The notes under the pieces: model-generated
The model's input: only the letters and a program-made list of their open reading frames with translations
Told to the model about the DNA's origin: nothing
Database searches by the model: none
Made by a program: the position numbers and the translations under genes
Origin: a virus
Taxonomy: Duplodnaviria > Heunggongvirae > Uroviricota > Caudoviricetes
Virus record (IMG/VR): IMGVR_UViG_2724679172_000007
Length of the DNA: 51,134 nt
Reading direction: 5' to 3' (one strand)
In this document: positions 1 through 51,134 of the stretch, piece after piece
Layout of the letters: every line of letters starts with the position of its first letter
Numbering within the stretch: position 1 is the first letter of the stretch

Positions 1-604
1 CGTTAGCCAGGTCATATGCAGCCTTGACAGCTTTCGGTGTAGCCGCTTTTCTTTCTTCTGTACTGCTTATTTCATTAGAGAATTCGACACCAACAGCCCG
101 GTTAACCCGGTATTTAAGCACAATCATTTCTTTAGTCACAGCCGTTGCGCCGCTAGGCACGATAACTCGACATAATTCAATTTGATTCTGCCCAATAGTA
201 TTGTCCGTACGCGCGTAAATTCTTGCAGCACTGACAGAAGATGCGCTATCTACCTGTGTCGTTTTTACACCATGTTCAAAATTGGCTTCCAGCACAATAA
301 TGTTGGTAGCCCCTGCCTTTACCGAGACAGTCACATCTTCTATTTGCTGAACGGATATCTGAACATTATTTACATCTACTGAAGCAGCCCCTTTACCTTC
401 TGAGTTTTCAGAAGTTATGCGGACACTCAACCCTGTGCCGGGAACCGGTTCAAATCCACAGTAAAAGCCAGGCAAAACAATATTTTTTAGTTTTCTGTTA
501 AGAGCCAGACTACTATAGAGTTCGAAATATTGAACATCAGCAAGCAACGACTGTGAGACACCAGAGGATAGTGTCATTATGTTGTTCGTTTTATCAGCCC
601 CCAT
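1..604 (-). CDS. Phage tail fibre protein, N-terminal part (5' partial; continues beyond window start)
   Basis: Minus-strand ORF starts at ATG 602-604 (overlapping the stop of the upstream gene) and runs off the window with no stop; the translation contains an ATPKAVKAAYD-type segment; position directly after the baseplate genes matches tail-fibre placement in P1/P2/Mu-like clusters. Confidence 0.4.
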   Translation of the reverse strand, partial: MGADKTNNIMTLSSGVSQSLLADVQYFELYSSLALNRKLKNIVLPGFYCGFEPVPGTGLSVRITSENSEGKGAASVDVNNVQISVQQIEDVTVSVKAGATNIIVLEANFEHGVKTTQVDSASSVSAARIYARTDNTIGQNQIELCRVIVPSGATAVTKEMIVLKYRVNRAVGVEFSNEISSTEERKAATPKAVKAAYDLAN

Positions 605-606
605 AA

Positions 607-1053
607 TCAACCCTCAACTTGCTCGATTGTCATGAGAATACTGTAACGTTTACCTTTATAGAGGGTATCTTGCTGGGTGCAAAGCACACCAAAAGCCTGT
701 TCCTCAGCATCAACAAGCACAAGCGTGTTAAAGTCGTAAGGCGTGTTATCCGGCATTCTTTCTTGAGGGAAGGCTGCATTGATCGTGATAATCCCATCCA
801 CGCTGGACAATATCAGATCGGACACAGCAAACTGTTGAGCGCCACTCAATTTAAAATCGAGCGGAATGTCCGCTATATTCCAGCCTCCTGCACCATTAGC
901 AGTTACCAGACTAGATTTGCACCAATACGCCTTAGAGATAACAAAACGCGCACCTTTGCCGATCGCCGACTCTGCGCGGCGTGAATAATAGTAGGAAAGT
1001 AATTGCGCCTTATACAGGCGGTTACCATCTCTTGCCTTTAAATTTTCAGCCAT
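607..1053 (-). CDS. Phage tail protein (tail-fibre-associated, P1 R-like by position)
   Basis: 148-aa ORF with a good SD (GAAGGGG) before the ATG; lies between the baseplate genes and the tail fibre gene; no recognisable catalytic motif. Confidence 0.35.
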   Translation of the reverse strand: MAENLKARDGNRLYKAQLLSYYYSRRAESAIGKGARFVISKAYWCKSSLVTANGAGGWNIADIPLDFKLSGAQQFAVSDLILSSVDGIITINAAFPQERMPDNTPYDFNTLVLVDAEEQAFGVLCTQQDTLYKGKRYSILMTIEQVEG

Positions 1054-1118
1054 ACGAACATAGCCCCTTCATAAGCAATGAACCAAAGGAGAGTATGCTC
1101 AGTTTGTGATTTCCGTTG

Positions 1119-1144
1119 TTCTTCCCCCAAATGCGGGGGAAGAA
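1119..1144. terminator. GC-rich hairpin between tail genes (possible intrinsic terminator/attenuator)
   Basis: Inverted repeat ttcttccccc-aaatg-cgggggaagaa in the intergenic gap between the 1148..1993 and 607..1053 genes. Confidence 0.4.
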
Positions 1145-1147
1145 TTA

Positions 1148-1993
1148 TTAAACAGATTGAAGGTGGTAATCCAAAGGCCACGCATCGAGTGGGGTTACAT
1201 CAAGATGTAATTGCTTTTCTGCCGTTCGGTTCGGTATGGCATTAAGAGAAATATTGTCTGCCTGGCAGGAGGTATCACTACGGGATAGCATATCAGCCAT
1301 ACTCTCAGTAACATAAACACCTTCAATTACCGAAACATCCGTAGACAGGTAATTTAATATTTCTGCCACTTCAGGGAATACAGCACTAAGCCGAAACGAG
1401 ACGCCATCAAAAACAATATGCAATGGCAACAAAGGGGCTATTACTGTTTCGAAGTCAGATAACAATTTCTGCACAGCGGCTTCTTTATCCTGCTCTCCAT
1501 ATGAGCGATATAGCTTGTTCTGATCAACAACGACCAGCCCCCTTGATGTCAGGAAGAGCTCACCGAATTGAGCCTGTGCCGTAGGTATTTCTATTTCGGT
1601 CGCAAAATATGAACCATAGGGGTGTTTTTCTATATTTACAGGTGCATACAGCGGTTCCCAACTAACAGGAATACAACCGAATTCACGCCAGAATGTCTGC
1701 TCAATAGGCAAGATAGTACCTTTAAAGTGCACTTCATCTAAACGCTGCGCCAGAAGCATTGGCCTACGGGCATTATCTTTTTCAGTGATAACGAAAAAAC
1801 GCCCGTATTCAGCAATGCGGGCATCCATATCCTCACCGTCCATAGTGAAGAAGGATTTTCTGTTACTTATTCTTGTTAATATTGGTTCTACTGCCTCATT
1901 CCAGACATCCTGTAAAGCGTCTATAAATGCACTCCAGAGATGTGAATCCTGTTTTACTTTAGTTAATCGTTCCTTAAGCCAATTATCTTTCAT
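1148..1993 (-). CDS. Baseplate protein (gpI/P1 gp16-like by position)
   Basis: 281-aa ORF immediately downstream of the baseplate J-like gene on the same strand; W-J-I gene order is typical of contractile-tail baseplate wedge modules. Confidence 0.4.
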   Translation of the reverse strand: MKDNWLKERLTKVKQDSHLWSAFIDALQDVWNEAVEPILTRISNRKSFFTMDGEDMDARIAEYGRFFVITEKDNARRPMLLAQRLDEVHFKGTILPIEQTFWREFGCIPVSWEPLYAPVNIEKHPYGSYFATEIEIPTAQAQFGELFLTSRGLVVVDQNKLYRSYGEQDKEAAVQKLLSDFETVIAPLLPLHIVFDGVSFRLSAVFPEVAEILNYLSTDVSVIEGVYVTESMADMLSRSDTSCQADNISLNAIPNRTAEKQLHLDVTPLDAWPLDYHLQSV

Positions 1994-2003
1994 GCTAACC
2001 TCA

Positions 2004-3434
2004 TTACGGGTAAGAAATGCTGAACGTTGAAGATTTTACGTTAAGATAAATGAAGTCATTAAAGTAAACAGCATCTTTCATATTTTGTATTGTTATGTCG
2101 TAAGACAGAAACATATCCAGAGACTCTATTACTCGCCAAATATCCTTAACTTTTACCTGTGCATAACATTGCTGGGAATCATCATCACTCTGTAGTAATA
2201 AACTGAATGATGACGAATCACGGCCAAAATTATCTTCCAACGCTGCTTTAATAGCATTTTGAGCATCGTCTATCAGAACATTTTTACGTGCAATACCTAT
2301 AAAATTTATAGTAAATGGCTGTTCATTTGTATCTACATACTCGAACCGCTTGTTCAACTCATTTGGAACATTCTCTAGAGCTTTCAGTATTTCTGATTTT
2401 AGCTGAGACTGGCTTACACCCGGCTTATGTCCGCAAAAGAAAATTTTGTTGATGTTTCGAACGTCAAACCCAGTTATTTTCTCTTGTAACGCTTCGCCCC
2501 AAACGTTCAACCATGAAGTTCCATGAACAACATTCTGAATGAATTGGCGATAATCACCGCCCCATACCACTTGTTCATCGTATGCAACATAATACTGAGC
2601 ACGATTTCGAGTTTCTTCTGTAGTTTCCATACCACTACCACCGGTAATGATCGAATCAGTTTTAAACTCTAGTGACTCCACATATTGAGCGATATTTCCA
2701 GCCGGTTCTAACTTTTGTCCTTCAGCCAAAGTATAGTCGCCAAGGCTAGCCATAACATCGATTCGAACCTGACAGCCTGCTGGAGGCATCATACCCATAG
2801 AACCATCACCAAACTTGACTCCAAGTTGTTCTGTAGGTTTATATGCCAATGAATAGTGCTTACTCTTGTCTCTGGACATTCTAAATAATGGGTTATATGT
2901 CCATTTTTCTTCTACTCCATCTGTAATAACATAAACATCCAGGCTAGAGACTTCTTTTGTTAACTCTCTGGAAAGCAACAATGTCAGAAATAAAGTTTCC
3001 TTCTCAATATCAAACGTAATGCTAACAGCTTCATGCTGTTTAGTTTCTACGCCAGAAACAGTTCCTCCAGCAGGAATTACAACACTGTTAATAATTGCCA
3101 AAGGTGTTTGGTCATTGGCAAGCAATTCAGCCCCGGCTGGTAACGTAATATCCCGATCAGTTTTATTGGTTATAGACGTTGTTCCGTATGAAGCACTAAC
3201 AAATCGCCCTACGTAGCTACGGTCTTCAGCAACCGCTAAAATACTTGAGCGGCGCGTTGCCGTTGAAATAAGTCCCTCAGTGAGGCCGCGACTTGCAAAT
3301 GTACGGGCAATATAAATAAGCTGCGATCCGAATATAGCGTGCATCTGCACAAACTGACTATTTACAAATCGTGACCACCATGTATTTTCATTTAACTTGG
3401 CGTTAAATTTGTCCAGTAATTCTGTAATCGTCAC
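2004..3434 (-). CDS. Baseplate J-like protein
   Basis: 476-aa ORF whose start overlaps the stop of the upstream W-like gene (translational coupling); size and position match the baseplate J/gp6 family. Confidence 0.5.
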   Translation of the reverse strand: MTITELLDKFNAKLNENTWWSRFVNSQFVQMHAIFGSQLIYIARTFASRGLTEGLISTATRRSSILAVAEDRSYVGRFVSASYGTTSITNKTDRDITLPAGAELLANDQTPLAIINSVVIPAGGTVSGVETKQHEAVSITFDIEKETLFLTLLLSRELTKEVSSLDVYVITDGVEEKWTYNPLFRMSRDKSKHYSLAYKPTEQLGVKFGDGSMGMMPPAGCQVRIDVMASLGDYTLAEGQKLEPAGNIAQYVESLEFKTDSIITGGSGMETTEETRNRAQYYVAYDEQVVWGGDYRQFIQNVVHGTSWLNVWGEALQEKITGFDVRNINKIFFCGHKPGVSQSQLKSEILKALENVPNELNKRFEYVDTNEQPFTINFIGIARKNVLIDDAQNAIKAALEDNFGRDSSSFSLLLQSDDDSQQCYAQVKVKDIWRVIESLDMFLSYDITIQNMKDAVYFNDFIYLNVKSSTFSISYP

Positions 3435-3805
3435 GCGCCCACCCCACTTGATTTCTGCATAACAATATCCATGCTCCCACCTTTCGCATAAAAACTAATT
3501 AATAAAGAATCTTCAGAAATTGATGTGCAACGAATCCCTTGCACATCCAAACCTGGCAAGTCTTGTCGTAGTTTTTTCATCATTCTCCCTTCAATAGCCA
3601 CTTCAACTATGTGCGAAGTTTCAGAGCCGAATGGTTCATGCTTAAATTCTTCCATTGGACTCCCCCAAGAGGGTAAACCATAAACACTCCCTTCAGGGGT
3701 TCGTAGCCACTCGTCAAGTCGGGCCATCCATGCTGCGGTACTTCCTTCTGCAATAATGACACCGCTCTCATTCGTTTGAAGTCTTGCGTCTATTTCGTAA
3801 AGCAT
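3431..3805 (-). CDS. Baseplate wedge protein (GPW/gp25-like)
   Basis: 124-aa ORF directly after the tape-measure-like gene and before the J-like gene; size and residue pattern resemble GPW/gp25 proteins. Confidence 0.45.
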   Translation of the reverse strand: MLYEIDARLQTNESGVIIAEGSTAAWMARLDEWLRTPEGSVYGLPSWGSPMEEFKHEPFGSETSHIVEVAIEGRMMKKLRQDLPGLDVQGIRCTSISEDSLLISFYAKGGSMDIVMQKSSGVGA

Positions 3806-3810
3806 CAGTA

Positions 3811-6800
3811 TTAATCCTCAAGCAGAGCATCCAGCGACTGGTCATTAATAGTTGTGCTCGCACGTGGTCGCGGCTGCGGCTGCGATGTTTTGACAACATT
3901 ATCCGGATCGCCTTTTGTATTGTTCTTGTTCACATTCAGCAGATCGTTCAGGATAGAGCAGATGTTATCCAGCGCCTTCAACATAGCAGGATCGTTATTT
4001 ATAGTGTCAGTAGTTAATGGTTGTCTTATTCCGCTTCGTGCGAGATCGGTTACAGTAGGGAGTTGTGGCGGCATAGCAAGAAAAGGTTCTTGCACAGCTG
4101 AAGCAGAGCCAAATATGGCGTTATTGGCACCAGTTGCTATTCCCCTAATGCTATTAGCGGTTTGTTGAATCCCCCCATTCAGCCAGTCTCCAACATTTCT
4201 TGTTAATGGGCTAATAGCTCGCGCAATCGCACTATTCTGCCCAGTAGACTGCATTACAAGATCGTTCAATATCCCTGTACTATCAATCCCCCCAACAAGT
4301 CGTGAAAGGTTATCGCCAACGGCAGGAATTACTGCGGTTCCTGTCTGTTTAAGCCCTGACACCGTGGAATCAAATAGCGAACCAAAGAAGCTCTTATCCT
4401 CACCTGTAACCACCTTGTAGCCGTTGTCATAAATCTGCACATCACTTGGTGCCGTGATAGTTCGTTTTCCAGAGGTAACTACTGGCGCAGCTCCCGCCAT
4501 AGCCTGGTTGATTGCCAGAGCCTGCTCCTGCTGTGGAGTTTTCGGTGCTGGCGCTGCAGACGAAAAGCCCGCCATAGCCTGGCTGATTGCCAGAGCCTGC
4601 TCCTGCTGTGGGGTTTTCGGTGCTGGCGCTGCAGACGAAAAGCCCGCCATAGCCTGGCTGATTGCCAGAGCCTGCTCCTGCTGTGGGGTTTTCGGTGCTG
4701 GCGCTGCAGACGAAAAGCCCGCCATAGCCTGGCTGATTGCCAGAGCCTGCTCCTGCTGTGGGGTTTTCGGTGCTGGCGCTGCAGACGAAAAGCCCGCCAT
4801 AGCCTGGCTGATTGCCAGAGCCTGCTCCTGCTGTGGGGTTTTCGGTGCTGGCGCTGCAGACGAAAAGCCCGCCATAGCCTGGCTGATTGCCAGAGCCTGC
4901 TCCTGCTGTGGGGTTTTCGGTGCTGGCGCTGCAGACGAAAAGCCCGCCATAGCCTGGCTGATTGCCAGAGCCTGCTCCTGCTGTGGGGTTTTCGGTGCTG
5001 GCGCTGCAGACGAAAAGCCCGCCATAGCCTGGCTGATTGCCAGAGCCTGCTCCTGCTGTGGGGTTTTCGGTGCTGGCGCTGCAGACGAAAAGCCCGCCAT
5101 AGCCTGGCTGATTGCCAGAGCCTGCTCCTGCTGTGGGGTTTTCGGTGCTGGCGCTGCAGACGAAAAGCCCGCCATAGCCTGGCTGATTGCCAGAGCCTGC
5201 TCCTGCTGTGGGGTTTTCGGTGCTGGCGCTGCAGACGAAAAGCCCGCCATAGCCTGGCTGATTGCCAGAGCCTGCTCCTGCTGTGGAGTTTTCGGAGTAG
5301 AAGGGGATACTTGATCTCCCGGAAGTAGATCAATGATTTCTGTATCGTGATTAACAGTGCGTTTTTGTTGTATGGCTGTTGCGATATCAGCCACTTGAGA
5401 AGCTTTTTTAAATCCAAAAGATTTACCGGTTAAGCCGGATATCTTTTCAGTAAGAGCCTGATCCATTCCTTTCGCTTTTTCGGAAAGCGAAGATATAGAA
5501 CCAAACGAAGTAGCCAACGCAAAATCCTTTACCAGGTCCAGACTTGTTCCAGCAAGGCTGGTAGCCGCGCCGCCAAATAAATTACTTGCACCACTGATTC
5601 CGCTTTCATTTATTGCGATTAACCGCTCAAGCAAACTCGATGGAGAGCCGGTATTAACATCAGCGTTCTCTGGATTAATCGGTTGTGGTTGGTTACCTGT
5701 TTTTTGTGGCTTTTTGACTGCCTGGGCATGTTGTGCAACCTCAATTGGCTGTTGTGTTGCTGTCGGAACGGCATTCAAAACTGGTTGAGCTGGAGATTTT
5801 CCATTAGCATATTTTACCTTGCGACCAACACTATATTGCGAATCGCGGGCAATTAGCTGACCACCATTTTCTTTCTGAATTTTATTAATCCGCGCCAATG
5901 TTTCATCAGAGAATTGCCCCTCCCATCGACCAGTGTTTGTGTTAAATGCTCCAAGTGCGTTCTTAATGAACTCATTATTAACTGCCGGATTTCCGCCTTC
6001 TTTCGTCGCAATTGCACGAACTAATTGCGTCATAACCTCTGGTTTGCTGACATCTATTTTTTCATTAGGCGATACACCAAGATATTTACTGACGTTATCA
6101 ATATATTGGTTAGTATTGTTCTCATTTGGCGGTGCCCATTTTGAAATGATGCTGGATACCGTCTGTAACTTCTGATATCCCGCTGCGGCACTGGTGCCGT
6201 TGTAATAGCTGGAAACCTGGTTTGCCAGTGCCCTGATCCCTTCTTCAGGTGTGTTAAATCGCGCAAAACGTTGTTCACCTTTTGCATTTGGCGATTCCAG
6301 CGTCGCCCCTTCCTGGTTGGCAAAAACAAGATTGCCGAGATTATTATTTCGGTAATTGCGGTTTTTAGCGTTGCTGCCGCCAATATTCAGATCCGCTGCA
6401 ATGGTGTTGTTGGCAGGTGCACTAAATTCAGTTGGAGAAGTATACCCGTGCTCACCAACTCCATCCTCGCCATTACGCCCACCTTGTAATTGTTCACCTA
6501 GAGAATGAATCGCATCGACAGTTTTTTTGGTGCCGTCTTCAACAGCTTTTTTTACTTGTTTCGTGTTTTCGTCAGTGGATAAAAATGTATCCTTAAGGCT
6601 ACCAAAAACAGATTTGGTGATATCTACCGCGCCGTTAACACCACGAGCAATATCTCCGGTATCAAAATTCTGAAGTTTTTCACCTGCTCTTTCAAATCCT
6701 AGCGCAGAAATTCCTTTCCCTATCAAGTTCGTTGCGCCCGACACCAAGCCCCCCATATCGAGCACATTAGCTGTTGCGTAAGCCGTTTTTTGCTGTTCGG

Positions 6801-8391
6801 ATACAGCATCATCGTCACTTAATCCAAAGGCTGCCTTTTGCGCATCTGTATCAGTGTAACCATCTATAGCGTCATATCCCGCCATAGCCAGCGATCCGAT
6901 GATAGGGATAGCTCTTGCAGCTGTAGAAGCAGCTGATTTAACACCTATTTTTGCAGCACTTTTGAGGGCTACGGATTCGGTTTTTTTCTTTGCAACAGTT
7001 TCACCTGTTTTAACTGTGGCCTCTTCGGCAACAACACCTGCTGGCTTAACTGCCTTTGCTGTGTTTTTTGTTTCTTTAGCAATACCCTTAGATGCGTCGC
7101 TTGTGGTGCTGATGTCTTTGGCTTTACTAACCTTTGTTTTAACAGTCTTTGCAGCTCCAGCACCAGCTCCAGCAGCAGCGGTTCCGGCAGCGGCTTTTTC
7201 ACCAACAGAAAGGGCTTTTTTCCCCAGATTGCGACCTTTCCTTTTCGGTTTGTTCCGTTTATTTTTACCAGCCTGATCGCCAATATTGATTTTATTTCTT
7301 CTGCTTGCTCGATTTCTCCAGAGATCACTTAAGCCGAACTTATTCCCAGAAGATACTGATTTGCGTAGCTTAACTACTTCGTCGGAGACATTTTCCAGAC
7401 CATCAATTATTTTGTTGTCATTGGTCTGAAGAATTTTTGTTTGCTCTTCTACTGCTTGTGCTGATTTTGTCTCAACAGCATTATTAAATGCTGTTGCAGA
7501 GGTTGCTTTTTGAGTATTAACCACCGCCGGATAAGTGATAGCTGGAGATGTCGCTTTCGAAGGTGAAGCCTCACCTTTCCCCTTTTCTACCCATTCTTTA
7601 AGAGATTCTGCTTTACCTGTGATCTCTTTAGTAATGTCGTACATGCCGCGAGCAGCCATCCACAACGGACCACCAGCGCCAACACCTGCGGCATCTGTTA
7701 AAGACTCTTCACTGGAAGACTGATTGCCATCTACCCCTATAATGGAGCCTAATTTCCGGAGGAAGCCTTCTTGTAGTTTGGCGTCGGCCTTATGTGCTTT
7801 CTGCCATTCTTTTTTTCTGGCTATATCTTCGTTGTTTTTCTGGGATACAAAGCGTCCGTTACTATCCCGAAGCGGTCCTTTTTGGCTTTGGGGGGATTGT
7901 GGTTCAAGAGGAGCAGAATTAGCGGCTACTGGCACAGAACCTTTCAACTTTTGGGCTGACTGGCGTGATGACGCAAAATGAACGCGCTCTGATGTGTTGG
8001 TTGCAACAATGAGACGTTCTTCTCCGTTGTTGATCTGCGTCCTCCCTTTTTTCATCGGAAGGCGTTTTATATATGGGTTAGCTTGGGTGTTCTTGGCATC
8101 ATCAGAGACATAGGGTTCGCTTGCTATGAGTCTACGGGATAGTCTTTGACTTACTTTACCTTGATTTTCACCAAGTTGAGTTATAGACCCTCTACCAGAG
8201 AGAATGGCGTCTTTGATCTCAGCAAGAGCGTTAAGTTCGTTTGTGCTCGCCCCCTGAATAGCGTCAATTATTGCGATACGGTCTTTATTCTCTTTCAAAA
8301 TAACCTCTCTTTTGCCAGCGGCGATCAACGTTTCCCGGCTTGAGCTTTGTATTTTTCTTCCAGGGCTTTTGACATATGGAGTGCTCGCCAT
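3811..8391 (-). CDS. Tail tape-measure / structural injection protein (P1 Sit-like), with internal 25-aa tandem repeats
   Basis: 1526-aa ORF, Ala/Gly/Ser/Lys-rich and low-complexity; contains about 11 consecutive copies of KTPQQEQALAISQAMAGFSSAAPAP; followed by baseplate genes as in P1 (sit-pmgA-bplA-16-R-S). Confidence 0.6.
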   Translation of the reverse strand: MASTPYVKSPGRKIQSSSRETLIAAGKREVILKENKDRIAIIDAIQGASTNELNALAEIKDAILSGRGSITQLGENQGKVSQRLSRRLIASEPYVSDDAKNTQANPYIKRLPMKKGRTQINNGEERLIVATNTSERVHFASSRQSAQKLKGSVPVAANSAPLEPQSPQSQKGPLRDSNGRFVSQKNNEDIARKKEWQKAHKADAKLQEGFLRKLGSIIGVDGNQSSSEESLTDAAGVGAGGPLWMAARGMYDITKEITGKAESLKEWVEKGKGEASPSKATSPAITYPAVVNTQKATSATAFNNAVETKSAQAVEEQTKILQTNDNKIIDGLENVSDEVVKLRKSVSSGNKFGLSDLWRNRASRRNKINIGDQAGKNKRNKPKRKGRNLGKKALSVGEKAAAGTAAAGAGAGAAKTVKTKVSKAKDISTTSDASKGIAKETKNTAKAVKPAGVVAEEATVKTGETVAKKKTESVALKSAAKIGVKSAASTAARAIPIIGSLAMAGYDAIDGYTDTDAQKAAFGLSDDDAVSEQQKTAYATANVLDMGGLVSGATNLIGKGISALGFERAGEKLQNFDTGDIARGVNGAVDITKSVFGSLKDTFLSTDENTKQVKKAVEDGTKKTVDAIHSLGEQLQGGRNGEDGVGEHGYTSPTEFSAPANNTIAADLNIGGSNAKNRNYRNNNLGNLVFANQEGATLESPNAKGEQRFARFNTPEEGIRALANQVSSYYNGTSAAAGYQKLQTVSSIISKWAPPNENNTNQYIDNVSKYLGVSPNEKIDVSKPEVMTQLVRAIATKEGGNPAVNNEFIKNALGAFNTNTGRWEGQFSDETLARINKIQKENGGQLIARDSQYSVGRKVKYANGKSPAQPVLNAVPTATQQPIEVAQHAQAVKKPQKTGNQPQPINPENADVNTGSPSSLLERLIAINESGISGASNLFGGAATSLAGTSLDLVKDFALATSFGSISSLSEKAKGMDQALTEKISGLTGKSFGFKKASQVADIATAIQQKRTVNHDTEIIDLLPGDQVSPSTPKTPQQEQALAISQAMAGFSSAAPAPKTPQQEQALAISQAMAGFSSAAPAPKTPQQEQALAISQAMAGFSSAAPAPKTPQQEQALAISQAMAGFSSAAPAPKTPQQEQALAISQAMAGFSSAAPAPKTPQQEQALAISQAMAGFSSAAPAPKTPQQEQALAISQAMAGFSSAAPAPKTPQQEQALAISQAMAGFSSAAPAPKTPQQEQALAISQAMAGFSSAAPAPKTPQQEQALAISQAMAGFSSAAPAPKTPQQEQALAINQAMAGAAPVVTSGKRTITAPSDVQIYDNGYKVVTGEDKSFFGSLFDSTVSGLKQTGTAVIPAVGDNLSRLVGGIDSTGILNDLVMQSTGQNSAIARAISPLTRNVGDWLNGGIQQTANSIRGIATGANNAIFGSASAVQEPFLAMPPQLPTVTDLARSGIRQPLTTDTINNDPAMLKALDNICSILNDLLNVNKNNTKGDPDNVVKTSQPQPRPRASTTINDQSLDALLED
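4491..5295. repeat. Tandem direct repeat, 75-bp unit, about 10.7 copies, in-frame within the tape-measure-like gene
   Basis: Unit agcctggctgattgccagagcctgctcctgctgtggggttttcggtgctggcgctgcagacgaaaagcccgccat starts at 4501, 4576, 4651 ... 5251 (period 75); internal copies are identical, the first and last differ by 1-2 nt. Confidence 0.95.
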
Positions 8392-8445
8392 TGTGGCAAT
8401 TGTTCAACGTCACTAACGGGCTGATATCCATACAGAGTCAGGTTG

Positions 8446-9267
8446 TTAATAATGGTTAGCCATCCATTCAGATCTAATTGATGGGATAAACTCTCTATTG
8501 AGAAAGGGGACGTACAGTGTGGTTGTCACATCTGCACCCTCCTTAGCGTTTTTGCAATGTTGCGGAGGCAGGATCAGTCGGCTTGAGCCTCTCTCAATAG
8601 ACATTTTCAGGCCGTGGCGTAGGTCTTTTTGCATAAGCTGTATGCGAGCCACAAGCGGGGTAAATTCGGTTTCAAGCGCCATGCTTTCAATGATGTCAAA
8701 GCGTCGGTTAGCGGCCTGCGTGAAGTCCTCCGGATCGTCTTCAAGCGCCGTGCATAAAGCGAGTTCAGCAATTCGCATCCGTGCTACGCCAGCACTGTAT
8801 TCGGGAGTTTTCATATCAGGAAGTGACGCTCGCATTCGTTCAAGGAGTTCCGCGCCTTTCCCGGTTAATGGTTTAAGTATCCAGTCAGTTGGTACTCCAT
8901 TTACTGGTACGTTGGTTTTCACGTAAGGAGGTACAGTGAGTATTTCTACTGTTTGGGCCAGGTCGCTCAGGTTAATATCTGCATGATGCGTATTACCGCA
9001 GTGACTGCACTCATAGGAGTAGGTCATTACTGCATCGGGGCGCGAATTAACAAATATCCACCAAAGAGCAGTTCTGCGGTCCTGAACTGTCCAGTTAGCA
9101 CTGTCGTTAATTTCACCATCCTGCATAGAGTTAAGGTACTCTGTAGTCGTTGCCTCATCTTCTGCCGGGTTCAGGTCAGAATATTTCAGCGCATCCTTCA
9201 CGGTAGGGGCGTGGAACTGAATTTCTGTCTCAGGATGGGAAGGCAATGGGAATTTTGGAATGTTCAA
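8446..9267 (-). CDS. Phage morphogenesis protein (hypothetical; Cys/His cluster CSHCGNTHH)
   Basis: 273-aa ORF immediately upstream of the tape-measure-like gene on the same strand. Confidence 0.4.
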   Translation of the reverse strand: MNIPKFPLPSHPETEIQFHAPTVKDALKYSDLNPAEDEATTTEYLNSMQDGEINDSANWTVQDRRTALWWIFVNSRPDAVMTYSYECSHCGNTHHADINLSDLAQTVEILTVPPYVKTNVPVNGVPTDWILKPLTGKGAELLERMRASLPDMKTPEYSAGVARMRIAELALCTALEDDPEDFTQAANRRFDIIESMALETEFTPLVARIQLMQKDLRHGLKMSIERGSSRLILPPQHCKNAKEGADVTTTLYVPFLNREFIPSIRSEWMANHY

Positions 9268-9374
9268 TTATTCCTCCGAAAAGCAGGTATCTGTTCATTT
9301 TCCAGAGGATAGGGAGTGTGTGATTTGCGATGGGGATTGAATGAAGATCTTTGCCGGTCGAGAAGCGATTATTG

Positions 9375-9630
9375 AGGGTGATTTTTACACCTTAAGTGAC
9401 GCTACTCACATATCCACAGAGTATTTTTATAAACCTTTTTCCATTTTTAATCCTTTTTAGATCCTTTTTAGGCGTCGCTGGAGCCAGTAGTGGCGCGGGC
9501 TGTAGAGGAGGCTGGTGTAAGATTTGCCCTCAATTAAATACGATCGGTGTAAGATTTGCCCTCAGAAGGTGTAAGATTTGCCCTCAAAAGGTGTAGTAAT
9601 TGCCCTCAAAGTGGTGTAAAAATTGCCCTC
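9375..9630. promoter_or_regulatory. Iteron-type replication origin region (incC-like): DnaA-box-like site, AT-rich stretch with GATC, five 19-bp direct iterons
   Basis: ATATCCACA at 9410-9418 (8/9 match to the DnaA box TTATCCACA); AT-rich 9421-9480; iterons GGTGTAAGATTTGCCCTCA at 9514, 9546, 9568, 9590 (variant) and 9612 (variant) on a 22-bp period, plus an inverted iteron-like copy near 9375-9391; immediately upstream of repA. Confidence 0.7.
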
Positions 9631-9655
9631 ACCATTTGAAGGATCACACAGGGTT

Positions 9656-10411
9656 ATGAACAGAGCGGAATTAACAGCAAAAGCCGTCAGCCTGATTGAG
9701 TCAGCGACACCTATTAGTCGTAGTCTGGCACAAGCCAATGAGATCACGGAGGCTGCTTATCACCTGACTCGCGACCAAAAGCGACTGTTGTTTATTGTGG
9801 TGGGAAGACTTCGCTATGCTTCTAAGGATGGCGTTCTTGGTTCAGGTGCCTGTGAGTTGACGGTCAACGAATATGCAGAGATGTATAATTTGCCCTCTGC
9901 TGAAGCCAGCAAGGATATTCGTAAGGCCATTTCAGGGCTTAGCGAGAAGAAAGTTACGATATATAACCCTGATGAATCGACCGAATCAGAAGACAGTTAT
10001 GAGTCTTATCCCTGGATGATTAAGGATGCCTATTCACCACGGCGCGGGACTTACATTATTCATCTTAATCCATATCTCATGCCGTTTTTTACTCTGCTTG
10101 ATAAGAGATTCACAAGGCTGAATTTTACCGAAGTATCTCGCCTTACAAATCCTTATTCTATGCGGCTTTATGAGTCCTTATGCCAGTACAGGAAGGATGA
10201 TGGAAGCGGCTTTGCCATACTTGGCGTCGAATGGATGCGGGAGCGTTATGGGTTACCAAAAAGCTATCAGCGGTATGCCGAATTTAAGAGAAGTTTTTTA
10301 ACGAAGGCTGTAGCAGAGATTGAAAAAAATACAAAAATGAAAATAGTCTTCTCAGAGGTGACGGAAGGCGGCAAAGTTACCAGGATAAAATTTACCTATC
10401 AGCAGTCTTAA
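9656..10411 (+). CDS. repA: Iteron-binding plasmid replication initiator RepA (Rep_3-like)
   Basis: ORF flanked on both sides by arrays of the same 19-bp iteron; start assigned to the ATG at 9656 just downstream of the last upstream iteron; architecture parallels P1 oriR (incC-repA-incA). Confidence 0.75.
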   Translation: MNRAELTAKAVSLIESATPISRSLAQANEITEAAYHLTRDQKRLLFIVVGRLRYASKDGVLGSGACELTVNEYAEMYNLPSAEASKDIRKAISGLSEKKVTIYNPDESTESEDSYESYPWMIKDAYSPRRGTYIIHLNPYLMPFFTLLDKRFTRLNFTEVSRLTNPYSMRLYESLCQYRKDDGSGFAILGVEWMRERYGLPKSYQRYAEFKRSFLTKAVAEIEKNTKMKIVFSEVTEGGKVTRIKFTYQQS

Positions 10412-10412
10412 G

Positions 10413-10704
10413 GGCAATTTTTACACCCCTCTCAAGGTGTAGAATTTGCCCTTAACGATCGGCAATTGAGGGCAATTTTTACATCTTAATTGCATGTATC
10501 TCGTTATTAGCAAGTTGTGTTTTTATATAACGTATTGATATGTAAGGATTATGTAAAAATCGCCCTCAACCAATATCGTGCGTATCGTGCATTCTTATTG
10601 CGCTTTTTTATTATCATTCACTGTGTTAACTGATTGATATTATTGAAATATGTAAAGAATGCCTTCATTGCTGATGGATTGATGATGTAAAAAATGCCCT
10701 CAAC
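10413..10704. repeat. Downstream iteron cluster (incA-like copy-control locus)
   Basis: At least six iteron copies in both orientations (agggcaatttttacaccc at 10413, ggtgtagaatttgccctta at 10436, tgagggcaatttttacatc at 10470, atgtaaaaatcgccctcaa at 10551, atgtaaagaatgccttca at 10648, atgtaaaaaatgccctcaa at 10686). Confidence 0.65.
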
Positions 10705-10792
10705 ATTGCGCTACCTTCCCTACCCGCTATCGTTGAGGTCGTGGGTGCTGACGGGAAATGAGCAACCCTCCAGCACACATAATTAAAGCTAT

Positions 10793-11500
10793 TCAGAATT
10801 TGATCACTCCACTCACAGCCCCCTTTAACGCGCTTGTAGCCATGCCAGCGGCACCGTTGACCAAAGCAGAAACACCTGAGCCTGCGGATGTGTATTTCTG
10901 GAAAGTGATTGGATATGACAAGAACTCTGACACCTGGTCTCGTGAGCGGGTGATTTCCCCAAGTTGAGTGGGGAATACGCGCATTTCCTCTTCCAGTTCT
11001 TTACCGCCATCCTGAGTTACCCGGTAGAGCCGGATCTTCATTAGATATTCAGGAGGAAGGTTTATTGTTCCGTCCGGGTTTGTCACGCGGGAACGACGCT
11101 CTTTGAACCAGTTCATGATCTTGCCGTCTTCGGTATCCCTTACGGTCATCGTGACTGGTCCGGCGGTGACGTAGGTTGGCTTGCTGAACTCTACGCTACC
11201 TATCACCTTGTTTTCTGTCTCGATATTTCCGCTGCTGTAGGTGATATCCTTCACGAACATATCGAAACCGTTCAGACCGTCCACTTCAACCGTCCACTGC
11301 CATCCCTGGGCGTAACGAATACGCATAGCGGCAGCAACAATATTTTTCCCGTAGGCAATATCGCTGCTGTAGTTCCCACTTACCCCGCCGCCGGATATTG
11401 CTTTATCCAGAATGTCGCTAATGAGGTTGCTGGTGAATGATTTTGTGTTAAATGACAGTGCGGTGGTCAACGTTCTGCCAACGCTGCTGAAAATACTCAC
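10793..11500 (-). CDS. Phage tail structural protein (possibly tail tube)
   Basis: 235-aa ORF in the minus-strand structural operon downstream of the sheath-like gene; no specific motif recognised. Confidence 0.3.
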   Translation of the reverse strand: MSIFSSVGRTLTTALSFNTKSFTSNLISDILDKAISGGGVSGNYSSDIAYGKNIVAAAMRIRYAQGWQWTVEVDGLNGFDMFVKDITYSSGNIETENKVIGSVEFSKPTYVTAGPVTMTVRDTEDGKIMNWFKERRSRVTNPDGTINLPPEYLMKIRLYRVTQDGGKELEEEMRVFPTQLGEITRSRDQVSEFLSYPITFQKYTSAGSGVSALVNGAAGMATSALKGAVSGVIKF

Positions 11501-11515
11501 TCTGCGCCTCCAGCG

Positions 11516-12076
11516 TTAAAAAATGGTAGCCCCCGGAATAATCGCCCGGTTTGAGGACATTTTTTCTTCAATCTCCTGAACGCGGGCATATAACGTGGCT
11601 TCATCAGGTAGATCTGAGTAGTCAAATTTCCCGTCGATGGACGCTCGACGCTGGCGGGCGACATTTCTGACATTGATAAGCGCCTCCAGGTATTCTTCCA
11701 ACATTCCAATGATTGCAGGCGGCACTTGCCATTCGTCCAGTTTTCTGTCGCGGAGATTAACCAGATACAGCATCCGAAAAGGCCATCGTTCTGAACCTGT
11801 CAGCTCTAATTCAATAAAGCCGGATAGTTCATCCGAATAGACCAAAAGGCCATTGCTGTCGGTGACGTGAACAAGAGATAGATAATCTTCCGGCAATGGG
11901 ATTGCGGTGCCACCAGCTTTTTCGAGTTTTAGTGTCTTCACTACCCCGGCCCTGTCCTGATACGTGGTCAGCGCTTTAATCAGGAAGGCTTTCAGCGTGT
12001 CTTCTTCACGCACAAGCAGTGGGTTAAATCGCGTTTTAACGCTTTCTAATAATTCGGTTGGTGTCATCGTAGCCAC
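11516..12076 (-). CDS. Phage structural/assembly protein (hypothetical)
   Basis: 186-aa ORF in the structural operon. Confidence 0.35.
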   Translation of the reverse strand: MATMTPTELLESVKTRFNPLLVREEDTLKAFLIKALTTYQDRAGVVKTLKLEKAGGTAIPLPEDYLSLVHVTDSNGLLVYSDELSGFIELELTGSERWPFRMLYLVNLRDRKLDEWQVPPAIIGMLEEYLEALINVRNVARQRRASIDGKFDYSDLPDEATLYARVQEIEEKMSSNRAIIPGATIF

Positions 12077-12121
12077 AACTCAAATTCAGAGGAAATCCCG
12101 TCCGGAAGGACGGGAAAGAGA

Positions 12122-12613
12122 TCACTCTACCCAGTTGTAAACAATACGCAGGGAAGGTTTCACGACTGCCGTTACGTCTTCGGAAGAGAAGTCCACGGCG
12201 TCGGAATACACTTTGCAGTGAGAGTAGGTACGAATCAGACCTTTGTGGTTGCCGCTGTTGGATTCAGCCGCTGCCTGGAAGGTGATATCAAGATACTCTT
12301 TGCCATAAACCATTTGTTTAACGGCTGCGAGTACATCCCCTTCGATTGTCTCAGAGCAGGTGACCTGGAACTCACCAGAGTTGCGCAATGGCCCGTGTTG
12401 GTTGAACTTCATGCCGCCGGGGGCATAATCCTCCACGTCTTCGCGTGTCATTTCCGGTAACTGAGTGGTACGAACAAGTACAGACAGGTTTTCGTAACCT
12501 TTAATAGTCATCCAGAATTCTGAACCAATAAGTTTTTCGCCTGCTGCCAGGTTTTTATTAAACCGGGATTTCAGGAAGGCGATATCGGCTTTTGTATTTG
12601 CAAAACCGGACAT
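12122..12613 (-). CDS. Phage tail protein (tube-like size, hypothetical)
   Basis: 163-aa ORF in the structural operon; followed by a GC hairpin (cccgtcc-ggaa-ggacggg at 12096-12113). Confidence 0.35.
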   Translation of the reverse strand: MSGFANTKADIAFLKSRFNKNLAAGEKLIGSEFWMTIKGYENLSVLVRTTQLPEMTREDVEDYAPGGMKFNQHGPLRNSGEFQVTCSETIEGDVLAAVKQMVYGKEYLDITFQAAAESNSGNHKGLIRTYSHCKVYSDAVDFSSEDVTAVVKPSLRIVYNWVE

Positions 12614-12621
12614 AATTACTC

Positions 12622-13212
12622 CTACACAAAAACAGATGAGATATTGCTACGGTTGATCGATGTATTACCGCTGCATTGCAGGGTTACCGTGTTATGAGTG
12701 AAATAGCCTTCTGGTGTGCGCGGGGCGTCCAGTTGGTAACTCACGCTTTTGATAACAACGTCGGTAAGGGCTATGTTCCTACCTATGTTTAACGTTACTG
12801 TCTCCGGGCGACGACCGAATGGCGCTACATTGTTCAGTTCCGGCGATTCCATCTTCAGCAATGCTGTAATGGCTGCGTTCACTTCAAGTTGCGCGTTCGT
12901 TGTCGCCATGAAATCAATTACCAGATTAAATTCAGGCGGTTGCTGACCTTCCCAAACAAGCATTGAGTTGAAGAGGGTTTTTGTTGTTACGCCGGTTGCG
13001 GTCTGAAGCGTATCTGCAAGAGAGCCAGCCGCAGCGCTAATACCACCAAGCAAACCTCCTACTGACTGGTTTTCAAATGGTGATTGCCACATTGATGATA
13101 GTTCTGCGGTAGATCCTTCACCGATATAACCGACGACCATATCCTCTGAAGAGAGGATATAAACCTTCATTAACGGACTTATTCCGTCAGGCATTATCGC
13201 GCCGCAAATCAA
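12622..13212 (-). CDS. Phage structural protein (hypothetical)
   Basis: 196-aa ORF in the structural operon. Confidence 0.35.
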   Translation of the reverse strand: MICGAIMPDGISPLMKVYILSSEDMVVGYIGEGSTAELSSMWQSPFENQSVGGLLGGISAAAGSLADTLQTATGVTTKTLFNSMLVWEGQQPPEFNLVIDFMATTNAQLEVNAAITALLKMESPELNNVAPFGRRPETVTLNIGRNIALTDVVIKSVSYQLDAPRTPEGYFTHNTVTLQCSGNTSINRSNISSVFV

Positions 13213-13261
13213 ACGCTATTTCTCCCTGGTAGAGGCCACCTTTGCAGGCGGCCTATGTCAC

Positions 13262-14002
13262 TTACAAACCGCGTTTTTTGCGAATGCGCATTGATTTTTT
13301 GCGGTTGATATTCGCTACGGATGTATGTGCTTTGCGGCGTGCTTTTTTCAGCGCCTGTTTTTGCAATGACGTCATGCGGCGAGGACGCGGGCGTTTACGG
13401 ATGATGGTAACCTTGCCATCACGAACCACTTTTTTACGTACCGCTTCCAGCATTGCGCTATCACCACCAGCAACGGTGTAAATGGCAATAGCTGTTTCCA
13501 TCATGTCGGTGTCGCTTTCGGAAAGAGCGTCAAAAACACGTTCGGCAGCTGAGTCATCTTCATCGTCGATCATTTCGGTTACATCGTCCTGATCAGCGCC
13601 AAGCGCAACAGCTGCATCAGCAAGAGCTGCGAGAGCATCGTTATAAGCATCGATTTGTTCATCGGTGAAATCGGTGCCTTCATCGATATCAGCCAGGCCA
13701 GCCATAGTGATTGCTAATGCATCAAATGAGTCAGCCTCCGGATCACCATCTTCAACCCAACCAGCAAGCATGGACGCTGCCAGGCTGCGCATATCACCTT
13801 GTGCACGGGATTCAACCGCTTCCATCATCGCGGTTTCAATGTCGTCTTTGGGCTTTGGTTGAGTGTCCTTTCCTTTCTGTCCTGCGCTTTCCAGCATGGC
13901 GTTATCATTATTGTCCTGAGTGGATTTATCACCGCTTTCAAAGCAGCCAGAACCGAAAATCGCACGCATAAACGGATCTGCAGTATAATTTTTCATATTC
14001 AA
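13262..14002 (-). CDS. Phage structural protein with acidic body and strongly basic C-terminal tail
   Basis: 246-aa ORF; Asp/Glu-rich over most of its length, C-terminus RKRPRPRRMTSLQKQALKKARRKAHTSVANINRKKSMRIRKKRGL suggests nucleic-acid binding. Confidence 0.35.
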   Translation of the reverse strand: MNMKNYTADPFMRAIFGSGCFESGDKSTQDNNDNAMLESAGQKGKDTQPKPKDDIETAMMEAVESRAQGDMRSLAASMLAGWVEDGDPEADSFDALAITMAGLADIDEGTDFTDEQIDAYNDALAALADAAVALGADQDDVTEMIDDEDDSAAERVFDALSESDTDMMETAIAIYTVAGGDSAMLEAVRKKVVRDGKVTIIRKRPRPRRMTSLQKQALKKARRKAHTSVANINRKKSMRIRKKRGL

Positions 14003-14039
14003 ACCTCTCTCCCCCGCATCATTTAGCGGGGGTTATAAA

Positions 14040-15698
14040 TCAGCGCATCAGAATTGGCTTACCGACGATTCGGCGAGCTGTACCGGTCGGACAAACAGAC
14101 CAGGCCACTTCCCACAGATCGATGTCCTTTTGGACAACCTGAACAACATATGGATCTTCACCCTGGGACTTGTCACGTGGAGTAACCAGCGCACCGGCTG
14201 CAACGTAACGGTCAAGCAATTCAGTCATTGCTTTCATTAGCGCTTCTTTGGTAATGCCATCCGGTTCGTGCTTAATCGCCTGAGCAACTTCGTAGAAATT
14301 GCGTGCGATAGCGTTCATCAGGGACGATACGTGCTGGAATCGCAGATAGTTGTTTTTGCTGTAAGTTGTTAAAGAGTCGTCAATGTAAACGGACCCGTCA
14401 GCAGCAACTGAAACTGGATTAATGCGCGCAAGAACGAACGCTTCACGATCAACTGCACCGATATTTGGAATTCGGGCAATGTTCTGTCGATCAATAATCG
14501 CGCGTGATATACCTGCCGGTGCGTAATGCCAACCACCAACATCCGGTACCAGCGCCACTCCTTTTGCCTTCGCTACGAATGCGTCGCAGCTAATGCCATA
14601 GACGACATTCATTCCAGTGAAAGTATCTCGGCAGGAGAGCGGGAAGTAGTAACGGCTTGGTTGATGTGAGCCGCCAAAACTATGGCTTTTCGCTTCTGAA
14701 ATAGCGTTTTCAGGTGTCTGGTTGCCCTTCAGGTCATAGAACATGTCTACGCGAACATCTTCAGCCAGCTTTTTGATTGCGGCTAAGGCGGATGCGTCAT
14801 AACAACCCAATGACAGCAATGCGGTGTAATTAACCTCTGAAGCTTCGAGAACCTTTAATGCTTCCAGATAGTCTGCAGCGGCAATTTCGGACAGATTTCC
14901 ATCAGTACCACCTTCAAAAGCCACATCCTCAAAAATGAGTTGAGCAGCGGATGCTTCTGCATTATCTGCCAGTACGGCACCAATGCGAGTGGACTGGCTT
15001 TCAAGCAGTGTCGGAATCCATGCTGGTTGGCCCATGTCGTTGGTGCCTTCTGGATTGAAAGACACTTGGTGGCTTTCCAGCACCTCAATGGACCCATCGG
15101 TTTGTTTTTCTTTCAGCGTCAGCGTAAAGAGTTTGCTTTCTTCATCATCGCGAGTTAGTGATAACGTGCGATTTTGAGATGCATCACCATCTTTGATGAA
15201 GAATAATGCCTTCTCTCCACCTTTAATCTGGGGCGTCTCTTTGGGTGTGAAGGTCACTGATTGAGTCGTTGCAGTTGGAGCAACACCAACGCTTAATGTG
15301 TCACCTAGATTTGCTGTGGTTTCAGTAGGTTCAACGGAAAGTTCTTTGCTCGCCTTTGCCGCTTTTGCTTTGCCCACAACGGAAACAGAAATACCCGGCA
15401 CCTTCATGTCTTTAGCGCAAACTCGAACGACATATCCAGAGCCGCCTTTTACTGCACGCTCCACGTGGCGATATGGTTCAAATGCCGCGCCCAGGCGAGG
15501 GTGAATCGGTGAACCTAATACGCTTTGATAAGTCGTATCGTCAACTTTCAGTACCTTACCCGGTGCGCCACGACGCGATATTACAAGCCCAGCAAAGACG
15601 GATGCGCCACCGCTGGTATTGGTGAGGGTAGCGTCAGCATTTACTGACATTACAGCAACGCCAGCTGCCTGCCCTACCGAAAAACTAATCTTATTCAT
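14040..15698 (-). CDS. Tail sheath-like protein
   Basis: 552-aa ORF; size and position next to the major head-like gene match P1 genes 22/23; weak resemblance to sheath C-terminal region (GGWH segment). Confidence 0.45.
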   Translation of the reverse strand: MNKISFSVGQAAGVAVMSVNADATLTNTSGGASVFAGLVISRRGAPGKVLKVDDTTYQSVLGSPIHPRLGAAFEPYRHVERAVKGGSGYVVRVCAKDMKVPGISVSVVGKAKAAKASKELSVEPTETTANLGDTLSVGVAPTATTQSVTFTPKETPQIKGGEKALFFIKDGDASQNRTLSLTRDDEESKLFTLTLKEKQTDGSIEVLESHQVSFNPEGTNDMGQPAWIPTLLESQSTRIGAVLADNAEASAAQLIFEDVAFEGGTDGNLSEIAAADYLEALKVLEASEVNYTALLSLGCYDASALAAIKKLAEDVRVDMFYDLKGNQTPENAISEAKSHSFGGSHQPSRYYFPLSCRDTFTGMNVVYGISCDAFVAKAKGVALVPDVGGWHYAPAGISRAIIDRQNIARIPNIGAVDREAFVLARINPVSVAADGSVYIDDSLTTYSKNNYLRFQHVSSLMNAIARNFYEVAQAIKHEPDGITKEALMKAMTELLDRYVAAGALVTPRDKSQGEDPYVVQVVQKDIDLWEVAWSVCPTGTARRIVGKPILMR

Positions 15699-15765
15699 GC
15701 TGGTTCTTATCCTCTAAAGCGAGAGAACGAGGCAAGGCTGCCCACGGTTAATGGGCAGCCTCTGA

Positions 15766-16044
15766 TCAGGATTCGCTTACCGTGAAGGTATCGCCTACGG
15801 TTACTTCTTTCGTAGTTGGTTCAACACTGACGGTGCTTACGCTTTTATGTGCCTCCCTAACAGTGACTGTGCACTGTGCGGTTTTATTGCCGTCATTTGT
15901 TTTGATTGTCAGCACTGCCTCCCCGGCCTTAAGAGCGGTACATGTAGTGCCATCAACCTGGACAATATCAGGGTGGTCTGACTCAACAGTGAAAGATTTG
16001 TCTGTTGCGTCAGGTGGCGTGATAGTTACTTGAATGTTTGCCAT
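15766..16044 (-). CDS. Bacterial Ig-like (Big_2-type) domain protein, probable virion decoration protein
   Basis: 92-aa ORF with a Thr/Val-rich beta-strand pattern typical of Ig-like domains; strong SD (GGAGAAAAAATG). Confidence 0.5.
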   Translation of the reverse strand: MANIQVTITPPDATDKSFTVESDHPDIVQVDGTTCTALKAGEAVLTIKTNDGNKTAQCTVTVREAHKSVSTVSVEPTTKEVTVGDTFTVSES

Positions 16045-16190
16045 TTTTTCTCCTGGACGCCCCTTAATCAGGGGCGTGTTTTTGCCTTACTTCTGCTTTG
16101 TTTTTTTCTGTGCCTTTGAAGTGTTCGCGGCGATAGTTTCACCTTCATCTACGTCAAGTGACGTTGGTGATACCGACACGTTCGCCACCA

Positions 16191-17888
16191 TCACTTTTTT
16201 TCGTTAACCTTGCCTGTCAGCATGTCGATAGCACCTTCTTTGGCACGAGTCAGACGCAGGCGGGTGAAGTAGTTTTCACCGTTGCGAGGATGTACTTCGT
16301 TGATGGCACTGCCCCAGAGAGTGGTACGGTTAACGAGAGACGGATTGGTTTCGTGAACGTAAGGGATTGCTGGGACTGCATCACCAGCAATCAGACCGGC
16401 TTTACCGATGCCTTCGCCACGCCCATAGAAGAAGATGTCATCCAGCCCGAAGTCATATCCCTGTGCCAGGAATTGCTCACAGACAGGTTGCGGCACTTCG
16501 TAAATACGAATCGTGCCAAACAGGGTGCCGATGTACTGTACATACGGCGACTGAACGTAACCTGGTGCGATCTGGAAGTGCTGTGGAGGCAGAGAGCGCA
16601 GGAAGTTCGCGGCGTCACTACCAGCAAAGCCGCCACGAATACCCGTTGTCAGGGTACGATTTGCCATTTCTTGAGACAGAGCGTTTACTGCGTGACGCAG
16701 GAGGCCGACCCAGGACTCATAGTTTTGAGCTTCCGGCAGAGCCACATCAAATTCACGACCATAAACGGTATGGAATACCAGGGTGCGCAGACGCATGATG
16801 TCGGTTTCATGGGAGATCCAGTTACGCATCGCGGAGAACTGAAGTGCCGCTAATTCAAGGCCGTGCTCACGGCTTAAATCGGATGCGGACATTACCGTGT
16901 GTTCGGAAGCAAGTACGTACTGGGACGGACGAACTTCGTACTTACGCATAGCCTGGTTGATCACAGGAATCAGGCTTGGATTGCGCTCGATGTTAATTTC
17001 GACCTGAACAGCAATTTCAGTACCTTCTGGCGGAGCCTGGGTAAATGTAATGTCAATGACACCAGTGTCATAGGCAACTTTGGCAGTCGCTGAGAAAGCT
17101 TTACCTTTGCTGTCTTTAGCATTGAAATAAAGGTTGCCATCGCCGTCGTCAACTTTGGACGGTTTGCGGTTGATCAGCAGTTTGTTATAACCAGCGCGAA
17201 GCGGGCAGGATTGTCCCTCAAAATTTTGGATGTCGAACTGGAAGGTTTTGGTGCTGCCATCCCCTTTAGTGGAAAGGGTATACAGGCGCTTCATTTGAGA
17301 ATAAACACCAGCTGACTGCATATTCAGTTCGTCACCTTGTTTGAAGGTGCCGAATTTTGTGCCTGCTACGTTGACCAGTTCATAAATATTTGACTCGTCA
17401 CGATCACAAGGAACAAAAGTACAGGCATCACTGGTAGCAGCGCCCAGAGAGGCAGGCAGAATTAGAGCAGCATATTGAGCAACTTTCATTACGCCGTCAG
17501 AGCTACGCATTGATTGCGCGACAGACTCAAACATTGCCTTACCCGTGCCTTCGTGGGTATCACTGGCACATTCAGTCATTAGGCGTTCAAGAGCCATGTG
17601 TGCGTTCGCCAGGATGTCACTTGCCGGGTAATGACCATGTTGACGTTTATACTCATGCAGAGACATAGCCCACCCACCAGTGATCTGACGAGCGACCTCT
17701 GGATTTACGCCTTCAAACATAGGCACTTTCTGGATTGCTTTATCCAGGTTTTCCATCATTACTGCCTGGTCAGCAATCATGTTGCCTGCTGCATCGGTGG
17801 TCGGATCGACGGTCATAGCCATGACGCTTGCCGCCCGATTCATAATCTCGCGCTCGCGATCACGAGCTGGCTGAATGTTTTTATTCAC
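16191..17888 (-). CDS. Major head protein-like structural protein
   Basis: 565-aa ORF at the head of the minus-strand structural operon; size matches the P1 gp23 precursor; preceded by a promoter-like TTGACT and the AAATCACAAA element. Confidence 0.4.
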   Translation of the reverse strand: MNKNIQPARDREREIMNRAASVMAMTVDPTTDAAGNMIADQAVMMENLDKAIQKVPMFEGVNPEVARQITGGWAMSLHEYKRQHGHYPASDILANAHMALERLMTECASDTHEGTGKAMFESVAQSMRSSDGVMKVAQYAALILPASLGAATSDACTFVPCDRDESNIYELVNVAGTKFGTFKQGDELNMQSAGVYSQMKRLYTLSTKGDGSTKTFQFDIQNFEGQSCPLRAGYNKLLINRKPSKVDDGDGNLYFNAKDSKGKAFSATAKVAYDTGVIDITFTQAPPEGTEIAVQVEINIERNPSLIPVINQAMRKYEVRPSQYVLASEHTVMSASDLSREHGLELAALQFSAMRNWISHETDIMRLRTLVFHTVYGREFDVALPEAQNYESWVGLLRHAVNALSQEMANRTLTTGIRGGFAGSDAANFLRSLPPQHFQIAPGYVQSPYVQYIGTLFGTIRIYEVPQPVCEQFLAQGYDFGLDDIFFYGRGEGIGKAGLIAGDAVPAIPYVHETNPSLVNRTTLWGSAINEVHPRNGENYFTRLRLTRAKEGAIDMLTGKVNEKK

Positions 17889-18020
17889 GGTTAAGCCCTA
17901 AATTCGGGCGCGGCGTGAAGGTTCTTTTGACGGGCTAACAATACCTACTTTGTGATTTAGTCAATAGGTTTAGTAAAATAAAATCTATTAACACACATGT
18001 TGTTATGTGGTTTAATTTTA

Positions 18021-18035
18021 GTTTTCTAACACAAA
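18021..18035. promoter_or_regulatory. Operator-like site (GTTTTCTAACACAAA), member of a dispersed repeat family
   Basis: 15-mer nearly identical to sites at 27901-27938, 40195-40209 and 45445-45460; located in a divergent promoter region. Confidence 0.4.
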
Positions 18036-18046
18036 TCATTAGAGTT

Positions 18047-18439
18047 ATGGCGTATCGAATCTTTGTTTCGTATAAAAATGGCGCTAAGAGCCACTCTCTG
18101 AACACAACAAGTCGCTTTCTTGTTGAGGCGCAGTTGGCATCAATTCTTGCCGAAAGTGAGATACTCTCGCTCGCTGAACGGATCGTTATCCAGTTTTCTG
18201 GTAGAGATATACTCAATGTCCCCGCCCTCACCCCGGCATCCGAAGTTATGGAATCAATTAAATGGCCTGTATGCGGATGTCCTGCCAGGGTTGAAGAGCC
18301 GGTAACTGCAACGCTCTACATGCCGAAAGCTGTAAGAGATTGGCTTGCTATGGTTGGCAATGGGAAAGTCAGTGCTGGACTTCGCAAGTTAATTGAAATG
18401 GCAGATATTCCTGAGTTAAAAAATGCATGGCGACAATGA
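18047..18439 (+). CDS. Hypothetical protein
   Basis: ORF on the strand opposite to the structural operons, downstream of the operator-like site; start placed at the first ATG after the operator. Confidence 0.35.
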   Translation: MAYRIFVSYKNGAKSHSLNTTSRFLVEAQLASILAESEILSLAERIVIQFSGRDILNVPALTPASEVMESIKWPVCGCPARVEEPVTATLYMPKAVRDWLAMVGNGKVSAGLRKLIEMADIPELKNAWRQ

Positions 18440-18455
18440 GTAAACAAGGGACGAA

Positions 18456-18914
18456 ATGAGTCACGTTAACCCATCAAAAACACAATATCGCTTAATGCTG
18501 GCGATCGCGTCAGCTATACCAACCAGCCTGAATCCCCCGACAGGCTATCCCGCTGTTGTTGATGATTGTTTTCAGTATTACGGAGAAGACATCCTGAGCC
18601 AGTCAAAAGCGCTCAAGCAGTTATGTAAGGCAGGTATTCTTCACTGTATCGGAGATCCGGACGATTTTGTTGTTATGCTGGCGGATCGTGACTCTTTTCT
18701 ACTGTCCTGGAAAGCTGGTGCGCGCGAAGCACGTTTGGGGAATGGTATTGGTTACATAGACTATAGCGATTGTCCGCTGGCATTTGCTGGTGGATATATG
18801 CATTGGCATGAGCGAAATAGGGGCCGTCAGCGTCAGTATCGTTTGAGTGACTTTAACGTCTGTCACGGTTTCGAAGAAGCTGACAGCCAGGACATCTGGC
18901 TTCAGGAGCCTTGA
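18456..18914 (+). CDS. Hypothetical protein
   Basis: 152-aa ORF 17 nt downstream of the previous gene. Confidence 0.4.
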   Translation: MSHVNPSKTQYRLMLAIASAIPTSLNPPTGYPAVVDDCFQYYGEDILSQSKALKQLCKAGILHCIGDPDDFVVMLADRDSFLLSWKAGAREARLGNGIGYIDYSDCPLAFAGGYMHWHERNRGRQRQYRLSDFNVCHGFEEADSQDIWLQEP

Positions 18915-19213
18915 TCCCCCTTCCCTTCCCAAATCTCCCTGTTTCTTTGGTTATTCAGTGCGTTTCGTTGGTTGCATTCGTCGATCGTGCTGAATAACTG
19001 TTCAGCGTATGTCGGATACTTGTTTAACAGCACTGGCGTGTCTTCTGGCACTAAACAAGGGGAGTAATCAATCAGATTTGCCTGCGGCTTGCTGGTGGCT
19101 TCTACGGTAATTTTCACTGGCACGCTGGTTGATGGCTTTTGCCCGTTCCCGCTGCATCCTGATAACGTCATCAGGCACACGCACATCGTTAATCCCAGCA
19201 CGGCGTAACGCAT
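18902..19213 (-). CDS. Outer-membrane spanin subunit (Rz1-like lipoprotein)
   Basis: Signal peptide with lipobox (MRYAVLGLTMCVCLMTLSGC); Pro-rich mature part; start embedded in the 3' end of the Rz-like gene in another frame, the classic overlapped spanin architecture. Confidence 0.55.
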   Translation of the reverse strand: MRYAVLGLTMCVCLMTLSGCSGNGQKPSTSVPVKITVEATSKPQANLIDYSPCLVPEDTPVLLNKYPTYAEQLFSTIDECNQRNALNNQRNREIWEGKGDQGS

Positions 19214-19541
19214 TTTCAAGGCGAGTGATTTCATTCTGGCTTTCCTCCCGTTGTTTGATTAGGTTGGCATTCAGTTCTGCTGTTTTGCGCTGGTACTCCT
19301 TTTCCAGTGCTTTAATTCTTTCGTTTTCGGTCAGCATGGCTGAGCGAGCGTTCTCACTTAACTGTAATGCGGTAGAAAGCGTGTTGTTCGTGCTTTCCAG
19401 TTGTGATTTTGAGTCTTCAAGCGCTCGGACATACCTGATGTGTTCGATAACTGCCGTCGTTGTTCGGTAAATTCCAGAAATGGCTAAAAGCGCAATTACA
19501 ATCAAAATTATCTTTTTCAAAACCATCCTCTTTAGGTTCAT
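19068..19541 (-). CDS. Inner-membrane spanin subunit (Rz-like)
   Basis: 157 aa; N-terminal transmembrane segment (KKIILIVIALLAISGIY) followed by a long charged coiled-coil; overlaps the lipoprotein gene. Confidence 0.6.
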   Translation of the reverse strand: MNLKRMVLKKIILIVIALLAISGIYRTTTAVIEHIRYVRALEDSKSQLESTNNTLSTALQLSENARSAMLTENERIKALEKEYQRKTAELNANLIKQREESQNEITRLENALRRAGINDVRVPDDVIRMQRERAKAINQRASENYRRSHQQAAGKSD

Positions 19542-19596
19542 TTTTGGTGTTAAACATGTACCAATTCACATCCTTTTGTGTTCCTAAGTGGTGTTG

Positions 19597-20400
19597 CTAT
19601 GGTTCCTTTTTGGTGTTCTTTTGGAGCGCATCGATAACGCCTTGTGGCATGATTAAACTGATTGCCGGACTCATTACTGCATCATCCAGTAGAGAACCAG
19701 TTAACGTGATGGCGACAGCGTTCTCTAAACCTTTGGTTGCCTGAGTGGTTGACGTTTTAATGCGACCTGTAAGGGCTACGACACTCTCACTTGCTGAGTT
19801 AATTTCGGAGAGTAAAACTTCGGCGGCTGTCACTGCTTCCCGTAAAGCTTCAATTTCATCCTGAGTAATGACTGGAGCCTGAGCGCCCCCAGCACCACCC
19901 TGTCCACCATTGCTATCACCACCAGCACTTCCAGCAGCTTCTATTTTTGCGTTAATGGCGTTCATGGCGGTTTTCAGAGCATCAAGTTTTAGCGCCGTCA
20001 ATGCGTCCGTTAGAGATTGCGGAATGGAAACATTCCCCATCCCCTCAACAAGGGCGAAAGCAGGTATGGGGGTCAGCTCGTTACCTTTTACGTAGCATTC
20101 CCAGCCAATCTTCATCTGTAACAGCTCTGATGGCTTGGTGTAAGGGGAAAGAGAATCAGCCAGTAATGAAGACGCTTTGCTGGCCTCATTTAGCTGTTCA
20201 GAAAAGCCAAGCAATTGAGTAGTCCAGGCCGAAACAGAATCAGGATAGGTTTTATCGGCGTGAACTATTCCCTGTATGGCGCTGGCGAGTGATGAGGCTT
20301 TTACAGACGCTGCCCGGCTTATGGTTATAGATTCTGGTGTAGAGATACCGGCATCTGACAGAATTTTGAAGGCTTTAACTTCACCTATTGAATCAAGCAT
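19597..20400 (-). CDS. Hypothetical protein with Gly/Ala-rich linker
   Basis: Start reassigned to the ATG at 20398-20400, which overlaps the PAAR-like stop codon (TAATG). Confidence 0.4.
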   Translation of the reverse strand: MLDSIGEVKAFKILSDAGISTPESITISRAASVKASSLASAIQGIVHADKTYPDSVSAWTTQLLGFSEQLNEASKASSLLADSLSPYTKPSELLQMKIGWECYVKGNELTPIPAFALVEGMGNVSIPQSLTDALTALKLDALKTAMNAINAKIEAAGSAGGDSNGGQGGAGGAQAPVITQDEIEALREAVTAAEVLLSEINSASESVVALTGRIKTSTTQATKGLENAVAITLTGSLLDDAVMSPAISLIMPQGVIDALQKNTKKEP

Positions 20401-20684
20401 TATGCAACCTGAAAAATATCCTCGCCGTTGGCGATAACAGAACCACAAGAAAGCGGATCGCCTACACAGACAACTCCCTTTCCACCTATCGAAAACCATA
20501 CTCGCGTCGATACAGCTGCCCCTGGATGTGCACTGTTACCGTCAGTGTGACTGGGAAACATGGCACCATCTACAACAACTGGCTTACCGTTAACGGTGAA
20601 CCAGGGAACAGTTTCAGCTACCAGTCGCGGCGGAAATCCTCCGTGACCAGAGCAAAGGGTGTCGCTGGTGGCTATTGCGCTCAT
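20400..20684 (-). CDS. PAAR-like protein (putative spike tip)
   Basis: 94 aa; Gly/Pro/His/Cys-rich with VNGKPVVVDG and GDPLSCGSVI segments resembling PAAR repeats. Confidence 0.45.
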   Translation of the reverse strand: MSAIATSDTLCSGHGGFPPRLVAETVPWFTVNGKPVVVDGAMFPSHTDGNSAHPGAAVSTRVWFSIGGKGVVCVGDPLSCGSVIANGEDIFQVA

Positions 20685-20729
20685 TCTTCACCTCCTGGTT
20701 ATCCTCCTATTGTCATCACTTTGTTATTT

Positions 20730-20930
20730 CGTCATTCAAACTGAGAGTTCAATTTCGGAATATTTTTGTATTCTCAATTCATTCTCAAATAAATCTCACT
20801 GTCAGACCATCATTCATTGGGTGATTAAGATATTCTCAAAATGAACTCAATAATCACTCTTTTTTATCTCTTTTGGTGTGGATTTTTGGGGGCCTCTCTT
20901 TTAAAATTGCATTTTGATTCTCAAATGTGT
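20730..20930. promoter_or_regulatory. Putative parC-like centromere/promoter region upstream of parM
   Basis: Four copies of ATTCTCAA (20769, 20780, 20831, 20916) in an AT-rich region immediately upstream of parM. Confidence 0.4.
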
Positions 20931-20950
20931 CTCAGAAGTGGAGCAAGAAG

Positions 20951-21907
20951 ATGCGCATTTTTATCGATGATGGTTCAACCAATATCAAAATGCTGTGGGA
21001 GCACGACGGGGAAACTCGCACTCACATCAGCCCTAACAGCTTTAAGCGCGGATGGTCAGCAACATTTGGTGCGGGCAAGCCGTTTAACTATGTCATTGAC
21101 GACGAAAAGTATTCGTATGATTTGATCTCGCCAGATGTTCTGCCGACGAATAACGTGGAATGGCAATACAGCCCGCTTAACGTCCTGGCTGTTCACCATG
21201 CCCTGCTGACAAGTGGCATTGAGCCGCAGGAAGTAGAAATTGTGGTCACGCTGCCTCTGGCGGAGTTTTACGACGACGACGCGCAATACAATCTCGATAA
21301 CATCGAGCGCAAGAAAGCCAGCCTTATGCGCCCCGTCACGCTGAATAAAGGCAATGTGTTCACGATTAAGAAAGTTACGGTACGCCCGGAGTCTATTCCG
21401 GCAGGAATTGGCCTGTGCGACAATCTGAACCCTGCCCATTCTGTTCTTATCGTCGATTTGGGTGGAACTACCCTTGATGTTTCAATGGTCGCCGGGCAAA
21501 TGACGGCAGTTTCCCGTGTTTTTGGCGATTCGAATCTTGGCGTCTCTCTGGTTACCAGGGAAGTAAGGCAAGCACTTGCCAGAGCCAATACCGAAACGTC
21601 AAATTACAATGTCGATCAGCTCATTATTAACCGCCACGATGAAGATTATCTGAACGACAATATCAATGACCCATCAGCGATTGGTGATGTGAAAAAGGCC
21701 ATTGCCGCAAGCATTGACCGTCTGCGTACCCGCGTTCTTGATGTGATTGGCGACTTTAAAGGATATACGCATGTCATGGTGATCGGCGGTGGCGCACCGC
21801 TGGTGGCAGATGCAATTCGCGAGCAAGTTAATATTCGTGATGACCGTTTCTTCGTGGCGGATGACCCGCAACTTGCTCTTGTTCATGGCCTGAAAGCAAT
21901 CGGTTAA
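20951..21907 (+). CDS. parM: Actin-like plasmid segregation ATPase ParM/StbA
   Basis: Begins MRIFIDDGSTNIK and contains SPNSFK, NVLAVHHALLTSG, IERKKA, MPESIPAG, IVDLGGTTLD, YTHVMVIGGGA, closely matching plasmid R1 ParM as recalled. Confidence 0.85.
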   Translation: MRIFIDDGSTNIKMLWEHDGETRTHISPNSFKRGWSATFGAGKPFNYVIDDEKYSYDLISPDVLPTNNVEWQYSPLNVLAVHHALLTSGIEPQEVEIVVTLPLAEFYDDDAQYNLDNIERKKASLMRPVTLNKGNVFTIKKVTVRPESIPAGIGLCDNLNPAHSVLIVDLGGTTLDVSMVAGQMTAVSRVFGDSNLGVSLVTREVRQALARANTETSNYNVDQLIINRHDEDYLNDNINDPSAIGDVKKAIAASIDRLRTRVLDVIGDFKGYTHVMVIGGGAPLVADAIREQVNIRDDRFFVADDPQLALVHGLKAIG

Positions 21908-21914
21908 CGAGGTA

Positions 21915-22259
21915 ATGTCCATGTCTCAGGAACGTAAGAAAGTGATGATTTATCTTCGCCCAGAGGCTTATGCCAATGAAAAGGCGGCGAGCGAGAAGAT
22001 AAAAAAACATAGCGATATGGCAAGAACCGCATTGTTGGCAGGGCTTGCGCTGGGAGAAGTCGATAGCAGGCTTCCAGGATTACTGGCTTCCCTGCTGACC
22101 GAAGATAATAATCCGGAGCTGATCCGAAAAATGCTGGCATCCTTCCTGGAACTACCAGCTGCGGTTGAGGAGCGCCCTGCCTCCATTGAGCCAGTGAAGG
22201 AGCAAGTTGTTGCCAAAAGCGCGTCGGCGCGCAATCTGGCTGACTCTCTACCTGATTGA
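21915..22259 (+). CDS. parR: ParR-like centromere-binding adaptor
   Basis: 114-aa ORF 8 nt after parM; ALLAGLALG and LLASLLTEDNN segments resemble R1 ParR; followed by an intrinsic terminator. Confidence 0.55.
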   Translation: MSMSQERKKVMIYLRPEAYANEKAASEKIKKHSDMARTALLAGLALGEVDSRLPGLLASLLTEDNNPELIRKMLASFLELPAAVEERPASIEPVKEQVVAKSASARNLADSLPD

Positions 22260-22276
22260 CAGAAGATGTGCTGGTT

Positions 22277-22303
22277 TAAGGCTGCAAATTGCAGCCTTTT
22301 TTA
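22277..22303 (+). terminator. Rho-independent terminator after parR
   Basis: aaggctgcaaattgcagcc hairpin followed by a TTTTTT run. Confidence 0.6.
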
Positions 22304-22546
22304 TGCCTTAATGGTGCCTAATTGGTGTTTATCTGGCACCAGTTAGGTGCTGTTATGGTGCGGTTTTGTATCTGGTTCCAATTTGGGGCTGATTTCGTGT
22401 TAAATAGGATGCAATATAAGGTGTATTTGGTCTGATTGATGTTATACTTTGCCAAACATTCATGACTCCATTATAGAGCCTGTCCCGCATCAAAAAGGCT
22501 CTTATCTGGAACCGTTTTGATACCAAAATCACACCGAGGAACGGAT

Positions 22547-23188
22547 ATGATTATATTGGTAGTCAGCCAAAAAGGTGGCTGTGGAAAATCAACCACAAGC
22601 GTAAACATCTGTGCGGAGCTTGCCCGCGCAAATAAGGATGTAGTGTTACTAGATGCAGACAAGCAAGGAACAGCTGCCCGCTGGGCAGCTGACCGTAACA
22701 CGGCAGAGGTTTCTCCTGTAATTCATTGTGTCCAGAAGTTTGGTAATATTCGAGAAACACTTCTCGATCTGGATAAGCGTTATGAATTTGTTGTTGTTGA
22801 TACAGCCGGGCGCGATAGCAAAGAGATGCGTACAGGCATAACCGCTGCAGATATTGTGTTGGTCCCATTCAGACCATCTCAACCAGATTTAGACACGCTG
22901 GCACACTTTGTTGAAGTGTTTGAAGAGGCTTTGGACCTGATGCCTAATCCTAGCATTAAGGCGTTCGCAGTCTTAACAATGGCCCCATCCAATCCGGTTG
23001 TGAATGAAACCAATGAGGCCAAAGAGTACCTGGCTGAATATCCGCAACTGAAGTTGCTGAAAACCATCATTCGTGATCGTAAGGTTTACCGCGATTGCAT
23101 GGCTGAAGGGAAGGGCGTTGTTGAGATGGACAACGGGAAAGCTAAAGGTGAAATCCAGATGTTGGTTAAGGAGTTATTAAGTGATTAA
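22547..23188 (+). CDS. parA: Small Walker-type partition ATPase (ParA/ParF-like, type Ib)
   Basis: Deviant Walker A QKGGCGKST near the N-terminus (start set at the ATG at 22547, 6 nt after a GAGGAA SD); about 214 aa, typical of type Ib ParA. Confidence 0.75.
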   Translation: MIILVVSQKGGCGKSTTSVNICAELARANKDVVLLDADKQGTAARWAADRNTAEVSPVIHCVQKFGNIRETLLDLDKRYEFVVVDTAGRDSKEMRTGITAADIVLVPFRPSQPDLDTLAHFVEVFEEALDLMPNPSIKAFAVLTMAPSNPVVNETNEAKEYLAEYPQLKLLKTIIRDRKVYRDCMAEGKGVVEMDNGKAKGEIQMLVKELLSD

Positions 23189-23468
23189 GCCTCGTAAATC
23201 GGTAAAAGCCCCCGAAGTAAAAGACCCCGATCTTGAACGCCGAATTGAGGATTTTGCAAGTAAGGCTGATTTGGTGCCGGGTGAGCAACCAGAAGACAAC
23301 AAAGTGCTCGATAAGGACGCTCCACGTGATTTTAAATCTATTCGTGTTGGTTTCAATGAATACGAGTACCAGGTACTTGATGCGTTGAGCAAAAAGCATA
23401 ATCGCAGCAAATTGAATATGATCCGCCATGCTATCCTCATGTTAGCGGAGTCTGAGGAAGCAAAATAA
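23181..23468 (+). CDS. ParG-like ribbon-helix-helix partition protein
   Basis: 95-aa basic/acidic small protein, GTG start overlapping the parA stop (GTGA); C-terminal region compatible with an RHH fold. Confidence 0.5.
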   Translation: MIKPRKSVKAPEVKDPDLERRIEDFASKADLVPGEQPEDNKVLDKDAPRDFKSIRVGFNEYEYQVLDALSKKHNRSKLNMIRHAILMLAESEEAK

Positions 23469-23508
23469 AGTCTTTCAGGTTGGTTTTAGAACTTAAAAAG
23501 TCTTGAAC

Positions 23509-23560
23509 CAAAGGTGCACCAATACACCACTAATTTGGTGCACCTTTACATCCTTTTTGG
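23509..23560 (+). terminator. Inverted repeat/terminator downstream of the par operon (possible second centromere-like site)
   Basis: Arms caaaggtgcacc / ggtgcaccttt with a 16-nt loop, followed by a T-run (cctttttgg); the GGTGCAC core also occurs upstream of parA. Confidence 0.45.
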
Positions 23561-23736
23561 TTCCAATTGTGTACCATTTGTCATTAATTTACTTATGCGC
23601 AAAAGTGGGCTTCATGAAAAAGCTCATTATTGAAATAACGATAGAAAGTAATTTCTAATCAACTAGTGGTTGTCAGCCTATTCGGCTTATAAGATCATAC
23701 GCTGTTATACGTAGTTTACGCTTTGAGGAATCCACA

Positions 23737-25354
23737 ATGAGTGAGGCAGAAGCCCGCCCGACTAACTTTATTCGTCAGATCATCGATGAAGATCTGGCCA
23801 GTGGTAAGCACACCACAGTACATACCCGTTTCCCGCCGGAACCGAATGGCTATCTGCATATTGGTCATGCGAAATCTATCTGCCTGAACTTCGGGATCGC
23901 CCAGGACTATAAAGGCCAGTGCAACCTGCGTTTCGACGACACTAACCCGGTAAAAGAAGATATCGAGTACGTCGAGTCGATTAAAAACGACGTTGAATGG
24001 TTAGGTTTTCACTGGTCTGGCAACATCCGTTACTCCTCCGATTATTTTGACAAACTCCATGCCTATGCTGTTGAACTGATCAACAAAGGCCTGGCGTATG
24101 TTGACGAACTGACGCCGGAACAGATCCGCGAATACCGCGGCACCCTGACGCAGCCGGGTAAAAACAGCCCGTACCGCGACCGCAGCGTTGAAGAGAACCT
24201 GGCGCTGTTCGAAAAAATGCGTACCAAATTCACCGTTTATCGTGATGCGCGATCCGGTGCTGTACCGCATTAAGTTTGCTGAACATCACCAGACTGGCAA
24301 CAAGTGGTGCATCTACCCGATGTACGACTTCACCCACTGCATCAGCGATGCGCTGGAAGGTATTACGCACTCTCTGTGTACGCTTGAGTTCCAGGACAAC
24401 CGTCGTCTGTATGACTGGGTACTGGACAACATCACCATTCCTGTTCACCCGCGCCAGTACGAATTCTCGCGCCTGAATCTGGAATACACTGTGATGTCCA
24501 AGCGTAAGCTGAACCTGCTGGTGACCGACAAGCACGTTGAAGGCTGGGATGACCCGCGTATGCCGACCATTTCCGGTCTGCGTCGTCGTGGTTACACTGC
24601 GGCTTCTATTCGTGAGTTCTGCAAACGCATCGGCGTGACCAAGCAGGACAACACCATTGAAATGGCGTCGCTGGAATCCTGCATCCGTGAAGATCTCAAC
24701 GAAAACGCGCCGCGCGCAATGGCGGTTATCGATCCGGTGAAACTGGTTATCGAAAACTACCAGGGCGAAGGCGAAATGGTCACCATGCCGAACCATCCGA
24801 ACAAACCGGAAATGGGGAGCCGTCAGGTGCCGTTTAGCGGTGAGATTTGGATCGACCGCGCCGATTTCCGCGAAGAAGCTAACAAGCAGTACAAGCGTCT
24901 GGTGCTGGGTAAAGAAGTGCGTCTGCGTAATGCTTACGTCATTAAGGCAGAACGCGTGGAGAAAGATGCCGAAGGCAATATCACCACCATCTTCTGTACT
25001 TATGACGCCGACACCTTAAGCAAAGATCCGGCAGATGGTCGTAAAGTGAAAGGCGTTATTCACTGGGTGAGCGCGGCACATGCGCTGCCGGTTGAAATCC
25101 GCCTGTACGATCGTCTGTTCAGCGTGCCGAACCCTGGTGCTGCGGAAGATTTCCTGTCGGTGATTAACCCGGAATCGCTGGTGATCAAACAGGGCTTTGC
25201 TGAACCGTCTCTGAAAGACGCGGTAGCGGGTAAAGCATTCCAGTTTGAGCGTGAAGGTTATTTCTGCCTCGACAGCCGCCATTCTACGGCGGAAAAACCG
25301 GTATTTAACCGCACCGTTGGGCTGCGTGATACCTGGGCGAAAGTAGGCGAGTAA
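23737..25354 (+). pseudogene. glnS: Glutaminyl-tRNA synthetase gene (glnS) disrupted by an internal frameshifting indel
   Basis: The N-terminal ORF (23737..24273; HIGH motif in [12 protein letters not shown]) and the C-terminal ORF (24188..25354; VMSKR motif) are consecutive GlnS pieces in different frames; the frame breaks at 24223-24232, where 10 nt (accaaattca) replace roughly 57 nt of the wild-type sequence as recalled. Confidence 0.8.
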
Positions 25355-25400
25355 TTTTAAGTTCAGTTAGGTTAATAGGTATTTCGCCACATAAAAAAGT

Positions 25401-25427
25401 AAACGCCGCTACTGCGGCGTTTTTTAC
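25401..25427. terminator. Bidirectional rho-independent terminator (glnS / dam convergent)
   Basis: Hairpin cgccgc-tact-gcggcg with an A-run upstream and a T-run downstream. Confidence 0.65.
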
Positions 25428-26329
25428 TTCATTATTGCAATTATATCGTTAGCAACTACACGTGTTGACGCCTTGCAGGACACCGACCGTCTGGCTGCCA
25501 TATGATGTACTTTAAACCCGTTTCCTTCATATAGTTCACGGATGTTTGGCGCACCACTATTTGTTATCACTACCTTAGCGCCGCGCTGGTGGGCTTCCAC
25601 CAATAGAGATACCAGCCGTTTCTGTTCGTCGAAACGGAAGCTATTTCCTGAATAACTGGTAAACCCTTCTGTATCCGGCAGCGGTTCATACGGCGGATCG
25701 CAAAAAATCACATCGCCTTCACCAGCCGCCTCGATGACGCCAGCAAAGTCACCTGATACAAAGGACGTGTTTTTGAGTACGTCATCAGCCAAAAATGCCT
25801 CCATCTCTGCATGTGGGAAGTAGGGCGCTTTGTATTTGCCATACCCCACGTTGAACTCGCCATTTTGGTTGTACCGCGTTACGCCATTAAAACAGTGCCG
25901 ATTAAGGTACAAAAAGGCGGCAGCATGATGTAGCTGGTCATACTTTCCTCTGTTAAATGCCTCACGCACTTCGAGGTAAGCGTCAGCGTTGTTGTAATTT
26001 TGGAAAAAACTATATGACAGCGTGACGAGCGAATGTCCTTCTCGCTGCAATGTCTGATAGAAGTTAATCAGGTCACCGTTAATATCATTAAGCAGGTTGT
26101 GGCAAAATCCTGCATTCGTAAATACGGAACCGCCACCAACGAATGGTTCTATTAACCGCTTACCGTGTGGTAGATGCTCAAGCACTGTAGGCAATTCTGA
26201 GAATTTACCACCTACCCATTTGAATATCGGACGCTCATATTCATCTGGAGTCCGAATGGTGCGCATATAGCTAATTTCAGCCATCGTATCCTGTTTTTCT
26301 ATGGCTATGCTTGCTATAGATTTACTCAT
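25424..26329 (-). CDS. dam: DNA adenine methyltransferase (Dam-like, D12-class N6-MTase)
   Basis: Contains the DPPY catalytic motif and an FVGGGSV-type SAM-binding motif; start set at the ATG at 26327-26329, preceded by an AAGGGGG SD and placed 2 nt after the upstream gene's stop. Confidence 0.75.
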   Translation of the reverse strand: MSKSIASIAIEKQDTMAEISYMRTIRTPDEYERPIFKWVGGKFSELPTVLEHLPHGKRLIEPFVGGGSVFTNAGFCHNLLNDINGDLINFYQTLQREGHSLVTLSYSFFQNYNNADAYLEVREAFNRGKYDQLHHAAAFLYLNRHCFNGVTRYNQNGEFNVGYGKYKAPYFPHAEMEAFLADDVLKNTSFVSGDFAGVIEAAGEGDVIFCDPPYEPLPDTEGFTSYSGNSFRFDEQKRLVSLLVEAHQRGAKVVITNSGAPNIRELYEGNGFKVHHMAARRSVSCKASTRVVANDIIAIMK

Positions 26330-27002
26330 AGAGCACCCCCTTATTCGCTTCGAAAACTGCCTTTGCGAATCCATGTGGAGTAGCACTTCGAAAATTAGCC
26401 CTGTCAGGCCCTGGTGGCGCGGCATGGATTCTGTTATCTGGCTTGCCTAATGATTCGTCCATTAGGGCATCAGGCATGACAAAGCCCTGGCCGCTCCAGA
26501 GGCATGTTTTTTTGGTGTAGTTATCTTCCTGACAATATGCAGTGAAGAAGTAAGGGTGAAAGATGTGATCTGGCTTACGCCAGAATGTCGATATTTTGCT
26601 GACCGGATTTTCAATCATGTACGGACAACCGATCATCTTTGCAATGTCATAACACTGCCAGACAACCTGCATTGCTTTGAACTGGAAAACCGGATCTTTA
26701 TTAGCCTTGTCCGAAAACCAGCGCGCGCCGGAAACAGCCAGGTCAGTACACGGTGGGAACCCGGCCAGAAACACGATGCGCTGCAAATTCTTACGGAGAA
26801 AAGCGTATACTTCATCGCTATCGATGATCGCACTAATACGCGTCAGAACGGCACCTGATTGCATCCGCTCGTCACTGGTCGATAAGTGCTGTGGATCGAC
26901 GATAGCGGCATCGACACCGTATTCCAGCCAGGGGGCAACCATTGCCCCCGTAAAATCACAAAGACTCACAACAAGCGGTCGGTTATTATCGTTCTGCTTC
27001 AC
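26322..27002 (-). CDS. Putative DNA cytosine-5 methyltransferase-like protein (short, atypical)
   Basis: [12 protein letters not shown] resembles C5-MTase motif IV (GGPPCQxFSxAG) and IENP resembles motif VI (ENV); only about 226 aa, so the target-recognition domain seems absent; tightly coupled to dam. Start uncertain (GTG 27002 or upstream). Confidence 0.4.
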
Positions 27003-27891
27003 CGCCAATGGCCTCCACCAGCGCGTTAAACAGTGCAGATAATTCGCCCGTAAAGAGCACGAAATCAGCATCAAATCGTTGTGCTACATCCTCCCGGTCG
27101 ATATCGTCATTCTGGTCATAGAGATCATCACAGAATGTCAGGGCTTTGATACTCATATCATCGTTGACTCTGAACGACGCGCGTTCCATCCAGTTAATTG
27201 CAACGGTCGTAGCTACTTTCCCCGCCTCAATGTGAGACATAATCTCGTCGGACTGTAGATCAACTTTGTTGCAGCGAACGGCACCACCATTATCGAGCAG
27301 ACCCTTTAATGTGGCGTCTTCACCTGCTGTAAATCCGGCAGGGAAGCCGCTTTTAAACCACTCGGTCATTGTAATTTCCAGCGGTTCGCGTGGTGTGAAT
27401 GGAATGACAGGCAGGCTGCTGAGCGATTTTCGCAATAAAGCCAGCTGGTCCTCTGCCTTTTTGGCGCTGCTTGCCTCAACGAATACCAGATGGTTGCTGC
27501 GGTCGATCAGGATTTTGGCAAGTGATTTTCTCGTGAACGCGCGAGGCAAAAGTGAATGCAGGACTTCATCTTTAAGACTGTCTCTTTCCGTTTTCTTCAG
27601 CTTGCGGGCTTGCTCTTCTTCGAGTTTCAGGACTTTTTTCTGCAACTCTTCCTTGAGCACCTGCGAGGGGAGAATTTTTTCTTCTCGCTTATGCTGTATT
27701 AGCAGAAAACCCTGGTATTCATGGGTGAGGTTGTCACCAAGAACGGAGGTCCAACCAGCTTTAGCCATATCCTGAGAACCGCATGGGGTAAACACAAACT
27801 TGCTAAGGGCTGCATTTACTTCTGCAGTATCCCAGCTAACTTCGCGTGAAAGACGATAGATGAAGATATTTTTGAAAGCGACTGATCTCAT
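26986..27891 (-). CDS. rdgC: Recombination-associated protein RdgC
   Basis: 301 aa; segments [81 protein letters not shown] match E. coli RdgC as recalled. Confidence 0.8.
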
Positions 27892-27900
27892 GTCTCACCA

Positions 27901-27938
27901 TTTGTGTTAGAAAATACATATTAATTATCTAACACAAA
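27901..27938. promoter_or_regulatory. Pair of inverted operator-like sites in the rdgC promoter region
   Basis: tttgtgttagaaaat (27901-27915) and atctaacacaaa (27927-27938) in opposite orientation, same motif as at 18021, 40195 and 45445. Confidence 0.45.
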
Positions 27939-27950
27939 TGGGTGCATTTT

Positions 27951-28604
27951 CTATCCTTTCTTGAAATCGAAGTTGCCAGCAGTGGCCTGAAAGGTTCCTC
28001 CTGCCTTGAAAGCTATGTCTCCGTTAGCGGTGACAGCTATATTTTCCCCATTAACATTGATGTTGTTGGCTGATTTGACGTTAACACTCCCTCCTGCATT
28101 CACGATTACATCAGCCGGACCAATGATATATATCTGCCCGGACTCATTCATGCCAATCCTTGAGCCTGCTGCCGTATTGGCAATTTCATAGCCGCCACCA
28201 GCAGTTCGTACTTCAAGAATATTGTTGCGGTGAATAACGAAGTCTTTCGTTGCTGAGATTTGGGGGCGGGGAGGTGCTCCATCTACTTCCGGCGGCGTCC
28301 AGCCGTTGCCTTTGCCAGATGCTTCTGGTGCAACGTTTGGAATTCCTCCCGGTGCATCCTGAGCGGCACCAACTATCATTGGGCGTCTGGTGTCTATTCG
28401 ACCGTTAACATCTAAATAAGGAAACTCTACCCAGACCAGGTCACCTTTGACTGTGGGTACAAAAGCGTTTCCGATGGGTAACAGGTATTCCGCCCAGGGT
28501 AGATCGTCATCAGGAACGCCATTCCAGTCAGGTAAAACACGGACTTGAGCACGCATAAGCCCTGCCGGGTGCACAGTTCCAACAATTTGCGCTCTACGCT
28601 TCAT
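27951..28604 (-). CDS. Baseplate central spike protein (gpV-like)
   Basis: 217 aa; OB-fold-like N-terminal part and a C-terminal Gly/Asn/Val-rich beta-helix repeat (VNAGGSVNVKSANNINVNGENIAVTANGDIAFKAGG). Confidence 0.55.
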   Translation of the reverse strand: MKRRAQIVGTVHPAGLMRAQVRVLPDWNGVPDDDLPWAEYLLPIGNAFVPTVKGDLVWVEFPYLDVNGRIDTRRPMIVGAAQDAPGGIPNVAPEASGKGNGWTPPEVDGAPPRPQISATKDFVIHRNNILEVRTAGGGYEIANTAAGSRIGMNESGQIYIIGPADVIVNAGGSVNVKSANNINVNGENIAVTANGDIAFKAGGTFQATAGNFDFKKG

Positions 28605-29581
28605 TTGTTCGGCACTCCTAATATCATTCGTGTTGTGTAGCCTACGCGGTCCTCAAAGTGCGCAACATTTTTTACTATCAGCTTACGGGGCATTGATTCA
28701 TCAATGCGGTTTTCCTGGTCATAGCGGTATACGATAATCTCTATTACCATCCCCGGTTTTATATCAGGATTGCCTGCGACTTCTATATCCATTTTGGGGA
28801 CGAGAGACAGCTGCATATTGCGAAGAGTTTCCATATCAGAGTCGGATATATAACGCACTGGGAGTGAGCTATCGCCATACTCGACGTAGCCATCGGTCAT
28901 GGAATACCCAACAAAACGATATTGATTCTTTGCTGTTGTCGCATGTTCCTGTTGGAGTAGGCGCATTTTGGACAAAGTGTATTCTGCTTTAGGGTTATTC
29001 CCCTCGTAGGTAAATGATGGCGTTTGCTTCATCAGATCAGCCAGGGTGTAAAAGTTAAATTTCCCCCGGCATACCCAACATAATGCACCTTTGTCTCGCG
29101 CTATCTCCGAAAGCATTTTTGACGGTTTGCCACCGGCATTCAGATGATATGTAACTGCGCGTTTTAGCACGCTGCTGGTAATTTTAAGCTTGCCGGAATA
29201 TGCCTTGAATATAGCGTCTGGTGTTTTGTTGGTATGTAAATTTGTGCGCGGGGAGGGGATCTTAAACCTGCGCACGTCTTCACTGACAGCAATAACGGTA
29301 ACAACATCACCAGCCAGCATTGCAGACGTAACAAAGAAATCTGTTTTAAAAGTGCCTGCATTACCGTTTGGATCGCCCATTTCAGCCACCAGCGATGCAC
29401 CGTATTTGGCTTTCCAGTCATCAATTACGGTGCCGGTAGCGTCATGAATTTCCAGTTTTAGCAAAGGGGCTTTGAGGCTGGTTTTTTCTACATATACTGC
29501 GGTAAAAATCCAGTCTCGAGGCACTTTGTTATCGTTAATGAGCACTGACTGTAGAAAATATTGTTGTAACTCCTGGGCCAC
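28601..29581 (-). CDS. Baseplate hub-like protein (hypothetical)
   Basis: 326-aa ORF translationally coupled to the gpV-like gene. Confidence 0.35.
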   Translation of the reverse strand: MAQELQQYFLQSVLINDNKVPRDWIFTAVYVEKTSLKAPLLKLEIHDATGTVIDDWKAKYGASLVAEMGDPNGNAGTFKTDFFVTSAMLAGDVVTVIAVSEDVRRFKIPSPRTNLHTNKTPDAIFKAYSGKLKITSSVLKRAVTYHLNAGGKPSKMLSEIARDKGALCWVCRGKFNFYTLADLMKQTPSFTYEGNNPKAEYTLSKMRLLQQEHATTAKNQYRFVGYSMTDGYVEYGDSSLPVRYISDSDMETLRNMQLSLVPKMDIEVAGNPDIKPGMVIEIIVYRYDQENRIDESMPRKLIVKNVAHFEDRVGYTTRMILGVPNK

Positions 29582-29584
29582 TTA

Positions 29585-30352
29585 TCACCCCATAGATATC
29601 GAGGTTTCGGTAATAATACGTTTTGCGTCCAACTCCCATGCTGTGATCACGTCTGTAATCACACTTATCGGCGCTTGTGTGGCATAAATACGCTCTTCTC
29701 CAATTGGTGCTGAAACATCCGTAAAGCCGACTTCTTTGGCATCCTGTATCGAGCAAATCAGCGGGACCGGGACACGAACAAGGTGAGTGGTTGCTTCAAA
29801 TTGTGTACCTGTCATCAGGCGAAGCCGTGCGCCCAGCGAATTACACATCAGACTCATGGTCGCTTTATCAGTTGCCATTAACGTAACGTCATACGTCAGA
29901 ATGGCCTGGGTGTATTCCAGTTCTGCTAAAGGCATTCCGGTATCCGGTTCGCAAAAACTGGCTACTTTTTTGCGGTCAATCTGCTGATCATCGTTGATAT
30001 AATTGATATCCATAGTGCGTGAGATATTGACCAGGGGGAGAGCATCCCGGTTAATGTTCTGGTTTTCAGGTTTTCTCCCTTGCCCGGCATTTGCGCGACG
30101 AACTGCTTTAAGAAACTCGATCGCATTGTCGAAACGGGCCACATAGACACGCTCTGCTGGTGGACGATTCAGGAATGACGCAAAGCGTTTTTCTTCCGGC
30201 GCGGGGGCCACCAGTAAGATATCAGAAAAGATATTGCTGATTAGCGTAGCAAACGCGTTATCCACGTTTTCAAAGCCCGTGGTCTGGAATTTTCCTGTGC
30301 GTGAGGTTTGCCATTCACCTGTTCGCGCCAGGAGGGTTTTATTTGAAGTCAT
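29585..30352 (-). CDS. Phage structural protein (hypothetical)
   Basis: 255-aa ORF with SD GGAGTGA; in an operon with the baseplate hub/spike genes. Confidence 0.3.
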   Translation of the reverse strand: MTSNKTLLARTGEWQTSRTGKFQTTGFENVDNAFATLISNIFSDILLVAPAPEEKRFASFLNRPPAERVYVARFDNAIEFLKAVRRANAGQGRKPENQNINRDALPLVNISRTMDINYINDDQQIDRKKVASFCEPDTGMPLAELEYTQAILTYDVTLMATDKATMSLMCNSLGARLRLMTGTQFEATTHLVRVPVPLICSIQDAKEVGFTDVSAPIGEERIYATQAPISVITDVITAWELDAKRIITETSISMG

Positions 30353-31140
30353 TCGATCACTCCGTTTTGAGTCGTATCAAAATTCCTGGCTGGTATGCAG
30401 TAGTAAAGCGAACCAACATGCTGTGTGCCGTAGCTAAAAATACGGTGCACGTACCACCAGCGGCGGGCTACGCCGTTTACCATCTCTTCATTCCATTCAA
30501 GAATTGAGCCGACGGGGACGTTATTTGCTGCAATACGCAGAATCAGAACATCATCGGTTAAGCCATCCTGCTCACCGTCTGCGTCAATCGCATGGAAAGA
30601 GTCACGCCCGTCCGGGTTATCCAGCACATAAACGATTTCAGGTTCCTGGTAAGTCAGTTCGCGTTGGTTGTTATCCAGTTCAGTGAATGACTCTTCTCCT
30701 GTTTCGTCGCTGACTACCCCATATGTGCCAACATCTGGTCGATATAAGAGAGCCTGAAACGCGTCTGGGCTGGATTCAATAATCAGCATCCAGTCTGTGC
30801 GGATTTGGTCGTTAAAGGCTTTATGCCCGTTATAGCGTGCTTTTAGCTGTGGAGTTGGTTCTCTGCCAGCCAGGGAAGGTGGAAGTATGGCTATATCTGA
30901 TTCGCCAGCATCTGGAGTAAGGCCACCGTTGCTATCAGCAAAATTATCATGGCTATCAGCTTTGGCGGCGGGTTGCTCTTCCAGAATGCTGAATGAATCC
31001 GAACTGGTATTGCCATGTTCCGGCGCGCCTCCTGCATTCGCTTCAATCGGCGCTGGCGTTTCTCTCTGCGTGCTGTCATGTTCTGACTCCTTACTTGCCA
31101 GGTTTGCATCGTCAGAAAACCATTCGTCAAAACGGCCCAT
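30349..31140 (-). CDS. Hypothetical protein (acidic, low-complexity N-terminal half)
   Basis: Start placed at the ATG at 31140 with a GAGG SD 8 nt upstream; the track's longer start lacks an SD. Confidence 0.35.
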   Translation of the reverse strand: MGRFDEWFSDDANLASKESEHDSTQRETPAPIEANAGGAPEHGNTSSDSFSILEEQPAAKADSHDNFADSNGGLTPDAGESDIAILPPSLAGREPTPQLKARYNGHKAFNDQIRTDWMLIIESSPDAFQALLYRPDVGTYGVVSDETGEESFTELDNNQRELTYQEPEIVYVLDNPDGRDSFHAIDADGEQDGLTDDVLILRIAANNVPVGSILEWNEEMVNGVARRWWYVHRIFSYGTQHVGSLYYCIPARNFDTTQNGVIE

Positions 31141-31210
31141 AAGCATCCTCAAAGGTCGATTTATCAGGTATCGAGGGTGCATTGTCTGGAGATTGTGATT
31201 TCAATTCATA

Positions 31211-31255
31211 TCCCAGCATGGGACTAAAGTGCTTTACATTGTCCCATATTGGGAC
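31211..31255. promoter_or_regulatory. Putative HigA operator: two copies of the inverted repeat TCCCA-N3-TGGGAC
   Basis: tcccagcatgggac (31211-31224) and gtcccatattgggac (31241-31255) just upstream of higB. Confidence 0.4.
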
Positions 31256-31285
31256 TACTATACTTTCAGAGAGAAGGAATCTGTG

Positions 31286-31588
31286 ATGAAAATAATTTCG
31301 GTAAAAACACTAAGGGATTTCTGGGCGAAGAATCCCGATGCAGAACAGCCATTAAAGGCATGGGTTGATGAAGCAACAAAGGCTGACTGGAAAAATCCGG
31401 CTGAGATCAAAGAACAGTACCGGACAGCCAGCATCCTTAAAAACAGGCGCGTGGTGTTCAATATTAAGGGAAATGATTACAGGTTAATTGTCGCAATTGC
31501 TTATCAGCGAGGATGGATGTTCGTTAAGTTTATTGGAACACATAAGGAATACGATGCCATTGAAGCGGATACAATAGAACTGGAGTAA
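31286..31588 (+). CDS. higB: Type II toxin HigB (RelE/ParE superfamily mRNA interferase)
   Basis: 100 aa; pattern KxLxDFW...KAW...WKNPAEIK...VFNIKGNDYRLI...FIGTHKEYD matches HigB toxins; toxin-first order with a downstream HTH antitoxin. Confidence 0.65.
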   Translation: MKIISVKTLRDFWAKNPDAEQPLKAWVDEATKADWKNPAEIKEQYRTASILKNRRVVFNIKGNDYRLIVAIAYQRGWMFVKFIGTHKEYDAIEADTIELE

Positions 31589-31591
31589 ATC

Positions 31592-31951
31592 ATGAACATT
31601 AAACCTATCCGTACAGAACAAGATTATGAGGCCGCACTGCGTGCGGTCGAACCGATGTTCGATAATGAACCGGAAATGAACACACCGGAAGGCGATTTCT
31701 TTGAGGTTATGTGTCTTCTCATTGAGGAGTACGAGAAAAAACATTACCCAATTGAGCCACCATCACCTATTGAGGCCATTAAATTCCGTATGGAACAGCA
31801 AGGACTGACCGTGAAGGATCTGGAACCGGCAATTGGTAAGTCAAACCGTGTTTACGAAGTGCTTAATGGGACACGAAATTTGACGTTACCTATGATTCGT
31901 CGTTTACATGCCCAGTTTGGTATTCCACTGGAAAGTCTGGTTGGTGTTTAA
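31592..31951 (+). CDS. higA: Antitoxin HigA (XRE-family HTH)
   Basis: 119 aa, 4 nt after higB; C-terminal HTH (LTVKDLEPAIGKSNRVYEVLNGTRNLTLPMIRRLHAQFGIP). Confidence 0.65.
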   Translation: MNIKPIRTEQDYEAALRAVEPMFDNEPEMNTPEGDFFEVMCLLIEEYEKKHYPIEPPSPIEAIKFRMEQQGLTVKDLEPAIGKSNRVYEVLNGTRNLTLPMIRRLHAQFGIPLESLVGV

Positions 31952-31956
31952 GTTTT

Positions 31957-31977
31957 GCGGTCTGGATGACCGCTTTT
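31957..31977 (+). terminator. Intrinsic terminator after higA
   Basis: gcggtc-tggat-gaccgc followed by TTTT. Confidence 0.45.
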
Positions 31978-32011
31978 ACATAAAATCAATGTTTAAATAT
32001 TTGGTAATTAT

Positions 32012-32746
32012 ATGAGCGCTGATTCATCAATAGAAAAGGAAAACTCCTCTACCCAAAATCTGTTAGAAGATGCTGTAAAAGATAAGTTGTTTAATAAGGT
32101 TTTTGCCTACATTTTTATTTCGTTTTTAATTTCTAATTGGCGAGACATATTTATATTACTGAAGTCAAAAGATGATGTTATGTATACATTATCTATAGTG
32201 TTTGTCGGGGAAAAGATCCCATTATTGGGGAATCTTTTTTTACCATCGTTCGTAGCTCATTTTGTTTTGCCTTTTATTTATGGTGTTGTGGCGTCAATAT
32301 TAGCGCCACTGTTAACCCTGTTAATTTCTTTGGTGACAAGCACATTATATGCTAAATTAAGAAAAATAGATGAAATTGCAAATAAAAAAGAACAAATAAG
32401 GACAATTAACAGTGATATTAAGAAAGCCATTAAGAAGCAGAGAGACGTTAAAAAGTATATTGAACAAGAAGAAGAAGAACTTGAATCATTAGAAAAACGG
32501 CTTAAAGAAATTAGGGAACAGATTGAATGTGTGGATAGCGATATCATTCATATTATTAAATTATATAGAGAGAAAGGTGAGAGCTTAAATTCGGTGGATG
32601 ATTTTTATGAATTTTTTACCGCCGTGAAAAACTCATCTTTTCGTTCGGGTGATACAAATGACAGGGAAACACTTGAGGAGCTTCTCTCAAAGCTTTCTGA
32701 TTCACTTGAAAAAATTAAATGCGATGCTAATAAAAAGGTGGGATAA
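32012..32746 (+). CDS. Low-GC membrane-anchored coiled-coil protein (unknown function; candidate exclusion/abortive-infection effector)
   Basis: 244 aa; conspicuously AT-rich codon usage compared with flanks; hydrophobic segments (FAYIFISFLISNW; LFLPSFVAHFVLPFIYGVVASILAPLLTLLISLVTSTLY) followed by a charged heptad-like region (KKEQIRTINSDIKKAIKKQRDVKKYIEQEEEELESLEKRLKEIREQIE). Confidence 0.5.
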   Translation: MSADSSIEKENSSTQNLLEDAVKDKLFNKVFAYIFISFLISNWRDIFILLKSKDDVMYTLSIVFVGEKIPLLGNLFLPSFVAHFVLPFIYGVVASILAPLLTLLISLVTSTLYAKLRKIDEIANKKEQIRTINSDIKKAIKKQRDVKKYIEQEEEELESLEKRLKEIREQIECVDSDIIHIIKLYREKGESLNSVDDFYEFFTAVKNSSFRSGDTNDRETLEELLSKLSDSLEKIKCDANKKVG

Positions 32747-32767
32747 ACCCACCTTTGTTAATTTTTT
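32734..32767. terminator. Bidirectional intrinsic terminator between convergent genes
   Basis: aaaggtggg-ataaa-cccaccttt hairpin followed by a T-run; overlaps the stop of the 32012..32746 gene. Confidence 0.5.
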
Positions 32768-33948
32768 ATGTACTCCATGAACATTTTTTCAGCTTGTGCT
32801 GGTGGTGTTCCAGCCATGACAAGCGCATCAATGAACGCCTGCTTCTTCAGTGCGAACTGATCGGCCAGGCGTTGCTGAAGCTCCTTGTTTTTCTGTTTCT
32901 CACGTTGCAACGCCGCTTCTTTTGCTGCCGCCCGTTTTTTCTGTGCGTCTGACAACTTTCTGACCTTGGTCAGTTGGTCACGTAGCTTGTCAATCTTGCC
33001 GTTGTCCTTTGCCAGTTTTGTGCTTAAAGCGGCCTGGCGCTTCTGATAGAGCCTCCATTCTCGCTTGGCAGCGTCAACGTTCGTTTTACTGCTACGATTG
33101 CGATTAAACTCCTTCTCGTCTTCTTTTGAGAAGTGTTTGGTTGTACGGCGGCGATCGTCACCAAATGCAATTTGCGTTGCAGCCTTTTGTAGCGCACGAG
33201 CAATACTCATTTGCCAACTGGCGGACTGTAACCGCGTCATTGAGTGGATCACGTGTTTACAGGCGACGCCTTGCAGCTTCGGGTTGCGAACTTTTGGATA
33301 GGCGTATTCTTTTGGCGGTGCCAGGGCAAAGTTACCCGCAGTGGCGATGTAACGATACCAGTATTGATGACGACCACAGTCACAATCGAAAGACACTCGC
33401 CCGGCGCACAGTGATTTAGTGATTTTGAGAGCTGATTTATCGTCTTCTGCGATATCATCAACCATCTGATCCCATTCTTCAAAGCGTATCCGGACGATAT
33501 GGTGCTGGTGGACGGATATATCCGATGCTTCTACGCGGATATTAATCACATTGTGGCGAAGAGATACGGGTGTAGCTCTTTTGATACCAGATCCGTCATC
33601 CACGGCGTTATTTGCACGCTTAATATCGATTGCCTGGCTGGATGCCACCAGCTGGGCGTATGTGATGCCAGCCGTCTTGCTGTCATATTTTTCGCGCGTT
33701 TTACTCCGGAGCTTTTCGAAACCTTTCAGGTCGTCTCGCGTGAAGAACGTGCCGCCTTTTTTCTTCCCTAACTTGAGAATATCTTCGGCGGATTTGTTCC
33801 TCAGTCTACCTGGCGTCAGCGTCCGGTGAGCTTGCCGGCGCTTACGGGTTTGTTCTTTCCTGATAAGGTCGAATAAACGCGTGAAGTCCTTAGAGGACAG
33901 GCCGTCAGTGATATAGCGCCCGTCCTGGTTTTTCAGGAAATCAGGCAT
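32758..33948 (-). CDS. SWIM-type zinc-finger-containing protein with basic coiled-coil C-terminus (function unknown)
   Basis: 396 aa; CxC-x(n)-CxH signature (FDCDCGRHQYW ... VACKHVIH); C-terminal Lys/Arg/Gln/Ala-rich region; good SD (GGAGATAG). Confidence 0.45.
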   Translation of the reverse strand: MPDFLKNQDGRYITDGLSSKDFTRLFDLIRKEQTRKRRQAHRTLTPGRLRNKSAEDILKLGKKKGGTFFTRDDLKGFEKLRSKTREKYDSKTAGITYAQLVASSQAIDIKRANNAVDDGSGIKRATPVSLRHNVINIRVEASDISVHQHHIVRIRFEEWDQMVDDIAEDDKSALKITKSLCAGRVSFDCDCGRHQYWYRYIATAGNFALAPPKEYAYPKVRNPKLQGVACKHVIHSMTRLQSASWQMSIARALQKAATQIAFGDDRRRTTKHFSKEDEKEFNRNRSSKTNVDAAKREWRLYQKRQAALSTKLAKDNGKIDKLRDQLTKVRKLSDAQKKRAAAKEAALQREKQKNKELQQRLADQFALKKQAFIDALVMAGTPPAQAEKMFMEYIKN

Positions 33949-34270
33949 TTTCTATCTCCGGTTCCGCGCTCGCGTAATCACGGATCTTATTCCTCAGCCA
34001 TGCCACATCAGGAAGAGTTAACGTGGTCCCGGCGGGCATTTCTTCCATTTCTGACTCATGGCCCACCAGCACCCGGAATACCCAGCGCAAATCTGCATTG
34101 CCATACGCCCTGTAGGCTGCAAGGTCTGAACGATATACTTCATCAATCTTTATCGTGTACTGGAAATTATCAGAGTGATACTCCGATACCCGCTTAATCA
34201 TTTCCTGGTGAAACAGCGCACGAAAAATATCGTCTTCAATGTACCTATCGTCGAGTCTGCTATAGCCCAT
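33941..34270 (-). CDS. Hypothetical protein (first gene of the two-gene operon with the SWIM protein)
   Basis: 109-aa ORF with SD GAGGGG; stop overlaps the start of the downstream gene. Confidence 0.45.
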   Translation of the reverse strand: MGYSRLDDRYIEDDIFRALFHQEMIKRVSEYHSDNFQYTIKIDEVYRSDLAAYRAYGNADLRWVFRVLVGHESEMEEMPAGTTLTLPDVAWLRNKIRDYASAEPEIENA

Positions 34271-34331
34271 AACAAAGCCCCTCAGTCATAACCTGGGGAA
34301 AACTGTATGCAGGGTGTGAAATGCGAGAAAG

Positions 34332-34357
34332 CAGCGTCACCAGGCCTGGTGACGCTG
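34332..34357. terminator. Perfect 26-bp palindrome (terminator/operator) downstream of the higBA-2 operon
   Basis: cagcgtcaccagg|cctggtgacgctg. Confidence 0.4.
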
Positions 34358-34362
34358 TGAAA

Positions 34363-34656
34363 TTATGCGTGGAAAAATAATGGACGGATGTTTGGGCGAG
34401 TGGTTTGCGAAGCAACCCAAAGCTCATACTGGGATTGCATACCGGTCCACATTTCGGCACTGGTTCCAAGAGCGGACTCCAGACGAAGTGCCATATCAGC
34501 AGATATACCTGCTTTTTCATTCAGAATTCGGGAAAGCGCCGTGCGAGTAATGCCTAATGCCGCAGCGGCGTCTGTGACTGACATGTCTCCCAAATATTCA
34601 CGAAGAACCGCGCCTGGATGCGCGGGATTATGCATACGACTCATAGTGTTCCTCAA
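34363..34656 (-). CDS. higA: Antitoxin HigA-2 family (HTH, antidote protein)
   Basis: 97 aa; MHNPAHPG...[37 protein letters not shown] matches the HigA antidote family pattern. Confidence 0.6.
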
Positions 34657-34931
34657 TGATAATCCTGATAGTCAACTAGAATTGCGTCTTCTCCTTCAAA
34701 TCGGAAGGTAAGTCGCCAGTTACCGTTTACCGATATTGCCCAGTGACCTTTAAGGTCCGCCCCCTTTAGAGGGTGCAATTCCCATCCAGGCGCAGACATA
34801 TCGTCCGGGCGTTTAGCTGTATTAAGCGCAGTCAATTGAATGCGTAGCTTAACCGCATGTTTGGCCTGAATGCCTGCGGTTGAACCTGTCTTGAAAAAGC
34901 GTTCAAGCCCTTTATGGCGAAATGACTTAAT
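34653..34931 (-). CDS. higB: Toxin HigB-2 (plasmid maintenance system killer protein family)
   Basis: [16 protein letters not shown]...[40 protein letters not shown] matches the killer-protein family; probable TTG start at 34931; stop overlaps the antitoxin start. Confidence 0.55.
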
Positions 34932-35136
34932 CAAAATAATTCCATTCGTGCGTGCAACCTGTGTATATACGCTACACGCAGAAAGAGTAAAATGCAAGCA
35001 CTATCCGTATAGACAGAGTTTTTTCGCCACCCTGGAATTTATTGACTGTCAACAAGTGACTTTCATTAATCTTAAGGCGTGGACCAGCTCGATAGTGAGC
35101 TGGGTGTTATTTACCGATCGAATGGATTCGAAAAGA

Positions 35137-35270
35137 TGAATATTTTTAATAAGCTGATTGATTTATTGAATAAATTCATTAGTGCTTCTTTAACTCAGCA
35201 GGTATCCACGTCAGTGTTTTTGTTACTCTTCTACCTGGTATTGAGGGAGTTAACAAAGCTACTAATGTGA
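35137..35270 (+). CDS. Small hydrophobic protein (44 aa), possible membrane peptide
   Basis: AT-rich small ORF MNIFNKLIDLLNKFISASLTQQVSTSVFLLLFYLVLRELTKLLM after a GC hairpin (ccagctc-gatagt-gagctgg); weak SD. Confidence 0.25.
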
Positions 35271-35924
35271 TCAAAGTATCACGGTATCTTCATCAACTTC
35301 TTTCCCAGCCAGTGACTTTGGCTGGGAGGTGCCTGCTTTAACTTTTTCATGCCCAATAATGGACAGGATCGAAGCGAGTATGCCTGTTTTTTGCTCTTTC
35401 TCGACTGTGCCGGTCATCTGCTCTACGTAATCTGCACTGGCAACGTTGTGGTATACGGTCGCGTAGCAACACAGGATCATCAGAATATGCTCCGGCCTGA
35501 TATCCTGCCAGTTCACCCTGTAGACTTCTTCTCCGTTACCGTTGTATTCGGTATCAACGATAGAGTCGGGGATTTCGAAAGCACCTTTGTTATTTTGCGG
35601 CAGGGATAATAGCTTCTGGAGTTTTAACTCTCTGTATCTTTCCATCCCGACGATGATTGCTGCTCTGCCATCGGCATGACGGGTCTTGAGAGTCACCTGG
35701 CTTGCTCCGGTGCCAGCGGAGATCGTTGGCGTAATTTCGTCTACCAGTACCTTAAATTTGCTTTTCCGCAGGGCTGCTATAGCTGGAGGAATTTTTTGCT
35801 TTTGCTCCAATGCTGACGCGGGAAGGGGTTTTACTTCGTTAATAATGAGAGCACCGTCTTTCAGTATTGCAGTGAGCATTTGAGGCTTGCTGGTGGTCAG
35901 GCTGAATATTGCGATCTTTTCCAT
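35271..35924 (-). CDS. Hypothetical protein
   Basis: 217 aa; start set at the ATG at 35922-35924, preceded by a strong SD (GGAGGAAGG); the longer upstream start in the track lacks an SD. Confidence 0.45.
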   Translation of the reverse strand: MEKIAIFSLTTSKPQMLTAILKDGALIINEVKPLPASALEQKQKIPPAIAALRKSKFKVLVDEITPTISAGTGASQVTLKTRHADGRAAIIVGMERYRELKLQKLLSLPQNNKGAFEIPDSIVDTEYNGNGEEVYRVNWQDIRPEHILMILCCYATVYHNVASADYVEQMTGTVEKEQKTGILASILSIIGHEKVKAGTSQPKSLAGKEVDEDTVIL

Positions 35925-36207
35925 TGTCCTTCCTCCACGGATGACGGATACAAAAAAAGGCCGCACATGGCGGCCTGCTTTGGCGTTATGACTCCCTACC
36001 GCGCTTCGGCTGAAAGTTAATCGTCAAAAGAACCTTCAACGGGAGCCGTTAGCGCGATGGATTATGTGCAGTTTGTGATTTCCAAAATAGTGTCAACCAC
36101 TTTTTGTGGATTTTATTTTTTGACCGAAATTTGGCCTAAATCATGTTGATGTAGTTGATTGTTTTTGTAACATAAAACTTCATTTTGTTTACATGAAGGA
36201 CGGTGTA

Positions 36208-36816
36208 GTGAAGTTAAGGGTTTTAGGGACCGCGCTCGCGGCTATGTTGGGATGCGTATCTGTTAATACAGCCAATGCAACTGCGTTACCTGCACAATTC
36301 AGGGCAGGGCAGCAGGTTATGAATAACGCTGGTGGGGATCATTCACAAGCGGCAATTATGGACTTTTGCAAGAGAGAGGGCATTCCATTACGGCCTGTTG
36401 GAACTCAGTTTATTGGTAAAACTGACTTTTGCGTTTTTGCATATACAGCATATCTGACGGACAAAGCTATAACAAAAACAGGTTATTCAACCAAAGATAC
36501 TCTTTCCAGATTAAGTCAGGGATGGCAGCAATTCGAAGTGTATCGCCAGCAAGGATTAGGTGAGTTATTACAACCACTTTTTATGCTTGCGCTGGTGCCC
36601 GAGGGGCAGCAATTTTTGGTTAAAAAGGGAATGCTTCGCCAAAGTGATATTGCCGGGTTCGATAGCATGATGGCTTATGAGCGCAAACTAACCGAGCAGC
36701 GAAATAAAAAACCATCTGCTTCATGTGTGCAAAGTAAAACAGCAGAATACAGTGCAGTAGCCGGGCCTTTAGCCAAACAAATGGCAGAGCAATGGTGTAA
36801 AAAATACGGGCAATAA
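36208..36816 (+). CDS. Putative lipoprotein (secreted, unknown function)
   Basis: Signal peptide with lipobox (KLRVLGTALAAMLGC); probable GTG start 7 nt after a GAAGGA SD. Confidence 0.4.
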   Translation: MKLRVLGTALAAMLGCVSVNTANATALPAQFRAGQQVMNNAGGDHSQAAIMDFCKREGIPLRPVGTQFIGKTDFCVFAYTAYLTDKAITKTGYSTKDTLSRLSQGWQQFEVYRQQGLGELLQPLFMLALVPEGQQFLVKKGMLRQSDIAGFDSMMAYERKLTEQRNKKPSASCVQSKTAEYSAVAGPLAKQMAEQWCKKYGQ

Positions 36817-36836
36817 GTTACGCAGCGGAGGCAGAA

Positions 36837-37229
36837 TTGAAAAGATTGGCTATTGCTTTACTGGCGTCTTTCCCTTTGATCGCGAGCGCCGGAAATTTAC
36901 AAGTTAAGTGCGGTCGGTTTGATATAAAAATCTATCCGGATGCCATATTTCTGAATGGGAATAAGGTTGATAACGCACACCGAAAAACTGAATCTGACGT
37001 AATGAGCTATGTGTTCCAGGAGTATGCGGAGATGGGGGGAACTTACACGCTGTACTCGCTGGATGTTCCTTCTCGCGGTGATATGACATTATCCCATCAA
37101 TGGCAGAACGCCGATGGCGAAGCTCTGCGCGAGGTTAAAACAGAAAAATGTGGCACTTTCCATTCTTTTAAAGGGAAAGCGCCAAATGTTAAATCTGTGC
37201 TTGAAAAACAGCGCGCAGGTGAGCTTTAA
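36837..37229 (+). CDS. Secreted protein (signal peptide, unknown function)
   Basis: N-terminal signal peptide MKRLAIALLASFPLIASA; 130 aa; in an operon with the upstream lipoprotein gene. Confidence 0.45.
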   Translation: MKRLAIALLASFPLIASAGNLQVKCGRFDIKIYPDAIFLNGNKVDNAHRKTESDVMSYVFQEYAEMGGTYTLYSLDVPSRGDMTLSHQWQNADGEALREVKTEKCGTFHSFKGKAPNVKSVLEKQRAGEL

Positions 37230-37537
37230 ACACCTTTAACCACGGAGATGCCGTTCCCTGCACGATAGCGGCGGGGAACGGAATTCTCCATCAGGTCACG
37301 AATTACTCCCGCCTCATGTAGTTCCTCTGTTTCCCAGTATCTGTTTGTCACCAGATCGAGGCTGGCTATGACCTTGTGCCGGTCATTAGGCATAGCCAAT
37401 TTTTCTGCTATAACCATCAGTGAAAACTCTTCATCCAGTAGGATTTGATACCAGACTTTTGACAGCTCCAACTCTCTAATGAGGGTGAAGCGCCGCTCAA
37501 GTGTGGCGGCAGAATAAGTGAAATCTATTTTTTTCAT
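37226..37537 (-). CDS. Hypothetical protein
   Basis: 103-aa ORF downstream of the antirepressor gene. Confidence 0.4.
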   Translation of the reverse strand: MKKIDFTYSAATLERRFTLIRELELSKVWYQILLDEEFSLMVIAEKLAMPNDRHKVIASLDLVTNRYWETEELHEAGVIRDLMENSVPRRYRAGNGISVVKGV

Positions 37538-37596
37538 CGTGCGGATAATCCGATTATTTGGCAGTTAAATCCCCGGCGTCGCCGGGGATGCAGCAT

Positions 37597-38523
37597 TTAA
37601 CTAACAATCCAGTCCATAGCAATAACATCCTCTGGAGCTAAATCAATAGCATGGATTTTCCCGTCACGGATGGTGCGCCAGTGCTTTCGTGATCCACCTT
37701 CGGGCCACACCCATATACCTTCAGGCCAGGAAGAACGACGACACACTGTTGCGTATCCAGTCCTGATCTTCTCTCTGACGGTATGTAGTGACAGATTATC
37801 CTTTGGGCTTTCAGGCACAGGATGGTGGATTGCCTGAAACATCCCCATCTTTGGATGATACCAGCGTTTATTGCGTGGTTCTGCCTCCGACATCACCTGC
37901 TTAAAGGCTTTCCGGAAGGGGGCCAGGGCCACAATGGAGCGTCGCGCAAGCAAACCCTCTGGAGTTAAAAACTCATGCGTATCGGTGGGAATCCGGAAAG
38001 CGTTAACCAGGTTGCGACATTTGGCTTCAGTCAGGCCACATTTCGCCGCCAGCTGGCGGTAGCCAATGTAACCTTCCGGCATATTGCCTTTCTTGATTTG
38101 CTCGAGTGTTTCAGCGACCATCGATACTTGTGCTGATACCTCGGCTACCTGGGCATTTACGGCGTTGATCCGGCGTTCATGCTCAAGATGCATTTGCGCC
38201 ATTTCAGCCAGAATTTCGGCTTTTGATTTTAACTGTACCCGGGCATTCTCCAGTTCGCGCCAGCGGTCCACCAGCCGGGCGGTGAATTCGGGAGAGAGCT
38301 GCGCAACGACAATAATGCTGTCTCGTTTGCCTTGCTCGCCTTCGAAGACGTAATAGCTCGCCGGGCGGCCTGCGGTGGGCTTTTCCTCAATTTGAGGAAA
38401 AGATATTACGCCCCGTTCCGCCAGGTGTTCAATGGTGCGTTTAACGTTATCAGGGCGCTTACCTACCAGTTCCGCGATCTCAATGCTGGTCATTGTCGCT
38501 TTTTGAGAGATGGACAGATTCAT
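37597..38523 (-). CDS. Phage regulatory protein, Rha family / antirepressor
   Basis: N-terminal region (MTSIEIAELVGKRPDNVKRTIEHLAERGVISFPQIEE) matches the Rha-domain pattern; C-terminal antirepressor-like domain. Confidence 0.6.
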   Translation of the reverse strand: MNLSISQKATMTSIEIAELVGKRPDNVKRTIEHLAERGVISFPQIEEKPTAGRPASYYVFEGEQGKRDSIIVVAQLSPEFTARLVDRWRELENARVQLKSKAEILAEMAQMHLEHERRINAVNAQVAEVSAQVSMVAETLEQIKKGNMPEGYIGYRQLAAKCGLTEAKCRNLVNAFRIPTDTHEFLTPEGLLARRSIVALAPFRKAFKQVMSEAEPRNKRWYHPKMGMFQAIHHPVPESPKDNLSLHTVREKIRTGYATVCRRSSWPEGIWVWPEGGSRKHWRTIRDGKIHAIDLAPEDVIAMDWIVS

Positions 38524-38738
38524 CAGTGCGCCTCCACGCAGTTCATCGGCAGATTCCAGTAATTGAGGATCTCCATCGCATCAAGAGTGAAGCGAGCAGC
38601 AAAAATGCAGGGTTCTTCGGGAAGGTATGAGCGCGCCTCTGCTTCGGTAGCAGCCATGACGCAGATATACAGGTGTTTTTGGCAGGAATAGAAACGCCAG
38701 ATAAATTCAGAATGAGTTGGGGTAGGGATAGTAGCCAT
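38523..38738 (-). CDS. Hypothetical small protein
   Basis: 71-aa ORF whose stop overlaps the start of the Rha gene. Confidence 0.35.
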   Translation of the reverse strand: MATIPTPTHSEFIWRFYSCQKHLYICVMAATEAEARSYLPEEPCIFAARFTLDAMEILNYWNLPMNCVEAH

Positions 38739-39048
38739 ATTGGCAGCCTCCTTTGACTAAGTTAAGGAGCTACCGCGTGAGGTTCCAATCTCAATGGCGG
38801 TAGCACTGACTGGGTTGGAACTACCGGCGTCAAAGGGAACCGGCCTGCCTTTCGGCAGCCCAGCCAGCACTACCATTGATCTCTGAGCTAAACGCTACGT
38901 ATGGCTGTGCGATGGCATGACACAAAAAAGACGCTTTCGGCGTCTGTGTCGCCTTTGACATTATCCGGGGTTCCAATCCCGGCACCCGTTTTTCTAAGGT
39001 GCCGTAGAAATATACCCCACGATAATGCCAGGGCGCAACAGTCAGTAT

Positions 39049-39216
39049 TTTATGCTTTGGCGGATTTCTTCCGGGCTTGCTTGCAGGCGTAGGCCATTGC
39101 TTTAACTTTCACTTCATCCAGCTTCCCGGTGATCACTTCTTTTCCGGGAGTGACAAACCAGTCATAGCAACCGCCAGTGATGTTCTGGATTTGAAAGTTG
39201 AGGTAGCGAACAGTCA
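39049..39216 (-). CDS. Small ORF (55 aa), hypothetical
   Basis: ATG preceded by SD GGGGGTG; translation MTVRYLNFQIQNITGGCYDWFVTPGKEVITGKLDEVKVKAMAYACKQARKKSAKA; not in the supplied track because it is under 60 aa. Confidence 0.25.
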
Positions 39217-39548
39217 TTTTGACACCCCCGACGCGAGTAAAGAATGCAGATTATCGCGTGAGTGGTGGACGACGAGTGATGGGAAAAGACTGTAGTTGTT
39301 CATAGTGTAGTGACTCCTTGCTTTCGGAGCCGCCATCGACTGTTCCACGGTCTGGTGGCGGCGCAATAAAGGCTGGAACACCGTGAGTCAACGGGGGCTT
39401 TTCAGCCACCTATATTGCACCGCCATAGGTATGACGGCGGCAATAATACGAAAAACTAAACAGTTTGTCTCAAAAAGTTGACCGGTGTGCCAATCGGTAG
39501 TGAATGTACATCGGAGAAATTTACAATTCAACTTAAAATGTTAGAAAA

Positions 39549-40127
39549 TTAATTTATCAATTCAATCGCCATCTGATACAACGTCATTTCATCGGCATTG
39601 TGCCGCATGAAATCTGCTTTTCCGCCTATTTTTCCGTCAGCATGAACAGGGACCAGCCAGGGATATTGTTCTCGGACCTCGGCTGGCGCTGCGTACTGGT
39701 GGTGCCATTTACACAAAGGGAGGACATATTTATGCGCGTTCTCTGCCGTTCTCCCGAAGATATGGTGCAGGGATACCACTGGGCTATGTTGCCCGTGAAT
39801 ATGGCAGGCAATGCAGGGGAGAGCACCGATAGCGGTCTGTATCCGGCGTTCATCGGCTGTGAGTGATCTGCCTTTCAGGCCGCGTGACGTGCGTGTTTTT
39901 TTGGACGGAGCGGATACAGCTTTATCTTTTCTCCGCTGTTCATATTGCTTTGCTTTTTCATTTTTCTTTTGCCGATATTCAGGCGATGCGGCCTTTTCTC
40001 TCGCTCGCTGCTGCTGGCGTTGAGCTTGTTGAAGGCGCTTTGCCCTTTGTTCCTCTCGCCAGGCCGGGTCAGCCAATTTTTGCATGGCTTTTTGTCTCTG
40101 TTTCTCCCAATAACTCTGTTTCTGCAT
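39549..40127 (-). CDS. ref: HNH endonuclease with basic N-terminal region (P1 Ref-like recombination enhancement function)
   Basis: 192 aa; Lys/Arg/Gln-rich N-terminal half, then an HNH-like core (ALPCIACHIHGQHSPVVSLHHIFGRTAENAHKYVLPLCKWHHQ); flanked by operator-like sites. Confidence 0.5.
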   Translation of the reverse strand: MQKQSYWEKQRQKAMQKLADPAWREEQRAKRLQQAQRQQQRAREKAASPEYRQKKNEKAKQYEQRRKDKAVSAPSKKTRTSRGLKGRSLTADERRIQTAIGALPCIACHIHGQHSPVVSLHHIFGRTAENAHKYVLPLCKWHHQYAAPAEVREQYPWLVPVHADGKIGGKADFMRHNADEMTLYQMAIELIN

Positions 40128-40194
40128 GATGGCAGTCTCTTACTTTTCAACGATTTTTCTATGATTGATCAAAATGGTTAGATATTCAAAATTG

Positions 40195-40209
40195 ATTTTC
40201 TAACACAAA
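40195..40209. promoter_or_regulatory. Operator-like site (ATTTTCTAACACAAA) in the divergent ref / DUF4406 promoter region
   Basis: Exact 15-mer shared with the other dispersed sites. Confidence 0.4.
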
Positions 40210-40399
40210 ACATTAATATCATCACTGATAAATGTTTGGAGGACATGATGCTTATAGCTTTAAGTGCGATCCACCAGCCATCTGTGAATGAGATTGGCCT
40301 GTTCTATGTGTTGTTTTTCGGGGCGTTGGCGCTACTTGAGCTTGGTATTGAGCTTTTCGCAGTGCTTATGTTTTGCGTCACGATTTTGGGGAAATTTTG

Positions 40400-41023
40400 A
40401 TGGTGAAACGTGTTTTGAAAATTTACATCGCGGGGCCGATGACTGGTTATCCAGACTACAACCGTGCGGCGTTTAATGCGAAAGCGAGCGAGCTGATGTC
40501 TGAAGGGCATATCGTTCTGAATCCAGCTGTGTTACCTGGTGGCCTTTGCCAGAGTGAATACATGGATATTTGCCTGGCAATGGTGCGTTCTGCTGATGCG
40601 ATCTATCTGCTCAATCAATGGGAAGAATCGGTTGGTGCTCGCGCAGAGCACGCGCTGGCTGAAAAGCTGGGGCTGACTGTAATTTATGAGTCACAAACCA
40701 ACATTGAATGCCAGGTTGCTCCGCATATTTACCGTGAACTGGTAAATGCGTTACGTGATGTTGCTATTGAATGTCACGGCACGGATCAGCTTCGCGCCCG
40801 CTTAAGCAAAACCCTTTCCAGTTACCTGTCTTTGGTTGAAGGATACAACCTCCGGCAGCGGAGAATGGTCAAATTAATCACGCGTTTATCTCAATCCCTG
40901 GCAAATGCCGAACCAACTAATCCGCTACCTAATGACGCAATGAATTATCTGAAGTCATGCGGCGTTGTTTCTGAAGATGCAGTTCGTTTTGTGGAGTTTA
41001 TGTCTCAGAGGATGTCAGCGTGA
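40400..41023 (+). CDS. DUF4406-like (nucleoside 2-deoxyribosyltransferase-like fold) protein with C-terminal extension
   Basis: N-terminus VLKIYIAGPMTGYPDYN matches the signature of the DUF4406 family as recalled; start set at the ATG at 40400 after a GGGGAAA SD. Confidence 0.45.
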   Translation: MVKRVLKIYIAGPMTGYPDYNRAAFNAKASELMSEGHIVLNPAVLPGGLCQSEYMDICLAMVRSADAIYLLNQWEESVGARAEHALAEKLGLTVIYESQTNIECQVAPHIYRELVNALRDVAIECHGTDQLRARLSKTLSSYLSLVEGYNLRQRRMVKLITRLSQSLANAEPTNPLPNDAMNYLKSCGVVSEDAVRFVEFMSQRMSA

Positions 41024-41337
41024 GCTGGCGGGGATGGGGAAGGGCGGAAATCATGATACTCCGCCAGTGCGCCGGGACTATGACAGTCGTGAGTATTGGG
41101 AGGCTGATCGGGCGTACCGGTAGTGCTGTCAGAACCAAAGCGCGGCAACTGCGGATCTGCATGATTCTGAAAGGAGACTTTCACCCGTCAGCCAAATACC
41201 GGCAGGGCGATATAGAACTGGCACGGCAGCTTCATCGGTGTGGTGTTCCCCGCCGTGAGATCGCAGAAAAACTCGAAATGCCCTTGAGCATGATTAATCA
41301 GTACGTTTATTTCGAAAGGAGAGTACATGAAGTCTGA
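41020..41337 (+). CDS. Small putative DNA-binding protein (HTH-like)
   Basis: 105 aa, start overlaps the upstream stop; two helix-turn-helix-like segments. Confidence 0.35.
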   Translation: MSWRGWGRAEIMILRQCAGTMTVVSIGRLIGRTGSAVRTKARQLRICMILKGDFHPSAKYRQGDIELARQLHRCGVPRREIAEKLEMPLSMINQYVYFERRVHEV

Positions 41338-41815
41338 AGGTTTAACGCCAGCACAACTGGCAGAGCGTAACGCTGAGTATGTAACGGAAATTTCCCGACT
41401 TGAGAAAGAACGCTCGGCGCTGGCGGCGGAGAATGCTGGGCTGAAACATGCAATGGCTGTAACTCTTGAGCATGTGTCGGTCACGGATGCAGGGCAGGCC
41501 GGAGTTGCTGCAATGATTATCAACGATGCCCTGCACCACAGCGAAACTCCAGCCACCGATGCTTTTCTGGCTGAAATTCGTGCGGAGGCTCGCAACGAGG
41601 GGATTAACTATACCGCAAGCCGTCTTGCTGCTGCTTTCAACCACGGATTTATCAATAAGTCTTTACGTGAAGTTTTCGACGTTACACGCATGATTCTGTC
41701 AGCGAAAGAAGAGTTGGCTAATGAACCGCACCCGATTGATGGCCTGTCCGGTGAATATGCGGAGAAATCCCTTGAAGAATGGGCGGAACAGATTCGCAAA
41801 GGAGCTGACAAGTGA
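41327..41815 (+). CDS. Ea22-like family paralogue (shares central module with the 46781..47401 gene)
   Basis: Central segment ALAAENAGLKHAMAVTLEHVSVTDAGQAGVAAMIINDALHHSETPATDAFLAE is nearly identical at protein level to the paralogue at 46781; C-terminal EQIRKG tail. Confidence 0.45.
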   Translation: MKSEGLTPAQLAERNAEYVTEISRLEKERSALAAENAGLKHAMAVTLEHVSVTDAGQAGVAAMIINDALHHSETPATDAFLAEIRAEARNEGINYTASRLAAAFNHGFINKSLREVFDVTRMILSAKEELANEPHPIDGLSGEYAEKSLEEWAEQIRKGADK

Positions 41816-42222
41816 AGAAGATGATTTTTGTCGCGGCATTGTTGGTGAATATCCAACAAGTGCATGCTTCAGCAGCTATTGTAGCCTCTACCGCCGCGAC
41901 TACGGCTGCTGTAGCTGCTGCGAACTCTGCGAATATCGCAAACCAACAGGCACAGCGTGCTGCTAATGCATCAGCCAGCGTTCACTCAATCACCATTAAG
42001 AGCAGTAAGCAAAATCTGGGATTCATAACGTGCGGCACGCGTTCTAATGAAGCTGTAGGTTCACTTGGATGTACGGTATATGGGGGTAGTGAGAATAGAG
42101 AAATTCCATGGAAAACGTGGCCCGGATACGTTCTTGGCTCGAAGCTCCCGGCCAGTTATGAAGTAAACGCCGTATCGTTTGATCACTATAACGGCGTGGC
42201 AACGGTCTATTTTGCATATTGA
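41812..42222 (+). CDS. Small secreted protein (signal peptide)
   Basis: Signal-peptide-like N-terminus (MKKMIFVAALLVNIQQVHASAAIVAS); start overlaps the upstream stop. Confidence 0.4.
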   Translation: MKKMIFVAALLVNIQQVHASAAIVASTAATTAAVAAANSANIANQQAQRAANASASVHSITIKSSKQNLGFITCGTRSNEAVGSLGCTVYGGSENREIPWKTWPGYVLGSKLPASYEVNAVSFDHYNGVATVYFAY

Positions 42223-42230
42223 GGCTCCGC

Positions 42231-43031
42231 ATGAAATTCTCCAAATTTTCTGAGTTGGTGAATCGTATTTTGTTGAATCGTATTTTGTCCAACAACCACA
42301 GCCATCGTCGCGATATGGATGTAACGATCGTTGTTCATTCGCCTGGCAGCATTGGTTCAACACCCTCAGTTGAGGTTCAGTCAATTCACGCTGGTTTTGA
42401 TTGGGATTCCGGGAAAGTGCTGATTTTCCCAGCACAGCCACTGACCACGCTAACACCAGAACAGATTACTGATATTACTGATAGTGTGCGCAAAGGTCAG
42501 TCCTGGCACGCATATCAGGAATACAAGAAGCATCAAGAGCAGTTGGAAAAATTATCGATTGAACTTGATACCGCAAAACAGCGCATTGCAGAGCTGGAGG
42601 GTAATCGCGCGGCGCTGGCTGCGGAGAATGCGAGACTGAAGGCGATATGTGAGGATCGCCGCACGTTCATTATGAATGGCGTGCAGCTTGGTTTTATCAA
42701 GGTGCCAACAGTGGAAATAGATCCAGCTCTTGAAACAATTCGTATCGCCCTATCACCACAAAAAACCACTCCTGCGACCGACACTTTCCTGGATGAAGTG
42801 AAGACTGAAGCACGCAAGGAGGGCGCTTACTTTGTGGCGAATAGAATGCTGGCTGCCTGGGAAGCTGGTTTTATTGATGATACTGCGAAGAACGCCGCGG
42901 ATATTGCCCGGATGATTCTTACCTCTACTGAGTTTATGGCTAATGCGCGGGAAGGCGATTTTGACCGCTCATTCTCTGATGGTGTTCTCGAAGATATCGC
43001 TGAACAGCTTCGCAAAGGAGGCAGCCAGTGA
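42231..43031 (+). CDS. Ea22-like family paralogue
   Basis: Start at the ATG at 42231 after a GAGG SD; central coiled-coil (LEKLSIELDTAKQRIAELEGNRAALAAENARLKA) and C-terminal AEQLRKGGSQ tail shared with the family. Confidence 0.45.
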   Translation: MKFSKFSELVNRILLNRILSNNHSHRRDMDVTIVVHSPGSIGSTPSVEVQSIHAGFDWDSGKVLIFPAQPLTTLTPEQITDITDSVRKGQSWHAYQEYKKHQEQLEKLSIELDTAKQRIAELEGNRAALAAENARLKAICEDRRTFIMNGVQLGFIKVPTVEIDPALETIRIALSPQKTTPATDTFLDEVKTEARKEGAYFVANRMLAAWEAGFIDDTAKNAADIARMILTSTEFMANAREGDFDRSFSDGVLEDIAEQLRKGGSQ

Positions 43032-43669
43032 GCGAGCTTTACTATCAGACGTTACGTGAACGTTTTTCACCGAAACCAGCGCCTAAATGCTCTGTTTGTG
43101 GCGAGGAAATGTCAATGCAGCGCATATCTGGATCACATGTTGTTTATGCCTGTTCCGGCATGGAGGACGACGGATGCTTCAAAACTGGACGAACTTATGC
43201 TGACGAGCATTACAAAAAATCGCGCATAACAGTAGTTGATGATAGCGATCCTGATGTGATTGAACTGCTGGAAGAGAACATGGAGATGGCTCTAACGCTT
43301 GAGAAGCTGCGTGTTGAGCTGGAGGCTGCTAAACAGCGTATTGCCGAATATGAAAGCAATTGCGGGGCGATGGTGGCGGAATGCCAAAGCAAAAAAGCAG
43401 CACTTGAGGCAATTCTTAGCCATTGCCCAATTAATCATCCAGATATAGACATCGCATGTATAGCGAACATCGCTCATAACGAATTAGGCGAGGCGAAAAG
43501 CACTACATCTAAGGCATACCTTGTAGAAATACAGGCACAAGGGGTGGAGGCATTCGCTTTGACGATGCGCGATACCGGAGATGATCCATTTTTTGATTCC
43601 GTTGCTTCTGCTTGCGCGGATGCAGCTGATAGGTTCGCTGACCAGCTTCGAAAAGGAGGCAAACAGTGA
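43028..43669 (+). CDS. Ea22-like family paralogue with N-terminal Cys-rich zinc-ribbon-like segment
   Basis: GTG start overlapping the upstream stop (GTGA); LEKLRVELEAAKQRIAEYESN coiled-coil; C-terminal ADQLRKGGKQ. Confidence 0.45.
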   Translation: MSELYYQTLRERFSPKPAPKCSVCGEEMSMQRISGSHVVYACSGMEDDGCFKTGRTYADEHYKKSRITVVDDSDPDVIELLEENMEMALTLEKLRVELEAAKQRIAEYESNCGAMVAECQSKKAALEAILSHCPINHPDIDIACIANIAHNELGEAKSTTSKAYLVEIQAQGVEAFALTMRDTGDDPFFDSVASACADAADRFADQLRKGGKQ

Positions 43670-43914
43670 GTAATACCGCACGACTACAGCTTGGTTTTTC
43701 ACCGCTATCAAAAACCATCGTGTTGGCAAAAATGCGTGACTTAGGGGATGGAACAAAACGTCGTGTCGGCAATGATCGCGGTCGTGATGTAACCAACGAG
43801 GCCGCACAACTCGTTTGGCATCTAGTCATGGCTGAAGGCGGTGAAATTAATTGGGAGCTGGATGATGGTTCTCGCATGGTATTAAAGGCAGAAAAGCAGG
43901 AGCCACCACAGTGA
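43666..43914 (+). CDS. Hypothetical small protein
   Basis: 82-aa ORF translationally coupled to its neighbours. Confidence 0.35.
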   Translation: MSNTARLQLGFSPLSKTIVLAKMRDLGDGTKRRVGNDRGRDVTNEAAQLVWHLVMAEGGEINWELDDGSRMVLKAEKQEPPQ

Positions 43915-44219
43915 ATATCGACACCACGATAACGATCGATACGGCCCTAAATACCGGTCTGGCACTTCTCGGTTGGCTTTACATCATGTCCCGTACCTGG
44001 CGATGGCTGGGTTCCATTTTCCTAAAAGAGTGGAAAAAACGGCGCAAACAGGAACTACGCCAGAAGGCATTAGAAGCGTTCTATGACGCATTTGAACTTA
44101 GCCGCATTGAACCAGGCACAACAGCCAGAATAGCGATAAAAGGCGACCTGATGATAGTGATGTTCAGACAGGAGAAACCAAATGACAGAACAGACGATGA
44201 CAAATCGCGAACTTGTTGA
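43911..44219 (+). CDS. Hypothetical small membrane protein
   Basis: 102 aa with a hydrophobic N-terminal segment (LNTGLALLGWLYIM); the C-terminal part carries the EPGTTARIAIKGDLMIVMFRQEK module. Confidence 0.35.
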   Translation: MNIDTTITIDTALNTGLALLGWLYIMSRTWRWLGSIFLKEWKKRRKQELRQKALEAFYDAFELSRIEPGTTARIAIKGDLMIVMFRQEKPNDRTDDDKSRTC

Positions 44220-44406
44220 TGCCGCGATTGAACTTGCTGGCGATTTTTATTCCATGATGGGTTACGAGCATCGACCTGGTTTTAAGTATTGGGAGTCACC
44301 GCATCCGCAAGAACAACAGGTGTTTGAAATGGCCTGCCGTGCTTTTGAGGTTATTCGCGGTTCTGATGTGATGGAGGCCGTTGCCGACTTGGAGGATGAA
44401 GAGTGA
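44182..44406 (+). CDS. Hypothetical small protein
   Basis: 74-aa acidic ORF. Confidence 0.35.
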   Translation: MTEQTMTNRELVDAAIELAGDFYSMMGYEHRPGFKYWESPHPQEQQVFEMACRAFEVIRGSDVMEAVADLEDEE

Positions 44407-44714
44407 GCATCATTAAAGAAATGCCGGTAGAACGTGATGAATATGGCTGCTGGACACATCCGGAGTATGAGAAGTTTTGCGCAGGTCGTGAATATATTTC
44501 CACTGAGGAATTTGACGCCTGGATGAAGGAAAATAATCTTCAGTGGACTATTCGCAGTATGGATGAAGATGATTTTGATCTGGACGCAGCTGGTCCCGAT
44601 ATTGCCGCCTGGGAACCGGAGCGACCAGAGGGTGAAGGCTGGTTTGTTGGCTCTATTCATGACACTGAAGATGGTCCAGTTTGTATCTGGCTGCGGGAGA
44701 AGGTTGCCGCATGA
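44403..44714 (+). CDS. Hypothetical small protein
   Basis: 103-aa acidic ORF; its stop overlaps the phosphatase start. Confidence 0.4.
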
Positions 44715-45403
44715 TCCAGACTATGCATGAAGTGAATTTATATAGCCGTATTGATGGTTCTGGCTACAGAAACATATGGGTTGTTGGTGATCTGCATGGT
44801 TGCTACACCAGACTGATGTCCGAACTCCATCGTGTGGATTTTGACCCGGCGCAGGATTTACTGATATCGGTTGGCGACCTTATCGATCGCGGTACTGAAA
44901 ATGTCGAATGTCTGGAACTATTGCAGATGCCCTGGTTCAGGGCAGTAATGGGGAACCATGAGCGGTTGATGCTTGATGCGTTAAGTCCTGATGGCAACGT
45001 GAATAACTGGCTAATTAATGGCGGACAATGGTTCTTCATGCTGGGCACTGATCAGGAAATATTAGCCAAGGCGCTGGTGGAGCTGGTAAAGCGTCTGCCA
45101 TATATCATTGAGTTGAACACCGGGCATGAAACTATCGTTATAGCCCATGCCGACTATCCAGGTGGAGAGTACCAGTTCGGTAAGGATGTGTCGTTTTTTG
45201 ATGTTGTCTGGTCGCGCAGTCGCGTCGGTGATTCGATAGATGGCATTGGTGGAGAAATCACAGGCGCAGATCGCTTTATCTTTGGGCACACACCGGTACG
45301 AAGACCAAAAGCATACTGGAATCAGCACTACATAGACACGGGCGCGGTTTTTTGCGGAAATCTGACGCTAATGCAGGTGAAGGGAGGGCAGCTTAAAGTC
45401 TGA
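44711..45403 (+). CDS. Serine/threonine protein phosphatase (lambda PPase/PrpA-like metallophosphatase)
   Basis: Metallophosphatase motifs GDLHG, GDLIDRG and GNHE; about 230 aa; ATG overlaps the upstream stop (ATGA). Confidence 0.75.
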
Positions 45404-45444
45404 TCAAATCATTTACGCACTCAAATCACGTTAGAACATTGATT

Positions 45445-45460
45445 TTAGTTTTCTAACATA
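45445..45460. promoter_or_regulatory. Operator-like site (TTAGTTTTCTAACATA) with a partial inverted copy at 45430-45436
   Basis: Same motif family as 18021, 27901 and 40195; lies between the phosphatase gene and the 45501 gene. Confidence 0.35.
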
Positions 45461-45500
45461 TTATTTTACCGATCGGAACAAAACAGAGTCGGTATGCATT

Positions 45501-46496
45501 ATGAGTGCAATAATCACCCCATATGTCGTAAATGAAACTGGTGTGGCTGTCTTTCCTGTAGATAAGCCCACCAGCAATTACATCGGCGCAGGACGCCGTT
45601 TTCTTATATCCCCATTGCCGCGTGAACAGGCTGAAAACACCCCTGATGGTGTCGTTGACCTGAATTATTCACTGGTTGCCAACCAGTCACTGGCACCCTT
45701 TTTTCAAAGTGAGCGTGTATTTAACGCGTTAGGTGGTGAGGATTCTCTCGTTCACTGGGTTAGCACCAACATTCACGATTGCCAGGCGCATGATAAGCGC
45801 GATTGCAGCCACCAGCTAACCACCCATTTCTATAACGGTTCTGCCGTTCGCCTGTGCTGGAAGCATGATGCGGAATACATGATGAAGGGGTACAGCAAGC
45901 TGGAAGACCAACTGTCACTGAATCGCGCCAACTGGGTTATGAACTGGGCTGCCAGCGAGTTAAAACTTCCGCCAGAACGCGATCTGAGCATGGTTGAACT
46001 CACCTTTTGGGCTATTCGACGCAATCTTAAAGACGAGCTACCTGATGAAGCTGGTCGCATTGCATTTTGTCAGCCAAAAACTGAAATCCCTACCGGTACG
46101 CTGAAAGAATCAGATATCACCTGGGAGCGCAGTACGCGCGAGCTGGTGGACATAACCGCAGAGCAGATCGTCAACCTGTCTGTAGATGAGGATTCTGGCC
46201 TCCTATATATGCGCCGTCCAAAAACCTTACTCGGAAAAAGCCCGGCTTATCTCCGGTTTGTGGTGTCTCGCCCGTGTGTAGGCTGCGGCGGCAAGGTTAA
46301 TCACCCGTTCATGTACCGCGCTCGCTCGTTAAACGAACACGACCGCTGGGCTGTTCCTCTTTGCGATGAATGCGCCAGAAGCGCGGAAATTGATGTCCGG
46401 GCATGGGAAAAGGCACATGGCATACGCCTCTACGTTGCCGCCAACCAGCTTTTCGATTTCGCCATCGAGCGCGGAGTGATCACGTTTAATAACTGA
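45501..46496 (+). CDS. Hypothetical protein with C-terminal Cys cluster (CVGCGG ... CDEC)
   Basis: 331-aa ORF downstream of an operator-like site. Confidence 0.45.
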   Translation: MSAIITPYVVNETGVAVFPVDKPTSNYIGAGRRFLISPLPREQAENTPDGVVDLNYSLVANQSLAPFFQSERVFNALGGEDSLVHWVSTNIHDCQAHDKRDCSHQLTTHFYNGSAVRLCWKHDAEYMMKGYSKLEDQLSLNRANWVMNWAASELKLPPERDLSMVELTFWAIRRNLKDELPDEAGRIAFCQPKTEIPTGTLKESDITWERSTRELVDITAEQIVNLSVDEDSGLLYMRRPKTLLGKSPAYLRFVVSRPCVGCGGKVNHPFMYRARSLNEHDRWAVPLCDECARSAEIDVRAWEKAHGIRLYVAANQLFDFAIERGVITFNN

Positions 46497-46592
46497 TTGG
46501 GATAAAGGCATGAGCATGGAGCCAGGCGGCACCATCCGCATTGCTACAAAGGGAGGCCTGGTAATCATGATGTATCGGAAGGAGGAAGCCAA

Positions 46593-46784
46593 ATGAATAA
46601 AGCCTCACCAGCAGAGTTAAGAGCAAGTCTAGAGATGGCGCATAGCCTTGCTCAAATTGGAGTCAGGTTTGTACCAATTCCAGTTGAAACAGACGAAGAA
46701 TTTCAAAGGTTAGCGGCATCTGCAGCACAAAAGCTGGAAATCATGGCAGCGAAAGCAGAGAAAGCGGAAGGAGGCAGACAGTGA
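46593..46784 (+). CDS. Hypothetical small protein
   Basis: 63-aa ORF preceded by SD GGAGGAAG; stop overlaps the next gene's start. Confidence 0.35.
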   Translation: MNKASPAELRASLEMAHSLAQIGVRFVPIPVETDEEFQRLAASAAQKLEIMAAKAEKAEGGRQ

Positions 46785-47401
46785 GTGAAACTAACTATCA
46801 GGAGTTGCGTGAAGCGGCGCAACAGGCTTCGCAAGGAGAATGGATCGCATACATTTTGCCGGGTGAAAACGGTACTACATATCCGGTACATACGTCTGAG
46901 GGTAGGCATTGTGGATTCTTTATGGTCTGGCCTGGCAATGATGGACTGAGGAATGCTGGCGCCAATGCCCGTTATATCGCTGCTATCCCACCAAAAGTTG
47001 CGTTGTCACTACTGGATGAAATTAAACGTCAGGAGGACTCAAATATTGATGCTATGTGCCGTATTGCAGAGCTTGAAACTAATATCGCGGCGCTGGTGGC
47101 AGAGAACGCCGGACTGAAACACGCAATGGCCGTAACTCTTGAGCATGTGTCGGTAACGGATGCAGGGCAGGCCGGAGTTGCTGCGATGATTATTAATGAT
47201 GCCCTGCACCACAGCGAAACGCCAGCTACCGACGCTTTCCTGGCGGAAGTGCGGGCGCAGGGGGTGGATATGGCTCGTAACGCGATGATTGATTTTGTTG
47301 ATGGTGAAGTTGGGCCAAACAAGAACGTTCCGGGGCTGATTAGAGGCGCAGAGATATGCGTAAGTATTGCTGAACAGCTTCGCAAAGGAGGCAACCAGTG
47401 A
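46781..47401 (+). CDS. Ea22-like family paralogue
   Basis: N-terminus MSETNYQELREAAQQASQGEWIAY resembles the Ea22 N-terminal region; central module shared with the 41327 gene; C-terminal AEQLRKGGNQ. Confidence 0.5.
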   Translation: MSETNYQELREAAQQASQGEWIAYILPGENGTTYPVHTSEGRHCGFFMVWPGNDGLRNAGANARYIAAIPPKVALSLLDEIKRQEDSNIDAMCRIAELETNIAALVAENAGLKHAMAVTLEHVSVTDAGQAGVAAMIINDALHHSETPATDAFLAEVRAQGVDMARNAMIDFVDGEVGPNKNVPGLIRGAEICVSIAEQLRKGGNQ

Positions 47402-48042
47402 GCGAAATTAACTATAAAGAACTGCGCGAGGCGGCGAAACAGGCAACGCAAGATGAATGGGTAGCATATATTTTGCCGGGTCATAACGGCATTTATCCTG
47501 CGCGCACGTCTGAGGGTAGGCATTGCGGATACTTTATTGACTGGCCTGGCGTCTGTCAGGGGCGGGAGAGCATCAGCATGAGCATCAGAACCTACGCAGT
47601 GAATTGCAATGACGCATGGCTAAACACCGAAGGTGATGACATCTCCGGCTCATACGTTAAGTACAAAGACCATCAGGAAGTGGTTGCCGCTCTTGAGGCC
47701 AAGTGCGCGGCGCTGGCAGCGGAGAATGCGGTAATAAAGTCTGCAATTCCAGAACCACGGGATATTGAGGACGACAATGACAATATGGATGACGTATCTC
47801 TTGCTGAAGATTTCGGGTTCAATCATGCAATAGAACGGATGAGGAGACGGATTCCTGAAACTCCGGTCACCGACGCTCTCCTGGCTGAAGTACGTGCGCA
47901 GGCGTTTAATGACCTTTGCTCGGTGTTCGTTAAGGACGCGACGGTTGCCGGGCTGGACGATGGCGACATCGTTACGGTGAAAGAAGCGACGGACGCCCTG
48001 CTGCATTGTGCGGAGCAGCTTCGCAAAGGAGGCAACCAGTGA
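47398..48042 (+). CDS. Ea22-like family paralogue
   Basis: N-terminus MSEINYKELREAAKQATQDEWVAY; C-terminal AEQLRKGGNQ; GTGA-type overlap with neighbours. Confidence 0.5.
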   Translation: MSEINYKELREAAKQATQDEWVAYILPGHNGIYPARTSEGRHCGYFIDWPGVCQGRESISMSIRTYAVNCNDAWLNTEGDDISGSYVKYKDHQEVVAALEAKCAALAAENAVIKSAIPEPRDIEDDNDNMDDVSLAEDFGFNHAIERMRRRIPETPVTDALLAEVRAQAFNDLCSVFVKDATVAGLDDGDIVTVKEATDALLHCAEQLRKGGNQ

Positions 48043-48662
48043 GCAAGATTGATTATCAAAAGCTTCGTGAAATCGCTGAAAAAACAAAAATTGCTGGTGA
48101 AGCACCTGTAATGCCTTTCGATCAGCGAATTAATGCGCTTAACGATTTTATGAAGCACTTTTCGCCAGATATCGCGCTGGCATTGTTGGATGAACGGGAA
48201 AGAAACCTGCAATACATCAAAAGCCGCGATCAGGAGAACGAGGATATTGCGCTAACGGTAGGGAAGCTGCGTGTTGAGCTGGAAGCAGCAGAGAACAACC
48301 TTATTGATAGTGAATGCCATGTTGCTGAACTGGAAGAAGCGCTACGCGATAAGCAGGCGTTACTTGAAGCCTCAGAAAAGCGCATAGCAGAACTGGAAGC
48401 ACGGGAAATAAAACCAGCCAAAGGCGAAGTTCTTGTCGTTGTATCTGGTTTGACTGGTTGCGGAAAAAGCGCCATTGCCGGGGAAATAGAAATCGCGATG
48501 AAGGCTATTGGTGTACCGGTTAAGTGGACTAATGGCGATGCAGAAAAGCGCATGACTGGCGCTGACTGGCTGACTGCGATTGAGATGTACAAACCAACTG
48601 TGCGCATCGTGGAAGTTAATGTGCCACGCGCCGCTGGCATTCGCATCAAAGGAGGTGAGTAA
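48040..48662 (+). CDS. Ea22-like protein
   Basis: LLDERERNLQYIKSRDQENEDIALTVGKLRVELEAAE and the C-terminal AAGIRIKGGE closely match lambda Ea22 as recalled; start assigned to a GTG overlapping the upstream stop. Confidence 0.55.
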
Positions 48663-48834
48663 TGCGTGTGGCATGTATCGGCTTGTTACCGTACCCGACT
48701 CGTTTTTGGGCTTCTGCGCTAATTGCAAAGCCACATGTCCTGATGGCTGACAACATCATCCCGGCACCAAAGCGCCGCCATACCGGTATTGCATCGGCAC
48801 GACGAGCAGCAAAGAGACGCAGGAGAGCAAAACG

Positions 48835-49023
48835 ATGAAAAACCGTAAAGCAAAGATTCTGTTAGTTCGTAGAAACGCTCCTGGCGTCTGGCAGTGGGTG
48901 AGACTCAGCAACCGACGGATGGGGTTAATGAAACATTACGGGATGATGGATTGTGGTTTTTGCAAAAAGCCCAGCGCGGCGCAAAACCGCTGGAAAAACC
49001 ACTTGCGTACTAAAGGAGAGTGA
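48835..49023 (+). CDS. Hypothetical small basic protein
   Basis: 62-aa ORF in a chain of translationally coupled small genes. Confidence 0.3.
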   Translation: MKNRKAKILLVRRNAPGVWQWVRLSNRRMGLMKHYGMMDCGFCKKPSAAQNRWKNHLRTKGE

Positions 49024-49024
49024 T

Positions 49025-49234
49025 ATGGCTATCGCTGCAAGTTACACCATGCATCTCTATTGTGACTGCCGTCAGTGCACGGAAGGTGTATATCCAGTGC
49101 CAGACTTCGGTGAGTATATAGGTACGTCATGGGCTGGCTGTGCAAAAGAGGCGCGCAAGGATGGCTGGCGAATAAGCAAAGACAAAACGCGTGCTTTTGC
49201 GCCCGGGCATAAAGTTTTGAGGGTTAACAAATGA
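49025..49234 (+). CDS. Hypothetical small Cys-rich protein
   Basis: ATG preceded by SD GGAGAG; stop overlaps the start of the next gene. Confidence 0.35.
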   Translation: MAIAASYTMHLYCDCRQCTEGVYPVPDFGEYIGTSWAGCAKEARKDGWRISKDKTRAFAPGHKVLRVNK

Positions 49235-50061
49235 CCACTATAACCAAAGAGCGACTACTGACAATCAAGCAGTGGCGCGAAACATACGGACCTGGTAGCA
49301 ACGTTGTACTGCCAGCAGAAGAAGCGGAAGAACTGGCGCGGATTGCGCTGACATCGCTGGAAGCAGAGCCTGTTGGTGAAGTTTCAGAGAAGCAACATGG
49401 CCTTGTTATGGATGGGACGGTAGACCTTGGCGGGAAATCAACTTATCGCATCATTAAGGGAGAAAAAGCGATGAAGTTGTTGCCGTTGGGGACGAAGTTT
49501 TATACCGCACCGCCAGCGCCGATAACGCCGGAGGCCATTGAAAACGCAATTGAATACATCCGCAGTATCGCTTTTCACATCGATGAAGACGATTACCACG
49601 GCAAACATATTGCGTATTTCATGCGACAAGCATTGGCCTGGCTGGAAGGGCATTCATGCAGCAACGACAGACTGGGTAAAGCCGATAATCAACCAGTACG
49701 CGGCAACCAGACTGCCGAATCCAATCGCGGTAATGAGTGGACCGGCAATCCTGATATTGATAACGCCATCATCATGCTCGATCGCATAGATACGCTGGAA
49801 AATTGCGATGATGACCGTATTGAGGCTGTTAAGGCCGTTTTGCGTAGACTGGCTGGCAACCATCCGGATTTTCCGGATAGTTCCCAACAATCGCCCAAGA
49901 AAAGCGTAAAAACCACTCTGGAAAGAGGCTATCTTGAGGCCGCATTAAAGATTAAGCCGGGCCATACGCTAGGCGTCATTGATGCCATGTTGGTTCATGA
50001 AATGGCGAAGGCTTTATTGCCGCTGGTGGCTGATAAAATTCCGAATAAAGCCGATATCTGA
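49231..50061 (+). CDS. Hypothetical protein
   Basis: 276-aa ORF followed by an intrinsic terminator. Confidence 0.45.
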   Translation: MTTITKERLLTIKQWRETYGPGSNVVLPAEEAEELARIALTSLEAEPVGEVSEKQHGLVMDGTVDLGGKSTYRIIKGEKAMKLLPLGTKFYTAPPAPITPEAIENAIEYIRSIAFHIDEDDYHGKHIAYFMRQALAWLEGHSCSNDRLGKADNQPVRGNQTAESNRGNEWTGNPDIDNAIIMLDRIDTLENCDDDRIEAVKAVLRRLAGNHPDFPDSSQQSPKKSVKTTLERGYLEAALKIKPGHTLGVIDAMLVHEMAKALLPLVADKIPNKADI

Positions 50062-50072
50062 TCACCATGCTA

Positions 50073-50104
50073 AAATCCCCTCAATTCACAGAGGGGATTT
50101 TTGT
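50073..50104 (+). terminator. Rho-independent terminator
   Basis: aaatcccctc-aattcacag-aggggattt hairpin followed by a T-run. Confidence 0.5.
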
Positions 50105-50106
50105 AT

Positions 50107-50373
50107 ATGTTGCATAGAGTTTTATGGAAAAGCGTTATTGTCGGCGCGATACTGGCTATATCTGGGTGTGCAATGGTGCAATACAACGACGGTGAAAAGG
50201 TAAGCATACAGTCAGATGGTTGGTATGGCCTGGATAGCCTGCAAAAAACCGCAGATAAAGCCTGTCAGCAATATGGGAAGTCTAAAGCAGTATATCAGCA
50301 TAGCGCGAACGCTAACCCTAATCTAGCGCCCGGTTCTGGTGTTCAGAATACCATCTGGAAATGTGAGCCTTAA
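50107..50373 (+). CDS. Putative lipoprotein
   Basis: Signal peptide with lipobox ([21 protein letters not shown]). Confidence 0.45.
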
Positions 50374-50375
50374 AT

Positions 50376-50627
50376 ATGAGCGACTGGAATATTGCAGCTA
50401 AAAGTCAGGAAGAACGGGATAAGGTTAACGTTGATCTGGCTGCCAGCGGTGTGGCGTACAAAGAGCGATTGAACATACCTGTCATAGCTGAACAGGTAGC
50501 CCGCGAGCAACCAGAGAATCTGCGCACCTATTTCATGGAACGGCTACGGCACTACCGGCAGTTAAGCCTCCAGTTGCCAAAAGGGAGCGATCCGGTGTAT
50601 CAGAACGAGGATGCACCAAAAAAATAA
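50376..50627 (+). CDS. Hypothetical protein
   Basis: 83-aa ORF 2 nt after the lipoprotein gene. Confidence 0.4.
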
Positions 50628-50712
50628 CGGCAAGATGGGGGAGAAATGTGATTAGCCCCCAGCGTGGCGCGCCTACAAACCCCGCTTTCACAAACTATGC
50701 CTTTTCAATGTA

Positions 50713-50732
50713 TACTGTATGAATAAACAGTA
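50713..50732. promoter_or_regulatory. LexA (SOS) box upstream of humD
   Basis: TACTGTATGAATAAACAGTA matches the CTGT-N8-ACAG consensus; 19 nt upstream of the humD start codon. Confidence 0.7.
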
Positions 50733-50750
50733 TCATTAAGGTAAAACGCT

Positions 50751-51134
50751 ATGGGCTTCCCTTCTCCTGCGGCGGATTATGCAGAGAGCCGCATTTCTCT
50801 TGATCAGCAACTAATCAGACATCCTTCCGCGACCTACTTCATGCGGGCGGCAGACAGCCATCACCGTGAGGGAATATTGCAAGGTGCTTTGCTGGTGGTT
50901 GATTCCTCACTTACTCCGGTTGATGGTTCACTGCTTATATGCGCTATGGAGGGTGAATATCGCATAAAGAGATACAGGAAGTATCCGCGCCAGCACCTGG
51001 AGGATTTAAGCACCGGGAAGAAAGAGGCGTTACCAGTAGATGACGATGGATGCACGGGCAGTAATGCTGTTTTTGGTGTGATCACTCATGTCATCAATGA
51101 TGTCCGAAGTGGGGAATTTGATGATTGTCCGGTG
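50751..51134 (+). CDS. humD: UmuD-prime-like SOS mutagenesis protein (P1 HumD-like); 3' end beyond the window
   Basis: Starts at MGFPSPAADYAESRISLDQQLIRHPSATYFMRA, matching the post-cleavage N-terminus of UmuD; no stop before the window end; SD TAAGGT. Confidence 0.7.
   Translation, partial: MGFPSPAADYAESRISLDQQLIRHPSATYFMRAADSHHREGILQGALLVVDSSLTPVDGSLLICAMEGEYRIKRYRKYPRQHLEDLSTGKKEALPVDDDGCTGSNAVFGVITHVINDVRSGEFDDCPV

Follow-up and report, generated by a model that had tools for sequence, protein, structure and literature searches.

The closest described relatives of the locus analysed here are operons of the phages P1 and D6. In P1 the operon has the organisation Odmt(Op68)-Pdmt-uhr-hrdC-dmt, including a small gene, uhr, that the locus studied here lacks, and a single (monovalent) operator, Odmt/Op68, which lies over the -35 element of the promoter Pdmt. 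The product of the last gene, Dmt, is one fusion protein of 754 aa, the N-terminal half of which is a canonical PF00145 domain with a target-recognition region. The genome of Escherichia phage D6 was reportedly studied by Gilcrease and Casjens in 2018. In the GenBank record of D6 (MF356679) the genes orf65, orf64 and orf63 are labelled as an RdgC-family protein (similar to P1 hrdC), a putative DNA-cytosine methylase and an adenine methylase similar to the C-terminal half of P1 dmt, respectively. The operator and the fold of the orf64 product are absent from that annotation.

The stretch of DNA under study, referred to as the window (51,134 nucleotides), contains the same three genes as D6 in the same order, with 98.5% nucleotide identity over the locus; the window is a D6-like phage-plasmid. 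Judged from its sequence, the locus is already known, being the annotated D6 counterpart of the repressor-controlled hrdC-dmt operon of P1. The window differs from D6 by an indel of 21-24 nt in the spacer between dam and glnS, and its adjacent glnS gene is disrupted. The features of the locus are listed in Table 1, together with two further copies of its operator motif.

Table 1. Positions of the operon genes, regulatory elements and additional motif copies in the window
Feature	Positions	Strand	Basis
Bidirectional intrinsic terminator, convergent dam/glnS	25392-25422	both	9-bp GC-rich stem, T-run on each strand; terminator scan and sequence
Dam-family N6-adenine DNA methyltransferase (D6 orf63), 301 aa	25424-26329	minus	PF02086, TIGR00571
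Short C5-cytosine-methyltransferase-like protein (D6 orf64, PHROG 757), 226 aa	26322-27002	minus	GTG start preceded by GGAGG
rdgC (D6 orf65, homolog of P1 hrdC), RdgC-family DNA-binding protein, 301 aa	26986-27891	minus	Pfam, NCBIfam, D6 annotation
Promoter/operator region of the rdgC operon	27898-27953	minus	Inverted motif pair and predicted weak sigma-70-like promoter
Further single operator motif copy, gap between major capsid gene and orf52	18021-18038	plus	Motif search, D6 annotation
Further operator motif copy, divergent region between ref homolog and orf88 operon	40195-40212	plus	Motif search, D6 annotation

Gene coupling and the operator region

The three minus-strand genes are translationally coupled, as had been claimed in an earlier note on this DNA, and they lie where it had placed them. 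As read from the sequence, the short ORF begins with its GTG codon 17 nt before rdgC ends, and the ATG of the Dam gene overlaps the stop codon of the short ORF within the 8-nt sequence ATGAGTAA. The start of the Dam gene was placed at the ATG at 26329, and not at the upstream start of the longest ORF, because of the D6 annotation and the homology with P1. In RefSeq the short gene is often labelled 'hypothetical protein', with its start set 10 codons late.

The region upstream of rdgC contains an inverted repeat with two arms of 18 nt (27898-27915 and 27924-27941), which are 94% complementary and separated by an 8-nt spacer. The inverted pair of operator-like motifs that the same note had described at this site is thus present, and it extends 3 nt beyond the end given for it. 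The 11-nt core of the motif, TCTAACACAAA, occurs four times in the window, with all copies in intergenic regions, whereas 0.05 copies are expected from 300 Markov simulations. In D6, copies of the motif are located upstream of c1, lpa, the rdgC operon and ref/orf88; the gene D6_1, whose annotation notes a similarity to P1 c1, lies outside the window. This distribution is that of a P1-type C1 regulon, and suggests that the motif marks the C1-type operators of D6, to which the repressor would bind.

A promoter scan predicts a -35 element (TAGAAA, 27953-27948) and a -10 element (GATAAT, 27929-27924) for the operon, but the prediction is weak, with 9/12 matches and an overall score no better than that of shuffled sequences. 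With respect to this predicted promoter, the upstream arm of the inverted repeat overlaps the spacer and the -10 element, while the downstream arm spans the predicted transcription start and the 5' UTR as far as the ribosome-binding site. A related arrangement was read by eye at the ref homolog/orf88 region, where the motif copy is positioned in the spacer that separates a -35 element (TTGATT) from a -10 element (TAATAT). It has a degenerate inverted partner upstream, and the resulting TTAGA-N16-TCTAA geometry is also that of the rdgC pair. A function of the rdgC repeat as a terminator was considered and rejected, as it is not followed by a T-run.

Alternatively, the main role of the repeat might be that of a hairpin in RNA or DNA, which could, e.g., block the ribosome-binding site of rdgC in transcripts that read through from the baseplate operon. 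The operon is located only 59 nt downstream of the baseplate gene, so that read-through from the late operon is possible, and the 3' arm of the repeat ends in the GG of a Shine-Dalgarno-like sequence, GGTGAG. In addition, the repeat is conserved among D6-like plasmids, and where one of its arms has changed the other has changed to match: one position pair goes from G-C via G-U to A-U (in the sense of the transcript), and in a Shigella plasmid both arms are altered in their outer part but are still complementary. However, this covariation comprises just three informative variants, and the variable position (C or T) also differs among the single motif copies, so that the changes may simply be tolerated by the repressor. 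A hairpin cannot account at all for the motif copies ahead of c1, lpa and orf52, which are single and have no partner. A primary role as a hairpin is considered improbable, although the two roles are mutually compatible, and the repeat is best read as a pair of operators.

RdgC, Dam and the relation to P1 Dmt

The first and the last protein of the operon could be assigned to known families. RdgC matches PF04381 over its full length (residues 6-298, E=2e-102) and the NCBIfam model NF001462 with 380.7 bits against a cut-off of 330, and shares 52% identity with P1 HrdC. The Dam protein is a member of the D12-class Dam family, as evident from its matches to PF02086 (E=5e-56; 190.6 bits, cut-off 22) and TIGR00571 (250.5 bits, cut-off 114.85), and its translation carries the motifs DPPY (as CDPPYEP) and FVGGGS. 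It scores below the cut-off of the equivalog model for E. coli Dam (239.6 versus 441). With 69% identity to residues 478-753 of P1 Dmt, the protein is, on the basis of sequence, orthologous to the C-terminal half of that enzyme. The same degree of identity points to a specificity for GATC, since both the annotation of P1 and a review (PMC12707154) describe the Dam half of its Dmt as GATC-methylating. The pacA region of D6 contains a modest cluster of five GATC sequences in 132 bp, which is suggestive, but not convincing, as a P1-like pac cluster.

No single bifunctional Dmt, combining PF00145 with a D12 domain, is encoded at the locus; instead the window has two separate genes, and its cytosine module belongs to a different, unrelated sequence family. 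Alignment of the short protein with P1 Dmt gave a BLASTP E-value of 2.9, and alignment of its family profile with the N-terminal half of Dmt by hhalign gave a probability of 0.3%, which is not significant, with motifs III to VI aligned. A homolog search with the N-terminal half of P1 Dmt returned close P1 relatives only. The comparison with a split version of P1 Dmt that was drawn in the earlier note consequently stands for the operon organisation and for the HrdC and Dam proteins, but it fails for the split itself: the short protein is neither a detached C5 half of P1 Dmt nor an ortholog of that half.

The relationship between the two forms is illustrated by D6-like plasmids that do encode a fused Dmt, i.e., p13ZX36-90 (NZ_MN101855.1, 762 aa) and FDAARGOS_1059 unnamed1 (NZ_CP066033.1, 691 aa). 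These plasmids keep the backbone of the window, its rdgC gene, its operator, the C-terminal part of Dam and the glnS neighbour. In place of window positions 26255-26985, a segment that comprises the short gene and the first 25 codons of Dam, they contain a P1-type PF00145 domain in frame with Dam; the breakpoints coincide with the stop codon of rdgC and with codon 25 of Dam. From these sequences, the short gene and the fused P1-type Dmt are alternative cassettes in one slot, related by cassette replacement. As a canonical C5 domain and the short enzyme exchange in this slot, the plasmids provide natural genetic evidence that the two perform equivalent jobs.

The position and order of the short gene match those of the C5 half of P1 Dmt, as would be expected if it were a truncated or decaying remnant of that half, split from the Dam half. 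Likewise, D6 Dam starts with 25-30 residues that resemble the linker between the two domains of the fused Dmt proteins in D6-like plasmids, and this resemblance implies that the fused and separate forms are historically connected. A remnant is nevertheless hardly credible. No sequence similarity to the C5 half of P1 Dmt was detected, the breakpoints are those of a whole-cassette replacement and not of a truncation, and the predicted model of the short protein is a complete, confident catalytic domain. Moreover, the protein belongs to a large family in which a length of ~200-280 aa is typical, and among D6-like plasmids its gene shows a dN/dS of 0.065-0.084 (about 0.07), reflecting strong purifying selection. 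The truncated-remnant and simple split-gene readings are contradicted by these similarity, size, selection and breakpoint results and were both rejected; the suggestion that the protein may be truncated is not borne out.

The short C5-like protein

The predicted model of the short protein displays a class I methyltransferase fold of the C5-methyltransferase type, most similar to solved C5-methyltransferase catalytic domains. Its best structural match is DNMT3B and its nearest neighbours are DNMT3 enzymes, the catalytic domains of DNMT3A and DNMT3B (PDB entries 6u8p, 4u7t) being among the closest known systems. With the canonical C5-methyltransferases (M.HhaI, M.HaeIII, Dcm; PF00145) the protein shares the fold, the order of the motifs (I to VIII, then X), a Pro-Cys nucleophile and a Glu-Asn-x motif, but it is ~100 residues shorter and shows no match to PF00145. 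In the predicted model only residues 172-200 are found between strand 166-171 and helix 201-206, and no target-recognition domain is present; with ~29 residues between strand 7 and the C-terminal helices, the small domain of the canonical enzymes would be lacking.

Conservation was analysed in 66 sequences sharing 34-83% identity with the window protein. In motif IV the nucleophile Cys85 is invariant and is followed by a threonine (PCT), not by a glutamine; in motif VI (IENP) E131 and P133 are invariant, and N132 is present in at least 90% of the sequences. The PCT and ENP sequences of the window protein are thus conserved across the family. Asp36 is also invariant. At the positions of motifs I and VIII, which were assigned by the order of secondary-structure elements and not by superposition, the protein has SLCDFTG instead of FxGxG and YTKKTCLW instead of QxRxR, respectively; here D16 is conserved in at least 90% of the sequences, and K164, T166 and W169 are invariant. 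As a consequence of these deviations, the contacts with the cofactor and the base could differ from those in canonical enzymes.

Profile searches revealed a single family for the short protein. A Pfam scan yielded no family at E<=1, PF00145 included, and scans against NCBIfam and PADLOC gave no match. Searches of PDB sequences with phmmer and with the family profile returned noise only (BH2621, E=0.44; KtrA, E=1.2), and hhalign of the family profile against a single, approximate DNMT3A sequence aligned motifs III to VI with a probability of 8.9%, which is not significant and no more than a lead. The only family match is PHROG 757, 'DNA methyltransferase'. None of the profile searches placed the protein in a non-methyltransferase family, and this sole match and the predicted fold agree with the methyltransferase-like character that the earlier note had attributed to it.

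PHROG 757 comprises 1592 clusters at 50% identity and is represented in 1591 phage records, or ~3% of deposited phage genomes. Its members occur in D6-like phage-plasmids, the nin regions of lambdoid phages, Drexlerviridae and other coliphages. In the lambdoid nin region the family gene is free-standing; in E. coli siphoviruses with genomes of 44-45 kb the family gene adjoins a helicase gene. Natural fusions are observed to Dam (P0121), to an HNH nuclease and to helicase-containing proteins, and possibly to a winged-helix-type domain, for which the Pfam match is sub-threshold. The fusions, together with the exchange with a canonical C5 domain, link the family to DNA as its probable substrate. 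Literature searches for a characterised family member found no biochemical or methylome data. DNA of the Klebsiella phage KP36, in which no cytosine methylase is annotated, resists EcoRII, and the authors credit the Dcm of the host (PMC3620542).

It is rather unlikely that the short protein is active but not a plain DNA C5-methyltransferase, acting on another substrate (RNA/tRNA, single-stranded DNA, uracil) or transferring another group, e.g., carboxymethyl. DNMT2 acts on RNA/tRNA, and E. coli makes carboxy-SAM via CmoA. The departures from canonical C5-methyltransferases at the positions of motifs I and VIII and the absence of a target-recognition domain would be in line with such a chemistry. 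According to one report, phages use carboxymethyl transfer chemistry in the form of CmoX, which is typically accompanied by phage CmoA and CmoY ligases (PMC12783734). However, the D6 annotation contains no CmoA/CmoY-like gene, every fusion seen is with a DNA enzyme, the protein is interchangeable with a canonical C5 DNA-methyltransferase domain in D6-like plasmids, and its best structural match is a DNA methyltransferase.

Alternatively, the protein could be non-catalytic and serve as a scaffold. Its gene and that of Dam are translationally coupled, a fusion of the family to a Dam domain exists in at least one metagenomic protein (P0121), the short protein has no DNA-reading domain, and its best structural neighbours, the DNMT3 enzymes, work in heteromers. 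Yet P0121 is known from a single metagenomic contig of 2 kb, and the invariance of the nucleophile Cys85 and of Glu131 in all 66 sequences is unexpected for a scaffold. In addition, the family is found without Dam: at the four prophage loci examined the nin-region gene is flanked by ninB on one side and by ninE/ninF on the other, none of the genes in the displayed 8-10 kb carries a Dam-type Pfam domain, and the family is present in ~1600 phage records, compared to 365 for the D6 Dam query at the stricter limit of E<=1e-20. A scaffold is thus regarded as very unlikely, and an active, minimal C5-type enzyme acting on DNA is the preferred reading.

Tentatively, and with considerable doubt, PHROG 757 may represent a distinct, minimal class of C5-pyrimidine transferases without a target-recognition domain, which would either methylate cytosines almost without specificity or have a pocket altered for another base or group. 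In the former case the enzyme could be the cytosine counterpart of M.EcoGII; in the latter, the pocket could involve the invariant Lys164 and Thr166, at the site where canonical enzymes have RxR. If such a class exists, tight repression by C1 would be needed in the prophage because expression would harm the host.

Proposed working of the operon and known systems

The locus is probably the D6-lineage counterpart of the C1-repressed Pdmt operon of P1, in which repression is followed by joint expression of the three genes. From the sequences and the predicted model we infer repressor binding, methyl transfer, DNA as the substrate, specificity and biological role as follows. In the plasmid-prophage state the C1 homolog of D6 would bind to both copies of the inverted operator pair, which lies across the predicted -10 element and transcription start, thereby silencing the operon. 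Upon induction or infection the three coupled genes would be expressed together. RdgC/HrdC, a DNA-binding ring protein, would presumably modulate RecA-dependent recombination on the replicating phage DNA. The short enzyme, with its predicted minimal C5-pyrimidine methyltransferase fold and its Pro-Cys and Glu-Asn-Pro motifs, but without a target-recognition domain, most likely puts 5-methylcytosine on phage DNA at a site that would be short or loosely defined. Dam would methylate GATC as in P1. There, this methylation licenses cleavage at pac and guards the DNA against restriction enzymes whose action is limited to unmethylated GATC sites. Silencing of the operon in the lysogen would spare the host chromosome foreign cytosine methylation.

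The operon adds little by itself, and the main use of the present analysis lies in the annotation of D6-like plasmids of E. coli, Salmonella and Shigella. In these plasmids the slot between rdgC and Dam is a swap site, which holds either a canonical C5-methyltransferase domain fused to Dam or a free-standing minimal C5-like enzyme that belongs to a very common phage family without a Pfam or NCBIfam model. Low-specificity cytosine methylation, if true, would bear on the evasion of restriction by phages and phage-plasmids and on the provocation of methyl-dependent restriction, and would make the enzyme a possible footprinting reagent.

The same logic of repression in the prophage is exploited by Mom of phage Mu and by M.EcoGII, promiscuous phage modification enzymes that are silent in lysogens (PMC12707154). 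These enzymes differ from the D6 enzyme in that they modify adenine and have another fold; for the D6 enzyme, promiscuity is a mere possibility. The closest similarity in overall organisation is with P1: in both operons an operator is placed at the promoter, and the rdgC homolog comes first, followed by the cytosine module and then by the Dam module.

Organization of the operon and its element

Over the 2.8-kb region containing the locus, identity to Escherichia phage D6 (MF356679) is 98.5%, and 128 plasmid records of E. coli, Salmonella and Shigella also match. These plasmids (126 of the 128 non-mobilizable; those listed mostly about 75–98 kb) belong to the D6-like phage-plasmids, which are related to P1. 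Both the operon with its gene calls and its resemblance to P1 already appear in the public D6 record, and the finding is thus already known. Tail and baseplate genes lie upstream, and a convergent plasmid-borne glnS gene lies downstream.

The earlier note described three coupled minus-strand genes behind an inverted motif pair, an arrangement confirmed by the coordinates, the stop/start overlaps and an 18-nt repeat. The short C5-like ORF starts 17 nt ahead of the rdgC stop codon, and the Dam ATG overlaps the stop codon of the short ORF within ATGAGTAA. RefSeq places the start of the short gene 10 codons later (216 aa). The 226-aa form is preferred, because the GTG and the N-terminal extension VKQNxNNRPL persist in variants with DNA identity as low as about 75% and the extension supplies the first β-strand in the structural model.

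Features of the locus and of other regions of the window
Feature	Position	Strand	Remarks
rdgC	26986-27891	minus	D6 orf65, annotated as RdgC family, similar to P1 hrdC
Short C5-like ORF	26322-27002	minus	GTG start, GGAGG before it; D6 orf64, annotated as putative DNA-cytosine methylase
Dam	25424-26329	minus	D6 orf63, annotated as adenine methylase, similarity only to C-terminal half of P1 dmt
Inverted repeat upstream of rdgC	27898-27915 / 27924-27941		18-nt arms
Core motif copy	40195		between ref homolog and orf88 operon
Core motif copy	18021		between capsid gene and orf52
GC-rich hairpin 3' of Dam	25401-25422		T-runs on both strands (terminator scan)
glnS-dam spacer	25355-25423		convergent; contains bidirectional terminator hairpin
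glnS	23737-25354		broken at 24223-24228
C4 antisense RNA	38793-38880	minus	Rfam, 77 bits
isrK Hfq-binding sRNA	38924-39002	minus	Rfam, 63 bits
sit-like tail transglycosylase ORF	3811-8391	minus	replaced segment at 4326-5402
Toxin-antitoxin region (higBA-like)	31201-32762		mosaic versus D6
Long rightward operon of small genes	41588-50655		mosaic versus D6

The two flanking proteins are ordinary family members. RdgC matches its Pfam family with E=2e-102, scores above the cut-off of the NCBIfam RdgC model and shares 52% identity with P1 HrdC. Dam contains the DPPY motif, scores above the cut-offs of PF02086 and TIGR00571 and is 69% identical to residues 478–753 of P1 Dmt. Packaging of P1 requires Dam methylation of pac, and dmt is therefore essential only in dam- hosts (reviewed in PMC12707154); hrdC and dmt were non-essential in a CRISPRi screen (PMC10695390). 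Outside the window, the 5' third of the D6 pacA homolog (comparison sequence L016, 3715-3846) contains 5 GATC sites in 132 bp, the densest such cluster in the first 12 kb of D6, which by analogy with P1 is a candidate methylation-sensitive pac site.

Several regions of the window differ from D6. The glnS-dam spacer is 21–24 nt longer. In glnS, 6 nt stand in place of 53 nt (D6 bases 60411-60463), leaving ORFs of 178 and 388 aa where D6 has an intact gene of 553 aa; the disruption marks a pseudogene or else stems from a sequencing or assembly error. The transglycosylase comprises 1526 aa versus 1260 aa in D6, with about 1.08 kb replacing about 250 nt. The mosaic regions consist of blocks of 86–98% identity with unmatched stretches between them. 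The C4 and isrK RNAs adjoin icd and anti-repressor homologs, and this region is a P1-like immI immunity region.

The short C5-like protein and its family

The only family match of the short protein is PHROG 757, 'DNA methyltransferase' (E=4e-78). Searches against Pfam (E≤1), NCBIfam and PADLOC gave no match, and PDB sequences gave none whether queried with the protein alone or with a profile of 66 members. The family is abundant: the 90%-identity database contains more than 7900 of its proteins, it forms 1592 clusters at 50% identity, and tblastn finds members in 1591 phage records. Among these are records of Drexlerviridae, other E. coli siphoviruses, large E. coli myoviruses and phages of Klebsiella, Campylobacter, Flavobacterium and Vibrio. 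No member listed from the 90%-identity database carries its own Pfam domain; the single Pfam entry is RdgC on an rdgC read-through product. The exact protein encoded in the window occurs on at least 1000 contigs, mostly as 'hypothetical protein'.

In the structural model the order of secondary structure elements is canonical, running from strand 1, a helix and strand 2 through to strand 7, followed by C-terminal helices. In the family alignment the invariant residues include Asp36, which closes strand 2, Cys85 within a conserved motif of 11 residues, and Glu131 within an IENP motif; the motif RSxTPxGFAxAV and one further motif of 10 residues are conserved as well. With positions assigned from the order of secondary structure elements, the family appears to deviate at motifs I and VIII. 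Only residues 172–200 occupy the position of the target-recognition domain of canonical enzymes, so the protein represents a complete catalytic domain lacking a reader domain, and the earlier suggestion that it may be truncated is not borne out. Among D6-like plasmids the gene is under strong constraint (dN/dS 0.065–0.084 at dS 0.6–1.6).

Fusions and gene neighbours provide evidence that the short protein probably works on DNA. Family members are fused to an HNH nuclease and to a D12 Dam domain; the Dam fusion, protein P0121, has 563 aa and is 65% identical over the shared part. For one member Pfam gives a winged-helix-type match below the threshold, and structural relatives occur as parts of helicase-containing phage proteins. 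In Cronobacter lambdoid prophages the family gene lies by itself, flanked by ninB and ninE/ninF, and in E. coli siphoviruses with 44–45 kb genomes it adjoins a DNA helicase gene. P0121 is encoded on a single 2-kb metagenomic contig (SRR32529081_32625; L008, 218-1909) in the order of the two D6 genes, and about 40 aa are inserted into the loop following strand 7 of its C5-like part.

No activity of this family was reported in the literature searched. An unusual enzyme, for example an almost non-specific cytosine methylase or one with an altered substrate or transferred group, is conceivable but seems rather improbable. The remaining interest lies in the family itself, which is abundant, without curated models and without a recognisable DNA-reading domain.

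Operator motif and proposed regulation

The arms of the repeat upstream of rdgC are 94% complementary and separated by 8 nt. The window contains four copies of their 11-nt core, TCTAACACAAA (0.05 expected), and all four, including the pair at rdgC, are intergenic. In the part of D6 that lies beyond the window, the C1 repressor homolog and lpa are immediately preceded by diverged copies; in P1, c1, lpa and ref are under C1 control. The P1 C1 operator Odmt (formerly Op68), ATTGCTCTAATAAATAT, covers the -35 region of Pdmt ahead of uhr-hrdC-dmt and has ATT..TCTAA..AAAT in common with the D6 consensus ATTtTCTAACACAAAT. At rdgC a weak promoter (TAGAAA-18-GATAAT) is predicted, with one arm over the spacer and -10 region and the other over the transcript start. 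We infer that the motif is the D6 operator and is bound by the repressor.

The repeat persists across D6-like plasmids, with matching changes in both arms. Such changes could reflect tolerated operator positions, co-variation with the repressor or an added RNA hairpin; the hairpin, acting besides or instead of the operator, is a minor alternative that would also fit the matching changes. The variants lie upstream of rdgC in comparison sequences L009 (3598-3632), L013 (2888-2922) and L011 (about 3060-3110). The same position is altered in both arms; in transcript sense it reads G-C in D6, G-U in one D6-like plasmid and A-U in another. A Shigella plasmid differs in the outer part of both arms, with complementarity retained.

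With the repeat as operator, bound C1 would keep the operon off in the plasmid prophage, leaving the host chromosome unmarked. Upon loss of C1, RdgC, the minimal C5 enzyme and Dam would be co-produced and act on replicating phage DNA. Dam would methylate GATC, serving pac processing and shielding the DNA from enzymes that cut GATC sites only when these are unmethylated, the minimal C5 enzyme might add protection by forming 5-methylcytosine at a short or loose site, and RdgC would temper RecA. What the analysis shows of this scheme concerns sequence, predicted structure, conservation and comparative context; catalysis, substrate, specificity and repressor binding are presumed.

Comparison with P1 Dmt

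In P1 Dmt a canonical PF00145 domain, forming the N-terminal half, is fused to Dam. The proposal that the D6 genes are a split version of Dmt holds for the organization and the Dam half; the cytosine module is not orthologous, as the short protein shows no similarity to the N-terminal half of Dmt (BLASTP E=2.9; hhalign 0.3%). Some D6-like plasmids match the locus in three pieces. In p13ZX36-90 and FDAARGOS_1059 plasmid unnamed1 a single gene (762 or 691 aa) between rdgC and glnS encodes a P1-type PF00145 domain in frame with a D6-type Dam. DNA similarity of these plasmids to the window ends at 26254, in Dam codon 25, and begins again precisely at the stop codon of rdgC. This indicates that the exchanged unit comprises the short gene and the first 25 codons of Dam on one side and a canonical C5 domain with linker on the other. 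D6 Dam still shows similarity to this linker in its N-terminal extension. The swap argues that the short C5-like module and the canonical C5 domain of P1-type Dmt are functionally equivalent.

Follow-up and report, generated by a model that had tools for sequence, protein, structure and literature searches.

Homologues of phage P1 genes 26 and 25 are probably flanked by two independent accessory slots carrying different HigBA pairs in a D6-like phage-plasmid

INTRODUCTION

The late genes 26-25-7-24-6-5 of phage P1 form one operon headed by 26-25 (promoter LP26, operator O26); they are contiguous in P1 and in Cronobacter phage JK004, and in both phages gene 25 leads into gene 7 after a gap of 3 bp. 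In phage D6 (orf70-orf75) and the D6-like plasmid prophages pYU39_89 and pF374-2, the same backbone as that described here is found, i.e., gene 7, a toxin-antitoxin (TA) module, a helix-turn-helix (HTH) gene, a membrane gene, gene 25, gene 26, and mat. In the literature, phd-doc and higA-higB are described as post-segregational killing systems of D6-like plasmids (PMC6799933).

Among the closest TA systems, E. coli K-12 HigB-HigA (YgjN/YgjM; 5IFG, 5YCL, 6KML) pairs a PF09907 toxin with a two-domain antitoxin of 138 aa that has a C-terminal HTH, and in Proteus vulgaris Rts1 HigB-HigA (4MCT, 4MCX, 4YPB) the toxin gene comes first and the HigA-family antitoxin contains an HTH. PD-lambda-2, which combines HigB-like and HigA-like proteins with a third component, is an experimentally shown abortive-infection system with an ImmA/IrrE peptidase domain, the toxic part of PD-lambda-2B, and a P4-antitoxin-like third gene (Vassallo et al. 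2022, PMC9519451). Here, we compare these systems with a locus in a 51,134-nucleotide window, the whole stretch of DNA analyzed (IMG/VR record IMGVR_UViG_2724679172_000007).

RESULTS

The 109-aa and 396-aa genes between the two TA pairs are core virion genes

The window represents an E. coli phage-plasmid of the D6-like kind within the P1 family, with 96.7% identity to phage D6 over 71% of the query; E. coli pF374-2 is the nearest record, and matches extend to 306 plasmid records. An earlier note had read positions 31211-34997 as a single cargo hotspot bracketed by two HigBA-type TA systems, and every open reading frame (ORF) it listed there was found in the sequence. The late genes of the region are as follows.

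30349..31140, minus strand: homologue of gene 7 (tail protein), bordering slot A on the left (PHROG 1906 tail, E=1e-115)
32758..33948, minus strand: gene 25 homologue, P1 'tail stability' protein, 396 aa (PHROG 1722 tail, E=1e-196; D6 orf74)
33941..34270, minus strand: gene 26 homologue, P1 baseplate gene, 109 aa (PHROG 1269 tail, E=2e-36; D6 orf75)

The 396-aa and 109-aa ORFs have 8 bp in common and converge on the membrane gene (mem), in keeping with the two-gene operon of the earlier note; they are, however, not cargo but core virion genes, homologues of P1 25 and 26, and the P1 late genes have homologues here in the same order and orientation. The gene 25 homologue is 56-57% identical to P1 gp25 (57% over 84% of the query), for which homology was found in 21 P1-like phage records, and the corresponding value for gp26 is 41%; D6 orf75 and orf69 are annotated as 'similar to P1 gene 26' and 'similar to P1 gene 7', respectively. 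The products of genes 25 and 26 share 98-100% amino acid identity among E. coli relatives, with the gene 26 protein 100% identical across them, and 77-83% in Enterobacter, and 118 PLSDB records contain 80% or more of the gene 25/26 DNA. The order gene 7, TA, mem, gene 25, gene 26, mat is kept in all 24 D6-like loci inspected. The claim that the block sits between tail/baseplate genes and the rest of the element is too simple, as two of its genes themselves belong to the tail/baseplate operon. As for the proposed SWIM zinc finger, distant homologues of the gene 25 protein all keep C189-x-C191 ... C230-x-H232, but no Pfam SWIM match was obtained even at E<=10; the protein also has a C-terminal coiled coil.

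Genes 26 and 7 are each preceded by a candidate late-promoter box

A scan with the P1 late-promoter matrix gave no site upstream of gene 7 or 26; unlike P1, the window has at these positions no P1-type box but a different late box, A[AT][AT]TCACA[AC]-N6-nAnnnT. This motif, which was derived here from five or six sites and two footprints and is not an established element, matches the window 5 times in its strict form, always on the minus strand and upstream of late-type operons or mat, compared to a shuffle mean of 0.075.

31181..31201, minus strand: candidate D6-type late-promoter box upstream of gene 7, AAATCACAA-N6-GACAAT
34302..34322, minus strand: variant late-promoter-like box upstream of gene 26, ATTTCACAC-N6-TACAGT, read from the sequence and set against the motif

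The gene 7 homologue opens the downstream late unit 7-24-6-5, its RefSeq start equals 31140, and variant boxes are present at the homologous site in D6 and Enterobacter pJBIWA008_2. The box upstream of gene 26 falls in DNA conserved across all relatives (up to 34330). Both are regarded as candidate late promoters.

Slot A contains a HigB1/HigA1 operon followed by a membrane gene

Between genes 7 and 25, we identified the following features.

About 31202-32757, antisense to the late genes: slot A
31211-31223 (TCCCAGCATGGGA) and 31242-31254 (TCCCATATTGGGA), plus strand: two palindromic operators TCCCAN3TGGGA, 31 bp apart
31233..31261, plus strand: predicted sigma-70-like higBA1 promoter (-35 TTTACA, 17-nt spacer, -10 TACTAT), from a consensus scan only
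31286..31588, plus strand: higB1, RelE-fold HigB toxin of the E. coli K-12 HigB type (PF09907)
31592..31951, plus strand: higA1 antitoxin, 119 aa, N-terminal domain followed by an XRE HTH (HTH_3) at the C terminus
31957..31973, plus strand: weak hairpin GCGGTC-TGGAT-GACCGC followed by TTTTACAT, between higA1 and mem
32012..32746, plus strand: mem, low-GC gene encoding a membrane-anchored coiled-coil protein of 244 aa (PHROG 8191)
32734..32756, strandless: GC-rich hairpin AAAGGTGGG-ATAAA-CCCACCTTT between the convergent mem and gene 25

Judged by its domain matches, HigB1/HigA1 (31286-31951) is a genuine HigBA pair. HigB1 gave a full-length match to Pfam HigB_toxin PF09907 (E=3e-34) and matched PDB 5YCL/5IFG HigB (E=1e-7), and HigA1, assigned to PHROG 1373, has HTH_3 at residues 63-115 and matched PDB E. 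coli HigA (E=3e-8). The ATG at 31286, which has an AAGGA ribosome-binding site, is the likely higB1 start because the alternative GTG at 31229 is upstream of the predicted promoter. Although the families are those of the K-12 pair, the two pairs are only distantly related (E about 1e-7), HigA1 is shorter (119 compared to 138 aa), and the operators here are TCCCAN3TGGGA. The palindromic repeats that the earlier note had placed at this operon stand out clearly, with 2 sites in the window compared to 0.04 expected and 0 of 100 shuffles reaching 2; among relatives, they occur only where the locus has higB1. The operator pair brackets and overlaps the predicted promoter, the second operator lying between its hexamers, and may mediate autoregulation by HigA1/HigBA1. 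Promoter and terminator calls are consensus matches, and the region has fewer promoter-like sites (7) than its shuffles do on average (9.8). The hairpin after higA1, a possible attenuator, is kept in loci with full higA1.

Slot A is always occupied in D6-like relatives, and its alleles change

Slot A was filled in 24/24 D6-like loci by a TA module and then a low-GC membrane/coiled-coil gene. The TA allele varies, with about 19% of the HigB1 type and about 81% of the RelE/ParE type. Between the two, the operator and higB1 (31202-31584) are exchanged for an 861-bp RelE/ParE-HigA cassette with sharp breakpoints; full higBA1 was found in 21 records and the alternative cassette in 91, 87 of them at at least 99% identity. 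RelE/ParE-type loci keep an orphan higA1, either intact or shortened to about 66-68 aa, and HigA1 is without its DNA-binding domain in most relatives. Phage D6 differs from the window accordingly in having a RelE/ParE-HigA pair and then orphan higA1 rather than HigB1/HigA1, together with a mem allele of 41% identity and an empty slot B; the combination of HigBA1, the window's mem allele, and higBA2 was confirmed only in pF374-2 among PLSDB records. Slot A is not a presence/absence hotspot, as it is always occupied in these relatives and the alleles alone change. With P1 as the reference, mem and both TA pairs count as accessory.

mem is most likely an exclusion-type moron

As the earlier note observed, mem is low in GC (0.32, with GC3 of 0.29, compared to 0.45-0.50 in neighboring genes). 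Its product is predicted to consist of a hydrophobic N-terminal domain and a long helix, with the transmembrane domain at residues 23-113; family and fold searches with this protein gave no informative match. On backbones that are 98-100% identical, mem alleles are 33-50% identical in most loci and 83% in the nearest found, the DNA is 100% identical in one record only, and 154 of the 155 matches at the protein level fall short of 60% identity. Divergence is concentrated in the C-terminal parts (mean pairwise identity 35-42%) compared to the transmembrane domain (70%). In the comparison with L014, dN/dS reached 0.75 in the C-terminal part, compared to 0.10 in the transmembrane domain and 0.09-0.17 in neighboring genes, and dS in mem exceeded that in its flanks.

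The location of mem inside the tail-gene cluster, together with its weak, sub-threshold Pfam similarity to DUF2570 and TraS-like membrane proteins, could point to a phage late function, i.e., a lysis or morphogenesis accessory such as a holin- or spanin-like protein. We hold this to be highly improbable, since mem is on the strand opposite to all surrounding late genes with no late-box motif upstream, is AT-rich and hypervariable while its structural neighbors are nearly invariant, and is absent from P1 and JK004, both of which make functional virions. In P2-like and lambdoid prophages, mem homologues form antisense morons of one gene each, and the fast-evolving C-terminal domain of mem suggests a role in exclusion or defense. 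An exclusion-type moron expressed in the lysogen is the most likely reading of mem, which would probably be transcribed from or through the TA promoter. The TA module is always immediately upstream of mem on the same strand (24/24 D6-like loci), an arrangement compatible with co-regulation; co-transcription is uncertain given the hairpin after higA1 and the strong one found 3' of the antitoxin in the common RelE/ParE-type loci. The GC-rich hairpin at the far end of mem is likely a bidirectional terminator.

The same arrangement raises the alternative that HigB1, HigA1, and mem form a tripartite anti-phage system like PD-lambda-2, with mem as effector or sensor and the TA as switch. In the PADLOC search, HigB1 covered the PD-Lambda-2_A model over its full length (E=1e-41) and HigA1 covered positions 1-119 of the 402-position PD-Lambda-2_B profile (E=7e-43), corresponding to its N-terminal HTH part; the TA-then-mem order holds across three TA types in the 24 loci and recurs elsewhere in the genome in another P1-like lineage, where the mem homologue comes after a TacA/GNAT TA pair. 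Nevertheless, these are the only PADLOC matches, they are partial, and no complete defense-system model overlaps the genes: HigA1, at just 119 aa, is without the ImmA/IrrE peptidase domain, no PD-Lambda-2_C match was obtained with PADLOC, and the third gene here encodes an unrelated membrane protein in place of the P4-antitoxin-like one. Moreover, mem persists where an unrelated TA has replaced the toxin gene, mem alleles are distributed independently of the TA type, mem homologues without any TA occur in the P2-like and lambdoid prophages, and most relatives have lost the HigA1 DNA-binding domain. A tripartite system is therefore unlikely, if somewhat less so than a late function for mem.

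Slot B is an optional HigB2/HigA2 cassette

On the other side of gene 26, an 878-bp segment (34331-35208) stands in place of 186-206 bp in relatives.

About 34331-35042, higBA2 on the minus strand: slot B, optional ~0.7 kb higBA2 cassette with presence/absence variation
34332..34357, strandless: perfect 13+13 palindrome CAGCGTCACCAGG/CCTGGTGACGCTG at the gene-26-proximal edge of the cassette
34363..34644, minus strand: higA2, HigA-family antitoxin (TIGR02607 98.6 bits, cutoff 47.7; HTH_3 E=4e-10)
34653..34934, minus strand: higB2, HigB toxin of the Proteus vulgaris/Rts1 type (PF05015 E=1e-20; PDB 4MCT HigB E=4e-23)
34956..35021, strandless: 16-nt inverted repeat upstream of higB2
35054..35072, plus strand: exact P1-type late-promoter box AAGTGACTT-tcat-TAATCT, outside the TA cassette proper
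35136..35270, plus strand: 44-aa hydrophobic ORF, allele of D6 orf77, which converges on mat and abuts it
35271..35924, minus strand: homologue of mat (maturation control), bordering slot B on the right (PHROG 1837; D6 orf78 'similar to P1 gene mat')

The right end of 34997 in the earlier note corresponds to the longest TTG-started ORF, and the limits of higB2 and higA2 given above come from RefSeq relatives and the Pfam alignment. With PF05015 and TIGR02607 matches here and PF09907 and HTH_3 matches in slot A, the presence of two different HigBA-type pairs was borne out. HigB2/HigA2 (34363-34934) is, by sequence likeness, closely related to Proteus/Rts1 HigBA: the alignment of HigB2 with the Rts1 toxin runs from end to end, all five active-site residues (His54, Arg73, Asp90, Tyr91, and His92) are kept, the toxin gene is again first, and HigA2 matched PDB HigA-type antitoxins at E=1e-13. 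Unlike the Rts1 pair, it is an optional cassette on a phage-plasmid, found in about 14% of relatives whichever slot A allele is present. The 25 higBA2 records comprise 17 non-mobilizable D6-like plasmids and 8 conjugative plasmids; 7 of the latter 8 are 215-242 kb Escherichia plasmids, in which almost all of the cassette is matched at about 90% identity. The palindrome is a probable terminator insulating gene 26 from TA transcription, and the inverted repeat is possibly a higB2 operator. The P1-type box is the sole zero-mismatch site in the window and is conserved in relatives with an empty slot B.

The distribution of both slots bears on the single-island model, in which mem and the 109-aa/396-aa operon would be cargo stabilized or co-regulated by the two bracketing TAs. 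Two distinct HigBA pairs do flank intervening genes, a TA module always precedes mem, and TA cassettes in other systems protect neighboring DNA from deletion. However, the 109-aa and 396-aa genes are core and syntenic in all 24 loci, the TA pairs vary independently, and each slot has its own sharp breakpoints; synteny thus largely refutes this model, to which we give very little credence. The content of slots A and B does vary among relatives, as anticipated, but genes 25 and 26 do not take part. Because the slots are separate and flank core genes, the region is not a single TA-bracketed island; we conclude with good confidence that it consists of two independent accessory slots around the homologues of P1 26 and 25.

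DISCUSSION

Both HigB toxins would be ribosome-dependent mRNA endonucleases restrained by labile HigA antitoxins, and the two pairs would therefore act as post-segregational-killing (addiction) modules for a low-copy plasmid prophage. Plasmid addiction is their most likely role, and both pairs could possibly also be abortive-infection triggers. Slot A splits what in P1 is a single late operon, 26-25-7-24-6-5; genes 26-25 and 7-24-6-5 each appear to have their own late-promoter-like box, which would explain how the operon tolerates the slot A insert. Two accessory inserts around core genes are an ordinary arrangement for D6-like/P1-family elements.

Genes 25 and 26 of the P1 family lie between the accessory modules

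The 10 kb around the locus matched Escherichia phage D6 at 96.7% identity over 71% of the length, and because D6 is a P1-family plasmid prophage, the element is a D6-like phage-plasmid. The same 10 kb matched 306 plasmid records, the best full-length matches being ~90-kb non-mobilizable plasmids of E. coli, Salmonella and Shigella. The closest record, E. coli pF374-2 (NZ_OY754373.1), is 99.3% identical over window positions 30300-36200, with coordinates that are non-collinear with the window outside the locus. To the right of mat, positions 36193-37229 (plus strand) hold two ORFs of 207 and 130 aa with signal-peptide-like N-termini; this stretch, annotated simB-like in D6, differs among close relatives, some of the 11% of the query without pF374-2 coverage falls within it, and neither ORF matched a family in PADLOC or NCBIfam.

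All ORFs that the earlier note had listed are present in the sequence. The genes of the region are as follows, the boundaries of higA2 and higB2 being RefSeq calls in relatives:

31286-31588, plus strand: higB1, toxin gene; PF09907 HigB_toxin (RelE-fold), E=3e-34, profile positions 1-74 of 74
31592-31951, plus strand: higA1, antitoxin gene; C-terminal HTH_3, residues 63-115
32012-32746, plus strand: mem, membrane/coiled-coil gene
32758-33948, minus strand: 396-aa protein, gene 25 homologue
33941-34270, minus strand: 109-aa protein, gene 26 homologue
34363-34644, minus strand: higA2; TIGR02607, 98.6 bits against a cutoff of 47.7
34653-34934, minus strand: higB2; PF05015, E=1e-20

The two-gene operon for the 109-aa and 396-aa proteins had been taken for cargo, a reading that its homologies and synteny contradict. 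Both proteins matched PHROG tail families (phrog_1269, 2e-36, and phrog_1722, 1e-196, respectively), and their counterparts in D6 are annotated as homologues of P1 genes 26 and 25. In two comparisons, the 396-aa protein is 57% identical to P1 gp25 over 84% of the query and 56% identical over 90%, with matches at 57% identity in P1, P7, SJ46, RCS47 and others, and the 109-aa protein is 41% identical to P1 gp26. In P1, these genes come first in a single late operon, 26-25-7-24-6-5, transcribed from promoter LP26, with only 3 bp between genes 25 and 7; Cronobacter phage JK004 is arranged likewise. In the window, homologues of 7, 24, 6 and 5 lie to the left of the block on the same strand as genes 25 and 26. 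Genes 25 and 26 are syntenic with 7-24-6-5 in all 24 D6-like loci that we assembled from PLSDB and IMG/VR, as well as in P1 and JK004; they are present at ≥80% coverage in 118 PLSDB records, and within the D6-like elements of E. coli they are 98-100% identical, compared to 77-83% in an Enterobacter relative. Judged by homology and gene order, the two are core morphogenesis genes of the P1 family rather than cargo.

The 396-aa protein carries a motif, C189-x-C191...C230-x-H232, with a spacer of 38 residues; its homologues from P1, Enterobacter, Xanthomonas phage and Acinetobacter phage all keep the motif unchanged. The "SWIM" label would have a real basis as a motif, but a Pfam search gave no SWIM (PF04434) match at E≤10. 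This CxC...CxH motif and a C-terminal coiled coil are conserved in gp25 homologues, of which distant members were found in Xanthomonas phage Rb1 (L011 2300-3379, annotated 'MvaT') and Acinetobacter phage ABMM1 (L012 1942-3352). In these phages the gene sits upstream of the gene for the major capsid or head-vertex protein. In ABMM1, a gp26-like 92-aa ORF precedes the gp25 homologue, and the pair comes after the terminase and a 1.5-kb gene. This placement suggests that the 'tail stability' genes 25 and 26 of P1 may in fact belong to a head-proximal module.

A candidate late promoter precedes both halves of the split operon

With a position matrix derived from five annotated late promoters of P1, a scan of the window found no match upstream of gene 26 or gene 7. 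The only P1-type box in the 51-kb window is exact, the same as that of P1 LP23, and kept in all D6-like relatives. Lying on the plus strand, it belongs to a small ORF beside mat, and we rejected the P1 box as the late promoter of the D6-like late genes in the window. A different pattern, AAAT[CA]ACAA-N6-NANNNT, was found five times by direct scanning, always on the minus strand, compared to a mean of 0.075 in shuffled sequences. The sites precede gene 7, mat, the capsid gene, a PAAR-like operon and the tail-fibre region, and a variant box lies upstream of gene 26:

35054 onward, plus strand: P1-type late box, AAGTGACTT-tcat-TAATCT
35084-35103: hairpin between the P1-type box and the 44-aa ORF
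35136-35270, plus strand: 44-aa hydrophobic ORF (D6 orf77), its stop abutting the mat stop
36081, 31201, 20729, 17958 and 1112, minus strand: AAAT[CA]ACAA-N6-NANNNT sites
34322, minus strand: variant box, ATTTCACAC-N6-TACAGT, upstream of gene 26

The product of the 44-aa ORF is possibly a small late membrane peptide. In the Enterobacter relative pJBIWA008_2, the corresponding sequences are ATTTCACAA-N6-CAAAAT at the gene 7 site and ATTTCACAA-N6-AATACT at the mat site. We read the AAAT[CA]ACAA motif as a candidate late promoter of the D6 type that differs from the P1 box. Such a promoter would stand separately before 26-25 and before 7-24-6-5, and a GC-rich hairpin at 32734-32756 would terminate both convergent units.

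The toxin gene of slot A appears to have been replaced in situ

The insert between gene 7 and gene 25 (slot A, ~31202-32757) lies on the plus strand, antisense to the late genes. Its first module agrees with the earlier description of a higB-higA pair with palindromic operator repeats: the toxin gene comes first, with the gene for an XRE helix-turn-helix antitoxin adjoining it, and the products matched HigB (E=1e-7) and HigA (E=3e-8) in the PDB. The pair is of the same type as E. coli K-12 HigBA, to which it is distantly related. Upstream of higB1, the palindromes TCCCAGCATGGGA (31211) and TCCCATATTGGGA (31242), 31 bp apart, straddle a TTTACA-17-TACTAT promoter. Since TCCCAN3TGGGA occurs twice in the window against an expectation of 0.04 and, among relatives, is restricted to loci with higB1, the palindromes form a credible putative operator pair overlapping the predicted higBA1 promoter.

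HigB1 matched the PADLOC profile PD-Lambda-2_A (PDLC03979; E=1e-41, positions 1-96 of 97) of the defence system PD-lambda-2. Component B of that system joins a helix-turn-helix domain to an ImmA/IrrE peptidase at the C-terminus; this fusion is the toxic component, and a P4-antitoxin-like third gene is required for defence (PMC9519451). Of the 402 positions in the PD-Lambda-2_B profile, HigA1 (119 aa) matches only 1-119, none of 10 proteins scanned around the locus matched PD-Lambda-2_C, and the third gene here encodes a membrane protein instead. Because both the HTH-peptidase fusion and the P4-antitoxin-like gene are absent, the HigBA1 locus is not a PD-lambda-2 system. Earlier work on D6-like plasmids had already recognised their higA-higB module as an addiction system, the second next to phd-doc (PMC6799933).

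The two P1-like phages checked, P1 and JK004, lack the slot A insert, which is present in every D6-like locus examined, distant Enterobacter elements included. Its order, TA module and then mem, is constant in 24 of 24 D6-like loci; the slot is occupied in all of these, and it varies by allele replacement rather than by presence or absence. Pairwise BLAST comparisons revealed sharp breakpoints: where the window has the operators and higB1 (31202-31584), D6 and most relatives have a RelE/ParE-HigA cassette of 861 bp instead, and higA1 resumes from 31585. Full HigBA1 was found in 21 PLSDB records and the alternative cassette in 91 (87 of them at ≥99% identity), so that the two TA alleles together account for ~112 of ~118 D6-like PLSDB plasmids. 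Downstream of the alternative cassette, an orphan higA1 persists (L001 5072-5431, L007 4572-4769 and L014 5581-5940, homologous to window 31592-31951). It is a full ORF with 1-3 substitutions in D6 and five other loci. In the commonest type, a deletion has shortened it to 66 aa, with a 189-bp remnant in 89 PLSDB records; in L014, a nonsense codon, a separate event, shortens it to 68 aa. The survival of this orphan behind the alternative cassette argues that HigBA1 was the earlier occupant of slot A and that its toxin was replaced in situ.

Traces of such loci occur elsewhere. More than 100 large Klebsiella plasmids hold a ~200-bp fragment of gene 25, and many also hold a fragment of mem. In the one plasmid from which the structure of the remnant was read, a K. 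pneumoniae IncFIB/IncHI1B plasmid (L009 4174-5384), it is flanked by IS elements and contains a truncated mem together with a HigB gene of the PF09907 type and an HTH gene of 139 aa. These gene 25 and mem fragments look like relics of a D6-like phage-plasmid. JK004 carries a 103-aa plus 139-aa gene pair (L031 2028-2755) ~1.3 kb upstream of gene 26, with sizes as in the Enterobacter-type HigB/HTH pair; judged by size, this pair suggests that in other lineages, too, TA modules may have inserted close to the promoter region of gene 26.

Slot B is a presence/absence site for a mobile higBA2 cassette

The second pair was borne out as a HigB-2/HigA-2 system of the Rts1/Proteus type. HigB2 aligned end to end with Proteus vulgaris HigB (4MCT_B; E=4e-23), with His54, Arg73, Asp90, Tyr91 and His92 all kept; these residues have been shown to be important for mRNA cleavage (PMC5027501). 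In most relatives, the interval between gene 26 and mat (slot B) is an empty 328-bp spacer with a hairpin, the P1-type late box and the 44-aa hydrophobic ORF. In the window, ~712 bp (34331-35042) with higA2 and higB2 stand instead of this hairpin of ~43 bp; the cassette opens with a perfect 13+13 palindrome beside gene 26, and the small-ORF leader adjoining it is a diverged allele, ~80% identical. An IS element takes the place of higBA2 in one IMG/VR relative (L022). The expectation of a variable cargo slot therefore holds for slot B, a true presence/absence site (empty, higBA2 or IS), and fails for slot A.

The higBA2 genes were found in 17 non-mobilizable D6-like plasmids and 8 conjugative plasmids, 7 of the latter being 215-242 kb Escherichia plasmids with nearly the whole cassette at ~90% identity. 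Its presence in these conjugative plasmids indicates that the cassette moves between plasmid types.

mem behaves as a hypervariable moron

The low-GC character ascribed to mem (244 aa; PHROG 8191) is evident, with a GC content of 0.32 (GC3 0.29) compared to 0.45-0.50 in its neighbours. It is also the most variable gene of the region. At the DNA level, the window allele is common only to pF374-2; 154 of 155 plasmid matches to the protein fall below 60% identity, and most loci are 33-50% identical to the window allele despite flanking genes at 98-100%. The alleles assort independently of TA type. Conservation is concentrated in the TM domain (residues 23-113; mean pairwise identity 70%, compared to 35-42% for the coiled-coil and C-terminal parts). 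Against the closest differing allele found, that of L014 (83% identical), a Nei-Gojobori comparison, which leaves out higA1 because of the in-frame stop in the L014 copy, gave a dN/dS of 0.10 for the TM domain, 0.75 for residues 114-244, 0.09 for gene 25 and 0.17 for gene 7, and the synonymous divergence of mem exceeds that of its flanks several-fold. The raised synonymous divergence and the difference in dN/dS between the two parts suggest that alleles have been imported by recombination and that the C-terminal part evolves under relaxed or diversifying selection.

A profile search of 1.8 billion representatives recovered 70 mem relatives; a scan of GTDB representative genomes for such relatives found none. 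In P2-like prophages, homologues are antisense single-gene inserts with the gpS-side genes on one side and the gpV baseplate spike on the other; a lambdoid prophage has such an insert in its replication-nin region. A further P1-like lineage has a homologue immediately after a TacA/GNAT-toxin pair, at a site bounded by bplB and pmgC-tub-pmgB-sit. From these contexts, the family behaves as a prophage moron, typically antisense inside structural clusters. Four TA families were seen upstream of mem in phage-plasmids; adjacency to TA modules is recurrent there and not obligatory.

No function for mem emerged from family, defence-model or fold matches. Structure prediction reached a pLDDT of 64 with 8 sequences and of 75 (pTM 0.38) with 30 sequences, and a Foldseek search of the model against viral structures returned nothing below E=0.69. 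PADLOC matches to LmuB, JetC and PbeC (E 1e-6 or weaker, helical region only) were dismissed as coiled-coil noise. A speculative proposal, which we hold to be improbable, is that the mem family is a widespread prophage exclusion or abortive-infection determinant, in phage-plasmids coupled to whichever type II TA system lies upstream, and that the N-terminal domain of the orphan HigA1 could serve in anti-addiction against rival HigB1-bearing D6-like plasmids. Under this proposal, the hypervariable cytoplasmic domain of mem would track the targeted phages, and, as one example of coupling, mem in phage-plasmids would be expressed from a TA-controlled promoter upon antitoxin loss.

Implications for phage-plasmids

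Altogether, the results overturn the earlier picture of one island bracketed by TA systems: the region is two accessory slots flanking core genes. By their domain content, both HigBA modules would be ordinary new members of known families, and the hypervariable membrane moron is the one uncharacterised component of the region; the functions of the accessory genes are those that we infer from sequence. The main value of the analysis is corrective: the antisense accessory module that divides their operon had led to two core virion genes being mistaken for cargo, and automated 'island' calls in phage-plasmids are open to the same error. The locus also provides a clean natural example of in-situ TA replacement, with sharp breakpoints and an orphan antitoxin left behind. 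Finally, it flags the fast-evolving mem family as an antisense moron that recurs within late-gene clusters in prophages of the P1-like, P2-like and lambdoid kinds and as a reasonable candidate in screens for superinfection exclusion or defence.

Follow-up and report, generated by a model that had tools for sequence, protein, structure and literature searches.

Several described systems resemble the gene studied here. SieB of lambda and P22, which acts by abortive superinfection exclusion, is a small prophage membrane protein with N-terminal transmembrane (TM) helices and a cytoplasmic C-terminal part. Its gene stands alone, in the orientation opposite to the phage genes around it, and a sieB promoter is annotated for P22. 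In P22 an internal-start product, Esc, is annotated as protecting from the phage's own SieB. P22 SieA is an inner membrane protein of 163 aa that blocks the DNA entry of related phages; it is encoded by a membrane-protein moron by the tail and ejection genes, on the opposite strand, and its promoter is also annotated in the P22 record. RexB and the TM effectors of Abi systems are membrane modules able to collapse the membrane potential when triggered, and RexB requires a separate sensor, RexA. Rousset et al. 2022 (PMC9122126) note the belief that, where known anti-phage systems contain TM proteins, these act as suicide effectors. The P2/P4 hotspots (Rousset et al. 2022) are fixed intergenic sites in a temperate backbone, where the cargo is swapped and unrelated systems are found in turn.

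The gene that we describe, ORF X, is found in a stretch of 51,134 nucleotides (the window), which is a D6-like phage-plasmid of the P1 type. Phage-plasmids like D6 and P1 are often found in E. coli, Salmonella, Shigella and Klebsiella. By way of these elements, genes for resistance and for defence are exchanged among phages and plasmids (PMC10879196). A preliminary description of the window had pointed to an AT-rich open reading frame for a membrane-anchored coiled-coil protein. The frame is present as claimed, and its position is given with those of the surrounding features in Table 1.

Table 1. Features of the X locus and its flanks, with positions counted along the window.
Feature	Position	Strand	Remarks
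P1 gene 7 homologue (tail)	30349..31182	-	conserved left flank of the hotspot
HigB toxin	31286..31588	+	PF09907
HigA antitoxin	31592..31951	+	HTH_3, 119 aa
Divergence island	31951..32790		nucleotide identity to other D6-like elements drops from ~100% to ~50%
Terminator-like hairpin 3' of higA	31957..31973	+	kept in D6-like alleles
ORF X	32012..32746	+	ATG start, 244 aa, GC 0.32; phrog_8191 member, orthologue of phage D6 orf73
Conserved membrane module	32078..32350	+	residues 23-113; from alignments, hydropathy and flank charges
Heptad-periodic coiled coil	32351..32572	+	residues 114-187; most variable part among alleles
C-terminal small helical region	32573..32743	+	residues 188-244; from alignments and a model with low confidence
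Hairpin overlapping the X stop codon	32734..32756		9-bp stem; T-runs on both strands, z -3.4 and -3.7
P1 gene 25 homologue (tail)	32758..33948	-	conserved right flank of the hotspot

Phage D6 carries an orthologue of X, orf73 (ASR76396), in the syntenic position, with 41% identity over the full length (E 3e-63). Its locus between the homologues of genes 7 and 25, its length and its architecture all equal those of X; it differs only as another allele, and nothing is different in kind. Both proteins are annotated as hypothetical, of unknown function. The sole family of X is phrog_8191 (profile E 1.9e-75, residues 1-242 of 242 positions), whose function is unknown, so that membership is uninformative on the role of X. 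The X family comprises ~70 clusters (50%-identity representatives), for which this unnamed PHROG is the only library model.

That X belongs to no named family, as had been stated, is upheld. When X and 30 family members are compared with Pfam, NCBIfam and PADLOC, only coiled-coil noise is obtained (SMC/Rad50, LmuB, JetC, ZapB etc.). In PADLOC-DB v2.0 there are 16 matches to X, the best being LmuB at 2.6e-6 and all of them on the coil (residues ~100-240), while the D6 orthologue and a Buttiauxella homologue match no model there. A sequence profile search of the PDB gives no match, and no significant match to solved structures or known folds is seen. X is unmentioned in the papers examined on D6-like plasmids, phage-plasmids and P2/P4 hotspots, and an Rfam search of 30800-35300 returns a single sub-threshold chance match. 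Of two scans for the family in species-representative genomes, one found a single locus and the other nothing, and one scan of viral sequences gave no match; a tblastn search of X against a phage collection has D6 as its sole match. Judged from its sequence, X is a coiled-coil protein with a membrane anchor, and its family is undescribed.

The membrane-spanning segments expected in the preliminary description are seen in the hydropathy profile, where residues 30-50 and 83-113 are hydrophobic and residues 59-80 more weakly so. The long coiled coil is equally clear: its heptad power is 119, vs 12.8 +/- 12.5 for shuffled sequences, and 0 of 2000 shuffles reach it. Further, the AlphaFold model has one continuous helix over residues 79-187, with a pLDDT above 90 in its middle part. 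As had been noted, there is no recognisable enzymatic motif; no enzymatic domain is fused to X in any family member examined, and the 10 longer relatives that we examined contain no domain fusions.

The membrane module begins with a KDKLFNK flank, followed by TM1 (30-50) with a polar centre, N42-W43-(R/Q)-(D/E), a KSKDD loop and TM2 (83-113) with the invariant prolines P87 and P99. Among D6-like alleles the module has ~40 invariant residues. In 30 family members that share 15-25% identity, N42, P87 and P99 never change. The coil varies in both sequence and length in the family, whose members reach 473 aa. For the C-terminal region, Y185 is near-invariant, and a D-F..F..AV motif comes after it. 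Likely, X has a cytoplasmic N-terminus, two TM helices joined by a short periplasmic loop, a cytoplasmic coil of ~75 residues and small C-terminal helices. The coil is predicted to be in the cytoplasm, and not in the periplasm, because positive flanks are found both N- and C-terminal of the two membrane helices.

How does X compare with the described proteins? Like SieB, it would be a small membrane protein of a prophage, with TM helices at the N-terminus and a C-terminal part in the cytoplasm, and its gene stands alone; abortive superinfection exclusion is the kind of mechanism that we propose for it. However, SieB has no long coiled coil, and X, unlike SieB of P22 with its Esc product, has no internal Met beyond residue 57. 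The SieB model PF14163 matches none of the 30 X family members, while the same library gives 1e-29 for lambda SieB. When X is aligned to SieB with hhalign, a profile-versus-single-sequence comparison of limited sensitivity, the probability is 0.1% for lambda and 0.8% for P22. With SieA, X shares the type of gene and its setting, by tail genes on the opposite strand, but SieA has no coiled coil; here the hhalign probability is 1.3%, over a hydrophobic stretch only. The likeness to RexB and the Abi effectors lies in the membrane module. Lambda RexB reaches an hhalign probability of 0.4%, and no conserved partner gene that could be a RexA-like paired sensor accompanies X across the contexts examined. 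X is a single gene, whose one chain would also carry the putative part for sensing or oligomerisation.

ORF X has a GC of 0.320, against a window mean of 0.474, in agreement with the earlier remark on its AT-richness. In windows of 735 bp the standard deviation of GC is 0.038, and the minimum over all 51 kb (0.313) starts at 31976. ORF X is thus the most AT-rich stretch of the 51 kb, ~4 standard deviations under the mean. In E. coli, genes as AT-rich as this may be silenced by H-NS.

The two terminators that had been described on the sides of ORF X are both found. The hairpin after higA has the form GCGGTC-loop-GACCGC followed by TTTTAC (-12.3 kcal/mol, z -3.0), and the one over the stop codon of X, with its T-runs on both strands, probably terminates transcription in both directions, that of X and that of gene 26/25, which converges on it. 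The promoter proposed for X did not fare as well: the 38 nt that separate the higA terminator from the ATG contain no sigma-70-like site that scores 9/12 or more. Around X the number of promoter-like sites is equal to the chance expectation, and a search 5' of X in four contexts gave no consistent element. A promoter-like site is present upstream of HigB, at 31233-31261.

In every examined D6-like element with a copy, X lies in the gap that separates the homologues of P1 genes 7 and 25. Of 5426 complete E. coli genomes, 126 have this locus, which is nearly always plasmid-borne. The gap holds one of four alternatives: HigBA with X, HigBA alone, X alone or a YjaZ-like gene. X is on the strand opposite to the surrounding tail genes and bracketed by terminators, some D6-like plasmids with the flanks have no X (L049) and others have the YjaZ-like gene in its place (L048); therefore X is dispensable for phage growth. 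Damaged copies are common, including L018, L023, a copy split by IS903B in a Klebsiella plasmid and many database entries marked as partial, which indicates that X is easily lost. X had also been described as wedged between two HigBA modules. One pair on the plus strand (31286-31951) is indeed directly 5' of X, but the other (34363-34997, minus strand) lies beyond two tail/baseplate genes.

Among elements whose flanking genes are 98-100% identical at the amino acid level (dS 0.01-0.13), X has only 36-60% identity and a dS of 1.2-2.2. The breakpoints around X are sharp, and in L004 the breakpoint is intragenic, near 32150. There are at least 10 allele classes under 70% identity in otherwise near-identical backbones. 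In most allele pairs dN/dS is 0.1-0.35, that is, purifying selection and not overt positive selection; in the closest pair it is 0.92 in the C-terminal half vs 0.10 in the membrane part. Since a coil tolerates substitutions, low constraint may account for some of the C-terminal divergence.

The low GC had earlier been taken as a sign of recent horizontal acquisition. This is not what we see. All X alleles share a low GC (0.29-0.35), and their synonymous sites are saturated while the flanks are near identical. Further, X occupies the same gap, with no TA pair, in the distant lineage L030/L031, whose flanking genes are themselves saturated at synonymous sites. A fixed locus, a uniformly low GC and saturated synonymous sites indicate an old polymorphic locus and no new arrival. 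By sequence comparison, the versions of X are old alleles shuffled by recombination, with a conserved membrane module and a variable coil, and few parts of the element show as clear a sign of long-term balancing or diversifying maintenance as X does. The locus resembles the P2/P4 hotspots in its fixed intergenic site, temperate backbone and swapped cargo. However, where these take unrelated systems, the X locus holds one family in many deeply diverged alleles, and it looks more like an immunity- or specificity-type polymorphism than like the turnover of cassettes.

The distant relatives of X listed here have a GC of 0.32-0.35. Those of L030/L031 are at the same hotspot in another phage-plasmid lineage, while those of L037-L047 occupy a second phage-plasmid hotspot, after the head genes. 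Others are found at the end of a P2-like tail operon (L032), after an AAA_21 ATPase and a C5 methyltransferase (L034), next to an Ogr/Delta gene and 3 kb from a PARIS-like pair of AAA_15/21 and DUF4435 (L036), and adjoining a 985-aa STAND/KAP NTPase (L007). The family is confined to temperate elements and islands, including P2/P4-type elements. This agrees with the accessory, mobile setting proposed at the outset, X being a stand-alone moron on a temperate mobile element. The presence of relatives beside defence-type genes makes an exclusion or abortive-infection role for X a reasonable hypothesis.

Our preferred, still tentative, reading of these analyses is that X may be a lysogenic-conversion (moron) protein of the inner membrane that acts in conflicts between mobile elements, by exclusion or abortive infection. 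We infer the topology, the oligomerisation, the expression in the lysogen and the function that this reading contains. X would be made in the lysogen and would oligomerise through its coil. The conserved membrane module would then either block the DNA entry of a superinfecting phage or abort the infection by compromising the membrane, and its recognition or pairing would depend on the cytoplasmic coil and the C-terminal part, which vary. Counting against such a role, no validated exclusion or defence protein is homologous to X, there is no convincing promoter 5' of the gene, the gene is easily lost and it is mostly under purifying selection. If exclusion took place at the periplasmic face, the loop would be expected to vary, but it is the cytoplasmic part that varies instead.

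Alternatively, X might serve the element or its host outside phage defence, or be a near-neutral, poorly expressed passenger whose alleles are shuffled by recombination at the hotspot. Roles outside defence could, for example, be modulation of the envelope or of virulence, a part in lysogeny or in plasmid maintenance, or discrimination between related phage-plasmids. We consider this somewhat less likely, even though several observations fit it: all database names for X are 'hypothetical protein', the gene is often lost, truncated or interrupted by insertion sequences, a promoter was not detected, dN/dS is mainly in the purifying range and the neighbouring cargo includes plasmid-addiction modules and not classical defence systems. 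However, purifying selection on both halves, together with polar and proline residues that are invariant at 15-25% identity, shows that a function is maintained. A neutral passenger is also difficult to reconcile with a synonymous divergence at least 10-fold over that of the flanks and with many old alleles in one type of backbone, and several distant relatives are beside defence-type ATPases.

X could also be coupled to the type II TA pair upstream, either as a third component or through read-through from the autoregulated TA promoter upon loss of the antitoxin, e.g. at phage-induced shut-off, which we regard as rather improbable. X or its relatives are directly downstream of at least five TA pairs, in the same orientation, at two loci. 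The pair consists of HigB (PF09907) and the 119-aa HigA in the window, of HigB103 and HigA139 in L006, L028, L042 and Klebsiella plasmids, and of RelE/HigB (PF05015) and HigA112 in D6; in L037-L047 it is TacA with a GNAT toxin and in L041 ParE/RelE with HTH_3. In addition, a Klebsiella IncFIB plasmid has taken up the HigBA-X block in one piece, and the lack of a detectable promoter proper to X would fit read-through. Against this, X occurs with no TA pair in L030/L031, L032-L034 and L007, and HigBA occurs without X in L049, so a functional tie to the two HigBA modules is not required. X is also intact beside a 66-aa HigA remnant whose cognate HigB is gone (L002, L009-L017). In all configurations checked, a terminator-like hairpin lies between the TA pair and X. 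The toxins are biochemically unrelated (RNases vs an acetyltransferase), and this speaks against a specific partnership. Unrelated cargo, the YjaZ-like gene, is likewise found in the hotspot, and common position may explain everything.

An obligate three-gene HigB-HigA-X system was considered and rejected, as it does not agree with the lack of constant co-occurrence, the five kinds of TA and the hairpin in between. The Klebsiella copies are not an independent case of HigBA-X linkage, as they are a captured phage-plasmid fragment that includes the first 13 codons of gene 7 and in which X is split by IS903B.

A more specific proposal, to which we give little credence, is that X might be an allele-specific determinant of self and non-self among related phage-plasmids, a single-chain membrane exclusion or suicide protein with its specificity in the coil. 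An incoming element with the same allele could pair with X and be tolerated; if it brought another allele, or had none, it would be kept out. Such a role would account for the many ancient alleles in one backbone, for a variable part that is exactly the coil and for the swapping of coils behind a conserved membrane module. In a weaker variant, the upstream TA promoters would gate the expression of X during infection.

Finally, a role in morphogenesis or lysis (as a spanin-, holin- or tail-assembly-type accessory) is very unlikely: X does lie between tail genes 7 and 25, it combines a membrane anchor with a coiled coil as i-spanins do and it has PHROG matches to Rz-like i-spanins (E about 0.01-0.13), but these are on the coil only and within the range of many unrelated coiled-coil matches, X has two hydrophobic helices with flank charges that favour a cytoplasmic coil, no partner o-spanin or lysis genes are near it, and it is hypervariable beside structural genes that are 98-100% conserved, on the opposite strand, of foreign composition, missing in some functional-looking D6-like plasmids and matched only by D6 in the tblastn search of the phage collection.

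If X is an exclusion or abortive-infection protein, it would be a single-gene membrane system overlooked by current defence finders, and there would be two new cargo hotspots in P1-type elements, marked by its family. It would also provide a tractable model, with 244 aa, natural alleles and natural chimeras, for how a coil sets the specificity of an effector. If X has no such role, it is still a useful marker of recombination in phage-plasmid populations.

The region around X, the gene for the membrane-anchored coiled-coil protein, is 89% identical in DNA to Escherichia phage D6 over the aligned 47% of the query, and 100% identical to a 94-kb E. coli plasmid (NZ_OY754373.1). D6 is temperate, a plasmid prophage of the P1 type. 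In its annotation, homologues of P1 genes 5, 6, 24 and 7 are found on one side of X and those of 25, 26 and mat on the other, and the counterpart of X is orf73, a "hypothetical protein" with 41% identity over the full length (E 3e-63). A tblastn search of the phage collection with X matched two D6 records only.

The low GC of X had been read as a sign of recent horizontal acquisition, and this does not hold. In all D6-like elements compared (D6, three contigs from exact look-ups, one Enterobacter plasmid and 22 IMG/VR contigs), X lies between the homologues of tail genes 7 and 25, on the opposite strand. Further, L030 and L031, contigs of a more distant phage-plasmid lineage whose flanking genes are synonymously saturated against the window, carry an X homologue of only ~20% identity at the same place, without any toxin-antitoxin (TA) genes. 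Given the same site in this diverged lineage and the low GC common to all alleles (0.29-0.35), X is not a recent private acquisition.

The ORF itself is present on the plus strand and encodes 244 aa. It is indeed an AT-rich island: its GC is 0.320, while the window as a whole has 0.474. When GC is taken in 735-bp windows (SD 0.038), the lowest value of all, 0.313, belongs to the one that begins at 31976, making this the most AT-rich place of the 51 kb. The proposed terminators, after higA and overlapping the stop codon of X, correspond to hairpins more stable than almost every shuffled sequence (z -3.0 to -3.7). T-runs on both strands accompany the second, which is therefore probably a terminator of the convergent gene 26/25 transcript as well; with such a symmetric hairpin, insertion of the plus-strand cassette seems to split tail genes 26-25 / 7-24-6-5 into two transcription units. 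The promoter ascribed to X was not recovered by a consensus scan of the 38 nt between the higA hairpin and the ATG, and the region has five promoter-like sites, as many as chance predicts. When the upstream regions of ten alleles are aligned, they have in common the hairpin and, ~8 nt ahead of the start codon, a GGTAG, but no -35/-10 pair. Two HigBA pairs do exist, but X is separated from the second by genes 25 and 26, so that "wedged" between them overstates the arrangement. Save for the promoter and this wording, the preliminary description was accurate and the feature is real.

Where the second pair is inserted, D6 carries no more than two tiny ORFs, and the backbone seems to have a further cargo site at this position. 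A smaller second GC dip is included in the table, as is the only stretch outside these regions that ranks among the 40 735-bp windows of lowest GC.

Features in the window and in compared elements (L numbers are handles for compared contigs or loci; numbers after TA protein names are lengths in aa)
Element	Feature	Position	Strand	Remarks
Window	X	32012-32746	+	
Window	HigBA and X	31286-32746		TA-X adjacency
Window	Hairpin, short T-run	31957-31973		3' of higA
Window	Hairpin, 9-bp stem	32734-32756		Overlaps X stop codon
Window	HigB-like (PF05015), HTH_3 antitoxin	34363-34997	-	Between gene 26 homologue and mat
Window	GC dip, 0.38	34900-35350		Between second HigB and mat
Window	63-aa ORF	35079-35270	+	Inside the dip; C-terminal half hydrophobic; no Pfam match
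Window	Low-GC stretch	~1600-2700		
Window	ORFs overlapping this stretch	1148-1993, 2004-3434	-, -	Pfam match for neither
L037-L040, L043-L047	TacA, GNAT toxin	~4780-6714 (L037-L047)		Upstream of distant X
L041	ParE/RelE, HTH	5184-6756		Upstream of distant X
L042	HigB103/HTH138	1691-3267		Upstream of distant X
L005	HigB103-HigA139-X	4980-7760		Among IS elements
L049	HigBA	1438-2103		Without X
L048	YjaZ-like "stationary phase growth adaptation protein"	2444-2983		Replaces everything in the gene 7/25 gap
L007 (Buttiauxella MAG)	Low-GC 985-aa STAND/KAP-type NTPase	5950-8907	-	Beside X homologue, convergent
L032	X homologue			Beside gpD-like end of P2-like tail operon
L033	X homologue			In prophage, adjoining UmuC-like gene, near Tlde1-domain gene
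L034	X homologue			After AAA_21 ATPase and C5 DNA methyltransferase, beside repressor-like gene
L036 (Lelliottia chromosome)	X homologue			Adjoins Ogr/Delta-family gene, 3 kb from AAA_15/21 + DUF4435 pair

Cargo of several kinds is found between genes 7 and 25, a site that acts as a general hotspot. It can hold HigBA alone, as in L049 (three complete E. coli plasmids of this kind were listed, one of them inspected), or the unrelated cargo of L048; L048 and L049 are the E. coli plasmids NZ_CP142794 and NZ_CP135715, respectively. The locus occurs in 126 of 5426 complete E. coli genomes, and 125 of its 127 places are on plasmids.

Within this conserved setting X is hypervariable. D6-like elements share 98-100% identity in the products of genes 7 and 25, HigB and HigA, but only 36-60% in X. 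The flanks diverge at synonymous sites by 0.01-0.13, and higA by 0.22 against D6, compared with a saturated 1.2-2.2 for X, and nucleotide identity falls from ~100% to ~50% exactly between 31951 and 32790. Within one backbone type X falls into ten or more allele classes that are less than 70% identical. The coil and the C-terminal part vary behind a conserved membrane module (residues 23-120). Most allele pairs have a dN/dS of 0.1-0.35, indicating purifying selection on both halves; for the closest pair, the window and contig L008 (83% identical), it is 0.92 in the C-terminal half and 0.10 in the membrane part. In contig L004 the first ~45 codons still match the window at 96-98% and identity then collapses, which makes its X a natural chimera. 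The pattern is that of ancient alleles, retained and reshuffled via recombination. Many database entries for X alleles (clusters P0001, P0009 and P0010) are "partial" and located at the ends of ~55-kb or ~90-kb contigs, so draft assemblies often break within X, possibly from its AT-rich sequence or from co-resident alleles.

In agreement with the described architecture, hydrophobic stretches are found at residues 30-50 and 83-113, with a weaker one at 59-80, and the long coiled coil at 114-187 has a strong 3.5-residue periodicity in a single register (power 119 against 12.8 +/- 12.5, reached in 0 of 2000 shuffles). In the AlphaFold model residues 79 to 187 form one helix, with pLDDT >90 mid-helix. 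It was also correct that X belongs to no named family: Pfam, NCBIfam and PADLOC matches are confined to the coil (SMC, Rad50, LmuB, JetC and similar), PADLOC matched nothing in the D6 orthologue, and the sole real family match is phrog_8191, of unknown function (E 1.9e-75). Among 5.8 billion proteins a word-indexed search gave 14 clusters, every one named hypothetical; among 1.84 billion representatives a full HMMER profile search gave 69 proteins at E <1e-3, mostly of 200-270 aa and with the same layout. Longer members (to 473 aa) extend only the coil, and no recognisable extra domain was seen in any of them. In an alignment of 30 of the 69, the most distant 15-25% identical to X, N42, P87 and P99 are invariant and S37, S52, G91 and Y185 nearly so.

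The distant relatives in L032, L036, L034, L007 and L033 all reside in temperate elements or islands. The AAA_15/21 and DUF4435 domains near the Lelliottia homologue are those that define PARIS in Rousset et al. (PMC9122126). The Buttiauxella island is inserted beside pca genes, and its 985-aa protein combines an HSDR_N-like N-terminus with a STAND/KAP P-loop domain, with weak PADLOC matches only (PDC-M54B, mad8).

K/R residues are found on the N-terminal side (KDKLFNK) and right after helix 2 (AKLRK), and the loop side of helix 2 has no charged residues, from which we infer an N-in/C-in topology with a cytoplasmic coil; in family-wide flank counts the charge asymmetry is only weak. The ~75-residue heptad-regular coil would make X an oligomer, with at least four bundled helices that carry the invariant residues N42, P87 and P99, an assembly type able to gate or perturb a membrane. 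X may then be an exclusion or abortive-infection protein expressed by the lysogen. We favour this reading tentatively, at somewhat less than an even chance, because it agrees with a membrane "business end" that is conserved, a cytoplasmic part that varies, residence in the hotspot, dispensability and an old balanced polymorphism. These features would be compatible as well with a determinant of competition between related phage-plasmids. SieB of lambda and P22, SieA of P22 and RexB, known proteins with this mode of action, resemble X in design and genomic placement only; direct comparison by hhalign gave no homology to them (probabilities 0.1-1.3%). Against exclusion or abortive infection count the negative promoter searches and the frequent truncation or interruption of X copies. 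Divergence of the coil may partly come from low constraint, and a non-defence or near-neutral role, although rather unlikely, is a real alternative.

A regulatory coupling of X to the upstream TA pair is a minority possibility that we consider doubtful, striking as the recurrence is. At least five kinds of type II TA (two HigBA, RelE/HigA, TacA/GNAT and ParE/HTH) are directly upstream of, and co-oriented with, X-family genes, at two separate phage-plasmid loci; the second locus is 3' of the head-gene cluster in another group of P1-type elements, with distant homologues. In the window HigB (PF09907) and the 119-aa HigA precede X. In D6 and many relatives this HigB is replaced by a RelE/HigB (PF05015) and HigA112 pair, leaving HigA119 orphaned, intact or cut to 66 aa, and X still intact. 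In the Enterobacter plasmid and contig L028, X follows HigB103/HigA139, 25-28% identical to the pair of the window. However, X and the TA pair each occur alone, the toxins are unrelated, and a terminator-like hairpin separates them in every gap checked. Neither are the Klebsiella IncFIB copies independent evidence of linkage: in L005 (K. pneumoniae plasmid NZ_CP021697) a segment that begins with the initial 13 codons of gene 7 and ends with X matches L028 at 96%; X is split by IS903B in it, and the segment is a captured D6-like phage-plasmid fragment. Matches to it in 55 Klebsiella plasmid records (tblastn) suggest that the captured fragment is widespread there. For these reasons our default explanation of the adjacency is that X and the TA pairs both use permissive cargo sites. 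A role in lysis or morphogenesis is very improbable.

In general, X represents a moron family, widespread and as yet uncharacterised, that bears a strong signature of allelic diversity. The gene 7/25 site is a newly delineated phage-plasmid hotspot, and X, a candidate exclusion or abortive-infection gene, is a good subject for simple experiments.

Follow-up and report, generated by a model that had tools for sequence, protein, structure and literature searches.

The two genes at positions 32758-34270 of the 51,134-nucleotide stretch of viral DNA analysed here (the window) are the D6-lineage orthologues (orf75/orf74) of the P1 late morphogenetic genes 26 and 25. The product of the former, gp26, has a place in the solved structures of P1, while the product of the latter, gp25, is predicted to contain a SWIM-like core built around an invariant Cys/His tetrad. 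The best overall explanation of the evidence assembled below, to which we give somewhat better than even chances, is that gp25 is a zinc-stabilised accessory factor of tail assembly, acting transiently or at low copy number. The sequence-only reading had concluded that the pair could not be assigned to a known phage function. This framing is wrong for gp26, which is structurally placed, and only half right for gp25, the gene for which is defined by amber mutants.

Judged by its sequence, the window is a D6-like phage-plasmid of the P1 family. The 1.5-kb stretch holding the gene pair shows 98.6% DNA identity to phage D6 of Escherichia, which is a plasmid prophage of the P1 type; among plasmids, the wider region is matched best by one of 94 kb from E. 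coli (99.3%). In the D6 record, orf75 is labelled as 'similar to P1 gene 26' and orf74 as 'similar to P1 gene 25'; the 109-aa protein of the window is 100% identical to the product of orf75, and the 396-aa protein is 98.7% identical to that of orf74. The 396-aa protein can also be aligned with P1 gp25 (tblastn, 57% identity over aa 1-334, E 2e-112), from which it diverges in the last 60 C-terminal residues, and it matches phrog_1722 ('tail protein') over aa 2-395 at E 1.1e-196. It is thus homologous over its full length to the P1 gp25 family (PHROG 1722 / 4315), and shares with P1 gp25 and D6 orf74 both the position 3' of gene 26 and the Cys/His tetrad. The 109-aa protein falls in phrog_1269, a baseplate wedge subunit family (E 2.3e-36). 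Both ORFs are real genes and not chance ORFs, as these PHROG E-values (1e-196 and 2e-36) and the 655 representatives of the gp25 family, recovered by a profile search of 1.84 billion cluster representatives, make clear. Interest in this group stems from P1, the classic transducing phage, and from the wide distribution of its relatives, phage-plasmids carrying resistance genes.

The ORF coordinates and sizes given by the sequence-only reading are correct. On the minus strand, gene 26 (33941-34270, 109 aa) precedes gene 25 (32758-33948, 396 aa, pI 10.1), and direct reading of the sequence places the gene 26 stop and the gene 25 start in an 8-nt overlap, ATGCCTGA (33941-33948, minus strand). Since the ATG of gene 25 also has a GGAG (33956-33959, minus strand) 8 nt before it, translational coupling of the two genes, as had been proposed, is plausible. 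Downstream, a terminator scan and direct reading reveal a hairpin, AAAGGTGGG-ATAAA-CCCACCTTT (32734-32756), with T-rich tails on both strands; it starts 1 nt past the gene 25 stop and takes in the stop of a converging ORF. It is likely to be a bidirectional terminator, ending the 26-25 unit on one side and the converging ORF of 244 aa on the other. In P1, gene 25 is contiguous with what follows, the 26-25 operon continuing into genes 7-24-6-5, whereas in the D6 lineage an opposite-strand cassette (31229-32746) separates genes 25 and 7. Owing to this cassette and the terminator hairpin, genes 26 and 25 form a discrete two-gene unit in the present element. Upstream, alignment of D6-like elements shows that a 60-nt leader 5' of gene 26 (34271-34330, minus strand) is retained regardless of the cassette lying farther upstream, and this leader is the presumed site of the late promoter. 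A promoter scan found no sigma-70-like promoter in 32500-34600, against 2.8 expected, and no match to the P1 late-promoter consensus could be assigned within the conserved leader. The late genes of P1 are transcribed from Lpa-dependent promoters, and the absence of a sigma-70-like site fits transcription of this P1 late type.

The homology of gp26 to the solved P1 structures shows it to be the baseplate 'plug', a T4 gp53-like (LysM-like) protein of which six copies fasten the wedge ring onto the central hub. The 109-aa protein matches the P1 Gp26 chains (PDB 9ay5 chain S, 9vzk) with 40.6% identity over 96 residues (E 1e-16), and two cryo-EM studies of P1 have modelled gp26 as six copies joining the wedge ring and the hub. 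A likeness of P1 gp26 to T4 gp53 has been reported by HHpred (probability 98.9%). P1 gp26 has 125 aa, the orthologue in the window being shorter; the latter reaches only sub-threshold scores with Pfam Phage_gp53 (PF11246, 13.6 bits, cutoff 21) and with the LysM-type Phage_tail_X (PF05489, 13.2 bits, cutoff 22).

As for gp25, it is among the very few genetically defined P1 morphogenesis proteins left without a location or a mechanism after two near-atomic structures. The label 'tail stability' attached to gene 25 stems from amber mutants, as cited second-hand in later papers, and the classical amber phenotype could include polarity on genes 7 and 24, which lie downstream in P1. A CRISPRi screen of P1 scored genes 25 and 26 as non-essential, an outcome which its authors attributed to a failed roadblock, since amber mutants of these genes exist. 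In purified virions, LC-MS/MS recovered only two gp25 peptides (8.4% coverage), and the authors left a cofactor role possible; nevertheless, the signal was similar to that of gp7, a virion protein present in six copies. The same protein gave no HHpred match above 50%. A 2025 cryo-EM preprint on P1 does not mention gp25, and neither does a 2026 cryo-EM study which claims the identification of almost all head-to-tail proteins, gp7 being the stopper and gp24 the terminator. The symmetrised maps of P1 leave Sit and other flexible parts unresolved. Our search of PDB chains with gp25, both as a single protein and as a 135-sequence profile, returned nothing meaningful, while the PDB does hold P1 Gp26 and Gp7 (the gp7 of the window matches 9ums at E 8e-43).

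Three regions can be distinguished in gp25 of the window, all encoded on the minus strand. The N-terminal basic helical region (aa 1-87; 33688-33948), with helices at 19-39, 46-59 and 71-87 in the AlphaFold2 model and a pI of 10.6 for aa 1-60, is weakly conserved outside P1-like phages and is missing from the short forms of the family described below. The conserved core (aa 88-262; 33163-33687) is predicted as a three-stranded sheet with helices and the Cys/His site. The C-terminal tail (aa 263-396; 32761-33162) is basic and predicted to be helical, and may be the coiled coil proposed by the sequence-only reading: K+R number 35 against 19 D+E (pI 10.2), and AlphaFold2 predicts helices at 291-330, 334-378 and 383-395, the first two being long and antiparallel (pLDDT about 62-86). 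In 98% of the family representatives the tail carries a net positive charge, yet its sequence is not conserved, and the C-terminal tails of the family gave no consistent Pfam match, HeH/SAP included. A small helix-turn-helix-like motif stands at the C-terminus, with one or two copies in other family members, and G380 and A386 in the tail are invariant among close homologues. The core is modelled very confidently (aa 88-262, pLDDT 94.6, pTM 0.90), the full-length protein with pLDDT 82.6 and pTM 0.72. The full protein has no match in Pfam or NCBIfam, a Foldseek search of the PDB with the model gave no match below E 0.38, and no structural resemblance to solved phage tail, baseplate or neck proteins was found.

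The signature that the sequence-only reading had taken for a SWIM zinc finger (FDCDCGRH ... CKHVIH) is present in the protein as described, with C189, C191, C230, H232 and H235, and the putative zinc site C189-x-C191 ... C230-K-H232 (33253-33384, minus strand) is strictly conserved. All four residues of the tetrad are invariant in 114 full-length close homologues and likewise in 135 diverged representatives (>=300 aa, with identity down to about 23%). Between the two half-sites lies a conserved insert of 38 residues in the window protein; the spacing is 37-38 residues in 127 of the 135 representatives and ranges from 36 to 43. Within it E214, P218, N222 and G227 are invariant across these representatives, K219 and L225 are nearly so, and P223 is also conserved, giving the motif E..PK[IV]RNP...G. 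The insert is no loose loop, and the working surface is probably formed by it. Both AlphaFold2 models place C189 at the end of a beta-strand and C191 at the start of a helix, with C230 and H232 at the start of the next helix.

Canonical SWIM domains carry a spacer of about 6-25 residues between CxC and CxH; they were first proposed as DNA-binding modules and are known from helicases, transposases and ubiquitin ligases. With the SWIM zinc finger (PF04434; solved example ZSWIM8, PDB 9rwz) gp25 shares the conserved C-x-C ... C-x-H signature, and the predicted fold of its core resembles a solved SWIM domain. It differs in the conserved insert of 37-38 residues and in its context, which is the morphogenesis of phage tails and necks. 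The native sequence never reaches the Pfam model: PF04434 gave no match to full gp25 at E <= 1 or to the motif region at E <= 10, and precomputed Pfam domains were absent from the gp25 homologues listed, including 35 short-form relatives. When the insert was deleted artificially, SWIM became the only or the top Pfam family, but scored 13.9 bits, short of the 19.6-bit cutoff, and a phmmer search of the PDB with the insert-deleted motif returned no SWIM proteins. Accordingly, the claim of a SWIM zinc finger holds for the invariant tetrad and the SWIM-like predicted fold, and fails for the spacer and for membership at the Pfam level. The gp25 core as modelled is SWIM-like in fold but carries a conserved insert specific to this family, and the tetrad CxC-x37/38-CKH most likely binds one zinc ion within it. 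Such a conserved, probably zinc-binding core offers specific residues to mutate and a bounded domain to express.

The association of the two genes extends well beyond the D6 lineage. The sequence-only reading had suggested that their co-occurrence be checked across genomes, and jackhmmer searches on the ORFs of 163 fetched loci (81 close and 82 remote, the latter being viral contigs of 60-118 kb) bear the pairing out: a gp26-like gene lies immediately 5' of the gp25-like gene in 157 of the 163 loci (78/81 close, 79/82 remote). The two genes are tightly spaced in both sets: 56 of 78 close loci show a stop-start distance of -8 nt, and 61 of 80 remote ones a distance of +1 or -1 nt. The order in remote phages runs tail fibre, fibre assembly protein, gp26-like, gp25-like and phrog_4597; this last family, 3' of the gp25-like gene, shows no PDB match and an hhalign probability of 4.6% against the gp7-type stopper. 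No gp26-gp25 fusion was found among 269 family proteins, and conserved adjacency of the genes does not prove a physical interaction of gp26 with gp25.

Furthermore, the core domain alone occurs as proteins of 130-289 aa in myophages of several hosts, such as Bacillus phages HSE3 and SP-15, Listeria phage LIS04, Streptococcus phage GXN1, Maribacter phages Molly and Colly and Thermus phage phiLo. These short forms display the spacing and the internal insert residues found in gp25. The phages with this core span four bacterial phyla, Proteobacteria, Firmicutes, Bacteroidota and Deinococcota, and over this whole range C-x-C, N-P, C-K-H and one Tyr do not vary; all phage matches with annotated tail genes are contractile-tailed. 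In HSE3, SP-15, LIS04, GXN1 and a 110-kb metagenomic phage, the core gene lies within the neck block, between the gp13-type neck/adaptor gene and the genes for tail completion, the sheath stabiliser and the sheath; the core protein of Thornevirus is likewise encoded inside the neck block. In phiLo, the core gene adjoins baseplate wedge genes, and gene 25 of P1 is flanked by gene 26, for the plug, on one side and by genes 7 and 24, for the stopper and the terminator, on the other. The context of the core gene is less clear in two further contigs. While the gene pair itself was already known, the searchable literature yielded no mention of the SWIM-like core of gp25 or of its spread through myophages of four phyla, and the recognition of both is a useful but modest addition.

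The absence of gp25 from two reconstructions, its weak mass-spectrometric detection and the placement of its gene in tail and neck modules together point to an accessory factor of contractile-tail morphogenesis rather than an ordered, stoichiometric building block. On the reading that we favour, gp25 would be produced alongside gp26 by coupled translation of one message, and its zinc-stabilised core would serve as a protein-binding module during the assembly of the baseplate, tail or neck. Its action would allow the finished tail to keep its extended state, after which gp25 may depart or persist as a few disordered copies. The basic helical extensions at either end would be additions specific to the P1 lineage and may tether gp25 to acidic surfaces of its partners, in the manner of scaffolding-type proteins. 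Presence in the virion at low copy is possible, the mass-spectrometric signal being like that of gp7.

That signal, comparable to six-copy gp7, is also among the points in favour of a different view, which we regard as unlikely: gp25 would be a low-copy virion protein, sited for instance in the neck channel or tube lumen, that uses its basic helices and zinc core to bind the packaged DNA or the ends of it, an analogue and not a homologue of T4 gp2 and Mu N. Such a protein would be invisible in symmetrised maps, as are Sit and other flexible parts, and the pI of 10 throughout the protein, together with the net positive tail, would suit an association with DNA. The gene arrangement is also suggestive. 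T4 gp2 and Mu N resemble gp25 in being basic and in being encoded among genes for head completion, terminator and wedge proteins, and the T4 cluster of genes 4 (head closure), 2 (DNA end protector) and 3 (terminator), divergent from 53 and 5, parallels the P1 order 26-25-7-24-6-5; the members of T4 4-2-3 / 53-5 all have P1 counterparts save gp2, the gene for gp25 in P1 lies directly 5' of those for the stopper gp7 and the terminator gp24, and the core gene or protein belongs to the neck block in Thornevirus, HSE3, GXN1 and one metagenomic phage. This analogy is, however, positional only. Homology of gp25 with T4 gp2 was considered and rejected, as hhalign gives a probability of 0.2% and cysteines are lacking in gp2. 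A search of gp25 revealed no DNA-binding domain, the motifs of its tail lack a Pfam match, and some short forms, such as that of GXN1, have an acidic tail or none. Moreover, the strict partner of gp25 in proteobacterial lineages is a protein of the baseplate and not of the neck, and the restriction of annotated hosts of the module to contractile-tailed phages suggests a role specific to the tail rather than to DNA.

An extension of the DNA-binding view concerns abortive transduction. According to a secondary statement in the literature, the ends of the DNA in P1 abortive transductants are joined by a protein, and gp25 could be this end-joining protein. If true, this would bear on the survival of transduced DNA in recipient cells. 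We know of no report in which the joining protein has yet been identified. The full proposition, namely that the gp25 family is an unrecognised class of zinc fingers in contractile-tailed phages of at least four phyla and that P1 gp25 is the DNA-associated counterpart of gp2 and Mu N as well as the end protein of abortive transductants, strikes us as a little less probable still.

Should gp25 instead be one of the ordinary ordered parts from which the tail or baseplate is built, as the label 'tail protein' used by PHROG, PGAP and the D6 record would have it, the recovery of its two peptides from purified virions and the neighbourhood of baseplate genes would be readily accounted for. The two P1 reconstructions, however, attribute every ordered density to other proteins, one of them resolving the baseplate to 3.2 A and the connector to 3.5 A, and gp25 matches no PDB chain and shows no similarity to solved phage tail proteins. 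The evidence largely contradicts this reading, and we hold it to be improbable.

A regulator that binds nucleic acids, in late transcription or as a nucleoid-associated protein, is a very improbable identity for gp25: the basic character of the protein, the original proposal of SWIM as a DNA-binding module and the label 'transcriptional regulator MvaT' on the homologue in Xanthomonas phage Rb1 would accord with it, but no Pfam or NCBIfam regulator family matches the window protein, the mutant phenotype is morphological, and the gene always lies within morphogenesis modules, coupled to a baseplate gene. The MvaT label of Rb1 probably arose from a weak similarity to the basic tail, which is of low complexity. 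Recognition of the gp25 core corrects this loose label, 'MvaT regulator', along with the equally loose 'tail protein'.

Apart from the full-length proteins, the gp25 core is found on its own: short proteins consisting of this core alone are encoded within the block of neck genes in large Gram-positive myophages as well as one metagenomic phage (L164:6806-7351; L167:4956-5510; L168:4956-5510; L165:6518-7387; L171:7001-7702), with a T4 gp13-like neck/adaptor gene on one side and the sheath gene on the other. The existing labels of these proteins are limited to 'hypothetical', or annotation is absent altogether. Another core-only homologue (177 aa) was observed in a 163-kb metagenomic contig (region L172:5576-7534), where it is the second gene downstream of a weak eCIS_core (PF13699) match and the region is bordered by SNF2-family helicase genes, a setting that departs from the usual neck/baseplate blocks.

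The gp25-family homologue of Xanthomonas phage Rb1 (L083:8800-9879) is labelled 'transcriptional regulator MvaT'. The protein harbours the complete CxC-x37-CKH core, and the label is probably a misannotation caused by the basic low-complexity tail. Its gene has a neighbour coding for a Sit-like protein of 948 aa on one side and the major capsid gene on the other, with no gp26-like gene before it. Many members of the family, including the window protein (aa 372-396), the Rb1 homologue and the proteins P0151, P0173 and P0196, possess one or two copies of a ~25-aa motif at the C-terminus (for example, '...FNMTSEQLGSFMQEHGI'). This motif looks like a helix-turn-helix, with G380 and A386 invariant among close gp25 homologues. 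None of the Pfam families matched it.

Downstream of gene 25, the gene 7 orthologue (30349-31182, minus strand) encodes a D6-type stopper protein, gp7. Its match to P1 Gp7 (PDB 9ums) is confined to the C-terminal 158 residues, and the ~110 N-terminal residues include an acidic low-complexity stretch unmatched by the P1 protein. Between the P1-type genes 25 and 7, a cassette of three ORFs sits reversed (31229-32746, plus strand). The first two ORFs match PADLOC models, namely PD-Lambda-2_A (31229-31588; E 1.9e-41) and PD-Lambda-2_B (31592-31951; E 6.9e-43, spanning model positions 1-119 of 402 only). The third (32012-32746; 244 aa) belongs to phrog_8191 and displays a hydrophobic N-terminus, a coiled-coil C-terminus and weak LmuB/SMC-like matches. 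The cassette may represent a HigBA-type toxin-antitoxin or defence cassette interrupting the tail operon.

A second toxin-antitoxin-like pair lies 5' of gene 26 (34363-34997, minus strand), comprising a 114-aa RelE/ParE/HigB-like ORF and a 97-aa HigA (TIGR02607, E 1.3e-28), and is closed by a hairpin at 34332-34357. At the same position, the D6 reference harbours only two tiny ORFs (orf76/77) instead of this pair; therefore, the intergenic site is variable among D6-like elements.

Follow-up and report, generated by a model that had tools for sequence, protein, structure and literature searches.

An IsrK-like leader and a C4 antisense RNA with paired target sites precede the icd and antirepressor genes of a D6-like plasmid prophage

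Results

Gene order and strand

The window (the whole stretch of 51,134 nucleotides that was analysed) is about 95% identical to the Escherichia phage-plasmid D6 over the region described here and has the same gene order, and the E. coli plasmid NZ_CP117014 is 99.8% identical to it over positions 38739-39548 (810 bases compared). Within this region, positions 38739-39048 are strongly structured and hold no credible gene. All the genes around them are on the minus strand, where a Ref-type nuclease gene is followed by two small ORFs, the 310-bp gap, an icd-like gene and an antirepressor gene (Table 1). Since the surrounding genes are on the minus strand and in that order, the gap is to be read as its reverse complement, as the leader of an icd-ant operon, and minus is its functional strand. 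When folding was compared with that of shuffled sequence, the minus strand gave z = -6.1 and the plus strand z = -5.4, with 0 of 200 shuffles as good. A plus-strand reading was considered and rejected: the plus strand folds about equally well, as does any strongly paired region, and offers neither a family match, a terminator nor an intact ORF.

The icd stop codon directly overlaps the ant start codon (UGAUG). The antirepressor was not homologous to P1 Ant1 in a BLASTP comparison (E = 0.29). Searching the whole window for the P1-type C1 operator (consensus ATTGCTCTAATAAATTT) gave 0 matches at up to three mismatches, the P1 consensus being one that the D6 repressor may not share. Operators are found elsewhere in the group, namely TTGCTCTAATAAATT upstream of the module of 673R5 and the annotated Op(c4) of P7, and the operon studied here may be controlled by a D6-type repressor. 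Exact 11-mers common to the two promoter regions (Table 1) and the rest of the window were scattered single matches, with nothing operator-like among them.

Table 1. Features of the leader region and neighbouring genes, in the order in which the minus strand is read (positions in the window)
Feature	Positions	Strand	Details
Ref-type nuclease gene	39549-40127	-	
Promoter-like site directly upstream of c4-2	39443-39471	-	GAGACA, 17 nt, TATTAT; in an S. dysenteriae plasmid GAGACA-17-TAATAT
c4-2, second divergent C4-like RNA	39351-39430	-	RF01695, 40.2 bits, below the gathering score of 45
Candidate c4-2 targets	39311-39347	-	UGGAACA (39341-39347), GAGUCA (39311-39316)
Genes downstream of c4-2	39050-39303	-	29-aa ORF (39214-39303), ATGA overlap, 55-aa ORF (39050-39217)
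Predicted sigma-70 promoter	39009-39038	-	-35 TTGCGC (39033-39038), 18-nt spacer, -10 TATATT (39009-39014)
IsrK-like leader/small RNA	38924-39002	-	Rfam RF01394 isrK, 62.7 bits (gathering score 50), model 1-77 of 77
b1 site AUUGGAACC	38969-38977	-	Loop of IsrK hairpin 2
a1 site GUCAAAGG	38952-38959	-	Complementary to C4 loop a'
Intrinsic terminator of the short IsrK-like RNA	38924-38945	-	AGACGC-CGAAA-GCGUCU then UUUUUU; terminator scan; 3' hairpin of the isrK model
C4 antisense RNA	38793-38880	-	Rfam RF01695, 77.1 bits (gathering score 45), E = 7.6e-15, model 1-87 of 87
a' determinant CCUUUGAC	38829-38836	-	Loop of second inner C4 hairpin
b' determinant GUUCCAA	38815-38821	-	Single-stranded C4 stretch between hairpin 2 and closing stem
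Alternative hairpin (predicted)	38769-38804	-	3' strand of C4 closing stem GCUACCGC (38797-38804) with GCGGUAGC (38769-38776); b2 in loop
b2 site AUUGGAACC	38781-38789	-	Loop of small hairpin UGAG...CUCA
a2 site GUCAAAGG	38750-38757	-	Overlaps icd Shine-Dalgarno AAGGAGG (38747-38753)
icd-like gene, 71 aa	38523-38738	-	63% identical to P1 Icd, E = 5e-28; phrog_1426; annotated Icd-like in D6 and NZ_CP117014
Antirepressor gene, 308 aa	37597-38523	-	Rha-type N-terminus, Pfam Phage_pRha; phrog_63 anti-repressor Ant, E = 1.3e-64

The IsrK-like leader and C4

The upstream part of the leader region belongs to the isrK family and is made up, in order, of hairpin 1 (GGCACC...GGUGCC), hairpin 2 (CGGG-AUUGGAAC-CCCG), site a1 and the intrinsic terminator, the hairpins being conserved in the nine phages compared below. 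From the sequence, the leader is predicted to start near G39002. The promoter match is weak (8/12 overall and 3/6 in the -35) and was missed by a generic promoter scan. The best -35/-10 pair nevertheless keeps one register throughout seven related phages, and its -10 always ends exactly 6 nt ahead of the leader's first base. The c4-a1b1 model (RF03163) also overlaps the isrK match, at 38962-39015, where it reached 22.4 bits and stayed below its gathering score of 46.7; the same model scores 51.0 bits in P1 and 55.5 bits in P7. Since the c4-a1b1 and isrK models overlap on the same stretch in P1 and P7, they describe one kind of leader.

Downstream of the terminator the C4 model matches over its full length. 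From alignment to the annotated 77-nt c4 of P7, the mature RNA is predicted to span about 38796-38874 (79 nt). As a single sequence it folds into a long closing stem around two inner hairpins, and 16 of the 23 C4 consensus pairs carry compensatory changes (10 sequences); comparison with relatives for conservation of structure versus sequence, which had been suggested as a check on the region, thus finds substitutions that keep the base pairs. In P1 and P7, C4 is excised from its transcript by RNase P. Here the 5' junction falls between AU and GG and the closing stem is followed by ...ACCGCCA, both in alignment with the annotated ends of P7 c4, and to this extent the sequence is compatible with release by RNase P, for which a tRNA-like acceptor stem with a 3' NCCA would be expected.

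The original prediction had described a set of stem-loops in this region, all of which are present where it had put them. Its gctaccgc...gcggtagc is an 8-bp stem (38769-38776 with 38797-38804) in which the C4 closing stem's 3' strand meets a second copy, lying downstream, of its usual partner, its ctgcc-tttc-ggcag (38845-38858) is the first inner hairpin of C4, and the minus-strand terminator that it had recognized, gacgc-tttcg-gcgtc with a U run, is the IsrK terminator, in agreement with the terminator scan. Its ccggg-gttccaat-cccgg is likewise present (38964-38981) and is the second IsrK hairpin; the T-run said to follow it forms the loop of IsrK hairpin 1, and the terminator scan found no plus-strand terminator after it. 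The suggestion that the region may encode a small RNA was right, as two Rfam families match the minus strand above their gathering scores, and the covariance-model scan (Rfam) that had been put forward to examine this settles the identity as C4 plus IsrK. Of the reading as a whole the structured RNA locus stands, while the plus-strand reading of the hairpins, the missing connection to the icd-ant genes downstream and the link to the par operon (see Discussion) do not.

Two pairs of target sites

The two copies of the 9-mer GGTTCCAAT that had been noticed in the region read AUUGGAACC on the minus strand, the first being b2 and the second b1. Their core UUGGAAC is the exact complement of b' GUUCCAA, that is, an exact 7-nt complement of C4 nt 60-66 at 38970-38976 and 38782-38788. 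Each copy of AUUGGAACC is followed by GUCAAAGG, which complements CCUUUGAC exactly over 8 nt (C4 nt 45-52) at both a sites. The site pairs flank C4, with a1/b1 upstream in the IsrK-like leader and a2/b2 downstream just before icd. The AAGGAGG of icd ends 8 nt before the ATG (38736-38738), and a2 lies directly on the icd Shine-Dalgarno in all nine phages. Within the window CCTTTGAC occurs solely at a1, at a2 and at the unrelated position 28444.

Two competing folds are predicted for the unprocessed leader of 266 nt. In the minimum-energy fold (-112.6 kcal/mol, the fold with z = -6.1), b1 and a1 pair in cis with b' and a' (2+7+4+9 bp), the Shine-Dalgarno is sequestered by pairing with UCCUU, and the 3' strand of C4 is taken up in an alternative hairpin with b2 in its loop. 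The C4-folded conformer (-107.6 kcal/mol) lies 5 kcal/mol above this minimum and, on this folding model, is the form that would be a substrate of RNase P. The alternative hairpin and the folded C4 are predicted to be mutually exclusive. An alternative pairing of this kind, of other sequence, is predicted in D6, RCS47, 673R5, SfV and Tyrion and is shortened in P1 and P7; in Stx F039 the complementary CCACCGC and GCGGUGG are present, yet the predicted fold differs.

Co-variation of determinants and targets

The module was compared in nine phages, namely the window, D6, the P1-like RCS47 and 673R5, Stx phage F039, SfV, Tyrion, P1 and P7. Each has an a' and b' of its own together with complementary a1, b1, a2 and b2 sites, and the complementarity is mostly exact, with one mismatch or G-U pair at a few sites (for example b2 of SfV and 673R5, and a1 of Stx F039 and Tyrion). 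The b' determinant and b sites are GUUCCAA and UUGGAAC in the window, GUCUCAA and UUGAGAC in D6, CUGUCAA and UUGACAG in P1, and CUGCUAA and UUAGCAG in P7. The a' determinant CCUUUGAC and a sites GUCAAAGG of the window are matched in D6 by CCUUUUGC and GCAAAAGG.

A pattern scan of IMG/VR, in which the determinant positions were left free, yielded 71 further loci with this C4 backbone, and 75 loci were analysed. Two a alleles and two b alleles were found among them, all four combinations occur, and a1, b1, b2 and a2 were all exactly complementary in 72 of the 75 loci. Among the 30 distinct sequences, allele counts were identical at the three positions of each determinant, and 12 of the 25 commonly variable columns of their 272-column alignment fell within the 49 site nucleotides. 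The dinucleotide code (UGAC or UUGC for a, UUCC or UCUC for b) appears in all four combinations on both D6-like and P1-like (RCS47-type) backbones. As judged from these alignments, the joint change of determinants and targets, together with the conservation of the C4 pairs, supports RNA-RNA pairing as the selected function.

The window and D6 differ in both determinants, at all three positions of each (a UGAC versus UUGC, b UUCC versus UCUC). The difference amounts to two bases per determinant, which is on the same scale as the difference between P1 and P7, phages whose heteroimmunity results from small differences in ImmI (PMC6906374). Since a and b set the specificity and two bases differ in each, it would be expected from the P1/P7 precedent that the window element and D6 do not cross-repress.

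A second, weaker C4-like module

Upstream of the leader lies c4-2 (Table 1), which was detected with E = 1.1e-05 in a 2-kb search and E = 2.7e-04 in the whole window. It has a C4-like fold and a GCCACCA 3' end, its closing stem is kept in the alignment with true C4s, and its sequence is conserved in D6-like contigs. No further C4 or IsrK copies were found in the whole-window Rfam scan at a permissive threshold. One of the two candidate targets of c4-2, GAGUCA, overlaps the AAGGAG ribosome-binding site of the 29-aa ORF. Plasmid NZ_CP026816 of S. dysenteriae also carries this c4-2, followed by an intact 61-aa Icd-like gene and then by the same 55-aa ORF; since an intact Icd-like gene occupies that place there, the 29-aa ORF is taken to be the remnant of a second icd. 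The 55-aa ORF belongs to phrog_7786 (a PHROG family without known function), and in the phage collection its only homologue was that of D6 itself.

Relatives of c4-2 recovered by the IMG/VR pattern scan comprise two sequence types only. Only with the allele of the window can c4-2 also pair with target sites of the main module, over 6+6 nt (UGGAAC at both b sites, and AGUCAA overlapping a2). One could imagine a two-tier C4 system in which c4-2, a promoter-proximal paralogue of C4, controls its own small operon and could cross-repress icd-ant. Separately, the reshuffling of the a and b alleles may point to selection for new specificities of RNA-RNA immunity, and perhaps to cross-immunity between phage-plasmid families with an allele in common. 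We regard these ideas as speculative, and rather doubtful.

Discussion

It is very likely that positions 38739-39048 are the RNA control unit, on the minus strand, of a secondary immunity operon of the immI type (P1 c4-icd-ant) in a D6-like plasmid prophage. With its IsrK-like leader RNA, C4 antisense RNA and target sites, it is an ordinary member of a known family. The family membership, the gene order and the overlap of the icd stop with the ant start are direct observations, as are the complementarities and the way they co-vary. What would carry over from P1/P7 and Gifsy-1 is processing by RNase P, repression at the level of translation, a decoy role of the leader and heteroimmunity.

On the model of these systems, transcription from near 39002 would first produce an IsrK-like leader carrying b1 in a hairpin loop, then a1, and then the terminator. 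Transcripts that stop at the terminator would give a short RNA of about 79 nt, and those that read through would continue into C4 (38880-38793), b2, a2, icd and ant. C4 would be cut out of the longer transcript by RNase P, as in P1 and P7, and the free C4 would pair through a' CCUUUGAC and b' GUUCCAA with a2 and b2, thereby blocking the translation of icd. By translational coupling this would also block antirepressor synthesis, and the prophage would presumably stay repressed. In P1, C4 exerts antisense control over icd and ant (PMC8198154, citing Citron & Schuster 1990) and is needed besides the C1 repressor to keep ant off (PMC8198154). The upstream sites may act both in cis and in trans. 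As long as the transcript is unprocessed, a1/b1 would pair in cis with C4 and hold it in an inactive fold. As part of the short IsrK-like RNA, they would titrate C4 in trans from a2/b2 and thereby promote expression of the antirepressor. The latter is suggested by Gifsy-1, where the short IsrK activates antirepressor translation in trans, where Hfq binding is described, and where a processed RNA of about 80 nt, STnc1160, comes from the C4-like segment (PMC4825925). The model systems, from which our reading of a1/b1 is borrowed, themselves allow more than one role for these sites.

The Gifsy-1 study raised the further possibility that it is termination at the IsrK terminator that is controlled (PMC4825925), and C4 might be mainly a transcription-termination factor like the P4 CI RNA, with a1/b1 directed at the IsrK terminator and a2/b2 at termination downstream, instead of a translational block. 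It would fit such a role that a1 is only 6 nt upstream of the terminator stem, that the Gifsy-1 paper raises termination for STnc1160, and that IsrK resembles P4 seqA (PMC4825925). The terminator scan, however, found no terminator after b2/a2, and the placing of a2 on the icd Shine-Dalgarno in 9/9 phages is the arrangement expected for a translational block. In P1 the translational block by C4 reportedly also causes premature termination within the operon (Biere et al. in 1992), which we counted in favour of termination; the two modes are compatible with each other. Termination as the main function of C4 is in our judgement unlikely.

That the region or part of it encodes a protein, and that its conservation reflects that protein, is a much less probable explanation. 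Two ORFs come into question, a 39-aa minus-strand ORF (38757-38876) that sits on the C4 RNA, and the plus-strand orf84 of D6 (99 aa). The former scores 32.2 bits against Pfam PF10554 Phage_ASH (cut-off 26) and was annotated by PGAP as 'ash family protein' in the near-identical plasmid NZ_CP117014. Its counterpart in Gifsy-1, orf45, overlaps the C4-like RNA; it was shown to be translated, and coupling to the antirepressor depends on it (PMC4825925), which leaves a small probability of a coding contribution here as well. The AUG at nt 5 of C4 shares its frame with the start of the next gene in 9/9 phages. Nevertheless the length of this ORF is not conserved in related phages, where it ranges from 14 to 123 aa (14 aa in P1, 15 in Tyrion, 31 in P7) or reads into the next gene, as in 673R5, SfV and Stx F039, and the substitutions preserve base pairs and not amino acids. 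Despite its score, the Ash family match does not behave as a conserved coding gene, and the simplest account of the match is a conserved RNA gene read as if it were protein. In the window orf84 is broken by a stop and a frameshift. The original view that there is no convincing ORF here holds.

The least probable proposal sees in the region either a recombination site or a group of protein-binding sites that have GGTTCCAAT in common with the par operon (for a ParG-like protein, for example). The 9-mer does occur four times in the window against 0.48 expected, at 38781 and 38969 in the leader region and at 22374 and 23559, where, as had been noticed, two copies flank the par operon, and these are in the same orientation. 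In D6, however, the sites of the leader region read GGTCTCAAT, in step with the C4 of D6, and the par copies remain GGTTCCAAT; across the 75 loci the core of the 9-mer always follows the b' allele of C4. Since the par copies do not follow C4, the shared 9-mer is a coincidence of this allele, and the proposed link to par and its ParG-like protein falls away. With the two explained copies set aside, 2 further copies against 0.48 expected are not significant (Poisson p ~0.08). Neither a recombinase gene, an inverted-repeat core nor attachment-site features are present, which leaves both the binding-site cluster and the recombination site without support. The converse possibility, that C4 acts on the par-flanking copies of GGTTCCAAT, was also considered and rejected, as no GUCAAAGG lies beside those copies and D6 keeps them though its c4 sites differ.

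Read as an RNA control unit, the locus matters for annotation. The records of D6 and NZ_CP117014 list no RNA genes here and call small hypothetical or 'ash family' ORFs, where the actual element would be an RNA switch deciding antirepressor synthesis and hence the quiescence of the prophage. From the a and b determinants one can predict which relatives, whether co-resident or incoming, would be subject to cross-repression. This is relevant to compatibility, since plasmids of the D6-like and P1-like kinds bear resistance genes and often share E. coli and Salmonella hosts. The four-allele pattern offers a clean natural example of co-evolving RNA-RNA specificity.

The kind of element is already known: family models exist for it, D6-like homologues have been reported, and knowledge of C4-type immunity is unchanged. 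In the D6-like plasmid pYU39_89, homologues of c4, icd and the antirepressor were described together with a second c4/icd-like region (PMC6799933). What is added here is the exact anatomy of the locus, the finding that both determinants differ from those of D6, the four-allele pattern, the mis-annotation of C4 as a protein, and the weaker second copy of C4 upstream.

Among the better studied systems, the CI RNA of satellite phage P4 (seqA-seqC immunity) acts by transcription termination and controls replication genes. It resembles C4 in being a processed small RNA flanked on either side by a copy of the sequence it targets, a likeness drawn from description (PMC4825925), and the Pfam 'Ash' family that matches the translation of C4 here is named after P4.

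The immI operon of P1 and P7 is built from the same parts in the same order, with a promoter, a1/b1, C4, a2/b2 on the icd ribosome-binding site, and icd coupled to the antirepressor. The C4 RNAs belong to one Rfam family, the Icd proteins are 63% identical, and specificities in both cases differ by two bases per determinant. The element in the window differs in its Rha-type antirepressor, which is unrelated to Ant1/2, in having neither kilA-repL downstream nor a P1-type C1 operator, in a leader that is matched better by isrK than by c4-a1b1 (62.7 against 22.4 bits), and in the extra c4-like module upstream.

The IsrK/orf45 (STnc1160)/AnrP locus of the Salmonella prophage Gifsy-1 has the layout that is predicted here, in which an IsrK-family leader ends in a terminator of its own, a C4-like segment is reached by read-through, and an antirepressor follows. 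It differs in that icd stands between C4 and the antirepressor here, whereas in Gifsy-1 an ORF over the C4-like RNA itself provides the coupling; the host effects of the antiterminator AntQ are not relevant to the element described here. One of the competing folds of Gifsy-1 joins the central part of the leader to the C4-like segment and conceals the ribosome-binding site (PMC4825925), as does the minimum-energy fold predicted here, and the two predicted folds of our leader mirror the inactive structure A and the active structure B that were mapped experimentally for isrK-orf45 (PMC4825925).

Specificity and folding of the C4 module

In the 75 loci compared (the window, with its sites at 38750-38977, and loci L001, L002, L005 and L012-L082), each specificity determinant was found as two dinucleotide alleles on the main C4 backbone, UGAC or UUGC for a and UUCC or UCUC for b. 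All four combinations of these alleles are present, and they occur on D6-type and RCS47 (P1-like)-type flanks alike. Since a and b sites alternate on the transcript, no fewer than two conversion patches are required to produce a recombinant combination. When the unprocessed leader is folded computationally, the stretch separating the IsrK terminator from C4 is predicted to pair with the closing stem of C4 on its 5' strand, a pairing that may help to keep the precursor in a non-C4 conformation.

Features of the window and of compared loci
Feature	Position	Strand	Remarks
Spacer, IsrK terminator to C4 (GCCA..GCAC..GCCAU)	38901-38916	-	predicted fold, unprocessed leader
39-aa ORF on C4 RNA	38757-38876	-	Pfam PF10554 Phage_ASH, 32.2 bits (cut-off 26)
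D6 orf84, 99 aa, "hypothetical protein"	38794-39093 (3364-3663 of L001, phage-plasmid D6)	+	antisense to C4 and IsrK
Conserved AUG at C4 5' edge	38874-38876 (C4 nt 5-7)		equivalents in loci L001-L004, L007-L010
29-aa icd remnant coupled to 55-aa ORF	39050-39303	-	55-aa ORF: function unassigned
Candidate c4-2 targets	39311-39347	-	on ribosome-binding site of icd remnant
c4-2, divergent C4-like RNA	39351-39430	-	Rfam 40.2 bits, under cut-off 45
Promoter-like site of c4-2	39443-39471	-
GGTTCCAAT, two direct copies	22374-22382 and 23559-23567	+	bracketing ParA/ParG-like operon
Leu_leader, weak Rfam match	25318-25425	+	25.2 bits vs cut-off 50, E = 0.49
c4-2-type module: c4-2, Icd-like gene (61 aa, intact) and 55-aa ORF	2501-3036 of L006 (NZ_CP026816)

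Reading frames overlapping C4 and IsrK

In NZ_CP117014, a RefSeq plasmid, the 39-aa ORF on C4 carries the annotation "ash family protein". Its reading frame ends prematurely in three phages (P1, P7 and Tyrion) and runs on into the following gene in three others (673R5, SfV and Stx F039). Some or all of the Phage_ASH family would therefore seem to be a conserved RNA gene in translated form. On the opposite strand, the frame of D6 orf84 is interrupted in the window by a stop and a frameshift, so that orf84 was most likely annotated in error and is no real gene. In each of the nine phages the AUG at the C4 5' edge shares its frame with the start codon of the gene that follows, although the distance between the two takes three values (129, 132 and 138 nt). 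This agreement could be due to chance, or it could be tied to orf45 of Gifsy-1, a translated ORF that overlaps a C4-like RNA.

Other elements in the window

The GGTTCCAAT copies flanking the par operon have the same sequence in D6 and bear no relation to C4; they could be part of a centromere, a module boundary or a chance occurrence. They adjoin clusters of GGTGC(A/C)-type repeats. The Leu_leader match is probably due to chance.

A second C4-like module

The c4-2 module has its own promoter-like site and is without an IsrK-like leader. With the window allele, c4-2 is complementary to the b and a target sites of the main module over 6+6 nt; by inspection, no equivalent complementarity to the D6-allele sites was evident. 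In the D6-related S. dysenteriae plasmid NZ_CP026816, the c4-2 type is the only module of this kind, with no IsrK or full-score C4 match within the fetched stretch and no annotated antirepressor adjoining the module. We therefore propose that the 55-aa protein may be the regulated payload of the c4-2 module in this plasmid.
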